Below are positions 1 to 64,000 of a DNA stretch of 64,000 bases, one piece after another (position 1 is the first letter of the stretch; each line of letters starts with the position of its first letter). The notes under the pieces were generated by a model. The model was not told the DNA's origin. It searched no databases and saw only the letters and a program-made list of their open reading frames with translations. A program made the translations under genes and the position numbers. Origin of the DNA: Anthoceros angustus (taxonomy: Eukaryota; Plantae; Anthocerotophyta). Location of the stretch: positions 992,001 to 1,056,000 of the forward strand of contig MU008168.1 in assembly GCA_010909165.1 (NCBI GenBank). The letters are read 5' to 3'.

Positions 1-1063
1 TCTGGCTCCCACCACATAGGCACCAATTTTTTTGCTGTCTTAGAGTGTGGTTGGAGCTGACAGAGATTTGGCTCTCGCCAAGCACAAGGTGGCTGGAGCT
101 AGGAGAGATCTCGCTCTCACCAAGCACAAGGTCCCCATGACGGAGGTTGGATTGGAGGATAGGAAGGCGTTTGAATTGGAGGAGCACAAGAGGTTGCAAG
201 ACATGCCATCCTTCATGTAGCACCAGATTCATTGCTCGGGCACCGAGCCTCTTCACCCTCAATGCCACAGTGGAAAACTATTTCTAGCTTAGCAAATCTA
301 CAAACAACTTATGACCAACATACAAACGGTGACCAACATAGTTTCGAAGACTGAAGTGTTCATTGCAAGTTGAGTAAACAAAAGCTGTACATAATCAAAG
401 TGAATTATGCTTATAGAGATAACCTTAGTTATGATCTCCTTCATGGATTGTTTTGGCAAGAAAGTGTGAAGCTAACTGTTGGAGACTTCACGTATGTGTA
501 TGTGCGTGACATATAGAACTCTATAAAACGATAGATAATTTGGATTCATAAATGAACTTATAAAGTAATAACATCAGCTATGAATATAGTCCCGATAATC
601 CTACTCTTATAGGTATATAGCCTTTCATCTCATATCATATACAGGTGTTATAGGCACAGTAGACACGGAGCCGAATCACTCTTGTCTTACCATGATCCTT
701 GTGGTCCCCTTAAGTGTTCAACGGTAGATGGGCCCTCCTCATGTCGTTAGGATCTCAATAAAGATACCACTTTCATTTCATTTCATTTCCTTTCCTTTCC
801 TTTGGTTTGGTTTTGTTTTATTTTTGGTTCCGGTTGCCTTTCTGTCTTCCATCTTCTCCCCCTGGCGTAGAGGCCCTCAGTCGCCAGCAGCAAGCAGCAG
901 CAGGAGCAGCGGCCGCGACCATTACACCATCACCACTAACCCGGTCCCTGATCCCTAGCCGACCGTACCCGAACTCCACCACTTGAGGCGATAACGCGTC
1001 CCTTGGTCGTCTTGTCTCGTCTCGAGCAGCCAAGCCAAGCCAAGGAAGCGAAAGAAGCGAGGG

Positions 1064-2172
1064 ATGTTTTCCCTGCTGTACGGTCTGTGGAAGTATCTCT
1101 TCAGCAAAGCGGAGTTCCATGTGCTCATTCTAGGCATCGACAAGGCTGGCAAGACGGTGCTGCAATTTGCCCTGCAAAGCACGCACCAGCGAAGGCTGGC
1201 AGGGTCATCCTCCTCATGTCTCCTTTCCTTTCATGTCCCCGCAGACTCTGCTGGAGAAACTCAAGACACTCTACTCCGATCTCGATGGACTTCCCCCGGA
1301 TCGGATTGTGCCTACAGTAGGGCTCAACATTTGCAGGGTGGAGGCGCTCAAGTCGAAGCTCATCTTCTGGGATCTCGGGGGTCAGGTGTCACCCCTCGCT
1401 TCACCCATTTCTCCTTTCCCTTGTCCCTGCTCAATGGCCACTCATCTTTCCCTGGCCTGTGCAGCTTGGCTTGCGGAGTATATGGGAGAAATACTATGAA
1501 GAGGCTCATGCAATTCTTTACGTTGTGGATGCTGCTTGCCAACCTCGCCTTGAAGAGTCAAAGTCTGCTCTAGGTATGTATCTTCCCTTCACGGTGCTGC
1601 CGTCTTCTCCTTATCTAGGTGGTGCAGGAGCGGAAGTAAACAAAGAATGAATGGGTGCAGCCAAGGTTCTTCGACATGAAGATTTAGCTGGGGCACCAAT
1701 TCTCATCTTTGCAAACAAGCAGGTTGTTGCTTTTGCTACCGTTTCGTCTTACCGCTCAGTTACGCCACCAGCAAGTGCGCAGCACCCCTCCTCGCTGCCT
1801 CTCTCTTTCTCATGTGCGCCGTGGCCTTGTCTGTGCTTTGCTTCTAGGATCTAGCAGGAGCTTTGACAGCTGATGAGCTGTCCAGATATCTTGGTCTCAA
1901 AGAGCTGAGTGAGCGGGCGTCCATGGTCAAGGCAATCTCTGCGTATGACGGGTAACCAGTCGGCAAGGTTGGGTTTGATTGGATGGTTGTTGTTGCCAAG
2001 CTTCTGGGTCTGGCAGCAGCAAAAGCAGGTTGCCAATTCTGATTCCACGCAATGTCGGGATGCACGCAGCTCCGGCGTAAGGGACGGTATCATATGGCTG
2101 GTAGAAACCATGAAGAAGAGCAAACGGTTGGAGGAATACAAGCAAAGAGCTGATCTGGCCACAACGCTGTAG
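1064..2172 (+). CDS. ARFRP1: ARF-related protein 1 (ARFRP1/ARL3-type small GTPase), multi-exon
   Basis: Exon pieces in successive ORFs: MFSLLYGLWKYLFSKAEFHVLILGIDKAGKT (P-loop), IVPTVGLNI, IFWDLGGQ, RSIWEKYYEEAH, LIFANKQ/D, GIIWLVETMKKS...TTL*. Short GT-AG introns separate them. Confidence 0.9.
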
Positions 2173-2395
2173 ACAAGAGACGCCACAGACGTCTTGAGAA
2201 GCTCCTGGAGCGGGGCTGTGTGAGTGCTTCTCTACACCATGGTCAAGGGAAGGCGAATCACCTTCCCCTCGCCGGGTACTGTACACAACCTCTCAAACTG
2301 AGAACTCTCCTCCACAAGATCATGGGAGGTGGCCGCCCAGCCCATGTGTCCTAGCTATCATCTGGTATGGATATTCAGGACCTCATAATCGGGCA

Positions 2396-4494
2396 TCAAG
2401 CTCCATAGCTGCTGCTAGAGTTGTGAGTCTGACAACTACCTCCACAAGCTTGTGGTTGTGCTTCTGCTGATGAGGCCTGCGACGATGATGAGTGATTCTT
2501 CTCTTGTCGTGGCACCGCAAACGAATGCACCCCGTTGTCATGCTCCACCCAGCTCTCGCCTGCCTTTTTCCAGGCTCCTGCCTCCACTCTCATGGTGTCG
2601 ATGTGGGCCGCATCGTCCCACGTATGGGCATGCGAGTAGATGCTGGACATGGGCACGTATGCAGCAGAATGTCCCGCATACAAGGCTACAGCCTGCTCGA
2701 ATGCCCGTCTGCCCTGCACGACCCAGCAGATCCACCAAGCTCACATAGTGCTTGTTCCAATCCTCCGGCATGGCTGCATGCGCACAGCAGCGATGCAAAC
2801 GTCACCGCGTTGGGCTTCAAGGTGGCTGGCCCCTGTGGCAGTGAGTGAAAAACAGCTTCCGCCTCCACCATGCCTCCACATTTGCCGTACGTGTGGATGA
2901 CAGAGTTTGCTAGCTTCACACTCCTGTGGTGGAGCAACAAGAAGTTCTCATGTATCTCACGGCACACATGCAGAGCTCCAGTGCTGCCGCATGCCTTCAG
3001 GATGGCCACAAATGTGGCCTCACTGCGCTTGCACTCCTCCTTCATCCTTCATTGTGGCCCTGCAGCTGCTGAGCATATCCAGCAAACATGGTGTTCCAGG
3101 ACACCACATTTCGTGGAGGCAGATTTTCAAACACAAGCCAGGCATCGTCAATGCTGCCACACTTTGCATACAGGTGGATCAGAGTGTTGCCCACAAAGAT
3201 GTTGGATTCTACAACTCTACTCACAACTTGGGCGTGCACCACCTTCCCTTGTTGCAACGCTCCGGCCTTCGCACATTGCCCGCACACAAGGCTGTCTTGT
3301 TCCATGCCTGCCATGCTGCAGCATGCTTGCAGTAAGGTCACAAAGGTTCGTTCATCTGGGCTCACTCCCTTCTTCTGCATTTCCGCACGCAGGTGCTCGA
3401 CCTTGTCCACGTCCTGTTGCTGGACACATCCTGCAATGACTGCATTCCAAGTCACCACGTCGTGATGCTCCATCTTGTTGAACACAAACCATGCATCCTG
3501 AATGCTGCCACATTTCAAGTACATGTCCACCAGAGTGTTGGCCACGAACATGTCTGACTCGCATTGCATTCTCACCGCTTCTGCATGTACCAGCTTTCCC
3601 TTTTGCAGGGATGCCAGTTTCAATTTTACAGCTAGAGCAGGCTCTTCGTCGCCCTCTGTTGGACGGCAATCCGTCTCAGCAGCATCTTCCAGGCCTTCAA
3701 GGTTTCCACATGCTTTTAGCACTCACAAGCGTCCGTTTGTTTGGCATCACGCCTTCTTGTTGCATTTCCATGAATAGTTGCCAGGCCTGCTTGCCCTGCT
3801 CATGCTGGGTACATGCCGGAACCATGGCAGTCCATGACACCACATCCTGGCCCGGCAGGGAGCGGAACACTTGCATTGCATCCGCAATGCTCCCACAGCT
3901 GGCATACATGTCAGCGTGTACCTTCCTGCCCTTCTCCAGGTCTGCAAGAATGCCACACACTTTAAGCATGCTCACAAAGGTGTGGTGATTTGGCTCCACA
4001 CCTGCTTCCTGCATTTGCTCGTACAGCCTTACAGCCTTCTCAGCTTGACCTGAAGTGGCATGACCCCAAAGCATTGCCGTCCAAGAGGAAACAGTCTGTT
4101 GGGACTGGGACAAGCTATTGAAAACTTGAAGAGCATCGCACAGACCTCCGCACTTGACAAACGTGTCCACAAGATTCTCGCCCAAAACCATCAACAGCTG
4201 ACCGCCTTGTCTTGAGTTTGACATGTGAGCATACAGGCGTTTGGTCTCAGCCAATGCCTTCGTTTTCGAACACACCTGCAAGAGATATCTACAAGTGTGC
4301 ACTGGAGGAATATAGGCCTGCTGCTCCAGCAGCTGCAAGAAGGCATCCACTGCCTTCTTCACATCACCCTCCTCACAGCACCTCTTCAGAAGGTCGTCCG
4401 TTACTTCATCTGGACCATTCCTGCTGGACCATTCCACTTGAATCCCTGCTGTCATGTCATTCTCCTGCCAGGGCTTAGGAGAAACGAGAGGCAA
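2396..4494 (-). pseudogene. Frameshifted PLS-class PPR (E+ type) pseudogene
   Basis: Overlapping ORFs 3697-4494, 3042-3722, 2686-3045, 2538-2798 and 2396-2719 each carry consecutive PPR pieces (LVDMYLKCGSIQDAWFVF, VVTWNAVIAG, HYVSLVDLLGRAG). The last ends in an E+/PG-box-like GAWKKAGESWVEHDNGVHSF. At least four frame breaks. Confidence 0.8.
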
Positions 4495-5843
4495 GTGAGA
4501 GACTGGTGGGCGGCAATCAGGTGCTTGCTTCGGTCAACCTACGACATCGGCAGCCATGTTGTGCTCCCTTCCAGATCCAGGTTCAGGTCCAACTGCTGCA
4601 ACAACTTAGAAGCATGTCATTCTGCTGGATTGGGAGAATCAAAAGGAAGGCCCAGTATGTATCACTATCAAACATACTTACCAACACCCAGATGTCCTGC
4701 AACCAGGCGCTGCTGATTCTCTCATCAGCCTAGGGTGGCCATTGTTTGCTCCCTTCCCATCCTCCATGTCCAGGTGCTGGACCAACATATGAACTTTGTT
4801 CCAAGAGAGTAATGCGTGGCACCTCATACTGTAGCCAGTGCGGGCCCGTGTGGAACTGCTGCCACAACACGGCTCGCATCCTACCTGCTTCACGAGAACA
4901 ACAACCACGCTCCCTCCTACATGTTGCAGGTGCTTGCTTTGATGAGAGTCACAACAATACCTATCATAGGCCTTGCATACATCATGCACCACATAGGAGA
5001 AGACAACAACAGCACCGGTACCGACACACACACCATAGTCGATAGGGCAGGCATGTTCCGTCGTCTGATAAGCCACCAGCAGTTGTGTGCTGCTCCAGCT
5101 GCATCTCGGTCAGCTGCTGCTGCTACTCTGCACCTGCTGCCAGTGGTCCTGTGACGATTTTGGGCATGTGAATCGCCATCGTTGAATTGCAGCCCGAGTA
5201 AGAGCGAGTACACCATTTGTGGATCCATGGGACTCGGAATGGGAGGGGGCACCCCGGGGACATAGGCACCTAAACTTGCTTAAAGCTCTGCAACGAAGAA
5301 GGGGAAAGGAGGGGGGCGGAGCGCGAGATGAGCACAGGCGGCGGTCCATGTGCCACAAAGCGTCTTGTGTCATGCCTCAAACAGAGCAAAAGCAGTCCCA
5401 GGTCACCCATTGAGGAATGGTACACAAGTCTATCGAGTCTGCGGGGATCAGCGGGACGCAAGTCGGGTGGGTCTGCACCTTTCCTCCTCCCTCACAACTT
5501 TCTGTCGTTGTACACTTCCCCCTAGTGTGGTCCGATTCCATTGTGATAAGTTCTTGCGACTGCTACTGCTACAGCTGCAGATGAGCCAAGTACCGATCAT
5601 CGTTGTGCCAAGGTACACATACGTTTGACATTACCCAATGTTTTGGGTCCTGGGTTCGAGCCATTTTGCATTTGACCATGCCTGATGGGAACAGACCCAC
5701 CACCCGGCAAAGGCAGAAGCGCAGGAATTTTGGAGACAGCGTCATGAGTATGGCAAATCCGTCAGGTATGCATCCTACCCAGCAGCAGCAGCAGCAGCAG
5801 CAGCAGCCGTTACTAGCAGCATGGGTATGCTTGTCCGGTCCTG

Positions 5844-8800
5844 ATGCATCATGCATCATGCAGTTACAGGCTGAGCAGGACTGGAGGCTCTCCTCTACAG
5901 AGGAGCCACAAGGTGGGTGATGAGGATGGAGTGCTGGGTGAAGCCCTTCAGATACTGGACCTTATGGACCAGCAAGGAAGTTTCCTGTCCACCGATGTGT
6001 TGTACGGGGCTCTCAAGGGATGCATTCAGGACAAGAACGTGGACATGGGCAGGCGCGTTCATGACCTTATTGTGAAAAGCGGGTACGAGCTTGATCCATT
6101 TCTGGGAAACCACATCATCCGCATGTATGCTTCGGCTGGGAGTCTGCTGGAAGCAAACCAAGTGTTTTTCAAGCTGCCCGCACCAAACGCATTTGTGTGG
6201 ACCTCCATTATCTCAGCTCATTTGGAGCTCGGCCAAGCAGACGGAGCTGTCAAACTGTATAGACGGATGCGAGAGGCAGCTGCTGTAAGGCCAGACGACC
6301 ATCTCTTTGTGGCGGTCCTGAAAGCCTGTGCTACCTCAGGTGATTTGGCTGCTGGCAAGCTGGCGCACGCCCATGTGGTCGACTGTGGGTTGGAGCAGAA
6401 CATTTTTGTTGGGAACTCGCTGGTGGACATGTATGCAAAATGTGGGAGCATCCAGGATGCCCGCACCGTGTTTGATGGGTTGCTCGCAAGAGATGTGGTC
6501 ACGTGGAGCATCATGCTTGCCGCATGTACTCAGCATGGATATAGTGAGGAAGCTTTAAAGCTGTATGAGAGCATGAAAGAGGATGACATTGCTCCGGACA
6601 GGATCATGTTTGTGAACCTGTTGAAAGCTTGTAGCAGCATAGGAGCGGTCCAGGCAGGCAGGCAGATGCACTTTCAGATTGTCAAAACGGGATTTGAGGC
6701 AGACTTGTTGGTGGGGAACACGCTGGTGGACATGTATGCCAAGTGCGGGGACTTGGTGGCCGCTCGCAGAGTGTTTGACCAGTTGGATTGTCGTAACGTG
6801 GTGACTTGGAATGCCATGATTGCAGGCTATGTTGCTCAAGGTTGTGCTCAGGAGGCCCTGCTCCTTTATGAAGCTATGCTGCAGGAGAAAACGGAGGAGG
6901 TGGTACCGGACAATGTCACATTCATGAGTATCTTGAAAGCTTGTGGAAGTGTGCAAGGAATTCAGGAGGGCAAGCGGATTCATTCAGAAATTGGAAAGAG
7001 GGGCCTAGGTGCAGATGTCTCAGTGGGGAATGCCGTGGTTGACATGTATGCCAAATGTGGTCAAGTGCGTGATGCTCGCACAGCTTTCGACATGATGCCG
7101 AGCAGGAATGTGGTGTCATGGAATGCCATGATTGGCGGTTATGCTCAGCACGGGCAGGGTGAGGAAGCACTGAAGCTGTTTGACAGGATGCAACTGACTA
7201 GCGACTCGCCACCGGACAACATCACATTTGCCAGCGTTTTGAAGGCGTGTGGCAGCATTGGAGCCCTGCAGATAGGCAAGCGGATTCATGATCAAATTAT
7301 GGACAGAGAACTACTATGGGATGTGGTGGTGGGAAGCTCCCTGGTAGACATGTACGCTAAATGTGGGAGCCTTCATAAAGCTCGCCAAGTCTTTGACAGC
7401 TTGCCAGTCAGAAATGTTATAACATTTACTGCGATGATCACTGGATACGTGGAGAATGGTTGTCATCAAGAAGCTCTGAGCCTGTATGTAGATATGGAAC
7501 AGCAGCATGGTGTGGCAGCAGACCAAGTCACCCTGGTGAGTGCCTTGAAAGCGTGTGCTAGCGTAGGTGCCCTACAGAGGGGCAAAGACATTCATGCCCA
7601 AATCGAGAAAAGGGGTTATGGAATGGATGTGTCCGTGGGGAATGCCCTGTTGGAGCTGCATGCAAAATGTGAGAGCCCCCACTACACGCGCCTGGTGTTT
7701 GACAGGCTGAAGACTAAGAATGTGGTGACATGGAATACCATGATTGCAGCATATGTGGGGCATGGACATGGACAGCAAGCCCTCCAACTTTACTCACAGA
7801 TGCTGCACGCAGGCATCACTCCAGACTTTGTGACTTTGGTGAGCATGGTGAAGGCTTGTGGCATGGCAGGAGCCTTACATGAGGGCAAGCGCATTCATGC
7901 CGAGATATTGCAGAAGGAGGGACTGCTTGAAGAAGAAAAAGATAGCATGTGGGTGCTTGGGAGTGCCCTGGTGACCATGTACGGTGGGTGCGGGAGCCTG
8001 GAGGATGCTCGTAGGGTGTTTTACAGGCTACCGAAAAGAAACGCCGTGACCTGGACGGCGCTGATGGATACCTACGGCCAGCACAATGAGGGCAGCATGG
8101 CAATGCAGTGTTTCGAGGAGATGATCCAAGACGGTGTGCAGCCTGATGCCGGAACATTTACATGCTTGCTTGTGGCTTGTAGTCATGCAGGGCTGGTGAG
8201 TGAGGGGCTGCAGTACTTGGAAGCCATGGAAGCAAAACACGGCATCAAACCCAGGCTTGAGCACTACAACTGTGTAGTGGACCTGCTTGCCAGGTCAGGT
8301 CGGCTGCACGAAGCGGAGGCTCTACTGCGCAGCATGCCAGCATTGAAGCTGGACACCGTTGGTTGGACTGCGGTACTGAGTGCATGCAAGACTCATCAGG
8401 GCGGCCATTTGGATGTGGCAAGGCGCTGCTTTGAGCAACTGGTGCAGCTGGAGCCCCAGGGAGCTTCTGGGTATGTGCTCATGTCAGACATATTTGCCAG
8501 TGCTGGGAGGTGGGAAGAGGTGGAGGCGGTAGAGCAGCTGAGACTACGTGCCGGTGCTGAGAAGAAGCCTGCCCAGGCAAGTATCCAGGTGGAGGGTAAG
8601 GTGCACCAGTTTGTTGTCGGGGTGAAGAGGGACGACACTTCTGCCAAGCTGTCCAGTTTGATGAATCTGGAAACGGTTAACAAGGAAGAAACGGTCGACA
8701 AGCACGATGACGCTGCCCTGTGTGGGCATGCCGAGAAACTGGCTTTGGCATTTGGCCTTCTGAATACCCCTGCTGGTACGAGTCTTGTTGTGGACAAGAA

Positions 8801-8936
8801 TTTGCGAATGTGCAACCAGTGTCACAGCGGCACCAAGATGATTTCAAGGATAGAAGGTCGAGAGATTATTGTGAGAGATGCCCACCGCGTGCATCACTTC
8901 AAGGACGGCGCTTGCTCTTGTGGGGATTCTCCTTAG
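5844..8936 (+). CDS. PLS-PPR protein with DYW:KP deaminase-like domain (ends CSCGDSP), 1030 aa
   Basis: Intronless P-L-S repeats, E1/E2, KKPAQASIQV (KP box), HAEKLA, CNQCH, terminal CSCGDSP. Confidence 0.93.
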   Translation: MHHASCSYRLSRTGGSPLQRSHKVGDEDGVLGEALQILDLMDQQGSFLSTDVLYGALKGCIQDKNVDMGRRVHDLIVKSGYELDPFLGNHIIRMYASAGSLLEANQVFFKLPAPNAFVWTSIISAHLELGQADGAVKLYRRMREAAAVRPDDHLFVAVLKACATSGDLAAGKLAHAHVVDCGLEQNIFVGNSLVDMYAKCGSIQDARTVFDGLLARDVVTWSIMLAACTQHGYSEEALKLYESMKEDDIAPDRIMFVNLLKACSSIGAVQAGRQMHFQIVKTGFEADLLVGNTLVDMYAKCGDLVAARRVFDQLDCRNVVTWNAMIAGYVAQGCAQEALLLYEAMLQEKTEEVVPDNVTFMSILKACGSVQGIQEGKRIHSEIGKRGLGADVSVGNAVVDMYAKCGQVRDARTAFDMMPSRNVVSWNAMIGGYAQHGQGEEALKLFDRMQLTSDSPPDNITFASVLKACGSIGALQIGKRIHDQIMDRELLWDVVVGSSLVDMYAKCGSLHKARQVFDSLPVRNVITFTAMITGYVENGCHQEALSLYVDMEQQHGVAADQVTLVSALKACASVGALQRGKDIHAQIEKRGYGMDVSVGNALLELHAKCESPHYTRLVFDRLKTKNVVTWNTMIAAYVGHGHGQQALQLYSQMLHAGITPDFVTLVSMVKACGMAGALHEGKRIHAEILQKEGLLEEEKDSMWVLGSALVTMYGGCGSLEDARRVFYRLPKRNAVTWTALMDTYGQHNEGSMAMQCFEEMIQDGVQPDAGTFTCLLVACSHAGLVSEGLQYLEAMEAKHGIKPRLEHYNCVVDLLARSGRLHEAEALLRSMPALKLDTVGWTAVLSACKTHQGGHLDVARRCFEQLVQLEPQGASGYVLMSDIFASAGRWEEVEAVEQLRLRAGAEKKPAQASIQVEGKVHQFVVGVKRDDTSAKLSSLMNLETVNKEETVDKHDDAALCGHAEKLALAFGLLNTPAGTSLVVDKNLRMCNQCHSGTKMISRIEGREIIVRDAHRVHHFKDGACSCGDSP

Positions 8937-9558
8937 CACGGACCAGAAAGGCAAGTCGATCAACTATTCTCACACCATTGCTGCAGCAGAAGCAGCAGCA
9001 AGTCGCTCCCCTCTTATCAATTTTCCTACTTTACAGTTCACACTAAATCTCATGGTAGAGTACACGTAAATAGCTATGTAGCTACTCCAGCCTCGATGTT
9101 TTACCACCACACTACCTTCTGCAACTCTAACCAATAGCGCAGAAGAAAAAAATCTGCTGCGATAACAACCACCACCTGAGAAGAGTAGCGCGTGAAGGTG
9201 GGGAATTGTGCCATGTCCCCCAGTCGAGCTGCTCCCAATAACAAGGTGGCTGAGCTTCCATCCGCTGGCAGTCCACTGGTTGCCAACCTTGAAGCCAAGC
9301 TGTCTCGCAAGACAAACGGTTTACCTCTTCTTCCCTAGCAGATTGCCAACAACACCAGGCAGGAGTCTTCCCTTTGGCTTGGTTGGCTTGTCAGGGAAGG
9401 GAGGGGAAGGGAAGGAAAAGGGTCCTCTCTTCTCCCTCTCCTGCCCTGGCTGACGGGTGACAAATTCATCCTGACAAAGAAAAGCAGAATCTATACCCCC
9501 AAAACCCACACCACTGCAAGCGCAGGGTGACTTTCACTAGCAGTTAGTTATTGGCTGG

Positions 9559-11561
9559 TCAAGCACAGAGAACTACAAGACAGGTTAGTGTGGAAAAGAC
9601 CATCAAAAGGAAGCTAGTGATTGCGGCAGGCCCCCTCAAGTGCAGTGAGGGGGCTGCGCTGGGCAGTTGGGGATAATCATCGGGATCAGGTAATACACAG
9701 TCGTCACCGTTGAAGTAAATCCTGCGAGGGAATGCCCAACCTTGCTTGAAAGTGAAGCTGGACGGGTCCTTCCGAAACAGAATCTCCGACTGCACATTCC
9801 CGTCAGGCCCAGCTGACATCAGCATGTCGTTGAAGTACTTGATCCCGTAGAAGACTGCTGTATTATCTGCAAGCAAGGTACAAAACATTTGAGAGAGTGC
9901 GAGTGTGAATGCGATAAAAGACGAGAGCCCTAGGGCGAGAGGAGCAGCCAAAAGCAGCAAAGTCCGGCGAAGCAACTAAACTGAAAAGGAAGGAAGGAAG
10001 GGAGGAAGGAAGGTAGGTAGGTAGGTAAGGTAGGAAGGATCCTTAGGAAGACGCAAGCAGGCAAGCAAAGAAGGAAATATTTTACTTATGTCGCCGTAAG
10101 GAGAAATGCCCCTGTAGGTGAAACTGAAAGCTTGGGTGAAGTTGTCGAAATTGGGATGCTGCGCCACAATATTCCACTGTGTGTAATTCTTGAAAAGGTT
10201 CCTGTTGGTGATGGTGATCTTCACCCTCCAATATTCCACATAATTGGTTTTGACATGCCAGTGTATCTTCACCGGGCACATGTCGTTGGTGCAGTACAAC
10301 CCAGGATTCTTCAAGCCGCTCCTGAGAGCAGCTGCGACAGCAAGCTTGTTATCCCTGCAAGCATAGCAGAAGCAGTAGGGTGTGAGTGCAATGAAGGGGA
10401 TGGCAGCAGCAACAGGGAGGAAAGAGAGGGAAATTGGGGGTGGTCTCACGGGTCCACACAAGTTGGTCCAGTAGGACTGGTGATGTTTGCTTGGCAAGCA
10501 CAGGAGCATGTTTGGCAAGGGACAATCTTTTCGTCGTAGAAGGCCGAATAGGAGACGCAACAGGTGGGTGCCTTGTGTGCCAGGAGTTGTGAGTAGACAC
10601 AGGTGACATTCCAGGTCACTGCATGCCAGAGCCAATGCCACTGTCAGGAGGAGAAGAAGGGTGATGGTGAGGCAAGCAGGCATTGCAGCAGCATGAGGAG
10701 CACTCACTGAGAGCTTGCGAGAACCTTCTGCCGTCAGGGGTAGGGAACAATGTCTGTTTGCCCAGTATGGCGGGACCACAGGTGTAACCGGGACCCGGCG
10801 TGGACAGCGTGAAGTCCTTGGGCAGCAGCACAGTGGTGTTGGTATTACCCGACTTCCCCACACTGACCTGGAAGGAAGCCACAGAATTGGCTGGGTCCTG
10901 CAAGTAGGAAGCGAGCACGCCGCCCCGGCAGCAGTTGCCTATCTGATTGTTGTAGGGCACTCCGGGGAGCAAGTCCACGATCTGCGGGTCTCGCTTGCAG
11001 CAGTGCGGCAAGGCACCGCCAGCAAATGCGCTGCAGTCGCCCTGCATGGTGGCCTGCGCTCCCACCATGGTCCAGATCACCTCGTCCTTCGCCCAGGTCC
11101 ACCCCAGCGTCCATCCCGGGGACTGGATGTGCCGGTACTGTTGGAAATTGTACATGGACACCACGGCCTGCAGCAACCCAACATCATTGCATGCCATGGC
11201 GTTGCATCCCGTCGCATACCGGTGTTCAAGGCCAAGGCAAAGGGAGGGGAAGGAAATGCTGCTTACCACATAACCGTCGGGAGCCCACATCATGAGATCC
11301 CACTTGATGGTAATGGTGCCGTACGGGTCCAGGGCATCGAGAGCATCTGCAACGGAGCCAGGGAGGCAGTGTGAGCAGGAGGAAGAGAAGGAGGCAATGG
11401 GTGCTCAGAACCGCAATGTCGGGAATGCAGAACGAATGAGCAGTGGATGACAACTGACCAAGCCTGGAGGGGAGCGTCGAAACGAGGAGGAAGAGCAAGA
11501 GCAGCAGCAATGGTGAAGCCCCTGCTGCTGGTTGTGGCAAGAAGGAGGAAAACGAGGCCAT
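9559..11561 (-). CDS. COBL: COBRA-like GPI-anchored protein, multi-exon
   Basis: N-terminal signal peptide; WAPDGYV/AVVSMYNFQQYRHIQSPGWTLGWTWAKDEVIW; CCKRDPQIVDLLPG; CPVKIHWHVKTNYVEYWRVKITITN; FTFKQGWAFPRRIYFNGDDCVLP; hydrophobic C-terminal GPI signal. Confidence 0.92.
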
Positions 11562-12176
11562 TTTTCCTCCCTGTTCCTGCTGCTACTCTTGCTCACTCAC
11601 GCCTTTCTTTCCTCAGCCTGCTGCTGCTGCTGCTTGGTGAGATCATCAGGCAAAGAGAGAGAGAGAGAGATGCTGCTGATGCCAGGAGGAGGAGGAGGAG
11701 GAGGAGGAAGCAGCTGCGGGCCTTGGATTGCTCTTCGTGGGTTGCTGCTCCCGAGTCCTCCTCCTCACAGCCCAGAGGCGCCGGATGAGGCGGGGGCGGA
11801 AGGCGGGGCTTCTGCCCTGGAAACGTAAGAATATGTGTGCGCGCCAGCCAGCCAGCCAGGCATCCGTTGCCTGGGTTGTGAAAAGGCAAAGCAAAGGGGG
11901 AAGAAAGGACCCACAACTGGCACACCACCGGCTCTGGCCTGCCCGAGTAACGGAGAGGAGAGGAGAGGTTGAAACGCGACTTCACTGCGTCTAGATAGTT
12001 TTGAACTCATTTCACACTTGCTCCTTCTCCAACCACCCATAGTACCCGTCTGCCAACCGACGTCTCGCCTCCTCTCTCTCTCTCTTTCAAGAGGGATGTA
12101 CTAACCACCACATCACCGACTCTTTGACGCAGCCGCTGCCCTGTCGTCTTCTCCCCACCCCCTTCTGAAACCCTAA

Positions 12177-14903
12177 ATGAGCGACTGTTTCACGACCGGA
12201 GTGGTAGGGCTAGGAGGAGCGGGAGCTCGAGCTGGAGCTCGTGTCCTTGCCGCTGTTGCTGCTCCTCCTGCGGCCAGTGTGAGCCTCGAACAGCATTGGG
12301 AGCAGCATCAGCAACATTGGAAGCAGCAGCAGCAACATTGGAAGCAGCAGCAGCAACATTGGAAGCAGCAGCAACAACAGCAGCATTTGGTGGTAGAAAG
12401 TTGCCTGGCCAAAGGGCAGCTGACCGAAGCTGTGCACGCATTTGAGCTCTTGGTGCTGCAGGAGCGGCAGGAGCGGCAGGAGGAGGAAGTGGAGGAGGTC
12501 GAGGGAGGCCGACCCCTCATCCATGGACTCGTGCAGTGTTGCAGTGCGCAGCGGAATGTGCTTGCAGCCAGGCGGCTCCATGCCCTGGCAGTCTGGAGCG
12601 GATGCCACGATGCATTCGTGGCCAACCACATCATGGCCGTGTACGCAGGGGCAGGCAGAGTGCAGGAGGCAGCTCTGGCCTTCGAGGACGTGGATGAGCC
12701 CGACGTGCACATGTGGGCTACCGTCATCTCAGCGCACGCTCGGCACGGCCAGCCCAGCCGGGCCTTGGAGCTCTACAGCCGGATGCGACGGGACTTTCCG
12801 GCTGTGAAGCCCGACAACCATGTGTTCGTGGCTGCTCTCAAGGCGTGCGGTGCGGCAAGGGATCTGGCCGCCGCCCACCAGCTGCATGCCCACCTCCCCC
12901 GGGAAGGGCATCTGGACGTGTTTGTGGCCAACTGCCTGCTGGACGTGTACGCCAAGTGCGGGAGCGTGGAGGATGCGAGGAAGGTGTTCGACGCCGTGCC
13001 AGTGGATGTCAGGGATGTGGTCACCTGGACGTCCATGATGGCAGGGTACGCGCAGCAGGGCATGGGGCAGGAGGCGCTGCGTCTGTATGCCGTCATGCAG
13101 CAGCACCGCGAAATCGTGCAGCCCAATCTGGTGACCTTCGTCTGCCTGCTTCAAGCGTGTGCTGGCGTCGGGGATTTGCGGCAGGCCAAGCTCCTTCATG
13201 GCCACATTATCCAGGAGCTGGAGCGGGAGCAGCACCTGCAGCAGGAAGAGGAGGAAGCAGCAGGTAGGGGCTTGAGACTGGGGAACTGCCTGGTTGACTG
13301 CTACGCCAAGTGCGGGAGCTTGGGAGATGCGCGCAGGGTGTTCGACGCCCTGCCCACCAGGGATGTGGTGACATGGACGGCCATGATCGCAGGATATGCG
13401 CGGCAGGGGCATGGCGAGGAGGCCCTCTGGCTCTACGCCCGCCTGCAGCGGCAGGGGATGGCTCCGGCAGCGGACCACGTCACTTTTGTGTGCCTCCTGC
13501 AAGCCTGCGCCAGCGTGGGACCCCGGGCGCTGCAGCAGGGCTTGCAGCTGCATGAAGACATTCGGGATCGGGGCCTCCTGCACTCCCATGCGCAGCTGGG
13601 GAACTGCCTGGTGGACATGTATTCCAAGTGCGGGAGCTTGGAGCGGGCTCGCAGCTTGTTCCACGCCCTGCCCACTAGGGATGTGTGCTCCTGGACTGCC
13701 CTCATCGCAGGCTATGCGCAGCAGGGATTGGGGCGGGAGGCTCTGTGTCTGTACGCAAGCATGCAGGAGGAGGGCGTCACCCTAGCCAACCACGTGACGT
13801 TTGTGTGCCTCCTGCAGGCGTGTGCAGGTGTGGGGGCGCTGCACCAGGGCAGGCTGCTCCATGTGGACATTCTTCAGAAGGCGGGGCTGCTGGAAGGTCA
13901 CGTGGAGGTGGGCAACAGCCTGGTGGACATGTATGCCAAGTGTGGGAGGTTGGAGGATGCTCACCGCCTCTTCCAAGCCTTGCCCACAAGAAATGTGGTC
14001 ACGTGGAATGCTTTGCTCAACGGCCTGGCTGAACACTGTGATGCTGGCAGGGCAGTCAGCTGCTTCCAGAGCATGCTTCACCAAGGGTTCGAGCCCAACG
14101 AGAACACCTTCACCTGCCTGCTTGTGGCGTGCAGTCGGGCAGGCCTGGTGGACGAGGGCCAGTTCTACTTTCGGAAGATGGTGGAGGGGCATGGCATTGT
14201 GCCCAAGGACCATCACTACAACTGCATGGCTGATCTTCTCGGCCGCTCTGGGCGACTGGACGAGGCACAACTCCTGCTGGCCACAGCCCCGCTTCGGGAT
14301 TACGTGGTGGGCTGGACGTGTTTGCTCACTGCCTGCAGAAGCCATGGGGATACGGAGCGTGGGAGGCGATGCTTCCACCATCTTGTAGGATTGGAACCTG
14401 AGAATGCAACTGCCTACGTTCTTTTGGCCAACATCTATGCAGATGCGGGACAGTGGGAGGAGGTAGATAGGATAGAGAGCATGAGGAAGTGTGCTGGTGC
14501 TTCGAAGAAGCCTGCCGTGGCACGCATTGAAGTGAAGACGGAGGTGCATGAGTTTAGAGTCGGGGAAGAGAGGTGTGATACCCCTAGCCTCAAGAGAGTG
14601 AACATGAGATGGAAGGAGGATGGAGGCCATGTGCCGCACACGCACCTGGTGCTCAAGGCAGCGGCGTCTGAGCAAGACAAGGAGGATGCCTTGTGCGGGC
14701 ATGCGGAGAAGTTGGCTCTCGCTTATGGTTTGCTCAACACTCCCAGTGGAACCAGTCTGCTAGTCACCAAAAATCTTCGCATGTGCTGTGACTGCCACAG
14801 TAGCACAAAGGTCATGTCCCATGTCGAGAAGCGGGATATTACAGTGAGAGATTTGCACAGAATACACCGTTTCGCAAATGGCTCTTGTTCATGTGGCCAT
14901 TGA
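12177..14903 (+). CDS. PLS-PPR protein with DYW:KP domain, terminal tripeptide truncated (CSCGH*), 908 aa
   Basis: PLS array, KKPAVARIEV, GGHVP, HAEKLALAYG, CCDCH, ends SCSCGH*. Confidence 0.92.
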   Translation: MSDCFTTGVVGLGGAGARAGARVLAAVAAPPAASVSLEQHWEQHQQHWKQQQQHWKQQQQHWKQQQQQQHLVVESCLAKGQLTEAVHAFELLVLQERQERQEEEVEEVEGGRPLIHGLVQCCSAQRNVLAARRLHALAVWSGCHDAFVANHIMAVYAGAGRVQEAALAFEDVDEPDVHMWATVISAHARHGQPSRALELYSRMRRDFPAVKPDNHVFVAALKACGAARDLAAAHQLHAHLPREGHLDVFVANCLLDVYAKCGSVEDARKVFDAVPVDVRDVVTWTSMMAGYAQQGMGQEALRLYAVMQQHREIVQPNLVTFVCLLQACAGVGDLRQAKLLHGHIIQELEREQHLQQEEEEAAGRGLRLGNCLVDCYAKCGSLGDARRVFDALPTRDVVTWTAMIAGYARQGHGEEALWLYARLQRQGMAPAADHVTFVCLLQACASVGPRALQQGLQLHEDIRDRGLLHSHAQLGNCLVDMYSKCGSLERARSLFHALPTRDVCSWTALIAGYAQQGLGREALCLYASMQEEGVTLANHVTFVCLLQACAGVGALHQGRLLHVDILQKAGLLEGHVEVGNSLVDMYAKCGRLEDAHRLFQALPTRNVVTWNALLNGLAEHCDAGRAVSCFQSMLHQGFEPNENTFTCLLVACSRAGLVDEGQFYFRKMVEGHGIVPKDHHYNCMADLLGRSGRLDEAQLLLATAPLRDYVVGWTCLLTACRSHGDTERGRRCFHHLVGLEPENATAYVLLANIYADAGQWEEVDRIESMRKCAGASKKPAVARIEVKTEVHEFRVGEERCDTPSLKRVNMRWKEDGGHVPHTHLVLKAAASEQDKEDALCGHAEKLALAYGLLNTPSGTSLLVTKNLRMCCDCHSSTKVMSHVEKRDITVRDLHRIHRFANGSCSCGH
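12291..12374 (+). repeat. 21-bp coding tandem repeat x4 (QHWKQQQ)
   Basis: Units of the form caacattggaagcagcagcag at 12291, 12312, 12333 and 12354. Confidence 0.9.
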
Positions 14904-14974
14904 CGTCGCCCATGTGACACCTGGTCCGACACCTTGCAAATTCGTGGTCTGTCCGTGGTTGCCGACAAATTTCA

Positions 14975-15120
14975 CGATCTCTTTCAACAAGCCGTCGGAC
15001 AGAAGAATTCTCTGGTCCCCAACTCATGTAAAAACTGGTACCTGTCTGCATGTCGGCAACCTTTTCAACAAGTTGTCGGACAGAAAAGATCTGTGGCCCC
15101 CAACTTATGCACAAACTCGT
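14975..15120. repeat. Imperfect ~81-bp direct duplication 3' of the PPR gene
   Basis: tttcaacaag..gtcggacagaa.....ct.tgg.ccccaact.atg at 14982 and 15063. Confidence 0.7.
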
Positions 15121-15269
15121 GCCAGGCCATCACGGTATGAAGTGTAAACGTGTGCGCTACATGCAAAGCAGATGGGGATGCATTCCTCGTGATGCAGAGC
15201 TTGCGAATCGATACCCGACATGGCACAGGCCTCGAGGATTGCCACGATCGAGTGGCATCCGCGAGCAGA

Positions 15270-16219
15270 TGGCACAGGCCTCCTTGCCGGAATCCAGATC
15301 CTTGGCCGTGGCACAGGCCTTGAGGTCTGCCACAATCAAGTGGTTGTGTACAGCTGGAAAGCCTGTGCTGGCTGGCCATGCCGAGCAAGTGCCGAGATGA
15401 TGGTGGCCCACATATGAGCGTCCGGAGCGGTGACGTTGGAGAACGCCTGCACAGCGTCCTCCAACTTGCCACGAGACGCATACATGCAATGGCGTGGTTG
15501 GCCAAGAATGCGTCTGATGCGTGCCCGCGTCTGATATCCAGTGCATGGAGTCGCTCCCCCAGACGCAGATCCTTGCACTAAATGCAGTCCTTGAGCAGGC
15601 GGTTAAAGAGAGACGGGGGAACGTGCGAGGTTCTGCGAGGGACCAAGACATGCAATGCTTGCACAGCCTCCCTGAGCTCCGCTCCCTCCGCTGCCCCTGC
15701 ACCTGGCTCCTCCGGCAGCTGCCATTCCCTGCAGCTCGGCGTGCGTAGCCGTAATGCCTGCTTGGATGTCTTGTGCTTCAAGTCGGGATGGTTCACACTC
15801 AGCTTGAAGGCCCTCTGGTCCAACCAGAGCAACCGATCCGAGAGGCAGTCATGCCACAAGAGCTCCTGCTGCGGCTCCTTGCCACCGATGCTGCTGCTGC
15901 TGCTGCTGCTGCTCAGGCTCCTTGTTCCTTTCTTTCCTGCTCCCTCGGCTGCGGCTGCGGCTGCCGCTGCCGCTGCCGCTGCCGCTGCCGGGATGCGAGA
16001 ACGCACAGGGCCTTGGCTGCTGCATCCACCACGTTTGCTGCTGTGGAGCTCCCGCAATGCCATCACCTGGACGCGGGAGTACCACCTCCATCTCCTGGTC
16101 TCCTCCCTACACAAGGTCAGGAATTCAACAACCCTATTACTCCTAGTCCTTTGTCCGAGTCCCCTTTTCTTGGAGCGTTTGATTCCGCCATTGCCACTTT
16201 CTCTCGACCTTGGCTGCAC
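15270..16219 (-). pseudogene. Truncated inverted copy of the 5' part of the PDF-PPR-DYW:KP gene at 22634
   Basis: ORF 15578-16219(-) reads ...LLWHDCLSDRLLWLDQRAFKLSVNHPDLKHKTSKQALRL...ELREAVQALHVLVPRRTSHVPPSLFNRLLKDCI, near-identical to 22634+. It is followed by frameshifts and a scrambled end. Confidence 0.9.
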
Positions 16220-16500
16220 ATTTTAGCGGCTAAGGAAGGAATTTGACTCAGCCATTGTTGCTTTCTCTCGGCCTTCGCTGCACATTTTAGTGGCCAACGA
16301 AGGAATTTGATTCAGCCATTGTTGCTTTCTCTCGACCTTCGCTGCACATTCTAGCGGCCAACGATGGAATTTGACTCAGCCGTTGCTACTTTCTCTAGAC
16401 CATTATTACTGCACATTTTAGCGGCCAAGGCAGGAAGGAGGCACATTTAAACAGCCAAGGAGGGAAAGAAGCACTTTCTGGCGGCCAAGGAAGGAAAGAA
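16177..16500. repeat. 64-bp minisatellite x4 plus ~30-bp subrepeats
   Basis: Unit tttgactcagccattgttgctttctctcg.ccttcgctgcacattttag.ggccaacgaaggaa recurs at about 16177, 16241, 16305 and 16369 (period 64). Confidence 0.9.
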
Positions 16501-16586
16501 GCAAAATATGGTCACCTCACGACAGGAAGGGCGTGACCGAAACTAACGGATTGTGACGGGAACGAACGGATGGCCTCGTTGTTACG

Positions 16587-18746
16587 TCAATAGTAGCACA
16601 TGTGAGTCAGCAGGGTCCAAAGGTGCGTAATGCATTCACCACCTATGGCAAGCTGTTCCATATGCTCTTGAGGCTTGTTAGCCACAGCAATTGAGATGGC
16701 AAAATCACACCAGACATCGGCTAACAGCTTCCATCGCCCTTCTCCAGCAGCTATCAAAAGACGGGCAAGGTTTTTTCCAACTCCTAAAACTCCATCATTC
16801 CTGCCGGACATATTATCAAGTTCTGCCCCATGGCGATTGTAATCTACTACAGTGTCCCGGTACACCTTTCTGCCGATGTCAGGATGGCATGGCAGCAGCT
16901 CTGTCTTTGTCACCAGCAGATACAGGAGATACCTGGACAGGTATGCAGCCAGTTCCTTGTAACTCAAATCAGGCACAGGTTCTTGTGAGGATGCCACCTC
17001 CCCCGACACAGTTGTTGCATTGCTAACTTCCTTTTCGCAAATGCAAGTGGCGATGTGCCAATGCATAAGGGCATGCTCTAGGTCAGTGTTACTGGCAAAC
17101 CGGAAAGCACTGTTCTCTTGGAGATCCAGCAGACTGCTCATGACTCGTGCCCTCAAACTCACCAGCTCTGGTGACCATTCCTTGCACCTGTCCAGCACCC
17201 TCTCTGTTAGCCTGTTCATCACCTTGTCGGAGGTCGCCCTAGAGAGGGAGCCAACATGCGGTTGCATCGCCATAACTTTCTCAAGCAGCTTCCCGCACAT
17301 GCCATTCGTCGGGATTGAACTTGCCACCAGTCTGTGGAACAAACTTCGGTCGTGCTTGTGCACTGGGATCATGGCAATCTGATCGAGGGAACCCCTCCAG
17401 TACGCTAATCTGAGGCTACCTATCCAGGTCCGAAGAGCCAGGAGAGGATGGAGCTGGCAGGCTCGATGCCCTGGCCGATGCGCGCGCACATGGGAACAGG
17501 CCAGCATAACCAGAGTCCAATCCGACAGCAGTATCCTGACGAGCTGATACACTTCGATGCCCAACCCTACCAGCAACAGCGTCACGGTGATCCACTTGGA
17601 CGCCTCCAACTTGGGAGAGGAGCCATGAATTTGCACAAGAGTGAGAAGGAAGAGGACAGCCATGATGAGCAGGCCGACGTTGAGCAGACGCAGGCACAAT
17701 CCGAGGCGGGAGAAGGCAGTCCCAGCTGCCTTGGTGTAGATGCTGTCGAACAGGAAACGGAGCTCGAAGTCCAAGACCTTCCTGACCCTGGCAGGATCCT
17801 TGAGATACTGTGTGAAGAGATTCCTGGTCCCTGCCAACCCTCGCTCGTACATGTACAAGCCGGTGAGCCTCCTCCTCAGCATCTTGAACAGCGCGTGCCC
17901 TAAGCACAAGTCCCGGAGGTAGTCCCTGGCCGGCAAGGACTCGCACTCCTCCACCTCATAATACCTCACCGTGGCCTTGCTGCTGTCTATGCTCTCGTGC
18001 ACCCCGAACGTCCCTGTTTCCGACGACGCATCCAGCATGCTTTGGTACCACTCCGCCTCTCCCACCACGATGTAATGCACCCGCCCGTCATCCTGGAGGA
18101 TTCGCATGAGTTCCATGAACTTGTAGATGGGCTGGACGACCTTCACCACGGACGTCCTGCTGGCATAGAAGAGAGCCATGGTGCGTTCCGCGTACTTGTT
18201 GGAGCCGGCAGCCAGCAGGCAGAGGGCGACGATGAGGAAGGGCCCGCGCCCGGTTTGGGAGATGAGATAGACCACCAGGCCCAGCTGGATGAGCATGGTG
18301 AGGCCATGGCGGGGCCAGAACTCGGCATCCGTGATGGAGTAGGCGGTGATGTTGTCCGGCGCCCCGAGGTGCAGCAGCAGAATGGGTCCCCACAGCGAGT
18401 ACACCACGGTGCTCCCGTGCCCGCCCAAGACGTTGGGGAGCATGAGGCCCAGGCAGTAGAGAGCTGCGGCGTCGGAAGAATTGTAGGCCAGCCAGGCCAC
18501 GAGGCGCAGGCCACTGCTCCACTTCCTGCTGCCTCCCGTGGCCAGCAGCAGCAGCTGCAGGCACATGCTGGTTAGCATGAGCGCCGGGATCTGCAGGTCC
18601 TCCAGCCCGGTCACGAACCTCCGTGCATTCTCGGATAGCCCCTGTGCTGGCTTCACCAGACCTGCTGTGAGCAGGAGAAGCAGCAGCGCCAGCAATCCAT
18701 GCCTACAGGGCCCAGGTCCAGCCATGGGAACGAACTTGTGTAGCAT
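16587..18746 (-). CDS. DUF4220 + DUF594 domain membrane protein, 719 aa, intronless
   Basis: DUF4220-type LWGPILLLHLGAPDNITAYSITDAEFWPRH and KYAERTMAL; several TM segments; DUF594-type C-terminus WKLLADVW...HMEQLAIGGECITHLWTLLTH. Confidence 0.85.
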   Translation of the reverse strand: MLHKFVPMAGPGPCRHGLLALLLLLLTAGLVKPAQGLSENARRFVTGLEDLQIPALMLTSMCLQLLLLATGGSRKWSSGLRLVAWLAYNSSDAAALYCLGLMLPNVLGGHGSTVVYSLWGPILLLHLGAPDNITAYSITDAEFWPRHGLTMLIQLGLVVYLISQTGRGPFLIVALCLLAAGSNKYAERTMALFYASRTSVVKVVQPIYKFMELMRILQDDGRVHYIVVGEAEWYQSMLDASSETGTFGVHESIDSSKATVRYYEVEECESLPARDYLRDLCLGHALFKMLRRRLTGLYMYERGLAGTRNLFTQYLKDPARVRKVLDFELRFLFDSIYTKAAGTAFSRLGLCLRLLNVGLLIMAVLFLLTLVQIHGSSPKLEASKWITVTLLLVGLGIEVYQLVRILLSDWTLVMLACSHVRAHRPGHRACQLHPLLALRTWIGSLRLAYWRGSLDQIAMIPVHKHDRSLFHRLVASSIPTNGMCGKLLEKVMAMQPHVGSLSRATSDKVMNRLTERVLDRCKEWSPELVSLRARVMSSLLDLQENSAFRFASNTDLEHALMHWHIATCICEKEVSNATTVSGEVASSQEPVPDLSYKELAAYLSRYLLYLLVTKTELLPCHPDIGRKVYRDTVVDYNRHGAELDNMSGRNDGVLGVGKNLARLLIAAGEGRWKLLADVWCDFAISIAVANKPQEHMEQLAIGGECITHLWTLLTHMCYY

Positions 18747-21078
18747 TCGAGGGAAATGCGGGCTCGCACCAACATTTCACTTGTGGGAAATGCGCATGCA
18801 CCTTGAATGGGTCAACGGCGCACCAGGCTGCAGATTCAGCTGCAGCTGCAGCCGCAGGCGCAGCGAGCGCTCAATCTGTGGTGGGAGCAGAAATGCAACA
18901 TCATGGTTGTGCAGGCGCGTCTGGATTAGACCAATGGCGCACCAGGCTCACAGACGTGCACGCCACGGCGTGACAAGATCTGACTTGCAATGGGACCGGG
19001 TGTGGAGGAATCTGCATTGGGCCTCGGTTGGGACGGGGAGCGGGGAGGGAAAAAGGGGGGATTGGCAGCTTCAGGGCGGGTGATCCAGTGGCTCCGGAAA
19101 ACGTAGCCGCTACGGGGCGGGAGACCGCGTGCACCAGCAGCTTCCCAATGGCCGCCGCTTGCAAATCGGTATGCGATTGCCACTCAAGCTGGCTCGTACG
19201 ATCGAGAGAATGGCAATCAATCAATCCCTTGGGACACCGGGATGATGGACGGAGAACCATGAAGTACAGAACTTCCGCACAACTTGTCTCTTGGCTCGCC
19301 CGCGTCCTCAAGCCCACGACGTGCACATTCGAATTTGCGGTGACCACATGGTGTCCTAGGGCCCGCCTTCCTTTTATTTTATTTTAAATAAAATATATTT
19401 TATAACGAATAATCTCGTGCAAAGACCTCACACACGAGCGAGGCCAGCACACCCAATAACAGAACAGATAAAGGACGAAGACCAACGCACCCAATAACAT
19501 ATAAAAGAGCGGGTTCGGAAAAGGTAAGACAGGGACCGAGCCTGTTTGGATTTGGATGATAAAATCGATGGTAGAGGGCGTGATCCTTTCCCTGCCACAG
19601 AAGTAGTCGTGGCGAAGAAGCCCATCACGCTTGAACTTCTCTTTCCTCACAAAAGATGGTGAACCCACCAGGCCAAGGGGTCATAGGATTTTGCTTTGAC
19701 GCGCTTTAAGGAATCCGTAACGGAGAGCCCTATGACAGGAAACTGTCACTGATGGTTCGGAGGGCGGGTAAATCCCCGACTCCTACTTTTGAAGATGGTA
19801 TGGTATTGTCAGATTCAAATGTAGGTATACCCGCAACCGCAATGACCATGCGAAACATGGAGCATGTTTTAGCACTGACGGCAGTGTTCACCATCGTCCT
19901 GGGCATTTTTGCAGAATCCTATTTCCACGATGCTTCCCTTGATGACGAGGAGAGGAGAGGAGAGGAGACTATGGATGCTAAGGCTTTCCTTGATGACAAG
20001 GTTTGAAGCTGTTCAAGTTTTGCTTTGTCTTGCATTCATGATTTCATTGTCTCGCAATGAATGGGGCGGGGCGGTATCCCTACATGACTGTATATATCTT
20101 GGAAAAATAATATATTTTGTAAAATGAAATAGGGATTTATTTTAACCTAAGCGTTACCGTGGGAGGCCGTCTTACCCCCATGAATCCGGTAGGTATCGTT
20201 GCATGTCGTGCGGGCTGTCACAAAGGTGGATTGGAACGTAAACTGAAATGAAGGGGCACGTAAGTAGTGCGGGGTAAGTTTCTGGAATAGGAAAGTGTTT
20301 ACCAGCGGCCTCGGAATCCGGCACAAGCGTGGGACCGTGTATGAAGAATGCGGGAGATGTATGGCGAATGTGGGAGCCCGAAGGATGCTCGCGGAGAGCG
20401 GAGAGCGGAGAGCTGAACTCGGAAGGGGCATGCATATGGCAGGGTCTCCGACCAGCAGGCACACAACTGACCACCTTCTCTCTTTTCGACCATGTAAAAG
20501 TCTCCCACTCGTCGGCTCAGTGCAGTGGAAGACACTTCGGCAAGCTTGCCAACCTCCTGTTCACTCTCACTTCACCAAATTCAAGCAACACTCAGTATTT
20601 TCTCATGGACCAGCGATACCGATAGCTAGCTGCTGCAGGTACTTGTGACAGTTGATATCACTCCAAGGTCCGAGCTAGGCGGTGTTTTGAAAGTCTGGGT
20701 AGTCTGGAGCCTCCCTGTGCATCCGCTTTATGTGCTCATCGTCATGTACGTACGTATCACGTGTATGCGATGACCGCGGCCTCCCCTTGCCATTTCTATC
20801 TTTCGGCCTCTACCATCAACGGCTGCTGAATTTCGCAAGTGCGTTTTTTCGTCCCTTCTAAATGATGGACATCCACATCGCGGATCCTGCTCACACTTTT
20901 TGCACCTGCCTTATCGACTCATACACACCTAGTACAGTGTTCTGGCGTTTCACAGATCATCCCCGCAAGGCAAACATCAAATCAGGTCCATTCCTTCCAA
21001 CAATATAGGTGCTTGGCAAGATGTAGTCACGCACATTACTTAGGCATGCTGCTACTGTCCGAGGGGGCTGCCAGCACG

Positions 21079-22258
21079 ATGGCCACTGTATGGCAACCGG
21101 AATCGTTGTGGACCCAGCAAATTCGGGGGTGTACAGGCTAGGGCTTTCTAGGAGCAGCTCCGGCTGATCTCAACTTGGGAAGCCAAGGTCTGGCAAACAA
21201 CCATGTCTCCAGGTGCAGCAGTATAAGGAACTCAGCACTTCGCAGAGAATGGATGGCTGGGAAATGATTTCCAGCAATGGTTGTTTGCCAGACCTTGGCT
21301 TCCCAAGATGAGCTCTTCACAGACAAACCTGCGCCTGCAGGCAGGCGTGCAGGATCGGCAAGGGGCGTCGCAACAGCTGTTGCCGTGTGCACATTTTGTG
21401 AGCAGGGGAAGCTTACTGAGGTCGTTGGAGCCCTGGAATCTCTAGCGCAGAGGGACTGTCCTATTTCTCGCTCTCTCTTTTTTTCTGTGCTCAAACTGTG
21501 TGCAGAGGAGAAGGATCTGGGTTTGGGACGGCGAATTCATGATCTCACTGTCGAACTTGGGTACGAGTCAATTACGTACTTGGGGAACGATAACTTGCGG
21601 ATGTATGCTCGTGAAGGTAGGCCACAGGAGGCCATTGATGTGTTCACCAGGGTGCGCAAGCCACATGCTTATGTGTGGTTTTCCATAATCTCTACACATG
21701 CAAACCATGGGAAACTTAATGAGGCTATACAACTGTACCATGAGAAGCTTAGTGCAGGTGTGAAGGCCGATGCTCACTCTCTGTTGCAGCCCTTCAAGCT
21801 TGTGCATTGGCTGCGGACTTGGAATGTGGCTGACAAGAGCACTGTGATGTATTGCACAGGGGCATTGTTCCTAACTTGTTTGTTGGCAACTGCCTAGTGG
21901 ACATGGATGCAAAATGTGGGGAACTGGAAGATGCACGCAGGGTTTCTGACAGCTTGCCAACAAAAGATGTGGTGACATGGAATGCCCTGATAGCTGGGTA
22001 TGCAAATCATGGGCTCGGCCAAGAGGCGCTGGCTGTGTGTGGACTAATGGAGCAGGAGGGCCTGATAGCGGGAAGCTATGCTACTTTTGCTTGCCTTCTG
22101 AAGGCCTGTGCAAGCTGTGGCGCCATACACAAGAGCAGGGAGCTGCACACGCAGCCCTGATAGCTGGGTATGCAAATCATGAGCATGGCCAAGAGGCGCT
22201 TATTCTGTATGAGGAAGTGGAACAGGAGGGCCTGATTGTGGCTGACCATGTTCCGTAA
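21079..22258 (+). pseudogene. Degenerate PLS-PPR fragment (paralog of 31035-31816) lacking the PDF segment
   Basis: Starts MATVWQPESLWTQQ. Contains CEQGKLTEVV...DLGLGRRIHDL...YLGNDNLRMY, then a frameshift. An internal deletion is marked by identical 28-mers gccctgatagctgggtatgcaaatcatg at 21984 and 22154. Truncated at about 22258. Confidence 0.85.
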
Positions 22259-22260
22259 GT

Positions 22261-22436
22261 GTTTTAGGAGTTGGAGTAGACCTTGCCCCTCTGTCGGCCG
22301 ATGTCTGGTGTGACTTTGAGCCGAGGCCTCAAGAGCGTGTGGAACAGCTTGCCATGGTTGGTGAATTCATCACGCACCTCTTTGGGCCCTGCTGTCTCGC
22401 ATGGGCTTTAGGAGTTAGGGTTTAGGGTTAATTGAC
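22261..22436 (+). pseudogene. Remnant of the DUF594 3' end (inverted copy of 16587-16790)
   Basis: gttttaggagttgga..accttgccc, gccgatgtctggtgtga.tttg, gcctcaagagc..tggaacagcttgccat and ggtgaa..cat.acgcacct match the reverse complement of the end of the 16587-18746 gene, with internal deletions. Confidence 0.85.
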
Positions 22437-22633
22437 GTAACAACAAACCCATCCGTTAGTTTCCGTTACTATCCGTTAGTTTCCCTTAGGCCCTTCCAGT
22501 CGTAGACGATGTACGCGTATTTTGCTTCTTTCCATCCTCGGCCTCTTGAAGCAGCGATGGCTGAATCAAAGGCTCCAGGAGATGGATACCAGGACGAAGG
22601 ACTAGGCCTGATCGGGTTGTTGTACTCCTCACC

Positions 22634-25144
22634 TTGTCCAGAATAACGGTAGGAGAAATGGAGATGGAGGTGGTGCTCCCGCGGCGAGGTGATGGCATCG
22701 CGGGAGCTCCACAGCAGCAAACGTGGTGGATGCAGCAGCCAAGCCGTTTGCGTTCTCGCATCCCGGCAGCGGCAGCCGCAGCCGCAGCCGCGGTAGCAGG
22801 AAAGAAAGGAACAAGGAGCCTGAGCAGCAGCAGCATCGGTGGCAAGGAGCGGCAGCAGGAGCTCTTGTGGCATGACTTCCTCTCGGACCCGTTGCAGTGG
22901 TTGGACCAGAGGGCCGTCAAGCTGAGTGCGAACCATCCTGACTTCAGGCACAAGACATCCAAGCAGGCATTATGGCTATGCACGCCGGGCTGCAGGGAAT
23001 GGCAGCTGCCGGAGGAGCCAGATGCAGGAGCAGCAGGGGGAGCGGAGCTCAGGGAGGCTGTGCAAGCATTGCATGTCTTGGTGCTTCGCAGAACCTCGCA
23101 TCTTCCCGCGTCTCTCTTTTACCGCCTACTCAAGAGATGCATTGAGTGCAAGGATCTGCGTCTGGGGAAGCGAATCCATGCACTGGCTATCAGAAGCGGG
23201 CACGCATCAGACGCATTCTTGGCCAACCACATCATTGCCATGTATGCGTCTCATGGCAAATTGGAGGACGCTCTGCAGGTGTTCTCCAACGTCACCGCTC
23301 CGGACGCTCATATGTGGGCCACCATCATCTCGGCACACGCTCGGCATGGCCAGCCAGCACAGGCTATCCAGCTGTATCGGCGGATGCGGGGTGCGTCCAG
23401 TGTGAAGCCGGACAACCACTTGTTTGTGGCAGTCCTCAAGGCCTGTGCCATGGCCAAGGATCTGGATTCCGGCAAGGAGGTGCATGCTCACATTCTGCTC
23501 GCTGATGGCAGCCCCGACATGTTTGTCAGCAGCAGCCTGGTGAACATGTATGCCAAATGCGGCAGGTTGGAGGAAGCAGCGCAGGTGTTCAGCGAGGTGG
23601 TTGGGCCCAACACACACATGTGGTCGTCCATTATTTCGGCGCACGCCCGGCATGGGCAGCCCATCCAGGCCATAAATCTGTATCGGCAAATGCGAGAATC
23701 CGAGACTTCTGTCAAGCCGGATGACCATACGTTTGCGGCGGTGCTGGGAGCCTGTGCAGCTGCAACGGATTTAGTCTCAGGCAAGGAGGTGCATGCTGAC
23801 GTTTTGGAGAGTGGGGTTCAGCTAGGCACTTTTGTTGGCACTAGCTTGGTGAACATGTATGCCAAATGCAGAAACGTGGGGGATGCTCGCCGAGTGTTTG
23901 ACACATTGCCCACACAAAGTAAGACTGTGGTCACGTGGAATGCCATGATCGCAGGGTACACGCACCAGGGCCTCGCTCAAGGAGCCCTCAGTCTGTATGG
24001 GCATATGCAAGAGGAGGGTGTGACTCCGCCCGACCAGGGTACTTTTGTCTGCCTGCTTCAAGCGTGTGCCAGCCTGGGAGCTCTCCAGCATGGGAAAGAG
24101 CTTCATGCAAAGATCAAGGATGTGGGACTAGAAGCGGACTTGCTAGTCGGCAACTGCCTGGTGAACATGTATGCCAAGTGCGGGAACTTGGCAGATGCAC
24201 GCAAGGTGTTTGACGCCTTGCCGACAAAAGATGCGGTCACATGGTCTGCTCTGCTCAATGGTTATGCCGAACATAGTGATTGTGAAATGGCAATTCAGTG
24301 TTTCGCAGATATGCGTCAGCAAGGTGTGGAGCCAGATGACAAAACTTTCATATGTCTTTTTGTAGCATGCAGTCATGCTGGCCTGGTGCATGAGGGCCAG
24401 GAGTTTTTCAGGATGATGGTGGAAGACTATGGCATTACGCCCACCGATAATCATTTCAATTGCATGATCGATCTTCTTGGACGATCAGGCCAACTTGATG
24501 AGGCAGAGAGTATGGTGCAGAGTATGCCGTTTGACAATGTTGTGGGCTGGAAATCCTTGTTGAATGCCTGCAAAAGCCACCGTGATGTAGAGCGCGGACG
24601 TCGATGTTTTGACCGTCTTGTATTATTGGAACCTGGAAATGCTTATGCATATGTTGTTCTGGGTACCATCTACGCAAATGTGGGTAGATGGGAGGATGTA
24701 AAGGCATTGGAGTGCCTGAGAAGGTCTGCGGGTGCCTCTAAGATTCCCGCAATGGTGTGCATAGAAGTCAAGAACGAGGTGCACGAGTTCACAGTTGGAG
24801 AAGAGAGGTACGATATCTCATCCAAGCTCAGAAGTGTGAACATGAGGTTGAAGGAGGAAGGAGGGCATGTGCCACAAACGGATTTGGTGCTTAAGGCAAT
24901 GTCTGAGGAGGAGAAGGAGGATGCGCTTTGTGGACATGCAGAGAAGCTGGCATTGGCATATGGTCTACTCCACACCCCAGATGGCACAAGTTTGCTGATC
25001 ACCAAAAATCTTAGAATGTGCAATGACTGCCACAGTAGCACCAAGGTCCTGTCACGCCTGGAGAAGAGGGAGATCATTGTCAGGGATGCACACAGGGTGC
25101 ACTGCTTCCGGGATGGTTTGTGTACATGCGGGGATCGACCTTGA
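22634..25144 (+). CDS. PDF(OSB)-motif + PLS-PPR + DYW:KP protein ending CTCGDRP (first ATG 22658)
   Basis: N-terminal LLWHDFLSDPLQWLDQRAVKLSANHPDFRHKTSKQALWL, PLS array, KIPAMVCIEV, GGHVP, HAEKLALAYG, CNDCH, terminal GDRP. Confidence 0.93.
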   Translation: MSRITVGEMEMEVVLPRRGDGIAGAPQQQTWWMQQPSRLRSRIPAAAAAAAAAVAGKKGTRSLSSSSIGGKERQQELLWHDFLSDPLQWLDQRAVKLSANHPDFRHKTSKQALWLCTPGCREWQLPEEPDAGAAGGAELREAVQALHVLVLRRTSHLPASLFYRLLKRCIECKDLRLGKRIHALAIRSGHASDAFLANHIIAMYASHGKLEDALQVFSNVTAPDAHMWATIISAHARHGQPAQAIQLYRRMRGASSVKPDNHLFVAVLKACAMAKDLDSGKEVHAHILLADGSPDMFVSSSLVNMYAKCGRLEEAAQVFSEVVGPNTHMWSSIISAHARHGQPIQAINLYRQMRESETSVKPDDHTFAAVLGACAAATDLVSGKEVHADVLESGVQLGTFVGTSLVNMYAKCRNVGDARRVFDTLPTQSKTVVTWNAMIAGYTHQGLAQGALSLYGHMQEEGVTPPDQGTFVCLLQACASLGALQHGKELHAKIKDVGLEADLLVGNCLVNMYAKCGNLADARKVFDALPTKDAVTWSALLNGYAEHSDCEMAIQCFADMRQQGVEPDDKTFICLFVACSHAGLVHEGQEFFRMMVEDYGITPTDNHFNCMIDLLGRSGQLDEAESMVQSMPFDNVVGWKSLLNACKSHRDVERGRRCFDRLVLLEPGNAYAYVVLGTIYANVGRWEDVKALECLRRSAGASKIPAMVCIEVKNEVHEFTVGEERYDISSKLRSVNMRLKEEGGHVPQTDLVLKAMSEEEKEDALCGHAEKLALAYGLLHTPDGTSLLITKNLRMCNDCHSSTKVLSRLEKREIIVRDAHRVHCFRDGLCTCGDRP

Positions 25145-26927
25145 CATGCTCGTTCTCCATCTGGATGGCACATGTTCTGCCAGTCACCAACACTCCTTCC
25201 ACAGTAGCGAGCAAGGTGGTCCATCACTCACGTTTTAACAAGAGGGAGATGATTGCATGCCCACAGTGTACACACTGTTGCCGGGATTGTGTGGATAGGG
25301 ATTGCGCTTCTATTTTGGGAGTCGAAATGTCTGACAGGCCGGCTGGAAGAAGAGGACGAAAGATGACGAACTTCGTCGTTCTGCAGTCTGGTTTCAGCGC
25401 ATTTCTTTTCTTCTCATGGGGGCTGCTAGCAGTTGCCACACGGGAGGCTGTGTGCCTGATCAGCCTGGACGTTGGTACCCATACCCATCCTGGTGTGACT
25501 GTGTCATGCACGCTAGTATGCAGAGCAGGCAGCGTCCCATCGTAGTACATATTTCTGAAAAGGAGCTTGGAAGAGAGCATGTGGACATGCCCCGGTGCGC
25601 TCAGGAAGTGGATTCTTTGTCAGCAGCATCTAAAGGACTTTTTCTCGCTCGGCTGGTAGCAGGGATGGCATGAGATGGGGAAGTGGACCACATGGGACAG
25701 ACATGTTTGTGCAGCAGGCCCAGCCGCTCGCTACAGAGCGCTGCTCTAGCGAGCCGGACTGAAGTGGAGTTAGGAGAATGTACAAATGTGTAACACCTAC
25801 TACCTACCCACCAGCTACGTTTGGTGGAGTGGAGCAGCATGGCTGCGGGTTCCCGGAGAGGCAACAGCAGCAGCTCTTGTTGCTTCATGAGCGAAGTGCC
25901 GGGTTGAATCAAGAGGCTGCCCTGCCCATGTACATTTGTCTTTGTTTGTGGGTCTCTCTCCCCTGCCCTCTCCTCCCCTCCCCTGTGCTGCTGCTGTTCT
26001 GTCCTGTGGCAGAATCTGTTTGGATATGGGCAGTTCTCACAGAGGAAGCCTTGGGCAGTCCGTATAGTCCTGTTATCTATCCACCTGCATACGGCTTCGA
26101 CTAGGGGGATGGACTGACTTCACCACGTATTTATATTTCGCACAAACGAAGACCCGATTTTGCACCACCTCTGGTACCTACCAGTGACCAGCCAAGGGGC
26201 GGAGGCTCCCTTTTTATAAGCACTCGAAAAGCGGTGTCGTGTGGGGAGATACTGTTGTAATAAAGTCCACTGCAGAGACACCCACTGAACTACAGTACCT
26301 CCCTTTTGAGCTATCATATAGTATATGCCAAGCTAGCCAGGTACCAGCGTAACAGCAGTCTGAGGGTCCAGATAAGAGAGAGAGAGAGGCGGAAGACGAC
26401 TTATTATATTGTATGTATGTCTGTACACCGTATTGTCGAAAGGGGAGTTTCTGACAGGGCTGGGACTAGTTTAGGGGAGGAGGAGTTGCTATTGCTGTTG
26501 TTGTTGCTGCTGGTGTTGTTGTTGTTGTTGTGGGAGCTGCGAGAAAAATGAAAAGGAAGGGGAAGGGGAAGGGTTTGGAGTGTGGACGACAAGAGGGAGG
26601 AGCGTGGTGGCGAGCTCAGGATGGTGTGGGCAAGGCCACGGCCAGGAAGGCTTGAGGACGAAGAAGCAGCAGAAGAAGAGGCGGAGGAGGAGGAGGAGGA
26701 GGAGGAGGAGGAAGAGGGAGGAGGAGGAGGAGGAGGAGGAGGAGCACAGCAGCAGCTTGCCGAGGTGGAGCTTGTTCTGCTGGCGCCGACACCTCCCTTA
26801 GCAAGAAGGAAGGAGAGGCACAACAGCGAGGGACGCATGTGGAGGGTGCTGCTGCAGCAGCAGCAAGGACGACCCATGAGCGGCACGCAGAGGAAGGAGC
26901 GCCGCTGCCGCTGCAGCTGGTGCATGG

Positions 26928-28838
26928 GTGAATGATGGCCGCTCCGTTTTGAACATGAGAAGCCTTCCTGAAGGTGGGCAGCCCAACAGCTTGTTGGCCG
27001 ACTCCGCGCTCCCTTGGGCGTCTGCCTCCTGCCATAGGGTTGCAGCCGCCGTCGCCGCCGCTGGGGCCGGGGCCGGGGCCGGAGCCGGAGCTGGAGCAGG
27101 AGCAGGAGCAGGAGCAGCAACGTATGGGGCGGCGGGAGCAGTGGAGGCGGCAGCGGTGCTGCAGCGGCATCACCTCTTCCTGGATCTGGAGGCTGGCCGG
27201 GATGTGGTGATCGTCAAGGATGTACAGGTGAAATCGTTCCTGGATTTGAGTTTGCGGATTGGTGATGCTCAGCAGCAGCAGCAGAGCCAGCACAAATCCA
27301 AGAGGCTGCACTCGGATGCCTTCGGCAGGAGCACCGCCGAGAACGGTGAGCCTGTCACCAGCAGCCGCATGTTAGATCAAGGGCAAGGGCAAGGGCAAGC
27401 CGCCTCCTGTGGGAAGAAGAACGGATGCTTTTCGGCGGCAGCGGTGTTAGCAGCGTCCGCAACTTGGAATCAGCAACAGCAGCAGGAGGAGGCGGCTGCG
27501 ACGGGATCCCGGAAAGAGGCCGGCATTTCGGATGTCGAGTGCCATAGCAGCTGGAGATCCCTGTCCTCCAGCAGCCCAACTCGGTCGGAGGAGGGCAGCC
27601 GGCGGTCGCAGGAGGGGGAGAACTCTGCGTCTTTGAATGTGGATGACAGCCCTTTTGGGAGCAGCAGCGACGCTGCTGCGGCGGCGGCGGGGGGAGAAGG
27701 AGGAGGAGCTGCTGCCACGGGGACTGCAGGGGCAGAGTCGTCGGCAGGAGGAGGTGCAATAGCAGCAGCAGGAGGAGCAGCAGCTGAACAGCGCGTCTTC
27801 TCCTGCAACTTCTGCCAGAGGAAGTTCTTCAGCTCGCAGGCTTTGGGCGGACACCAGAATGCCCACAAGCGGGAGAGGACGGCGGCCAGGCGGGCTCAGC
27901 GCTTTGGATCGGTGGTGGCTCCTCGGCTCATGCCGCTGCACCTGCAGCAGCATCCTCCGCACCAGCAGGCCCGGCCGCAGCACCCCAACTGCGATGGGTT
28001 GGGAGGTGGGGGTGGCATTGTGAACCACAGATCCCTGGGCGTGCAGGCGCACTCGGCCACGCTTCAGCACCATGGCTACGCCAGCAACCAGGCCCTCATG
28101 GCCGACTGTGTTCCTCTGCCTCGGCCTGCCCATGCCCTGCACCCCGGCTGGCCCACGCAGTCGTTCATGAGCTTTCACCCGGGCATAGGCAAGTATGGTG
28201 CTGCCGCGGCGCCCAACAGCAGCAGCAGCAGCAACAACAACAACGGCCACAGCAGGACGGCTGGTCGAGGAGGAGGAGGAGTAGGAGGCGGAGGAGGAGG
28301 AGGAGTAGGAGGCGGAGGAGGAGGAGGAGTAGGAGGAGCAGGAGGCGGAGGAGCAGGAGGAGGAGGAACAGGAGGAGGAGGAGGAGGAACAGGAGGAGGA
28401 GGAGCAGGAGGAGGAGGAACAGGAGGAGGAGGAACAGGAGGAGGAGGAACAGGAGGAGGAGGAGGAGGAGGAGGAGGAGGAGGAGGAGGAGGTGGTGGTG
28501 GTGGTGGTGGAGGCGGAGGAGGAGGGGCCCCGGTCGAGGCCGCTGAGCTCATGGGCAGACCGTTTGTGCCCTCCTTCCCCGAGGACGACACCCGCGCAAG
28601 CTGGCAGGCCGCAGCTGTCCGCCCCCGCCCTGGAGAAACGTTGGCAGGGTCACTGGCGGCTTCTGCTGCTGCTGCAGCCCAGCCTCACCAACGCTTCTTC
28701 ACCAACAACACTGATCTTGCTTGTAAAGCTCGCCCTGATCTTGGACATGCTCAAGGATTTGGGGCTGACAGGCCTCGCGAAGACCCTACCCCGGCCCCCC
28801 CTAGATTAGATCTCTCTCTCCGTCTTGGATTTGATTGA
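26928..28838 (+). CDS. Single C2H2 zinc-finger (ZFP/GIS/SUPERMAN-like class) repressor with EAR motifs; first in-frame ATG 26955
   Basis: FSCNFCQRKFFSSQALGGHQNAHKRER (QALGGH finger); C-terminal LDLSLRL and N-terminal FLDLSLRIG EAR-like motifs. Confidence 0.9.
   Translation: MNDGRSVLNMRSLPEGGQPNSLLADSALPWASASCHRVAAAVAAAGAGAGAGAGAGAGAGAGAATYGAAGAVEAAAVLQRHHLFLDLEAGRDVVIVKDVQVKSFLDLSLRIGDAQQQQQSQHKSKRLHSDAFGRSTAENGEPVTSSRMLDQGQGQGQAASCGKKNGCFSAAAVLAASATWNQQQQQEEAAATGSRKEAGISDVECHSSWRSLSSSSPTRSEEGSRRSQEGENSASLNVDDSPFGSSSDAAAAAAGGEGGGAAATGTAGAESSAGGGAIAAAGGAAAEQRVFSCNFCQRKFFSSQALGGHQNAHKRERTAARRAQRFGSVVAPRLMPLHLQQHPPHQQARPQHPNCDGLGGGGGIVNHRSLGVQAHSATLQHHGYASNQALMADCVPLPRPAHALHPGWPTQSFMSFHPGIGKYGAAAAPNSSSSSNNNNGHSRTAGRGGGGVGGGGGGGVGGGGGGGVGGAGGGGAGGGGTGGGGGGTGGGGAGGGGTGGGGTGGGGTGGGGGGGGGGGGGGGGGGGGGGGGGAPVEAAELMGRPFVPSFPEDDTRASWQAAAVRPRPGETLAGSLAASAAAAAQPHQRFFTNNTDLACKARPDLGHAQGFGADRPREDPTPAPPRLDLSLRLGFD
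28269..28526 (+). repeat. (GGA)n-based coding microsatellite encoding an ~86-residue Gly-rich tract
   Basis: gga runs interrupted by gta, gca, aca, ggc and ggt codons. Confidence 0.95.
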
Positions 28839-31034
28839 CCTCATCTCACCTTCCGTTTCTTCTTCTTGACTTTCTCCTCTTTGCCTCTCTGCCTACAAGC
28901 AACAAGGCAAAAGGGCGGGGGTTTGGCAATTTGTAAGTGTGTACTCGTCCCCTCAGCAGCAGCGTCATGGAGGAAGAAGAAGGGATAGGAGGAAGGGATG
29001 ATGGACTGACGGAGATGAGTGGATGCGTAGATTGATGGATGGATGTATGTACGTGCTCGGTTGAAGGATGGATGGTAGGCTGGTTGGTTGACGGCTGCTT
29101 GCTGGCTTGGCTAGAGGATACAGCTCCTTCTTATCCACTTCGCCAGGGCCGTTCTCCCCATTCGTTCAAGCACGCTACTGCTTGCTGTTCGTCTGGGCAC
29201 TGGATTATCACCCTGGTGGGAACGCAGGTGGATGCTGGAGCCTCCATCCTTCCCTCACATCCATCTCTACTGTAGCTACTAGTACAGAAGACTTAGGCCC
29301 AATTCGTAGTTACCCCTTAGACTCCTTTTTCAGGCTCACCACGCTGACCCCACACCTGTGATTTGCTCAACACACCTCTTTGCCCCACATTCCGAGCGCT
29401 TGAGGTTCGATGGAGAAAAGGCTCTCAACAACCTTAGTGGGCTGGTCAAATTCTTTGGACCATGATATTGCGGGTGTGGAGGACGTATCTCAAGGAGGAA
29501 GCAGGTATACCTGCTGCCTGAGCTTTTGTCCCTTTTCTTGTTCTTTCGCTGTTTTCATCCATGTAGTCTAGGCTTTGTACTCAAATCACCTGCAGTGTGC
29601 CCAATTGCTAGACTAAAAGCTCCTCGTTAGACTCTGGTTGGATTGAGTCTTGCATCTCGTTTATCACCTTAGTTGGTGTTCGTGCATGCAAGTGTTAAGT
29701 CAACCAAAGTATGGACCTGTTTATGACAGAATTTTGGTTTTACTCATCATCGTGCTTTGCTTTGAAGCAGGTCAGCCCAAAGTGAATGGAGGAGGGAGCG
29801 TGTACCGGTTACACTAGGGTGCCGTTTCCTCTTCCTCCCTTCTAGCTGCACTGCTTGCTTTTTGCAAGCGAAGGATCGGCAAACTATGTGACATTGTAGG
29901 TCATACAGATGTCTGTTTGACATTATATAAAGTGAGCTTTGCTGCTTATTTACTGTACCCTGGTTCTGCTTCAAAATCCTTGTTGCTGCTTTAGTGTCGG
30001 ATACCCTCTCCTCCCTGACGTGGACAACCCTGGTCTAGCCTGTTGGGTCCGGCCATCTTCAGGGGCACAAGTTTTGAGCATCTCTGTGCTAGCCAGGAGT
30101 GAAGTTTGCAAGTTGCTGTGCAATTGGAAGACCCCAGGTCATTGTTGTGGAGGAAGAGGAGAGCGACCCAAACTACCAGGGAAAGCGCTGCGGTTGTGCT
30201 TCTTTGCAGATCCCCAAGTGGAGGTGAGTGTCTTTCTTTTCTCTGGTGGGTCCCTTTGATGGACCGTCGGATCGTACGCAGGAGTTTGTCGTACACCAAC
30301 CTTGCCTCTTGTTTCCTGTTCTTTTTCAGTTTCAGCTTGAGTACATTTTGTGACTCTTTGTTCCCAGGATACATATGTACTCGTAGGAAAGCAAAACTGT
30401 GAAAGGTTGCTTGGTGTTGCTGCTGCTCTTGTGATACAATAACTACACGGTCCCTTAGTGGCTGCCCAGTTCTGAACACATGGTGACCACTGATTTTGTC
30501 TTGGATCCAAATATAGGCTATGAAGAAGAGGTTTGTGTCTAAATATACGGATGTGCCTAAGTGAACGGGATATGATTGAAGATCCTGTGGAGTCTGTAAG
30601 ATATAGTATGCGGAAAAGAAGAATTAATTCAGATTCCATTCCCCAGCAGGCGCCGGCATTGCTCCAGTCTGACTCAGTAGCCATTTTGGAACCCACGCAC
30701 CTGATATGACGTCTCGCTTCTCCAGGTGTGGCATAAACTTCGGCCCGTACCTGATACGCCATATGCAAAGGTGCGTCATCTGGTTTATCCAGCAGACAGG
30801 CCAAGGTATTTTCTCAGCATATACTTTTCCTTCTCAGAAATTGGCCTCATCGGCAGTCTCTATGGCACCTGGCCCCCTTCCTCCGTCGACCTTATATTCA
30901 TGCTCCGCAGCTTGAACGATATGTTCCACCTGTCCTATCTGCATGCATTCGCATAAATGCTTCTCAAAGGTTGGATGGAAGGATCCGTTTACCATACTTT
31001 CAAAGGGTCATCGGTCAAAGAATGGTTTGTCACC

Positions 31035-31816
31035 CTTTTCTGCCAGATACCAAGTCGGGGGCAAAGGCACAGCTTGAAGGGCAAGTATCAAGATATGAGC
31101 ATCCGCCTTCACGCCTGACCTACGCATCTCATGGTAATGTTGTATGGCCTCCTTAGGTTTCCCATGTTTACCATAAGGAGAGATAATGGCAAATCACATG
31201 AAGGCATCTGGTTTGGCTACCCTGGTGAACACATCCATGGCCTCCTGCAGCTTACCTCCACATGCATACATGCGTAATGTATGGTTCCCGAGGTATGCGT
31301 GAACTCGTCGCCCCACAACCAAATCCTTCTTAGCTGCACAATGTTTTAGAACGGCGCAAAACATAGACTGAGATGTAGCAGAATCTGCACGACGCCCATC
31401 TCCGATCCTCCACGCCTGCCAGCTGCAGGCTTACATGGAGAGCTCGACTTGGAAGGAGAGGCACCACGACCCATCAGCATATCCAAGAAAATGAGCTGCT
31501 CATCAACTCAAGCTGGCTTAAACATGCCGTTCAACCACAGGAGCTCGCCGGACCCCTTACACCGGAAGTCAGGCGACCTAGAGCTCTTGTCATCTCGTCT
31601 GTTGTCCCACCACAAGGCCAGAAAAAATTGTTGCCACAAATGCTCCTGCACCTGGCGACGAGCATGGCTGAAAAATCCGTCCGCACCCACACATTTTCTC
31701 GGAAGTGGAAGTACTGGGCTCCTCACACTACTGCACCTGGGAGCTCCTCGTAGAATCCCTGCATACACGTCAAGTTGTTGGGTCCACAACGGGTCCGGTT
31801 CCCATGATGTGGCCAT
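31035..31816 (-). pseudogene. Degenerate PDF-motif + PLS-PPR gene fragment
   Basis: MATSWEPDPLWTQQ...EHLWQQFFLALWWDNRRDDKSSRSPDFRCKGSGELLWLNGMFKPA*VDEQL, then PPR relics (YLGNHTLRMYACGGKLQEAMDVFTRVAKPDAFM*, EAIQHYHEMRRSGVKADAH). Confidence 0.85.
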
Positions 31817-31959
31817 CGTTCAGGGAGCGCTGTCGGAAGATGAAGCCAACAACAGACTATGGCAGGACGCCAGGTAAATACATACCGTGTATGCCCACAC
31901 CACAGTGAAGCGTAGTGCAGACGGTTTTCTCTTGACTACCGTGGCAGAAGTCACCAATA

Positions 31960-32220
31960 ATACAAGACAATGGGAACGTCATGCCAGAACAGGATCTCGT
32001 CTGCGCAGAGCGCGTGCATGCTTTGGCAGTGCACTGTGGGTGGGTACGACTTGAAAGCACCTCTGGCCAATCATATCATCGGGATGTATGTAGGCTGCTT
32101 CTACTCCTCGCTGATTGGACGACGCCAGGCCTGTTCCCAGCATTCCCACGTGGGCTTCCATTCTTCTGGCGCATGCCCGACACGAGCAGCCCGCACAGCT
32201 TAGGTATGTATCAAGTTGAT
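31960..32220 (+). pseudogene. Short PPR N-terminal relic
   Basis: QDLVCAERVHALAVHCG, LANHIIGMY and WASILLAHARHEQPAQ lie in shifting frames and resemble the first L-S-P motifs of the 12177 and 22634 genes. Confidence 0.65.
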
Positions 32221-32802
32221 GGATGGACTTCCACATATCTACGACTGCCATCACTGGATGTGAAAGCCAAATAGAACGTCCTTCTCAGTAGTCCAGTCAC
32301 CAGAGGCCAATGACATTCACCGGAAGCCATGGACCAGTCACCAAAGGCCAAGGTCACTCTCAGCTGTCTTCTTCCTGCTGGATATGCACATACAGTATGT
32401 ATGTCTACACTCTACAGCGCTTCAACGCTTCAAGCTTGATGCCTACAGGGCCTATAGTAGAACAACCTACTTACTTTAAGTATGTGTGGCTGAAGTTCAG
32501 CCATTCAGCCTCGGATAAAATTTGCACCCTTGCGTATTAATCTGGGCTGAAGACTTACTATTCCCATTGGCCTACCATCCATGCTACTTCGCCTTGCTGG
32601 TAACTTCACAGTCCTGTATTAGATTTACTTGCGGCCCTTCTGGTGATGGGCTCTCTGTTCTTAGACTGCCCGTAAGGCGAATGATTTTCATTGTAACTGG
32701 AGAAGCAGGGATGACTTTCATCTTAATTTGTTTGCTCACGCTTTCTGCTCAAAGCCCAAAGCCCAAAAATGTGTTTTTCATCATGGGCCAAATATTGTCT
32801 TA

Positions 32803-35800
32803 TCACATCCAGCAGCCCAGCTCCCTCAATAACTCATATATCTGAGCCTCTTGTTCATGTCTTCTATCCCCCACTAGAAACATGTGTACTTGTTGCTTAT
32901 GCTCAATCCATGCTTGGCCGGGCTTCTTCCATGCGCCTGTTTTCCGTCTCATATCATCCATTGCCTTTGCATGTTGCCACATGCCCACGTCACTGTAGAT
33001 ATTTGACATTAACACATAAGGTGCTGCTTGTCCTGTATCTACGCTTATAGCACCATCAAAGGCATACTTTCCCAGCACCACATTACCATGTTTCCGACAT
33101 GCAGCCAATAAACACAGCCACATAGTGAAAGTAGGCTGCATTGGCATAGTGGAGAGCAACTCTTCGGCTTTGTTGAAGAGTCCTGCTCTGCCAACCAGAT
33201 CGAGGAGACAAACGTAATGCTCGAGCTCTGCAGCAATGCCATGATCCCTAGTCATGCACTCAAAGTACTCCAACCCTTTATCCACCATGCCAGCATGACT
33301 ACATGCACACAAGAGCATCGTGAGTGTAACTTTATCTGGTCTCACACCTGCAGAACACATGGCCTCATAACAATGTAAGCTTGTCTCATAACTTCCTTGT
33401 TGGGCATATCCACCAATGAGTGTATTCCATGAAACCACATCAGGCTGAGCAAGTGAGTCAAACACGTTTTGAGCCTCCACCATGCTTCCACATTTGCCAT
33501 AGGTATGTATGAGGCTGTTTGCTACAGAAAGATTGCAGTCTAGTCCACTCTCAACGATACTCTGGTGTATGCACTTGCAGATATCTAAGGCTCCTGTAAC
33601 GCAGCACGCTTCCAGAACAGACAGATACGTAGCCTCATCTGATTCCCAGCCTTCTGCTTGCATGTCGGCAAATATTTGTAAAGCCTTGTTCCCGTCACCC
33701 TGCTGGGCATAGCTTTCAATCATGGCATTCCAGCACACAACATTGCGGTGGGGGAGGTTGTCAAACACATGCTGAGCATCCATGATGCTTCCACACTTCG
33801 CATACATCCTAATCAACGTGCTACCGACAAAGACATCAGACTCAAAACCCATGTCAGCTACATCAGCATGTAATTTTTTCCCCTTGTGCAGCGAGTCTAG
33901 TTTAACTCTTTGCCCCTCCACAGAAATATCTTTTTCCATTTGAGCAATGCTACCGCATGCTTGGAGAGCGCTGGCAAACGTCTGAGCATTGGGTCTCACT
34001 CCGGCTTTTCGCATGCTTCCAAAAGTACGCAAGGATTTTTCTCCTTGATGCTGATGAGCGTACGCTGCAATCATGGCACTCCAGGACACGACGTCATGTT
34101 GGGGAAATCTGTCAAACAACTGTTCAGCATCATGGATGCTCCCACATATACATGCACACAAGAGCATCGTGAGTGTAACTTTATCTGGTCTCACACCTGC
34201 AGAACACATGGCCTCATAACAATGTAAGCTTGTCTCATAACTTCCTTGTTGGGCATATCCACCAATGAGTGTATTCCATGAAACCACATCAGGCTGAGCA
34301 AGTGAGTCAAACACGTTTTGAGCCTCCACCATGCTTCCACATTTGCCATAGGTATGTATGAGGCTGTTTGCTACAGAAAGATTGCAGTCTAGTCCACTCT
34401 CAACGATACTCTGGTGTATGCACTTGCAGATATCTAAGGCTCCTGTAACGCAGCACGCTTCCAGAACAGACAGATACGTAGCCTCATCTGATTCCCAGCC
34501 TTCTGCTTGCATGTCGGCAAATATTTGTAAAGCCTTGTTCCCGTCACCCTGCTGGGCATAGCTTTCAATCATGGCATTCCAGCACACAACATTGCGGTGG
34601 GGGAGGTTGTCAAACACATGCTGAGCATCCATGATGCTTCCACACTTCGCATACATCCTAATCAACGTGCTACCGACAAAGACATCAGACTCAAAACCCA
34701 TGTCAGCTACATCAGCATGTAATTTTTTCCCCTTGTGCAGCGAGTCTAGTTTAACTCTTTGCCCCTCCACAGAAATATCTTTTTCCATTTGAGCAATGCT
34801 ACCGCATGCTTGGAGAGCGCTGGCAAACGTCTGAGCATTGGGTCTCACTCCGGCTTTTCGCATGCTTCCAAAAGTACGCAAGGATTTTTCTCCTTGATGC
34901 TGATGAGCGTACGCTGCAATCATGGCACTCCAGGACACGACGTCATGTTGGGGAAATCTGTCAAACAACTGTTCAGCATCATGGATGCTCCCACATATAG
35001 CATACACGCTAACCAAAGTGCTACCCACAAAAATATCTGATTCAGAACCTCGTGCAACAGCTGCTGTATGTACTTCTTTCGCCTTTTGGAGGGACTCAAC
35101 TTTCACATTGTGACCTTCCAAAAGTGTACTTCTCTCCTTCTCTGCAATTGCACCACATGCCTGCAGAGCAATGCCACAAGAATGAGCAGTTGGCCTAATA
35201 CCTTTTCCTTCCATTTGCCAGAAGAGCTGCAAACTTCTTTCCGGTTGTTTCTGTTGTATGTATGCTGAAATCATGGTAGTCCACGTCACCACATTGCGCT
35301 GGGACAATGTGTTAAAGACCTGTTCTGCATCCTTGATGCTCCCACACTTTGAATACATATTGACCAGCGCATTAGAGACAAAAATGTCTAAACCAAATCC
35401 CCTCCTTGCTGCTTCAGCATGTAGTTTCTTCCCCTTCTGCAGCGACTCAGCCCTCACAGCAAACCCACCCACAAGTGTGCCGGCCTCCTTTTCTGCCAGG
35501 ATGCTGCAGGCTTGAAGAGCACCGACAAAGGTTCTGGCATCTGGTTCTATGTCTTGCCCGAGCATTTGTTGGAAAATCTCCATGGCTGTCTTTCCATCAT
35601 TTCGCTGAGTATATGCTGTGAGGATTGCAGTCCAGGATACAGCATCCCGGTGAGACAATGTGTAAAACACTTCTTCAGCATCCTCAATGCTCCCACACTT
35701 TGCATACATACTGACCAGAGAGTTACCAACAAATATGTCGGTTACACATCCCAATCTAGCAGCTTCAGCATGCATTCTTTTCCCATTTTGAAGTGCCTCA

Positions 35801-37359
35801 GGTTTCACAAGCCGGCCATCCAAAAGCTCTCCTTCTTCCTGTTCTGCAATGGTGCTGCATGCATGAAGAGCGCTAACGAAAGTCCTGGCATTTCGTATGA
35901 CCCCCTTATCAGGCATCTGCAAGTAAATCTGCAGAGCTTTCCCTCCCTGGCGTTGCTGAACATATGCTCCAATCATGGCATTCCATGACACCACATCATG
36001 CTGGGAGAATCTGTCGAATACCAGCCTAGCATCCCCGACACTCCCACACTTTGCATACATACTAACCAAAGTGCTGCGGACAGAGGCAACTGATTCGAAA
36101 TTCATGCTTACAGCTGAAGCATGCATCTTCTTTGCCTTATGCAGTGACTCCAATTTGATGCTTTCCAGCTTGACAGGTGTAGCTTCTTCCTGTGCTGCAA
36201 GGGTGCCACATGCTTGAAGAGCACTGACAAAGGTGCATGAAGCAGCCTCGATGCCCTTGTCTTGCATTTTTTTGAAAATCTCCAAGGCCTTTTCTCCGTG
36301 GTCCTGCTGAGCATACGCAGCTATCATTGCATTCCATGAAACCACATCATCCTGGGGCAATCTGTCAAATAAATGTTGTGCATACAGAAGATCCCCACAC
36401 TTGGCATACATGCTGACCAAAGAGTTCCCCACAAACGGGTCGCAGTCACAACCCCGCCTAGCAGCATCAGCATGTATTACCTGTCCCCTGCTCAATGCCA
36501 TCACTTTGAGGTCTTGCCCTCCCACAAATGCACTTTTCTCCTGCTCTGCAAGGGCGGCACAAGCTTGGAGAACACTGACAAACGTCCGAGGATCTGGCCA
36601 AACTTCTTCCTCTTGCATTTGCCAATAAAGCCCTAAGCACGCCTCTGGTTGGTCCTGCTGAGAATATGCAGCCAACATTGCATTCCAGGACACTAAATCA
36701 CGGTGGAATAATCCATCAAACACACACCGAGCATTCTTGATACTCCCGCACTTTGCGTACATGCTCATCAAGCTGTTGCCAACAAAGACATCCGATCCCA
36801 ACCCATGCTTCAAAGCAGCAGCATGAACACGCTGGCCCTTTTCCAGATCTCCCAGCTTACTGCATGCTTTTATTAAGCTAACGAATGTGTAGGCATCCGG
36901 CTGCACTCCATCCTGCTGCATCTGCTCATAACACACTAGAGCCCGCCGGCATTGCCCAGCGTTGCTATACGCTGAAATGACGGCTGTCCAGGAGAAAACA
37001 GTTCGGCGTGACAATTTTCTGAACGCCTGGATTCCATCATCAAGGCTCCCACAATTGACAAGTGTGGTGACTACAAGGTCGCCCAAAAATCTGCTGGAAT
37101 CTAATCCATTGTTTGCCAGATGGGCATGTAACAACTTGGCCTCAGCCAGGGCCTTCTGTTTAGAGCATGCCTGCAACAGATTCTTGTACATTTGTACCGA
37201 TGGCACCTCTCCCTGCTGATCCATGACTCCTAGCACGTCCTGGACCATCCCTTCTTTGCATATTTTCTGGGCTTCAGCTTCACTCAAGACAAAGCTTGTC
37301 CTGCATTCAAACATCTCGTGAGATGACCAAGTGTGGAGATTGCAAATGGCTTGCATCAA
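32803..37359 (-). CDS. Large PLS-PPR E+ protein with LL motifs, no DYW domain (1518 aa); true start probably in an upstream exon (ATG 37432 or further)
   Basis: Long P-LL-S array, E1/E2, ends WKKPGQAWIEHKQQVHMFLVGDRRHEQEAQIYELLRELGCWM*. Contains an 849-bp exact internal duplication. Confidence 0.9.
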   Translation of the reverse strand: MMQAICNLHTWSSHEMFECRTSFVLSEAEAQKICKEGMVQDVLGVMDQQGEVPSVQMYKNLLQACSKQKALAEAKLLHAHLANNGLDSSRFLGDLVVTTLVNCGSLDDGIQAFRKLSRRTVFSWTAVISAYSNAGQCRRALVCYEQMQQDGVQPDAYTFVSLIKACSKLGDLEKGQRVHAAALKHGLGSDVFVGNSLMSMYAKCGSIKNARCVFDGLFHRDLVSWNAMLAAYSQQDQPEACLGLYWQMQEEEVWPDPRTFVSVLQACAALAEQEKSAFVGGQDLKVMALSRGQVIHADAARRGCDCDPFVGNSLVSMYAKCGDLLYAQHLFDRLPQDDVVSWNAMIAAYAQQDHGEKALEIFKKMQDKGIEAASCTFVSALQACGTLAAQEEATPVKLESIKLESLHKAKKMHASAVSMNFESVASVRSTLVSMYAKCGSVGDARLVFDRFSQHDVVSWNAMIGAYVQQRQGGKALQIYLQMPDKGVIRNARTFVSALHACSTIAEQEEGELLDGRLVKPEALQNGKRMHAEAARLGCVTDIFVGNSLVSMYAKCGSIEDAEEVFYTLSHRDAVSWTAILTAYTQRNDGKTAMEIFQQMLGQDIEPDARTFVGALQACSILAEKEAGTLVGGFAVRAESLQKGKKLHAEAARRGFGLDIFVSNALVNMYSKCGSIKDAEQVFNTLSQRNVVTWTTMISAYIQQKQPERSLQLFWQMEGKGIRPTAHSCGIALQACGAIAEKERSTLLEGHNVKVESLQKAKEVHTAAVARGSESDIFVGSTLVSVYAICGSIHDAEQLFDRFPQHDVVSWSAMIAAYAHQHQGEKSLRTFGSMRKAGVRPNAQTFASALQACGSIAQMEKDISVEGQRVKLDSLHKGKKLHADVADMGFESDVFVGSTLIRMYAKCGSIMDAQHVFDNLPHRNVVCWNAMIESYAQQGDGNKALQIFADMQAEGWESDEATYLSVLEACCVTGALDICKCIHQSIVESGLDCNLSVANSLIHTYGKCGSMVEAQNVFDSLAQPDVVSWNTLIGGYAQQGSYETSLHCYEAMCSAGVRPDKVTLTMLLCACICGSIHDAEQLFDRFPQHDVVSWSAMIAAYAHQHQGEKSLRTFGSMRKAGVRPNAQTFASALQACGSIAQMEKDISVEGQRVKLDSLHKGKKLHADVADMGFESDVFVGSTLIRMYAKCGSIMDAQHVFDNLPHRNVVCWNAMIESYAQQGDGNKALQIFADMQAEGWESDEATYLSVLEACCVTGALDICKCIHQSIVESGLDCNLSVANSLIHTYGKCGSMVEAQNVFDSLAQPDVVSWNTLIGGYAQQGSYETSLHCYEAMCSAGVRPDKVTLTMLLCACSHAGMVDKGLEYFECMTRDHGIAAELEHYVCLLDLVGRAGLFNKAEELLSTMPMQPTFTMWLCLLAACRKHGNVVLGKYAFDGAISVDTGQAAPYVLMSNIYSDVGMWQHAKAMDDMRRKTGAWKKPGQAWIEHKQQVHMFLVGDRRHEQEAQIYELLRELGCWM
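33300..34999. repeat. Apparently exact 849-bp tandem duplication inside the PPR CDS
   Basis: ORF pairs 33509/34358 and 33910/34759 are offset by 849 with matching translations up to the junction. Identity runs 33300-34150 vs 34149-34999. Confidence 0.95.
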
Positions 37360-37556
37360 CTTACCTTTCCTTTCCAGATGTCCAGATAGTTGGATACTCC
37401 TGACGCCCCTTCATCCATGCTTGCAGCTCCATGGAGGCTCTGAAACCTGCTTGCCATGATAGTTTCAAGCCTTCCAAATGCCTGAAAAAGGAGAGAACGT
37501 GGAAGATAAGCTGTACTGGGGACAGCACGTGAACAGCTTTTGCTTGGAATGGTTCT

Positions 37557-40500
37557 ATGATGATGGCCAGTTTTTATGTCCCAGCTCCCAACCCACCGCG
37601 CTGGGAGTGCCTGCACAGTTCGAGACAGTCTCAGCTGGGATGGACTTCAAGAGCAGAAATCGCCAGTGGAGACGCTTGCCAAGTAGAGGCCCTCTGCAAG
37701 GAGGGACGGCTGGACCTGGCTCTGCTCTGCATGGAGCAATCGAGTACTGTGCCGTCGCCGCGCATGTACAAGATCCTCTTGCAGGCGTGCACGAGGACGA
37801 GGGGCCTTGCAGAGGCCAAGTTGGTACATGCTCACTTGGAACACCATGGGTTCGAGTCCAACGGGTTTCTGGGCGACCTTGTTGTCACCACATTCATCAG
37901 CAGTGGGAGCCTTGCAGATGGGCTTCAGGTGTTTCGGAGATTGTCAGACCGGACTGTGGGCTCTTGGACAGCCATCATTTCTGGGTACTGCAATGCTGGC
38001 CAGTTTCGGCAGGCTCTTCTGTGTTATGAGCAGATGCAACAGGATGGTGTGCTGCCCAGTTCGTACACACTCGTCAGCTTGCTCAAAGCCTGTAGCAGGT
38101 TGGAGGACCTGGAAGAGGGAAAGCGGATCCACGCTGCCAGCGTGAAGCATGGGTTTGACTCGAATCCGTTTGTTGCTAACTCTCTTATCAGGATGTACGC
38201 AAAGTGTGGGAGCGTGAACCATGCTCGAAGTGTCTTTGATGGGTTGACCCACCGGGATTTGGTGTCCTGGAATGTTATGTTGGCAGCATACAATCAGGTG
38301 CAGCAAGCAGATCTTGCTCTGCAGATATATGATAGAATGCGGCACGAAGGGGTTATACCAGATACTTGGACATTCGTAAGCACTCTCCTGGCCTGTGGCA
38401 CCCTTGCCGAGAAGGAGAAGAGTGTCGTTCTGGAAGGGCAGCATTTGAAGTTTGAGTCTCTGCAACGGGGGAAGCAGATACATGCCCACGCTTCAAGTGT
38501 GGGTTTTGTGTCAGATGTTTTTGTTGGAAGCACTTTGATTAGCATGTATGCCAAATGTGGCACATTTGAACATGCCCAATATGTATTTGATAGCTTGCCT
38601 CAACACAACATGGTAGTGTGTAATGCGATGCTTGCTGCATGTGTTCAGCACGATGAAGGAGAAAAAGCCCTGCAGATCTATGCACTTCTGCACGACAAAG
38701 GCTTCGTACTTGATTCAAGGACTTTTGTCAGCATTTCGCAAGCATGCAGCTTTCTTGCAGGTAAGGAGGAGATGTTTACTGTGGACGGGCAGAGTATTAA
38801 GGTGGAGTTGTTGCGTAAGGGAAAGCAGATACATGCTGAAGCTAATGAGAGAGGTTTTGCATCCCACATGTTCCTAGCAAGTGCTCTAGTTCACATGTAT
38901 TCAAAGTGTGGCAGCATCATGGATGCGCAGCAGGTGTTTGATGGTTTAGCCCAGCGTGACGTAGTTGTATGGAACTCACTGCTTGCTGCTTACGTTCTGC
39001 ATGCTCAAGGAGACAGGGTGATGCAGATTTGTACGGAAATGCGGAAAGAAAAGGTTACTCTAAATGCTCGGACCTTTGTCAGTGCTCTCCAAGCATGTAG
39101 CATTCTCTCAGAACAGGAGGCAGTTGCACCTGTCGATGGACAATTTGTCAAACTGGAGTCACTGCTGAAGGGGAAGGAACTGCATGCCGAGGCTGCCGGA
39201 ATGGGGTTTGACTCAGACATGTTTGTTGCCATCAATTTAGTTAGTACGTACGCAAAGTGTGGTAATGTCAAGGATGCAAGACTCGTTTTTGACAAACTCA
39301 GCCAACGTGATGTGATGGCATGGAATGCAATGCTTGCAGGATACGTTGAGCAGAACCAAGGAGAACAAGGTCTGGAGATATATGAGGAAATGCAAAGGGC
39401 AGGTGTCAGGCCAGATGCTCAGACGTTTGTCAGCGCTCTTCAGGCTTGTTCCAGCATTGAAGAAAAGGAAGAAATCAAAATCTTAGACAGGCAGCCTGTC
39501 AAGGTGGGTTTGCTTCAAAAGGGTAAGAAAATACATGCTGAAGCTTCTGGGATGGGACTTCAGTCGAACATGTTTCTAAGCAACACCTTACTCAGTCTGT
39601 ATGCGAGATGTGGAAGCATCGAAGATGCAGAGCAGCTATTCGATGGATTGCCAGAGTATAATGTAGTGTCATGGACTGTGATGCTCGCAGCTTGTGTCCA
39701 TTGGGACCAGGGTGATAAGGGTTTACAGATTTATCGACTTATGCAAGACATGGGAGTCAGACCATGTTCTCGGACCTTTGTCAGTGCCCTGCAAGCATGT
39801 ATTGCCGTTGCAGAAGCAGAGAAAAGTGCACTTGTGAGTGGCACGAGGGTAAAAGTGAAGGCATTGCGGGAAGGAAAGGAAATACATTCTGAAGCTGTGC
39901 TGATGGGTGCCGAATTGGACATGTTTGTTGGTAGCACTTTGGTGTGTATGTATGCTAGATGTGGGTGCATCCTGGATGCTCGGCAAGCATTTGACAGTTT
40001 GCTCCAGCGGGATATAGTGGCATGGACTGCCATGCTTGCAGCATATGCCCAGCAGGACCAAGGAGAACAAGGTTTGAGGATATATCAACAAATGCAAGAG
40101 CAAAATGTCAGGCCAACTGCTCAAACCTTTGTCAGTGCCTTTCACGCATGTGGCTCCGCTGCAGAAGAAGAGGTAAGCTTCTTGGTGGATGGGCAAAATG
40201 TCAAAGTGAAGTCCCTCCGGACAGGGAAGCAGATACATGCTGATGCAGCTGAGAATGGTCTCTCTGCAGATGTGGTTGTCAGCAACACCTTGATTAGCAT
40301 GTACTCAAAGTGTGGAAGTCTTAAGGATGCAGAGCAGGTGTTTGAGCAGATGGCCAAACGCGATGTGGTGTCATGGACGGCCATGATCACAGCCTTTGCT
40401 CTGCACGATCAAGGCAAGATGAGGCTGCACCTATTTTCACAGATGCGAGCAGAGGATGTGGAGCTCGATGAGGCAGCAATTCTCTCTGTCCTCGACATCT

Positions 40501-41306
40501 GCAGTGATACTGGAGCCCTGGACATCTGTGTGCACATCCATCAAAGTATTGGAGAGATGGGACTCGAGTGCAGTTCTTCTGTGGCAAATAGTCTTATACA
40601 TGCATATGGCAAATGCGGGAGTATGGTGGATGCCCAATCTGTGTTCGACACTCTCCCACACCCAGATGTGGTCTCATGGAATACTCTAATCGGTGGCTAT
40701 GCAAGAGCAGGATACTGTGAGACGAGTACCAAATGCTACGAACAAATGTGTCTTGCTGGTGTTGAACCAGACAGTGTCACATTTGTGGCAATCCTCTCCG
40801 CGTGCAGTCACGCTGGAATGGTGGATGACGGATTGGAGTATTTTGAAAGGATGACAAGACGTCATGGTATCTGTCCTGAGTTAGAGCATTATCTGTGTGT
40901 GATGGATCTGCTTGGCCGTGCAGGGCTAATTAGCAAAACACAAGAGCTGCTGAGAACAATGCCGATGCAGCCTAATTTCTCGCTGTGGCTGTGTCTGTTG
41001 GGTGCATGCCAAAAGCATGGTAATATAGAGCTGGGGAAGCGAGCCTTCGATGGCGCAATAGATTTAGATTCAAGGCAAGCTGCACCGTATGTTCTAATGT
41101 CCAACATTTATGCATCTGCTGGCCTGTGGAGGCAAGCAAGGGAAATCCATGCCCTGAGACAAAATGCAGGTGCATGGAAGAAGCCTGGCCAGACCTGGAT
41201 TGAGCATGAACACCGCATGCATGTGTTCCAGGTGGGAAACCCTAGGCATCAAAATGACGCCCAGCTGTACAGACTACTGGACGAACTGCGAACACATCTG
41301 AATTAA
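37557..41306 (+). CDS. Large PLS-PPR E+ protein with LL motifs, no DYW domain (1249 aa)
   Basis: P-LL-S array; ends AWKKPGQTWIEHEHRMHVFQVGNPRHQNDAQLYRLLDELRTHLN*. Confidence 0.92.
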   Translation: MMMASFYVPAPNPPRWECLHSSRQSQLGWTSRAEIASGDACQVEALCKEGRLDLALLCMEQSSTVPSPRMYKILLQACTRTRGLAEAKLVHAHLEHHGFESNGFLGDLVVTTFISSGSLADGLQVFRRLSDRTVGSWTAIISGYCNAGQFRQALLCYEQMQQDGVLPSSYTLVSLLKACSRLEDLEEGKRIHAASVKHGFDSNPFVANSLIRMYAKCGSVNHARSVFDGLTHRDLVSWNVMLAAYNQVQQADLALQIYDRMRHEGVIPDTWTFVSTLLACGTLAEKEKSVVLEGQHLKFESLQRGKQIHAHASSVGFVSDVFVGSTLISMYAKCGTFEHAQYVFDSLPQHNMVVCNAMLAACVQHDEGEKALQIYALLHDKGFVLDSRTFVSISQACSFLAGKEEMFTVDGQSIKVELLRKGKQIHAEANERGFASHMFLASALVHMYSKCGSIMDAQQVFDGLAQRDVVVWNSLLAAYVLHAQGDRVMQICTEMRKEKVTLNARTFVSALQACSILSEQEAVAPVDGQFVKLESLLKGKELHAEAAGMGFDSDMFVAINLVSTYAKCGNVKDARLVFDKLSQRDVMAWNAMLAGYVEQNQGEQGLEIYEEMQRAGVRPDAQTFVSALQACSSIEEKEEIKILDRQPVKVGLLQKGKKIHAEASGMGLQSNMFLSNTLLSLYARCGSIEDAEQLFDGLPEYNVVSWTVMLAACVHWDQGDKGLQIYRLMQDMGVRPCSRTFVSALQACIAVAEAEKSALVSGTRVKVKALREGKEIHSEAVLMGAELDMFVGSTLVCMYARCGCILDARQAFDSLLQRDIVAWTAMLAAYAQQDQGEQGLRIYQQMQEQNVRPTAQTFVSAFHACGSAAEEEVSFLVDGQNVKVKSLRTGKQIHADAAENGLSADVVVSNTLISMYSKCGSLKDAEQVFEQMAKRDVVSWTAMITAFALHDQGKMRLHLFSQMRAEDVELDEAAILSVLDICSDTGALDICVHIHQSIGEMGLECSSSVANSLIHAYGKCGSMVDAQSVFDTLPHPDVVSWNTLIGGYARAGYCETSTKCYEQMCLAGVEPDSVTFVAILSACSHAGMVDDGLEYFERMTRRHGICPELEHYLCVMDLLGRAGLISKTQELLRTMPMQPNFSLWLCLLGACQKHGNIELGKRAFDGAIDLDSRQAAPYVLMSNIYASAGLWRQAREIHALRQNAGAWKKPGQTWIEHEHRMHVFQVGNPRHQNDAQLYRLLDELRTHLN

Positions 41307-41552
41307 CCCATATTGAGCCCGTGAAAACTAGTCCCTAGGGCTAGGTTATAATCCAAGCTGAAGCTCTAACCCACCTATCTCTGCGCTTGGGGCAATGACG
41401 CAGTTCATGAGGTTAATCCGAGACGCGTCAATTGCTGGTTGAAAACTTTTTCCAACCCCCCTCTTGGGCCTTCCGGGGCCCCTGAGAATTTATGGAAGGC
41501 ACACGCCATCGGCTGCGCCTCACAAGTGAATATCAAAATGGAAGAACGAAAT

Positions 41553-44500
41553 TCAGTTGAGCTCGTTGTTCAAACGTTGTAGGAATTCGTAGACGGGTTT
41601 ATACTCGTGGCTGCCATCATTCACCAAAAATGTGTGGACCTCCTGTCCACACTCGATCCAGCTCTGCCCGGGCTTCTTCCACGCATCGGCGTCTCGTCTC
41701 AGTTCATCGATCTCGTTTGCAGTGTCATGCATGCCAGCATCGGCGCAGATGTTCGACATGAGTGCGTAGGCGGCACTCTGATTTGGTTCCAAGGCCACAG
41801 CCTCATGGAAGGCTCGCTTAGCAAGCAACATATTTCCATGCTTTTGACAGGCACCCAGCAAAGACAGCCACACTGCCACATCAGGGGGCATGGGCATTTG
41901 AGAAAGCAACTCTTCTGCCTTGCTAAAAAGCCCGGCCCGAGCAACGAGATCGATCACGCACGCGTAATGCTCCAGCTCGGCACGGAGGTCATGATCTCTG
42001 GTCATGCTTTCAAAGTACTTCAGCCCCTTGTCCACAATTCCCCCATGACTGCACGCGGACAAAAGTGCGAGAAACGTAACTCTGTCTGGTCTCACACCTT
42101 CCCGGCACATGAGCTCGAAAGATATCACACTCATGTCAGAGCATCCTGCTCGGGCATACCCACCGATAAGGGCATTCCACGAGACCACATCAGGGTGAGG
42201 GAGAGAGTTGAACACGAGTTGGGCATCCCCCATGCTCCCACATTTGCCGTATGCATGAATGAGACTGGTTGCTACAAAAGAACTGCACTCTAATCCACTG
42301 TCAAGAATAGTTTGGTGCATTCGCCTACAGGCAGCTAGAGCTCCTAAGCTGCTGCACGCTTCCAACACGCTAACAACGGTGGCCACATCCGCCTTTACAC
42401 CTGCAGTTTGCATCTCAGCATAGAGCTGCAAAGCTTTATCTCCTTGACCCTGCTGAGCGTATGCTGCAATCATGGCAGTCCATGATCCTGCATCGTGCTG
42501 GGACAGAAGGCCAAACACCTGTTCTGCATCCTTGATGCTCCCGCACTTGGCATACATACTCACCAAGCTGCTGACCACAAACAAGTCTGTTTGTAAGCCC
42601 CTCAAAAAAGCTTCTGCATGCAGCTCACGCCCAATTAGCAGGGACTGCAGCTTAACACTACGGCCATCCACAATTGTGCTTTCCTCCCTTTCTGCAAGAT
42701 AGGCACATGCCTGGAGGGCAGCCACCAATGTCCTAGAGTTTGGGCATACCCCAGCCCTTCGCATCTGCCTGTAGACTTGCAAGGCCCTCTCGCCTTGTGC
42801 AAGCTCAGCATACGCTGCAATCATAGCAGTCCAGGTAACGACACTACGATTGGACAGTGCATCAAAAGCCTGTTCTGCATCCTTAATGCTCCCACACTTG
42901 GCATACAGACTGATCAAAGCTGTGCCGACAAATATGTCCATTTCCAGGCCCCGAGCTCTAGCATGTATTTCCCTCCCTTTCTGCAGGGACTCTACCTTCA
43001 CACTCTGGCCATCTAGAAGGAAATTCCCCTCCACTTCTGCAAGGAAGGTGCATGCCTGTAGAGCGGCAACAAATGTCCGTGCATTTGGCCTGACCCCTGC
43101 CTCTTGCATCTGAGAAAACATCTGCAAGGCCCTTGCTCCTTGCTCCTGCTGAGCATAAGCAGCAATCATGGCAGTCCAAGACACCACATTCCTGTGGGGA
43201 AATCTGTCAAACACATGCTGTGCATCCACAATGCTCCTACACTTGGCATACATAGTAACCAAAGCACTCCCGACAAATGTGTCGAGTTCAAGCCCATGCC
43301 TTGCAGCATCCGCATGAATTGCCTTCCCCATTCGCAGCGACACCACCTTCACACCCTGACTGTCCACAACTGAACTCCCTTCCCCCTCTGCAATGCTGCT
43401 ACATGCTTGGAGCGCACTGCAAACCGTCCATCCATCTGGCTTGACCCTTTCCTTTTGCATTTGGCGGTAAATTTCCAAAGCCTTGTCTCCTTCCTCCTTC
43501 TTCGCATATGCTGTAAGTATTGCATTCCAAGACACTAAAGTGCGCCGGGTCAATCCATCAAACACCTGCTGTGCATCCATGATGCTTCGACACTTGGAAT
43601 ACATGCTAACCAAAGCGCTTCGGACGAACTCATCTGATTCAAAACCGCCTGCTGTGGCTCCAGCATGTAATCTCCTTCCCACTTGCAAGGTCTCCTCTCT
43701 CAGAGTTTCCCCTTCCTCGAGCCCACCCTCCACTTTTTCAGCCAGGCTCCCACATGCTTGGAGAGCACTGACAAACGTACGCGCATCTGGCTTAACATTT
43801 TCCTCCTCTTGCATTTGCCAGAAAATCCGCAAGGCCATCTCCCCTTGGTCCTGTTGAGCATAAGCGGCAATTATAGCATTCCACGACACTACATTCCGTT
43901 GGGATAAGGCATGAAACACAAGCTCCGCATCCTTTATGCTCCCACACTTTGCATACATACTAACCAGGGCACTACCGATAAAGACATTGGACTCGAACCC
44001 GTGCCTCACAACATCAGCATGAATCCGTCTTCCCACCTCCAGGTCTTCTAACCGGCTGCAGACTTTCAGCAAGGTGACAAACGTATGAGTATCAGGCTGC
44101 GCAGCTTCTTCCTTCACCATTTGCTCATAGCATGAGAGGGCTTGCAGATACTGTCCACTGTCACAGTAGCCTGCAATGATGGCTGTCCAGGAGACAACAC
44201 TTGGATTCGACAACCTACGAAACAACTCCAGCCCATCAGCAAGGCTCCCACAGCTAACCAGGGTGGTGACAACAAGGTCGCCCAAAAACCTGTTGGACTC
44301 CAACCCATGCTTAGCTAGATGAGCATGAACCTGCCTGGCCTCTTCAAGTGCCTTCCTCTTCATGCATGCCTGCAACAGGGTCTTGTATATGTGGACCGAA
44401 GGCACAACCTCCTCCTGGTCCAAGCAGAGCAGCGCCTTGTCCAGCCGTCCCTCCTTGCAAAACATCTGGACATCCTGTACATTCCCAGACATAATCCAGG

Positions 44501-44594
44501 TCCTCGCTGCACTCCCAGCAGTAGATGCAGCGGAAGCAGAAAGTCCCTTCATCCCTTGTTGAAAATCTAGCACGACTAGATGGGTGCCCATCAC
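41553..44594 (-). CDS. Large PLS-PPR E+ protein with LL motifs, no DYW domain (1013 aa)
   Basis: P-LL-S array; ends AWKKPGQSWIECGQEVHTFLVNDGSHEYKPVYEFLQRLNNELN*. Confidence 0.92.
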   Translation of the reverse strand: MMGTHLVVLDFQQGMKGLSASAASTAGSAARTWIMSGNVQDVQMFCKEGRLDKALLCLDQEEVVPSVHIYKTLLQACMKRKALEEARQVHAHLAKHGLESNRFLGDLVVTTLVSCGSLADGLELFRRLSNPSVVSWTAIIAGYCDSGQYLQALSCYEQMVKEEAAQPDTHTFVTLLKVCSRLEDLEVGRRIHADVVRHGFESNVFIGSALVSMYAKCGSIKDAELVFHALSQRNVVSWNAIIAAYAQQDQGEMALRIFWQMQEEENVKPDARTFVSALQACGSLAEKVEGGLEEGETLREETLQVGRRLHAGATAGGFESDEFVRSALVSMYSKCRSIMDAQQVFDGLTRRTLVSWNAILTAYAKKEEGDKALEIYRQMQKERVKPDGWTVCSALQACSSIAEGEGSSVVDSQGVKVVSLRMGKAIHADAARHGLELDTFVGSALVTMYAKCRSIVDAQHVFDRFPHRNVVSWTAMIAAYAQQEQGARALQMFSQMQEAGVRPNARTFVAALQACTFLAEVEGNFLLDGQSVKVESLQKGREIHARARGLEMDIFVGTALISLYAKCGSIKDAEQAFDALSNRSVVTWTAMIAAYAELAQGERALQVYRQMRRAGVCPNSRTLVAALQACAYLAEREESTIVDGRSVKLQSLLIGRELHAEAFLRGLQTDLFVVSSLVSMYAKCGSIKDAEQVFGLLSQHDAGSWTAMIAAYAQQGQGDKALQLYAEMQTAGVKADVATVVSVLEACSSLGALAACRRMHQTILDSGLECSSFVATSLIHAYGKCGSMGDAQLVFNSLPHPDVVSWNALIGGYARAGCSDMSVISFELMCREGVRPDRVTFLALLSACSHGGIVDKGLKYFESMTRDHDLRAELEHYACVIDLVARAGLFSKAEELLSQMPMPPDVAVWLSLLGACQKHGNMLLAKRAFHEAVALEPNQSAAYALMSNICADAGMHDTANEIDELRRDADAWKKPGQSWIECGQEVHTFLVNDGSHEYKPVYEFLQRLNNELN

Positions 44595-45035
44595 AAGCTC
44601 AAGGTTCCACTAAGCTTGAGATGGGCGCCGACCCAGGGTGCAAGCAGGCCTAGACACACCGTCCCATCCTGCATAGACCGCCCTTTTTGGACACAAATGT
44701 ACAACGAAGTCCCTCTCCTCCTCCTTTCTTCTTTCCTCCTTGCTCCTTCACACTTCTTTCCTCCTTTCTTCAGCCTTCCTTGGACCGCAGCAACACCACT
44801 ATGCCTATTGCAGCCTCAGGTTTCCGGATCTGGCGTTTTGTGAGGGCTTCATAAGCTGAACTCACCATCGGTAAATTCATCATTCTTTTCGTCTCACAGA
44901 CGGCCGCTCCCCTCGGACTCTCTTCCCTTTCGTGATGAGATACAGTTGTCCAAAGACGAGCCAGCGGACATCAACCGGCAGCAAGACCAAGATCCAGCAC
45001 AAGTCGGAAGGACAGGAGGGGAATCTCGAGCAAGG

Positions 45036-45923
45036 ATGGGGTCGTTTTGGGGTCATGTACTGCCAGGATCTCTGTTTCTGATGGTGGGCTTGTGGCACCT
45101 TGTGGGAAGCATATCGAAGTACATCGCCCAGCCAAACGCTTTCCAGGGCCGAGTATGGCATCCCGTGGGCGGACCTCGGGGATTCAGGTACCTGGAGATA
45201 TATGTGGTCATCTTGGGCTCTCTCCTGGACATGTGCATCGAGTTCTTCTACTCCACGCATCTCAAGTTCGTTGTGGACGGGGGGCTGAATACCAGCCATC
45301 TGAACGATTTCGAGCACTCCGCCATGCTCCTGATGTTCTTCATTTTCGGGGTCACCACCCTCCTGTCAGAGGTCACCGGGATGCTGCCTCTTCCAGAGGG
45401 CGGGCTCAACGTGGTGGCATCTATGGCTTTCACCGCCGAGCTGCTCTTGTTTTACTTCCACTCCACCAGCCATGCAGGGCTGGAAGGCAGGTACCATACC
45501 ATCCTGGTGATCTTGATTGCTCTGTGCGTGCTGGGCGCGCTTCTAGGGGCTGTGTTTCCCCAGAGCTTCGTCATCGACCTGGCATCCTGCGTGGTGCTGG
45601 CGATGCAGGGAGCTTGGTTCTACCAAACTGCTTTCAGCTTGTATGGGTCTATGGTTCCAGGCGGATGCCGAACCTTGCCTGGAGGCATAGAATGTGATTC
45701 TCCAGAACTAGAGCAACGGGGCCAGACTCTGGCAAACGTGCAGCTCGCCATGCTTGTTTGCTTCACGTTCGTTCTCGTAGCTCTAGTGTATGGCGTTATC
45801 GCCAAAGTAGGTGGTCACCAACCTAGTGGAAAACCCTCCTCCCCAACGTTCATCTCTCGAGGCTCTGATATATCTCTAGATGTGCAGGCCACTATGTCTC
45901 CACCACCTCTGTCTTCACATTGA
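45036..45923 (+). CDS. DUF716 / TMEM45-like multi-pass membrane protein, intronless
   Basis: MGSFWGHVLPGSLFLMVGLWHL; NDFEHSAM; LLFYFHS...LEGRYH; QGAWFYQTAFSLYG; about seven hydrophobic segments. Confidence 0.85.
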   Translation: MGSFWGHVLPGSLFLMVGLWHLVGSISKYIAQPNAFQGRVWHPVGGPRGFRYLEIYVVILGSLLDMCIEFFYSTHLKFVVDGGLNTSHLNDFEHSAMLLMFFIFGVTTLLSEVTGMLPLPEGGLNVVASMAFTAELLLFYFHSTSHAGLEGRYHTILVILIALCVLGALLGAVFPQSFVIDLASCVVLAMQGAWFYQTAFSLYGSMVPGGCRTLPGGIECDSPELEQRGQTLANVQLAMLVCFTFVLVALVYGVIAKVGGHQPSGKPSSPTFISRGSDISLDVQATMSPPPLSSH

Positions 45924-46999
45924 TGTGGAAGTACTTACAAGTGCCATGCCAGTCCATTCCACCGCATGAGGAATTGTTTTCACAGGCCACAATGAGCCAC
46001 TAGAGTGACATAACAACTCCCTTCATCATCCCTCAAGCGGAAGCACTAGAAACTCCCCCTCCCCCTGCTTCTGGATGTTCTTTTGGTAAATCTCGAGCTC
46101 CCGGGCCTTACAAAACGTGTCCATCGACAGGCAGGGCGCATTGCCCATGCTGCACTGCCGCATCTCCGAACGGCCTTGTTACTCGACAGCTTCGTATTGG
46201 GTGGGTGCCCCCGCAGCTCTTACCTGCAGGAAAGCAGTCATACTTTCTGCATCCGTCGAAATGCCACTACACGTAGCCTCCGATGGGTTTAATCCCGCAA
46301 GATACCCATACGCAAGATACTATGAGATGATTCGAATTCACCGTGCGAGTCCTGGATTTCACAAAAGGTGGTCTTTTGTAATCAATAGTGAATAAATTGG
46401 ATATTTATATTTCACTTATAAGGGAGCTACAAAAGACCTAACAGAGAAAATGATGGAGACTTCATTGTAAAAAAAAGATGGAGAAAACTCATCTATCTTG
46501 TGACAAGGGGGAATTAAGGCACAGGCCATGGGGGACTAAGGGCGGGTTTCCATGAACCCGAGCCCAGGCCGGTCTTACAAAACGACACTGGCTTTCCGAG
46601 CCGGGTGCCTTGTCTTGTAGTTGAGCAACCCCAGCAAATAACCGGTTAAATTTAGGAATGACAAGCGAGCATCGACCCAGGATGACCGCCACCATGCCTT
46701 AAGTGCGTGATAATACATACATTTATCTAGGGTTTTGTCCACATCACCCTTGACTTCGTGGTTTCCATGAGGTGGGCAGGTCCCCCTTGGCCTGGTGCCC
46801 CCCATAGGGTTGTTCCCCTTGGCCTCGGGATTTTCCATCTCTTTTTCTACATTAAATCTCTCCGTTCTCGGTTTTAATATCCTTCCATCTATACTAGGGA
46901 CATCTATAGTATATGCAGGTTCATACGTCTTTTCCTCCCTACCCTTGGCAACAAGTGTGTACCCCATTCGACTCCTATTTTCGGCTTCCCAGTCCGAGC

Positions 47000-47060
47000 T
47001 GCCATTCCCGCCCAAGCTGCCACTCCCGCCCAAGCTGCCACTCCCGCCCATGCTGCCAAG
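47000..47060. repeat. 18-bp tandem repeat x3 (GGSGSL on the minus strand)
   Basis: gctgcca.tcccgcccaa units. Confidence 0.8.
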
Positions 47061-48589
47061 CACCTCTCCTTCCTTGGCGTCAAACGCCTGCGTGGTCGCG
47101 TCATCCAGGACCACTATCTGAGGGGAAGCACTCCCTTGATCCACCTTGGGTTCCTCCTCCGCCTTCTTGACCTTCCTTTGGCGAGGGGCCAGGGTTTTTG
47201 TGTTTTAGTGTGCAAGTGAAAAAACATCGGCTATTCTCAACTGCCGAAGACCAAGGAAAGGAAACAGGTGATCATGCACCAGAGGGCCAGCCCGCAGCCA
47301 AGTTGCAACCCTAAAACTATCCGACACCGGCCAGGTTTCAGCTCAACCAAAATTCGCCGAAGTCCAAGAACGGATGCTCGATTTCTTCACAAACTCCGAG
47401 TGCCAAGGAGAATTCTCCTTTATCTATCCTGCATGCGCTCCCTCCAGCTCTCTTCTTGCGCTTGATTCCCTCGCAAATTGCCAGGGGATGGCGGTGGCAC
47501 CTCGGCGCGCAAATCTCCTCTCGCGCGTCCTTTCAATCAGAGTAGGTGTTTACTCTCGTTGCATGCGGAGAGTGACGGCCTGACTCGGCCAGGGAGTAAG
47601 CTGGCGCCGCCACTTCCAGGCCTGGTACCAATCCTCGGCGATGCGGGCTCGGGATTCGGCGAATCCGCTCCCTCGTGCGTTAGTCCTCCAACCCTCCTTC
47701 ATTAGTCCTTCGTTCGGACTAGCCGTTAGACCCCCCCCCCAGGTCCGGCTCCTCCTCGTGCTGTCCATCCTGTCGGTGGACTGACAACCTGTCCTCCCGC
47801 TTTCACGTTCGGTCAACTTCTCGTTGCCACCTTCCCGTCAGCGGTAAGAGAAAGAAAAAAGAAAAAAGAAATCTAACTAATTAGAACAAAATATGAGGCA
47901 TCCGCCTCTCCTCTAACTATGCCCCCAAACTTTGGTGTTCCACACCAGTCATCAGAAAAACCCGTGGCTAAATACCTCCCTCCTCGCTCTAAAAAATAGC
48001 CTCTAATAAAACACACATTTTCCTAGTAGCGTAGGAAGGTCTAGTGGGTTGCGTGTCTGGTCCGTTGAGTTGCTGTGTGGCACAAGCCTAAACTCTACGG
48101 TTCCCACCGGACCCAACATGATGAAGTCTGTTCAGGCGACGAGTTGTGGAATTCAGGCGAAATAAGCACGAGTCCATTCCCTGTGGAACGAACCCCAGTA
48201 CTACCTCGACATTGGGTTATAAGTGTGCTCCTTACTAGTCCGCTAGCAAAAGTGGCCCCACAAACTCAGTAGTCACATTCATGTAATTATTGATAGGTGT
48301 AGAGGCCATCGTGATATTAATAGGATATTATAAAATAAAGTGCCGACTTCAGGTTATGACGCAAAGCCAAGATCACTTCAAATATAAACTTGAATATCAA
48401 TGTAGAGAGAAAGTACACTACTTAGAGTTCAGAGGTCTAGTGGACAAATCCGCAATCGCTTGGAGCAAAGGTATATTCGACGATGGGCATGAGCTATTGC
48501 ATCATAGCTACATGATATGGGTGTGCACTTGGGCAAAGCGCGATGACCAGAGGTTCGCAACATATTTAGACATATTTGCGAACCTCTGG

Positions 48590-49130
48590 TGCCGTCTCAT
48601 GCTCATCGTCTCTTTCCTCCCATAGACGGTTACCTTCTTTACAACTATTAATGTAACCTGCCACATTCCCATATGCCGCATGCCCATCCAAGTACACTGG
48701 TTCCGTAAGCTTCTTACGCATACGTCTGTTGAAAGTTTAGACATATTTGCGAACCTCTGGCAATCTCTTGTACTCTACAATCTTTTTAAACTCTACATGT
48801 GTATACATGGGACCACCAAACACAAATAATGGAACTCCTTTCTTCTGGCTATGACTGACACTTATTTTTTCCAAGGCAAACAAACCCAACCCCATTACTG
48901 ATTTTGTTGCCTCCTTCACTATCTACCAACGACCGCAATACGGAAATGGTTTGTTAATAGGAATGGCCCCCTCCTCCCACATTCCCTTGGGATATACACC
49001 TTTGAGGAGACGCTTGTATAAAACAATAGCATCATTTGAGTTTGCATGCTCTCCTTCTCATGGCTGATAAGGGTGTTCAACCAAAGGTCCACGTGACTCT
49101 CCTTTCCACCCAAACTTTTTCCTACTTCGC
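48590..49130 (-). pseudogene. Decayed SET-domain-like coding frame
   Basis: One minus frame reads ...PFPYCGRW*IVKEATKSVMGLGLFALEKI...KKGVPLFVFGGPMY...VRKYV*TFNRR...VYLDGHAAYGNVAGYINSCKEGN. In-frame stops at 49058-60, 48923-25 and 48737-39. Confidence 0.65.
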
Positions 49131-49982
49131 AAAGACATGTGTTCCACAGATGCGTTCATCATCAGCATCATCAGGATCAAGAGTGCTAACATAGTCCTCT
49201 ATAGAAGTTCTGCCAACTATACAAAAAATAATCGTCATAAGTACAAACTACATACCATACTAGTTAAATTTATGGAACCATCATGCATCAATGACACATC
49301 ATGCACATTCAAAGGAGCATGCATATACCAAATAGATATTAATATTAAATATAATATATCTTGAATGTATCACAAAATAGTGGTTAGAAACTCAATATAC
49401 ATCTCAAATACTCAACCAAAGGGGTTAGAAACTCACATCATCTGCGCTTGCCTGCATGAGTGAGTCTTCACTTGGTACGGCCATGGGTTCTTCTGAGCTT
49501 GCGCCTCCCTCCGCGCCACGATATATTCCATATGTATGCTCATGAATTCAGACTTGATTACCCCGCATAGTTTTTTTCCCCTTACAGTTTACACAATTAC
49601 ATTTTTCAAACGCATACTGAACGATTGGTCGAGCGCTCTTACGACCTCCTCCTGGCATAATAAGTCTATCCACAAGAGTCTGTCCAAGAAGTTTTGTGTC
49701 CTTTTAATGCTAGATTTTGTGGCAAACAACAGCAAGAGACAAATAGGATTGTGTAATCCCTGCCGCCCACACTAGGAAACCTAGCACATTGTCACATACA
49801 TATTAATCTAATTATATCCACAGACACACACATAGCACAAATTCCATAAAGAATTGGGAAGAATTGGGCTGCTACTCCCATCGAGACTTGGGTCTAACCT
49901 AAGAGGAGTATGGCCATTAACCCGTTCAGAGTCCTTTCTCCTTCCGGGTGCTTGATTTCAAGGCAGATAGCAGCAATCCCGA

Positions 49983-50215
49983 TCACCTACTTAGCAATTC
50001 GAGCCTGATCCACAGTGAGACTGATCCCCTGCTTGGCAAGCCCCTGCTCAGCAATCCGGGCCCAATCCATAGCGAGACTAATTCCCTGCTTGGCGAGCCC
50101 CTGCTTAGCAATCCGGGTCCTATTCATAGTGAGACTAATCCCTTGCTTGGCGAGCCCCATGATGAGCCCCTGCTCAGCAATCTTGGCCCAATCCACTGTA
50201 CAACGAGCTTGATCC
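49983..50215. repeat. 57-bp minisatellite, about 4 copies
   Basis: cccctgct.agcaatccggg.cc.at.cat.g.gagactaat.cc.tgcttggc.ag at 49983, 50040, 50097 and about 50166. Confidence 0.85.
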
Positions 50216-51802
50216 CTACAGCTAGGCGAGCCTCACGGCGAGCCCAATTCACAGCTTAACGAGCCTCACGACAAGCCCAATGGATTGCTTGGCAAGCCCC
50301 ACGGTGATCCCATGCATGCGAGTCCTATTCCCTCCCTTACAAGCCCGAGCATACGGTGCGCTCGATGCCGCATCTGTATGCTGATTACCATATCCGGATT
50401 ACACGGTATACCATATTCGGATACTTATTTGTGAGTACATATTGTAACGTCCAAATGTGCTTTACAACATCATGCGTTGTAAAGCACATTGTGAACGTTG
50501 TCAATAAGTTAGTCTGCTGCTGAGCCATGTGTGTCTCTATAGTACGAATCCAAGCATATGTATCCAAGGGTGTGTATACTAGCATACGTATCCAAGGGTG
50601 GGATTATGGTAGTACCTTTGTGAGACATCTCAAGGCTCATATTACAATATCCAAAATGCGCTTTACAACGCCATGGGTTGTATATTGCAGTTTGAACGTT
50701 ATAGATGGGTTACATCCACGTGTCAAGCGGCATAGTATGTATCTAATAATGTGGACTTTCTAATTGGATTTAGGTTACTGACGATGCTCGAGCACTCACA
50801 TGCGGCCCTGTAGCTAGCAGCATGGTAATCTGTGTGGCTACCTCTCTCGCCAAGCTTGAACTTGAGCAAGCCTTCAGCGTCATCCAACTAATAACGCACC
50901 TCATAATGAAGATTAGGAGCGGGCGCAAGTATGGTTGTGCGATGGGCATTGAGCACACCAAGGGAACCAAGCAGTTTTGTTTTATAAGCAAGGAAAACAG
51001 AAAACCACACGTGCCACCAAGCCATCTGCAGAGGAAGAAGAAAGTTGGGATGAGGGCCACACCATCGGAGCATATATATGCATGCTTAGGCGAATACAGA
51101 GTCAGTCTATTGGTCAGCCTCAACTGGAGTAAGCCATCCCCAGCTAATCTGCCTGCTAAGGAGGAAACAACAATGCCTGTGAACGTCATAGATAAAGAAG
51201 CGCGTCTCGTGGGTCCACTCAACGAGGCACTGAGATTGCTTCAAAGGGTGAAGGCGGCAAGGGAAGAGTTGTAACAATGTCCTGGCTGGCATTATCAGGC
51301 GATTAGGTCATTGTGATGCTTGTTTTGCAATCATAGTAGAAGAAATGACAACAAACTTGTGTCCTTATTGCACATCATGGTTAGAGTGCCTAGATTTGTG
51401 ACTCTTCACTTAGCTACATATAGGCTAGATTAGGTTATCTTATTCAACATAACATTACACACTTTAAAATACGAAAACCCATGAACTGTGCCGCGAACCA
51501 TTTCGGCGGATCATTAACATGCTTATTATACAACACAACAACAAGCGACAGCTATGAGACCCATATATAGAAACAAGGTGCCTAAAGCAGCTAAATACAC
51601 ATCGAAATGCAGTGTTAGTCTGCTTATAGAACCTGCTCTGATACTAAGTGCGAAGTGCTGATGTAGAAGCGATTTGCAAGAAGGAGATGCTTTTGTTAAA
51701 AAAGTAAATTGTGAGTACATAGGTGGGCTTAAATGGGGTGATTACAAAGGGTTGTGACCTTTCACTAGCAAAACCTAGCTTGACTAACCTATGTTGAGTT
51801 AA

Positions 51803-54191
51803 GCCTAGTCGGCCTTAACCTAACGTGGTCTGCTTTATTTCCAACTTCTGCTGCCGTGCATCCTATGCTGAGCAACGTTTCATAACGCAAACTGTCAAGA
51901 GTGGGGGTGCTCATATAGGAAAAACAACAACACAAGAGTCAAAACGAACGCATCAGCAACGCGCAATGAACAGGAACAATAGCAACACAAGAATCCAAAC
52001 AAAAGCATTAAGAGTGTGGGATCAACAGAAACAACAACAATCGACCAACAACAAGAATCACCACAACAACAACAACAATATAGGAACAACAACAAGAGCA
52101 CTAATGATATCAAACAAATATTTCACTCAACATCGCACGGTGAAGTCGGACATTGCATATAAGCACTCAACTACGCCGCCATCGGCAAAGAACGATAATA
52201 TAGGGGAGCAAGAACTCGCATCATAAAAAGGCACAAGAGCATGCTTGGTGCCTCTTGTGAGGCATGGACACAACGGAGCCATAGATGAGGATGCGTGCTC
52301 GCTTGAGGGATGAAGATAATGCAAAGGCGATGTAAAGGGTGGACGACGCGTTGAACAAAGTATATTCTCTTAAAAGAGGGTGTTGGCTCCCTCCCATATC
52401 ACGCAACCCTACAGCCACACATCCCAATCTGGGCATATGCCGCCCTTGAAAATAAGAAACATAGTGTGCTTCTTGAAACATTCATGTCATGTGCGTTTAC
52501 GCATGGCTAGTATAGTCGAATCTCTTGCATTACGGCGTAAATTTCAGCCACTAAGGCAACCTTATTCGGGAGGCCTCCAACACTTCCATGGTAGCTCGGG
52601 TTGCCTAGTCGGCCTTAACTAACGTGGTGCTTTATTTCCAACTTCGCCGTGCATCCTATGCTGAGCAACGTTTCATAACGCAAACTGTCAAGAGTGGGGG
52701 TGCTCATATAGGAAAAACAACAACACAAGAGTCAAAACGAACGCATCAGCAACGCGCAATGAACAGGAACAATAGCAACACAAGAATCCAAACAAAAGCA
52801 TTAAGAGTGTGGGATCAACAGAAACAACAACAATCGACCTGAACAACAGCAATCACCACAAACAACAACAGAACAATATAGGAACAACAACAAGAGCACT
52901 AATGATACTGAAACAAATATTTCACTCAACATCGCACGGTGAAGTCGGACATTGCATATAAGCACTCAACTACGCTCGCCACTGGCAGCAACGATAATAT
53001 AGGGGAGCAAGAACTCGCATCATAAAAAGGCACAAGAGCATGCTTGGTGCCTCTTGTGAGGCATGGACACAACGGAGCCATAGATGAGGATGCGTGCTCA
53101 GCGCTTGAGGGATGAAGATAATGCAAAGCTGATGTAAAGGGTGGACGACGCGTTGAACAAAGTATATTCTCTTAAAAGAGGGTGTTGGCTCCCTCCCATA
53201 TCACGCAACCCTACAGCCACACATCCCAATCTGGGCATATGCCGCCCTTGAAAATAAGAAACATAGTGTGCTTCTTGAAACATTCATGTCATGTGCGTTT
53301 CTGCATGGCTAGTATAGTCGAATCTCTTGCATTACGGCGTAAATTTCAGCCAGCTAAGGCAACCTTATTCTGGGAGGCCTCCAACACTTCCATGGTAGCT
53401 CGGGTTGCCTAGTCGGCCTTAACTAACGTGGTGCTTTATTTCCAACTTCGCCGTGCATCCTATGTCGAGCAACGCTTCATAACGCAAACTGTCAAGAGTG
53501 GGGTGCTCATATAGGAAAAACAACACAAGAGTCAAACGAACGACAAGAACGCAATGAACAGGAACAATAGCAACACAAGAATCCAAACAAAAGCATTAAG
53601 AGTGTGGGATCAACGAAACAACAACAATCGACACGAACAAGAATCACCACAAACAACAACAATCAACAACAATATAGGAACAACAACAAGAGCACTAATG
53701 ATATCTTGAACAAATATTTCACTCAACATCGCACGGTGAAGTCGGACATTGCATATAAGCACTCAACTACGCCATCGGCAAAGAACGATAATATAGGGGA
53801 GCAAGAACTCGCATCATAAAAAGGCACAAGAGCATGCTTGGTGCCTCTTGTGAGGCATGGACACAACGGAGCCATAGATGAGGATGCGTGCTCAGGGCTT
53901 GAGGGATGAAGATAATGCAAAGTCGATGTAAAGGGTGGACGACGTTGAACAAAGTATATTCTCTTAAAAGAGGTGTTGGCTCCCTCCCATATCACGCAAC
54001 CCTACAGCCACACATCCCAATCTGGGCATATGCCGCCCTTGAAAATAAGAAACATAGTGTGCTTCTTGAAACATTCATGTCATGCGTTTACGCATGGCTA
54101 GTATAGTCGAATCTCTTGCATTACGGTAAATTTCAGCCACTAAGGCAACCTTATTCGGAGGCCTCAACACTTCCATGGTAGCTCGGGTTGC
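51803..54191. repeat. Tandem array of three ~800-bp units
   Basis: Unit start gcctagtcggccttaac at 51803, 52603 and 53407; third unit ends ...gctcgggttgc at about 54191. Copies differ mostly by short indels. Confidence 0.95.
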
Positions 54192-54282
54192 AGATCCTAA
54201 AACAGCCCTTGGATAATATATCTCGAACATGGGCCTCCTCTTCTTGCAAGACAACTTTCTCACTGCCCGGTCAGCTGTAGGC

Positions 54283-54350
54283 CTCTTGTAAGGCATGACT
54301 GCCACTCTCTTGTAAGGCATGGCCGCCACTCTCTTGTAAGGCATGGCCGT
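54283..54350. repeat. 24-bp tandem repeat x3 (MPYKRVAA on the minus strand)
   Basis: ctcttgtaaggcatg.c.gccact at 54283, 54307 and 54331. Confidence 0.85.
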
Positions 54351-55147
54351 AAGCATCCTCACTACGGGTGTGGCCGCAGGCGCAGTGTGCGGGAAAGACA
54401 TTGGTTTCCTTCGGTTCTTAAGGTCCGGACCCGCCATGCCGAGGGTGATTGTGATAACCCTTCGACTAAGATGGATCCTAACCTCATTTTTCTATGCTGA
54501 TGAAAATTACAATATTTAAGTAGGTAGTAAATTATAGAGTATTAAACGAACTAAGATGATCATTTTTCTATGCTGACCAAAATTGCGATATTCAGGTAGT
54601 AAATTTATTATAGACTTCGTTGTGTGTCCCAACCTTGTCACCTTTTATCGCTCGATTCAGCTAATGTTAAAAACCCCACTAAAAGGGGCTACTCGAGCAT
54701 TCGAACAGAAGAAACAGTATGTAGGTACATAGATACAAAAGATAGCCTGAATTAGCGAGGCAAATGACGGGCTTGTGTTATTCCTTTGTGTTCCCGTACC
54801 CCTACCCTTAGCAGGCGAGGAGTGCAGGCGCGGAGAAGACGAGCCGAGCAGTGTCGGCAGGGAAGCTGACTGTGAGCTCGCCGATCACACCTGCATTCCA
54901 CGATACCGCGATGTGCGCCCCGACCTGCTGCAGATAGTTAGGTTTATGCGCATGACTTTCTCCGCGGCGGCTGTCTTCTTTGTGGAATGAAACTGCCTCT
55001 AGCTTGCTAATTTGTGCTTTTGAGAGATCTACGCCTAGATATGCCCATCCTGTGCAAGCGCGCTTGCGTTGCACTACTAATAGCAGTTCTCGTCACTTTT
55101 CCCTCTTGGTAGACTGCAACTGTCACACTCTGGCCTCGCCATTCAAC

Positions 55148-57639
55148 ATGTTACAATCTCGGGGAGGCCAGTATCAGTATCAGCAGCGACCATCTGGCGG
55201 TCCTCATGGCAGAGGCGCTCGCGGCCACGCTTACCAACCTTCGGTGCATCAGGGTCCTCAGTCGCAGCAGCAAGGTCATATAACGGTAGACCACCAGCTC
55301 CAATCTTCGCTGCAGTCTCCTCTATCTGCATCATCGGATCACAGCCAGGGTTCTGCTCTTCCTCAAAGCGGCTCTAGGTGCGTTTCTGCACGCTTCCTTA
55401 CTGAAGCAGCTCACGCGTTCTGCAGCTTGTTAGGGCGAATCGTCGTTTTTGATTCCTTCTTGGTCGCTGACAATCTCGCGGGCCACAGTTTGCAAGACTG
55501 GAAAGCGCAGTTGAAGCTTCCTCCCGTAGATTCTCGATTCAAAACTGAGGTATGTGTTTAGTTCTCCCCCTATTCGCTCCGTGGCCACTCAAAAGGGTTC
55601 TGCCACCAATCGAAGTGGTCGAGAACTACATTTCTGTGCTGCCTCATCGTTTTGGAAGCCGTGCTGTTAGCATGCCCTAGAAGGTTGACTAGTTCTTCTG
55701 AGCAGGATGTTACAGCGACGAAGGGAAACGAATTTGAGGACTATTTTCTCAAGCGGGAATTGCTTATGGGAATCTATGAGAAAGGGTTCGAGAGGCCTTC
55801 ACCCATTCAGGAGGAGAGCATTCCAATCGCTTTAACAGGCAGTGATATTTTGGCCAGAGCAAAGAATGGGACTGGTAAAACTGCAGCCTTCTGTATACCT
55901 GCTATTGAGAAAATCGACCCTGTCAAAAATGCTATCCAAGGTACGGTTTCACAGTAGCTGCTTTACCATGTCTGCAGCCGGTAGTCTACTTCTCTTAACT
56001 CAATGTTTTGAGTTGTGTTTGCTGTACAGTTCTGCTTCTTGTGCCAACGAGGGAGCTAGCCCTGCAGACCTCTCAAGTGTGTAAAGAGCTGGCAAAGCAT
56101 CTGAACATTCAGATCATGGTCACTACTGGTGGTACTAGTTTGAAAGATGATATCATGCGTCTCTATCAGCCTGTACACCTTCTTGTGGGAACACCTGGTC
56201 GAGTGCTGGATTTGGCAAACAAAGGTGTCTGTAACTTAAGAGACTGTTCAATGCTTGTGATGGATGAGGTAACCAGTTCAACTGGCTGCATTGCTGGCTG
56301 CAGTGCTCTGTCATTGCGGGTCTCCTCTTAGCAGCTGCTAGCTTTTGAGGCAGCGTTGTGTGGTTCACACTGTCATCTGAAGAAATTCCGACGTAGGGTA
56401 GTGTTGAATTTGAGGCCTTGAATAGTGCAGTTTATAGTGATGTATTACATGGCTAGTGAATTTTTTTTAGTGAGGGAAAAAGTCTTTGAGTGCAAAGTCT
56501 GGGTTCTTTACTGATTGCTGTGGTCTCATGCTCCAGGCTGACAAGCTTCTTTCTCCCGAATTCCAGCCATTAGTTGAGCAGCTTATTTCTTTCCTACCAG
56601 AGAGCCGCCAAATATTGCTCTATTCAGCTACGTTTCCTGTAACAGTTAAATCTTTCAAGGATAGATTTTTGCGTAAGCCATATGTGATAAACCTCATGGA
56701 TGAGCTGACTCTCAAGGGTATTACTCAGTACTATGCATTTGTAGAGGAAAGGCAAAAGGTACACTGCCTCAACACTCTATTCTCAAAGGTAAGATCAGCT
56801 TTTCTGGTCTCCTGGTCTCCTCAAATTAAAGCATTTTGTTCAAGAGTTGTTTTCCTTATTTCATGTTGCTTTGTGTATTGATTCAGACTAGTTGATTCGG
56901 TGCAGCTCCAAATTAATCAGTCAATAATATTCTGCAATTCCGTTAATCGCGTGGAGCTCTTGGCCAAAAAAATTACAGAGCTGGGCTATTCATGTTTCTA
57001 CATCCATGCCAAGATGTTGCAGTCACATCGGAACCGAGTATTCCATGATTTCAGAAATGGTGCCTGTCGCAACCTTGTGTCCTCAGGCAAGTGTCTTTCC
57101 CATTGCTTGGACGTTCGGTGTTTTTGCCGATGAGGTTCTCAATATCTTTATTCTGCAGTGGAGGTGACGTGATTTTGCTTGTTGCTTGGAACAGATCTAT
57201 TCACCAGGGGGATTGATATCCAAGCTGTAAATGTTGTCATCAATTTTGATTTCCCGAAGAATTCTGAAACGTATCTGCACAGAGTATGCAATTTACACAA
57301 AACCCGTATATGCTGGTGAAGTCTGCCCGTAGTGTATTGTTTTCTTTTCAGCCGCTTGTGACAAAAACACTTTTGATCCATCTTGCAGGTTGGGCGCTCA
57401 GGTCGGTTCGGCCATCTTGGGCTTGCAGTAAATTTGATCACATATGAAGATCGCTTCAATCTGTAAGTGGAGGACACTGACGCCTTGGCTATTGCTTTCA
57501 GTTTTATGTGACCCATACGATTTTTAGCACGTTCAGTTGCTCACAGATCATTGTGTGCAGGTATCGCATTGAGCAAGAGCTTGGCACTGAGATCAAGCCT
57601 ATTCCCCCTCAGATAGACCGAGCTATCTACTGCCGGTGA
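55148..57639 (+). CDS. DDX6: DEAD-box RNA helicase DDX6/Dhh1 (RH6/RH8/RH12 type), multi-exon
   Basis: [31 protein letters not shown] (Q motif), [47 protein letters not shown], ends [16 protein letters not shown]. Confidence 0.95.
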
Positions 57640-58664
57640 TCAGCTGGCACAGACAGTTGTGGACAACGTCTGCTGGATTGAGCAATGATGCTTTACCTGG
57701 ACACCTTCAGGTGTTTCAGTGTGTTGAACCTGAAAGTGATGTCAAAGAAAATATTTGTGAAGACATGTGGCTCCTAGTATGAACAATTGTTGCTAATCTC
57801 CCGGTCAAGCCTCCGTGCTTAGGAATGCGCTTTTATCCAAAGGCAGCTGGGTGTCACAGGTGACAGCGCAGCACCGGTACTTGTTTATCATTTGGTAGAA
57901 AAACGGATACTAACCAGAGTGACGGGAGGGATTAGGAATCAGAGCACGGACAGCAATCGAGTACAGTAGGGTTTGAATCAATTTGTGCATTTGCCGGAAA
58001 TAAGGCGTGAGGGCGCAGACAGAAATCGGGTGCAAAAGGTTTTGATTCGACTTGTGAATCTTGATAAACGCATGGATTGCTCATATGCTGGCATCGGTGT
58101 GGTCTGAGTTTCTTAACTCTGGATTATGAGTTGAGCATTATAACGAATGCAGTAAACTGAATTGTGCTAAACGTTAATGTATGATAAATACGTTAACTAA
58201 GAGTTAGGATCTAGGAGGGAACTCTGCGAATAGCGGGAGGAAAAGATAAGACCAAATAACGTAGAAAACCTTTGAGGACGTGTTCCTAGATTTTTAATAG
58301 CATAATTTACATGATATTTTCTGGTGGAAACCCTCTAGGGATATTTTAAAATGAAAACCCACCGTTTTCTAGACATTACAGCCTAAATTTAGGCACAATC
58401 CGCTAGAGGAATATCTGACCAATACAACCTCTGGTCCCATGGAAAGATACTGCAAGCTGTCTTCAAAGTTTCACAAAGACGCGGATTGGCAGAAACTAAA
58501 GCTCTAGAATTCACAAAAACAGCCGCAGCCGTCTCAAGAGAGCCAGTCAAATCGACAGTGTCATCGCGGATCTCATCCTCGACATTTTCTCCTAACTCTT
58601 TTTGACATTGCACACTTGGTAGGACTACCCAACCATGGCTGAGCACTAGACTACTCGCAGATGT

Positions 58665-58869
58665 GACACACTCAGAAATTCGAAAGTGAGTGTGCGCTGT
58701 GGTATCAACCGCAACGGTCAAGAGGCACGCGAATTGCACCTCAGCCTAAGGACGTTGTGGACACACTCAGAAATTCGCAAGTGAGTGTGCGATGTGGGAA
58801 GCGCTAGCTCTTGTACAACGCCCCAGCCGAGGTGCAATTGCGGTGCCTCTTGACCGTGCTGACACCACA
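58665..58869. other. Nested foldback / inverted-repeat element
   Basis: Arms 58698-58745 and 58826-58869 are near reverse complements. A hairpin-forming 37-mer (gacacactcagaaattcg.aagtgagtgtgcg.tgtgg) occurs at 58665 and 58760. Confidence 0.75.
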
Positions 58870-59772
58870 TTGACCTCCGATGGCGGGGACGCATGGCAGG
58901 TGCAGCTTGGTTCGGTCATATGCATATTTGTGACAATGCATATGCATATAGTGGGCTAATCTTACAGCCAGTGAAGGGAGGAGGGAGGCATGTGAGCCCG
59001 GTCAAGTCATCGGGACACTTATCAGGATCTGGGTGGCTGACTATATTGGGTTGGTAGTGCGCAATGCGGTGCGGGGGCCCATTTCGGTGCTGCCCGGTAA
59101 TCCATGATCAGCAAGCAAAGGATGCGGCTATGACGGTTCTTGGCATTCTCTCTTCGTTTCTTTGGCCGAATCTTGGTCCAAATTTTTTATTCTTAGTACG
59201 CAAAGAGAGAGCTTGGAATGCTAAACAGATATGCAAAATAATCCAGAATTTTTGATAGTGAAGTCATCCGAAAACGTGAAGTCATCCGAAAACCTTTGCA
59301 GACTAAGCCAAAGTTCCAAATTGGGACGTTCCGTCATCAAGGGGTTAACCAACTTTTATAGAACGTCTCAACTCTAAAAAAAGTTACCCCATATAGTTAA
59401 CTGACCGCCAAGGACATTTAACTCCATAGTTAAGAAGGAAGATTTGTCCACTAACATCAACATTTCGTTCATGGAGTGTGTAGTGGGAGTGCACATAACA
59501 AGGTGATATGAGAACAAAGTTCAGCCAACGTGTGTTCTTTGCTATCGTCTCACATTGTGGGCGTTGGCCTCCCTCGTGCATTAGATATGTGTATGTCCAA
59601 GTTGCGCTGGAGCATATGAAAATTCTTAACCTTACTTGCATTAATTGAGAATATTTGTATTTGAGGGCCTGGAAGTGAGTATGGTAGGTACTCTAGGTCT
59701 CAATGACTGAAGCGAGCAAGAAGGAGAAGCAAATTCTGGTTGTTTGAGCTCAGTCGAGCAACGGGGAGAAGG

Positions 59773-62700
59773 ATGGAAGGCTTTCCCGGCGGTCCTCCTG
59801 CACGGCCGGGCGCTGGCTATGGCGCGCCCCAACGCCCTCCTCCGTCCTGGGCTCCTCCCGCAGCTGGGCCGCCAGGCTCATCCTGGCCTCCAGCTCCTGC
59901 ATCTGCTCCCCCTCCGTGGCCTCCTGTATCGGCACCAGCTCCGCACACTGCGCCTGTTGCTCCGGGTCCCATGCAGCAGCAGCAACAGCAGCATCAGCAA
60001 CAGCAGCAGCCTCGTTGGCCTCCGGGGCCTCCTCCTTCAGCACCTCCTCCCGGTGCTCGGGCTGCCGCTCCTCCTCCTTCGGCAATTGGCATGCCACCTC
60101 CCGGCGTGCCACCTCCCGGGGCACCTCCTCCATCGCTGCGTCCCTCCTTTCAACCCCACCCTCCAAGATTCCCTGGATCTGGTCCTCCCCCTGGCGCGGT
60201 GGATGGCCCCTTCCCTGGGCCGCCTCAGCAGCCCTCCAATGTGGGAGTTTATGTTGCAGGACCGCAGATGCAGATGCAGCCACCGAGGCCTGGAGGAGGA
60301 CCCCCCGTGGGAGGACCGTCCCCGCAGCAGGTGTATCCAAATGGACCCGTGAACTTCTACGGCCCTCCAACAGGAAATCAAATTGCGCCAGGGGGCCCCG
60401 TCGCCCCGCCTATACCTGGGGCACGTCCTGCAGGTCCTCAAGCTTGGCAGTTTCGACCACCAGCCCGAGTGTATCCGGATCCCTATGGGATCCCGCAGTC
60501 TGTAAGCGATCTGGATGCCAGTAGCTGCCTTTCCGGATGAATTCTTTGAATTGAGGTGATGCGAGGTTGTGTTGTCAACAATGGATTCCGATCTGGACTG
60601 AAGCTTGACCGAGTTACTGGGTTTGCAGAATCCCCCATCTGGACTGCCTCCGACGCAAACTTTGCCTCCGCCTCCTCAACCTGGCATGGCCCACTACCCT
60701 GGTGCTCCCCTCCCTGCCTTGTCCCAACCAGGCTCCCCTGCTGGTGCAGCTCCTGGTTCCAATTCACGGATTGACCCCAATCAGATCCCACGGCCACAGC
60801 CGGCTCCTGGTCCACTATACTTCGAGACTCGTGTTAACGGCCAGGCAAACCTCCCCCCGGTATGTGATGGCTGTTCTTCTTGTGTGGATTCGGGTTTGAA
60901 GGATGTAGCACGTGAGCTGAGCTTGCTGCCTCCAGTCTCTGCTTTTCTTCTAATGCCTTTCCTTCTTGCGACATGTAGTCTGCAACCAGCACCTTCATTG
61001 TCAGGGACACGGGGAACTGCAGTCCACGCATTATGAGGTGCACTTTGAACCAGGTGAGGTTGTGGTTGATTTGCTGGATTGGGGGCTTGGGGCTTGTTGG
61101 TGCTTTAGAACTGATCTATAGTCTGTGCGTAACAGATGTATGTTATGTCCATGTACAGATTCCTTGCTCTGCTGATTTGCTTGCCAACTCGGGAATGCCT
61201 TTTGCACTCATGGTGCAGCCTCTTGCACTGCCACATCCGTCTGAAGAACCTATTCAGGTTAGCTGTAGTCTTTTGCTGTTGTTCCAGGGGACTGCAGGTT
61301 GTTGACCTGTAAGGGGTATCGGGACTGCATGTCTTATTCTTGTCTTTTTGTAAAATTGTGGGAGGAGGTGAGTGATTCTTGGTCCCCTGAATCGGCTTCG
61401 TTGGAGCTATGGCTCTTGTTGAACCCCTCCCGTTCACAACCTGCTGAGTGAGTGGTATGTTCTTTTGGCTGTAGGTTGTTGACTTTGGCGACGTGGGGCC
61501 AGTACGCTGCTCACGGTGTAAGGGATATGTGAATCCATTTCTGAAGTTCAGTGACCAGGGTAGAAAGTTTGTCTGCAACTTCTGTGGTAAGGTTTGGTGC
61601 AAAGGCATTTGTTTTGCCTAGTTTCACCTAGTTGACACTGGTGCTCATGCGATGATCTGGTGCTTTTGAGTAGAGTGAAGTGGGGCACGTTTCATATTTT
61701 TTTGTCGATTGATTTCTGGTTGGATCAACTGAAAACTAGTCTTATTACGCAGGAGTTGTCAATGATACACCGCGGGATTACATCTGCAATCTAGGACCTG
61801 ATGGCAGAAGAAGGGATGCCGATGAGAGGCCAGAGTTATGTAGAGGCACAGTGGAGTTCGTAGCATCAAAAGAGTACATGGTTGGCTGCCATACTTCAAC
61901 GCTCCTTTGCACAGCTGCCTCCAAGATGTGAAACATGATGCTGGACTTACACCAGCTCGGGTCAAAGGAATGCTTTTCTCGTAACCTGAATATCTCTGTT
62001 TGATATGCAGGTACGGGATCCAATGCCTCCTGTGTTTTTCTTCCTGGTGGACGTGTCAATGAACGCTGTTCAAACGGGGGCTACAGCCGCAGCCTGCAGT
62101 GCAATACATCGAGCTTTGGAGGACCTCCCGGTACTTGGTGGCTGTTGCTATGATATCTGATCTATGAGCATCTTATTGTCTCCTTTCACCCATTTTGACA
62201 AACCATCCTCTTTCCAGGGAGGCGATCGGGCCAGAGTTGGTGTTGCCACGTTTGATACGTCTATACACTTTTACAATCTAAATAAACTCTTGCAGCAGGT
62301 TATTTCCCACTATCAAGGTTTCTCTTGTTTCATGTTGGAGTTCCATGTTATCTGCTCTGCTCTTCCTGGTTGTGCATCAATCTTTTTTTGTCAGCTGACT
62401 TTGTACATGGTGATGCAGCCTGCTATGCTGGTGGTTCCAGATGTACAAGATGTGTATACACCTCTGCACACGGATCTTATTGTTCCCATCGCTGATGTGA
62501 GTTTATTATTGTGGATAGCAGCTACAATCTGCCTACATCTTCTCTTTATTCTTGGATCCTTGTTCTGACAGAGTTTGCATGAGTGATGGCCTTGGATATC
62601 CTATGATGATGCTTCTGTTGTTTCCCAGTGTCGTGGGCATCTGGAGCAGTTGCTGGAAAATTTACCAAGCATGTTTCAAGACAATCCAATTCCAGACTCT

Positions 62701-64000
62701 GCTTTCGGGGCTGCTATCAAGGTCCGTCAGACACTGCTGTCTGGCTGTTTCTCCTGTGTACAGTTTTGGTTCTTGCCATAAGTTTGTCTTTGGTGTGAGT
62801 GCTCATTCCTACATTGGAATGATTTTTGATGGCTGCGCAGGGTGCTTATCTAGCCCTAAAGTCAACTGGAGGGAAGTTGCTAGTTTTCCAATCAGGTATG
62901 GAGTACGAGTCCTTATTCTGGTTTCATAAGCATTGTGTGGATCTTTCATGTGCTGTGGTTCTCTGTCAGTAACAAAGCAAGCTCGTGGTTCCCCTATCCT
63001 GCAGTGTTACCATCTGTTGGGTTAGGTGCATTGACTGCAAGGGAGGTTGAAGGAAAGGTTGGCTTCACAGGCAATGAAAAGGTTCGACACGCATGTTGTT
63101 ATGCTGATATTAACTTCTATGTATCATGTGAGTCGCTTATCTTTTAATGTTTGTGTTTCAAGGAGGCGCACAAGCTACTCTTGCCAGCTGATAAAGTCCT
63201 AAAGACCATGGCTATTGAGTTTGCCGAGTTTCAGGTAAGGAATGTGGTTCCTAGCTAGGTGTTTGCAGAAAGTCTTAGGCGCTAGTTAGTGTTGGAAAGT
63301 GACTGAGGTGGGTGTGTCGCAGAGCTCCTGCACAATGAAAAGTTCTGACTGGTTACCCATGATAACACTCAGGTCTGTGTTGACCTATTTTTGACTACAC
63401 GGAGCTACGTCGATGTCGCATCTCTATCTGTTGTCCCTAGGACAACTGGAGGGCAGGTAGGCAGAAGAAATGGATTTGGACCATCGTGGATTCCCCTTTC
63501 AATGGAAAAGTCAGGGAGTTTGAAGGTTCCAGTGCTTTTACGAGTTGCTGCTTCAGTTGTAGTGAAAATTGATTGAGATGCTACGGGTGCAGATCTACTA
63601 TTATAACCAGTTCAATGCAAACATAGACTCTGCAAAGCTCTATAATGATCTTCGTTGGAACCTTACAAGGCCTCAGGGTCTGGAAGCTGTTATGAGAGTT
63701 CGATGCAGTCAGGTGGATTTCTGCGACTCTGCTATGAACAAGCTATTGGGATGGGTGGCTGCTGAGTTGACTGGTTTGCAGTCTGATCTGAACGTGTTCT
63801 TTTGTGCATTTTAGGGTCTTCAAGTACAGGAGTACTTTGGCAATTTTTGTAGGCGTACCATGACTGATGTCGATCTCCCAGCTGTAAGCGTTGGCTGGTT
63901 GTTGCTAGTAAGGGTAGCTCTTGATTTTGGCTCCCTGCCTTTTCTTGTTCCTGAACTGAATTGTGGTGGCCAGATTGACTGCGACAAGACTATAATGGTT
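59773..64000 (+). CDS. SEC24C: SEC24C/CEF-like COPII coat subunit, multi-exon, 3' incomplete
   Basis: Pro/Gln-rich N-terminus, RIDPNQIPRP, RCTLNQIPCSADLL, zinc finger RCSRCKGYVNPF...VCNFCG, FFLVDVS trunk domain, QIYYYNQF, RPQGLEAVMRVRCSQ, IDCDKTIMV. Confidence 0.93.

Follow-up and report, generated by a model that had tools for sequence, protein, structure and literature searches.

What might explain why a predicted RNA editing factor of the hornwort Anthoceros angustus carries, ahead of its RNA-reading tract, a motif of the organellar OSB single-stranded DNA (ssDNA)-binding proteins? The gene lies in a stretch of 64,000 nucleotides, the window. PPR-DYW proteins are usually viewed as a targeting peptide, an RNA-reading tract and a deaminase, and the N-terminus is routinely removed in heterologous assays of these proteins (PMC10482289). 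For this reason a folded, conserved module ahead of the PPR tract has escaped notice. The reading that we favour, with a probability of about 0.7, is that the locus is an intact PDF-PPR-E-DYW:KP gene that goes back to an ancient fusion, and that its PDF motif acts as an accessory binder of single-stranded nucleic acid.

The target open reading frame, listed as 22634..25144 on the plus strand, has 836 codons and no internal stop. The TTG start at 22634 is only the choice of the ORF finder: a TGA at 22562-22564 precedes the frame, which is open from 22565 and has its first ATGs at 22658, 22664 and 22730. Read from the first of these, it is a nuclear gene, intact, that encodes a PLS-class PPR-E-DYW protein of the hornwort DYW:KP (DRH/GRP-like) type, with the PPR array (Pfam PPR families, E 1e-61), the E motif and the HxE and CxxC zinc ligands of that class all present (Table 1). 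The residues that the earlier note had quoted as a PDF motif are encoded exactly at 22859-23002, in the same uninterrupted frame as the PPR-E-DYW:KP protein. From M33 the N-terminus has many Arg, Ser and Ala residues and is nearly devoid of acidic ones; it looks like a presequence, and organelle targeting is predicted from this composition. The N-termini that precede the PDF motif are unrelated in sequence between the target and its homologs. In codons 279-586 of the PPR region, comparison with related species shows 22 codon changes that are synonymous, 16 that are non-synonymous and not a single indel, which indicates that this region evolves under constraint.

Table 1. Coordinates of the target gene, its domains and the related copies in the window
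Feature	Position	Strand	Basis
Complete CDS, PDF-PPR-E-DYW:KP gene	22658..25144	+	first ATG to TGA stop; uninterrupted ORF with Pfam PPR, E_motif and DYW_deaminase
Presequence-like N-terminal extension	22658..22858	+	composition
PDF motif ELLWHDFLSDPLQWLDQRAVKLSANHPDFRHKTSKQALWLCTPGCREWQ	22859..23005	+	homology to OSB PDF motifs; HMM, BLASTP, conserved columns, AF2 model
PLS-type PPR array, ~15 repeats, predicted RNA-recognition tract	23045..24577	+	Pfam PPR, PPR_1, PPR_2, PPR_3, PPR_long
E motif (E1/E2)	24578..24766	+	PF20431, aa 649-711, E 4.6e-12
DYW:KP-type deaminase domain, 133 residues	24743..25141	+	PF14432, aa 744-834, 1.1e-35; KP-like profile
Truncated inverted duplicate of target upstream region and first ~290 codons, ~87% identity	15253..16674	-	blastn, alignment
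Degraded PDF motif inside truncated duplicate	~15713-15907	-	33-42 bits vs OSB HMMs
Second, more distant PDF-PPR pseudogene	30900..31816	-	three-frame reading, ORF list
PDF motif of second pseudogene	31511-31660	-	49 bits vs OSB HMMs; stop, then frame-shifted PPR remnants

The PDF motif is likely to be transcribed. A same-organism run guessed to be RNA (30 Mb of contigs, against 98 Mb in a DNA run of the same sample) holds 93% of the words of 22655-23060 and covers the whole target ORF, with no credible joint that would remove the motif, yet it covers the flanking intergenic DNA at similar depth, and the run types themselves are guesses ('RNA?'). In the related species, the guessed-RNA runs hold as many words of the 5' part of the target as the DNA runs do, and the contig begins at 22934, within the PDF motif. 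In run X6 a joint from 21269 to 22854, with 38 extra letters, would place its ATG out of frame with the PDF motif; it was treated as a paralog or mapping artefact.

Homology of the motif to OSB PDF motifs, as claimed in the earlier note, was borne out by profile scoring. An HMM built on the motifs of non-PPR hits gives the target motif 60.3 bits (E 8e-18 across all 1283 six-frame ORFs of the window), and a stricter HMM of 84 motifs, from which all PPR-linked or ambiguous sequences were left out, gives it 54-55 bits. When the same 64 residues are shuffled 2000 times, the highest score is 10.1 bits, and the match is thus far beyond chance. BLASTP aligns the motif with Arabidopsis OSB1 aa 182-227 at 41% identity over 46 aa, ungapped (E 2e-13). 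All four invariant columns of the family are kept, as are nine of the ten nearly invariant ones; the target departs from the consensus in having WLDQR for WWDNR, and R for the majority P at column 54. A profile made from two motifs of the window is matched by 639 of 1.84e9 proteins at E<=1e-3, including Arabidopsis OSB1 (Q9SX99; E 5.9e-11, motif aa 186-227) and a Populus OSB1-like protein. Pfam gives no match on aa 1-137 of the target even at E<=10, because it has no model of the PDF motif, and a word-indexed search with aa 60-135 gave no hit, a result of the limits on word and E-value that apply when 76 residues are searched in a database of 5.8e9, and not a sign of absence. These comparisons confirm that the predicted protein has a single, genuine PDF module and that this is a homolog of the motif in OSB proteins.

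The AF2 model of the target motif (pLDDT 79.7) consists of a helix plus short strands, and its only significant matches are OSB1-4 in the Swiss-Prot AFDB and OSB-type clusters. It superimposes on OSB1 with a TM of 0.76 and an rmsd of 1.3 A, a comparison with predictions on both sides and not an independent one, since OSB sequences are present in the alignment behind the model. The target motif is accordingly modeled as the same small fold as the C-terminal PDF motifs of OSB proteins. A search of the PDB by sequence and by fold found no match and no solved structure for the motif. A weak ESM Atlas feature match (0.63) raised a phage gp49-like identity, which was rejected with no BFVD match at E<=0.001; no viral entries were seen in the inspected subset of top motif-profile matches. 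The same Atlas search also gave a weak match (0.46) to a chlorophyte SSB-family cluster.

How does the target compare with the OSB proteins themselves? Arabidopsis OSB1-4 (OSB2 is PTAC9) have an SSB-like OB fold and, after it, between one and three or more C-terminal PDF motifs, and they have in common with the target the module of ~50 residues with the signature W..F..P..W.D.R..K....PDF.HK....LWL....W. Unlike OSB proteins, the target has no OB/SSB domain, with neither PF00436 nor any other Pfam match on aa 1-137, and only ~67 presequence-like residues stand ahead of its PDF motif. The motif is N-terminal in the target, where it is joined to a PPR-E-DYW editor, and C-terminal in OSB. Given the lack of an OB/SSB domain, the N-terminal position and the separate branch in the motif tree, the target is not an OSB protein.

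At the other end of the protein, the complete DYW:KP domain described in the earlier note was located, with HAEK at 24935-24946, CNDC at 25019-25030 and a terminal GDRP at 25130-25141. The DYW:KP class is defined by K..P in place of PG, HAE in place of HSE, a domain of 132/133 residues, the absence of xHP, a Met that precedes CxxC and a final triplet that differs from DYW (PMC9478123, PMC11845758). In the target, the PG-box equivalent is SKIPAMVCIEV, in which K-I-P-A replaces the PG box; xHP is absent (EFTVGEERYD, with no HP); and Met precedes CxxC (NLRMCNDC). An active-site lysine, Lys88 of KP6, is essential for U-to-C editing (PMC11845758), and the lysine of TKNLRMC is position 88 of the last 133 residues of the target. 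A KP-like profile gives the domain 243 bits and a PG-like one 160 bits, a margin somewhat favoured by the making of the KP-like profile from the target's own nearest homologs. With the hornwort DYW:KP proteins the target shares the PLS array, the E motif, the 133-residue domain, HAE, the Met before CxxC, the conserved lysine and the missing xHP. It has K-I-P-A where these have K-K-P-A, and its tail, DRP, falls between the named subgroups DRH and GRP, in which its nearest homologs end. The DRH and GRP proteins of hornworts are the candidate enzymes of U-to-C editing, and designer-proven as such (PMC9478123, PMC11845758). Judged by these sequence features, the target belongs to the DYW:KP subclass, and U-to-C activity is predicted. 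We found no mention of an N-terminal PDF module in published descriptions of the DYW:KP family.

Is the PDF motif, then, an adaptation of U-to-C editors, tethering DYW:KP factors to transcribing organellar DNA for co-transcriptional editing or allowing them to act on ssDNA or R-loops? For the OSB PDF motif a preference for binding ssDNA has been reported, and the target is itself a KP-type factor with an intact motif. The distribution of the architecture shows no special link to DYW:KP, and this reading of the tethering suggested in the earlier note is unlikely. The supposition in the same note that unannotated homologs may exist proved correct, and they are numerous: at least 75 editing-type PPR proteins of the lycophyte Diphasiastrum have one to three N-terminal PDF motifs each, and the architecture recurs in the ferns Ceratopteris and Adiantum, in the moss Sphagnum, in Calypogeia and in hornwort-type KP homologs (P0271, P0280 and P0335). 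No poly(A) was seen on the contigs L002 (P0280) and L003 (P0271), which may be of RNA or of DNA; a Pteridium transcript has the PDF motif and the start of the PPR tract within one ORF. Those Diphasiastrum proteins with a recognisable deaminase site or an intact C-terminus are all of the canonical PG/DYW, C-to-U type, and the liverwort P0292 has the motif on a PG-type factor. The PDF motif is carried by only three of 25 KP-like homologs of the target, and the window's own KP genes at 5844-8936 and 12177-14903 are without it. The module is found with three kinds of factor, E-type, canonical C-to-U (DYW:PG) and KP, and it is absent from most KP-type and all seed-plant homologs examined, so that editing in general can do without it. 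A nucleoid tether of a general kind, without KP specificity, could still be part of the explanation that we favour.

The PDF-PPR architecture is old and recurs widely among seedless land plants. In a tree of 119 motifs, the PPR or OSB label requires two changes, compared with 24-30 when labels are shuffled, and a branch with SH-aLRT 78 has all 34 PPR-linked motifs on the same side; the tree was made by quick search from ~59 columns and includes many Diphasiastrum paralogs with the same labels. This clustering of PPR-linked motifs apart from OSB-linked ones suggests a single ancient PDF-PPR fusion, followed by frequent loss. We found no published account of the architecture, and the pairing of PDF motif and PPR editor seems not to have been described so far.

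What would the PDF module contribute to such a protein? The PDF motif of OSB1 is reported to be sufficient for ssDNA binding, and OSB1 and OSB2 to prefer ssDNA over dsDNA and RNA (reviewed in PMC6963530, PMC4166229). In the explanation that we prefer, the module would remain on the mature protein and, in an accessory role, bind single-stranded nucleic acid without sequence specificity. It sits ~10-25 residues ahead of the first repeat, at the point where the PPR tract would meet the 5' side of the RNA footprint. There it could raise affinity, maintain the substrate in single-stranded form, or retain the factor at nucleoids or sites of transcription, at which ssDNA and nascent RNA would coexist. 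E. coli assays of PPR56 leave out the N-terminus (PMC10482289); as PPR-DYW factors edit in E. coli without it, the PDF module would not be needed for catalysis as such. The preference of OSB proteins for ssDNA over RNA would fit a DNA tether better than a role in RNA affinity, and it is from this preference of OSB1 and OSB2 that we infer possible nucleoid or ssDNA tethering, co-transcriptional editing and action at R-loops. This is reminiscent of the MORF/RIP, ORRM and OZ proteins of seed-plant editosomes, in which a general binding module likewise aids a sequence-specific PPR editor. The likeness is one of analogy: those are separate proteins with unrelated folds, whereas the target module is fused in cis and derives from the organellar DNA-maintenance toolkit.

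It is improbable that the PDF motif in its PPR context has no nucleic-acid role and serves instead in oligomerisation, in docking to OSB, nucleoid or editosome partners, or as a cap that helps the first PPR repeat to fold or stay soluble. OSB2 is reported to be a tetramer, the motif directly precedes the N-terminal cap helix of the PPR tract, and the one to three tandem copies in Diphasiastrum, a feature common to OSB proteins, could provide avidity towards a partner just as well as towards nucleic acid. However, the sole experimental activity reported for the PDF motif is ssDNA binding, and the PPR-linked copies keep the conserved W, F, R and K residues that would be typical of nucleic-acid contacts.

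We consider it similarly doubtful that PDF-PPR editors are physically coupled to organellar DNA, at displaced ssDNA of transcription bubbles, R-loops or replication and recombination intermediates, with co-transcriptional editing or occasional DYW action on ssDNA as the outcome. Were such coupling real, RNA editing would be linked to organellar genome maintenance and to the gain and loss of editing sites in seedless plants. The PDF module allows one to ask whether, in plants that lack MORF-type helpers, the editing factors bring a general nucleic-acid-binding or nucleoid-anchoring element of their own. The module may be of importance, too, for C-to-U and U-to-C editors engineered from such proteins, and the window holds an intact KP-type PDF-PPR copy suited to tests of this kind.

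The window contains two further PDF copies, both decayed pseudogenes that have lost conserved residues kept in the target. In the truncated duplicate, P19>R, F37>L and W47>R changes are accompanied by a 1-nt insertion, the first ATG is gone, and ~10 non-synonymous and 2 synonymous differences separate its PDF motif from that of the target, three of them at conserved residues. That the target motif is likewise a functionless relic, either part of a cleaved targeting peptide or a decaying remnant on a working PPR gene, is very improbable: many related PPR factors are without it, remnants exist (P0276, P0372) and the two local copies are decaying, but from liverworts to ferns both its sequence and its predicted fold are kept, as the sequences of targeting peptides are not, the stretches ahead of it are already presequence-like, and the target retains the very residues that the pseudogenised duplicate has lost.

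The frame at 22634-25144 begins after a TGA at 22562-22564, and its first ATGs lie at 22658, 22664 and 22730, so that the product is likely to be 828 residues or slightly fewer. Pfam recognizes many PPR repeats, an E motif and a DYW deaminase domain in this product, and finds no match to residues 1-137, even at E<=10. It was in this N-terminal part that the earlier note, working from the sequence, had placed an OSB-type PDF motif fused to a complete DYW:KP domain. The residues it quoted are encoded at 22859-23002, and HAEK, CNDC and the terminal GDRP are all found; the gene is an uninterrupted copy with catalytic and motif residues all in place.

The assignment of the segment to the OSB PDF family is upheld by OSB-only HMMs, BLASTP and conserved columns. 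A profile built from only the two motif copies found first in the window matched 639 proteins at E<=1e-3, and 149 at E<=1e-10, among 1.84 billion representatives. The majority have 250-520 residues and 2-13 motif copies close to the C-terminus, several have weak SSB (PF00436) matches, and they include Arabidopsis OSB1 (Q9SX99; E 5.9e-11, motif aa 186-227 of 261) and a Populus OSB1-like protein. An HMM of 396 motif stretches from 144 proteins without a match to the target's PPR region gave the target 60.3 bits (E 8e-18, all 1283 six-frame ORFs of the window). Because a few N-terminal PPR-protein fragments remained in that set, the HMM was rebuilt from 84 motifs with all PPR-linked or ambiguous sequences taken out, and the target scored 54-55 bits; the top score among 2000 shuffles of its 64 residues was 10.1 bits. 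BLASTP against OSB1 gave 19 of 46 residues identical, ungapped (E 2e-13 for the pair), and when 115 motifs are aligned jointly, none of the four invariant columns (W12, D24, P35, F37) is changed in the target, which also retains nine of the ten nearly invariant ones. Among other proteins with PDF motifs, Kingdonia uniflora P0001 has 13 copies and an SSB-like domain in 1160 residues, and the gene model of Coptis chinensis P0028, possibly a fused annotation, has a kinesin motor after its PDF motifs.

The AlphaFold2 model of the target motif, with the 115-motif alignment as input, has a mean pLDDT of 79.7 and shows a helix over ELLWHDFLSDP and short strands. Foldseek matched it in the Swiss-Prot AlphaFold set only to OSB1, OSB2, OSB3 and OSB4 (OSB1 aa 180-232, TM 0.76, rmsd 1.3 A), a match that depends on sequence because OSB motifs are in the input alignment. 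All 25 cluster-set matches at a probability of at least 0.98 are uncharacterised or OSB-named and of similar size, the only non-OSB functional name being 'IBB domain-containing protein'. The PDB gave no match by sequence or fold, and BFVD no fold match.

Is the fusion peculiar to this hornwort? The earlier note suspected unannotated homologs, and they were found in a lycophyte, ferns, Sphagnum, a liverwort and Logan assemblies. When the best 150 of the 639 profile matches were compared with the target's PPR region by phmmer, six combined a target-like PPR region with an N-terminal motif. Pfam confirms four of them as full-length PPR proteins: P0139 (Diphasiastrum complanatum, KAJ7517631), P0133 (Ceratopteris richardii, KAH7429238), P0036 (Adiantum capillus-veneris, KAI5061374, two PDF motifs) and P0009 (Logan assembly, three PDF motifs). 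The remaining two, P0142 (Logan) and P0148, are short pieces; P0148 is a transcript-derived ORF of Pteridium aquilinum with PDF and the first PPR repeats on a single mRNA. A search with the Diphasiastrum motif found 75 Diphasiastrum PPR proteins of 658-1386 aa, every one named 'hypothetical protein', with one to three N-terminal PDF motifs each. A Sphagnum jensenii protein, metagenome fragments and a PPR-DYW protein of the liverwort Calypogeia fissa are further cases. All of the full-length homologs closest to the target (45-59% identity, with tails like DRH and GRP) come from Logan assemblies, and three of them, P0271, P0280 and P0335, have the motif; no Ginkgo or Cryptomeria PPR protein among the homologs listed does. 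In the openly accessible literature searched, the PDF motif is treated mainly in connection with OSB proteins and is nowhere linked to PPR proteins, no paper was found that combines OSB or ssDNA with DYW or PPR, and the fusion is absent from a 2026 survey of editing-factor domain fusions.

Judged by its residues against published criteria (PMC9478123, PMC11845758), the target is of the KP class: K-I-P-A stands where the PG box would be, HAE is present and xHP absent, a Met precedes CxxC, TKNLRMC supplies the Lys88-equivalent lysine, the domain is 133 residues long and the tail is not DYW. A KP-like profile gives the DYW domain 243 bits and a PG-like one 160, and the tail, DRP, is intermediate between the named hornwort groups DRH and GRP. 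A special link of the PDF motif to DYW:KP, candidate U-to-C editors, finds no support. All Diphasiastrum PDF-PPR proteins with a recognisable HxE...CxxC site or intact C-terminus are of the canonical PG type, mostly with PGCSWIEV and an end in CSCGDYW or a near variant, and so is the Calypogeia protein. Of 25 HAE (KP-like) homologs of the target, only 3 have the motif, and the two other KP-like genes of the window have none.

In a maximum-likelihood tree built by a quick search from about 59 columns of 119 motifs, the label that separates PPR-linked from OSB-linked motifs requires two changes, against 24-30 with shuffled labels, and a branch with SH-aLRT 78 has all 34 PPR-linked motifs on one side. 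These few changes and this one-sidedness favour one old PDF-PPR fusion followed by losses and tandem multiplication, a tentative reading, since the alignment is a short one with many paralogs among its rows. The same side also holds one unclassified 164-residue protein with neither OB fold nor PPR repeats.

Features of the window (aa, residues of the target)
Feature	Position	Strand	Remarks
KP-like DYW gene	5844-8936		
KP-like PPR-DYW gene	12177-14903	+	HWKQQQQ repeat run at N-terminus; tail shortened to SCSCGH
Truncated inverted duplicate of target's upstream region and first ~290 codons	15253-16674	-	~87% identical; 1-nt insertion; first ATG lost
DUF4220/DUF594 gene	16587-18746	-	intact
Decayed PPR gene pieces	21277-22258	+	no PDF motif
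Target gene	22634-25144	+	836 codons, open throughout
E motif of target	aa 649-711		Pfam 4.6e-12
DYW deaminase domain of target	aa 744-834		Pfam 1.1e-35
Zinc-finger ORF	26928-28838	+	one plant-type C2H2 finger
More distant PDF-PPR pseudogene	30900-31816	-	stop after motif; frame-shifted PPR remnants
Long PPR gene, E/E+ type	32803-37359	-	PLS-type
Long PPR gene, E/E+ type	37557-41306	+	PLS-type
Long PPR gene, E/E+ type	41553-44594	-	PLS-type

An OSB HMM scan of the window found two PDF copies besides the target's, in the duplicate and the pseudogene. The duplicate differs from the target at 12 sites of the motif, about 10 of them non-synonymous; three changes fall on conserved residues (P19>R, F37>L, W47>R), at all of which the target has the family consensus. 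Contigs of related species, about 95.5% identical, cover 22934-24931 with no indels. Over codons 279-586, the 40 of 97 differences that are listed resolve into 22 synonymous and 16 non-synonymous codon changes, for a dN/dS of roughly 0.25.

Sequencing run X1 is RNA by guess (it shares a sample with a run guessed to be DNA; contig totals 30 Mb versus 98 Mb). Of the sampled words, 93-97% occur in it, and it spans the target ORF with no credible joint excising 22859-23002, its one listed joint having a 22-nt side. The flanks are covered as well, at a depth of about 14 on the upstream side as far as 22729; over the gene and further downstream the depth is about 33-47. In the related species, words of 22655-23060 occur at 0.13-0.15 in guessed-RNA runs of several studies, equal to DNA runs. 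Together, X1 and these runs make transcription of the motif-coding part likely, run types being guessed. A contig of run X6, from a related species, connects 21269 with 22854 through 38 letters of other sequence, in which an ATG is out of frame with the motif; this could reflect another 5' structure in the ortholog, or else a paralog or an artefact of mapping.

What might the module do? The residues before the motif are Arg-, Ser- and Ala-rich and not conserved among homologs, two traits that would fit a targeting peptide. Between the end of the motif and the first PPR element lie 10-25 residues, and a PPR tract has its N-terminal end towards the 5' side of its RNA footprint. On the simplest reading, the PDF module would be an accessory, non-specific single-strand binder that raises affinity, keeps the substrate open or anchors the factor at nucleoids, places shared by ssDNA and nascent RNA. 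PMC6963530 and PMC4166229 report that the OSB1 PDF motif is sufficient for ssDNA binding and that OSB1/2 prefer ssDNA over dsDNA and RNA. Catalysis in general cannot depend on the module, given that PPR56 is active in E. coli editing without its N-terminus (PMC10482289) and most relatives lack the module.

The whole window is a cluster of PPR genes. The three long ones (1013-1518 aa), ordered head-to-head and tail-to-tail, are of the E+/truncated-DYW type, since they end shortly after a KKPGQ.WIE box, with no deaminase core. The duplicate adjoins and slightly overlaps the 3' end of the DUF4220/DUF594 gene. Within the decayed pieces just upstream of the target, 21984-22066 and 22154-22236 are internal repeats that resemble each other, and one segment is 81% identical to the target's 24138-24244; in bins 21868-22201 there the depths add up to 1e4-1e5 in each of the four runs, probably from many short contigs of paralogous PPR repeats and not from expression. 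The zinc finger at 26928-28838 lies within long Gly, Ala, Gln and Ser low-complexity runs, and the opposite strand gives a poly-Pro reading.
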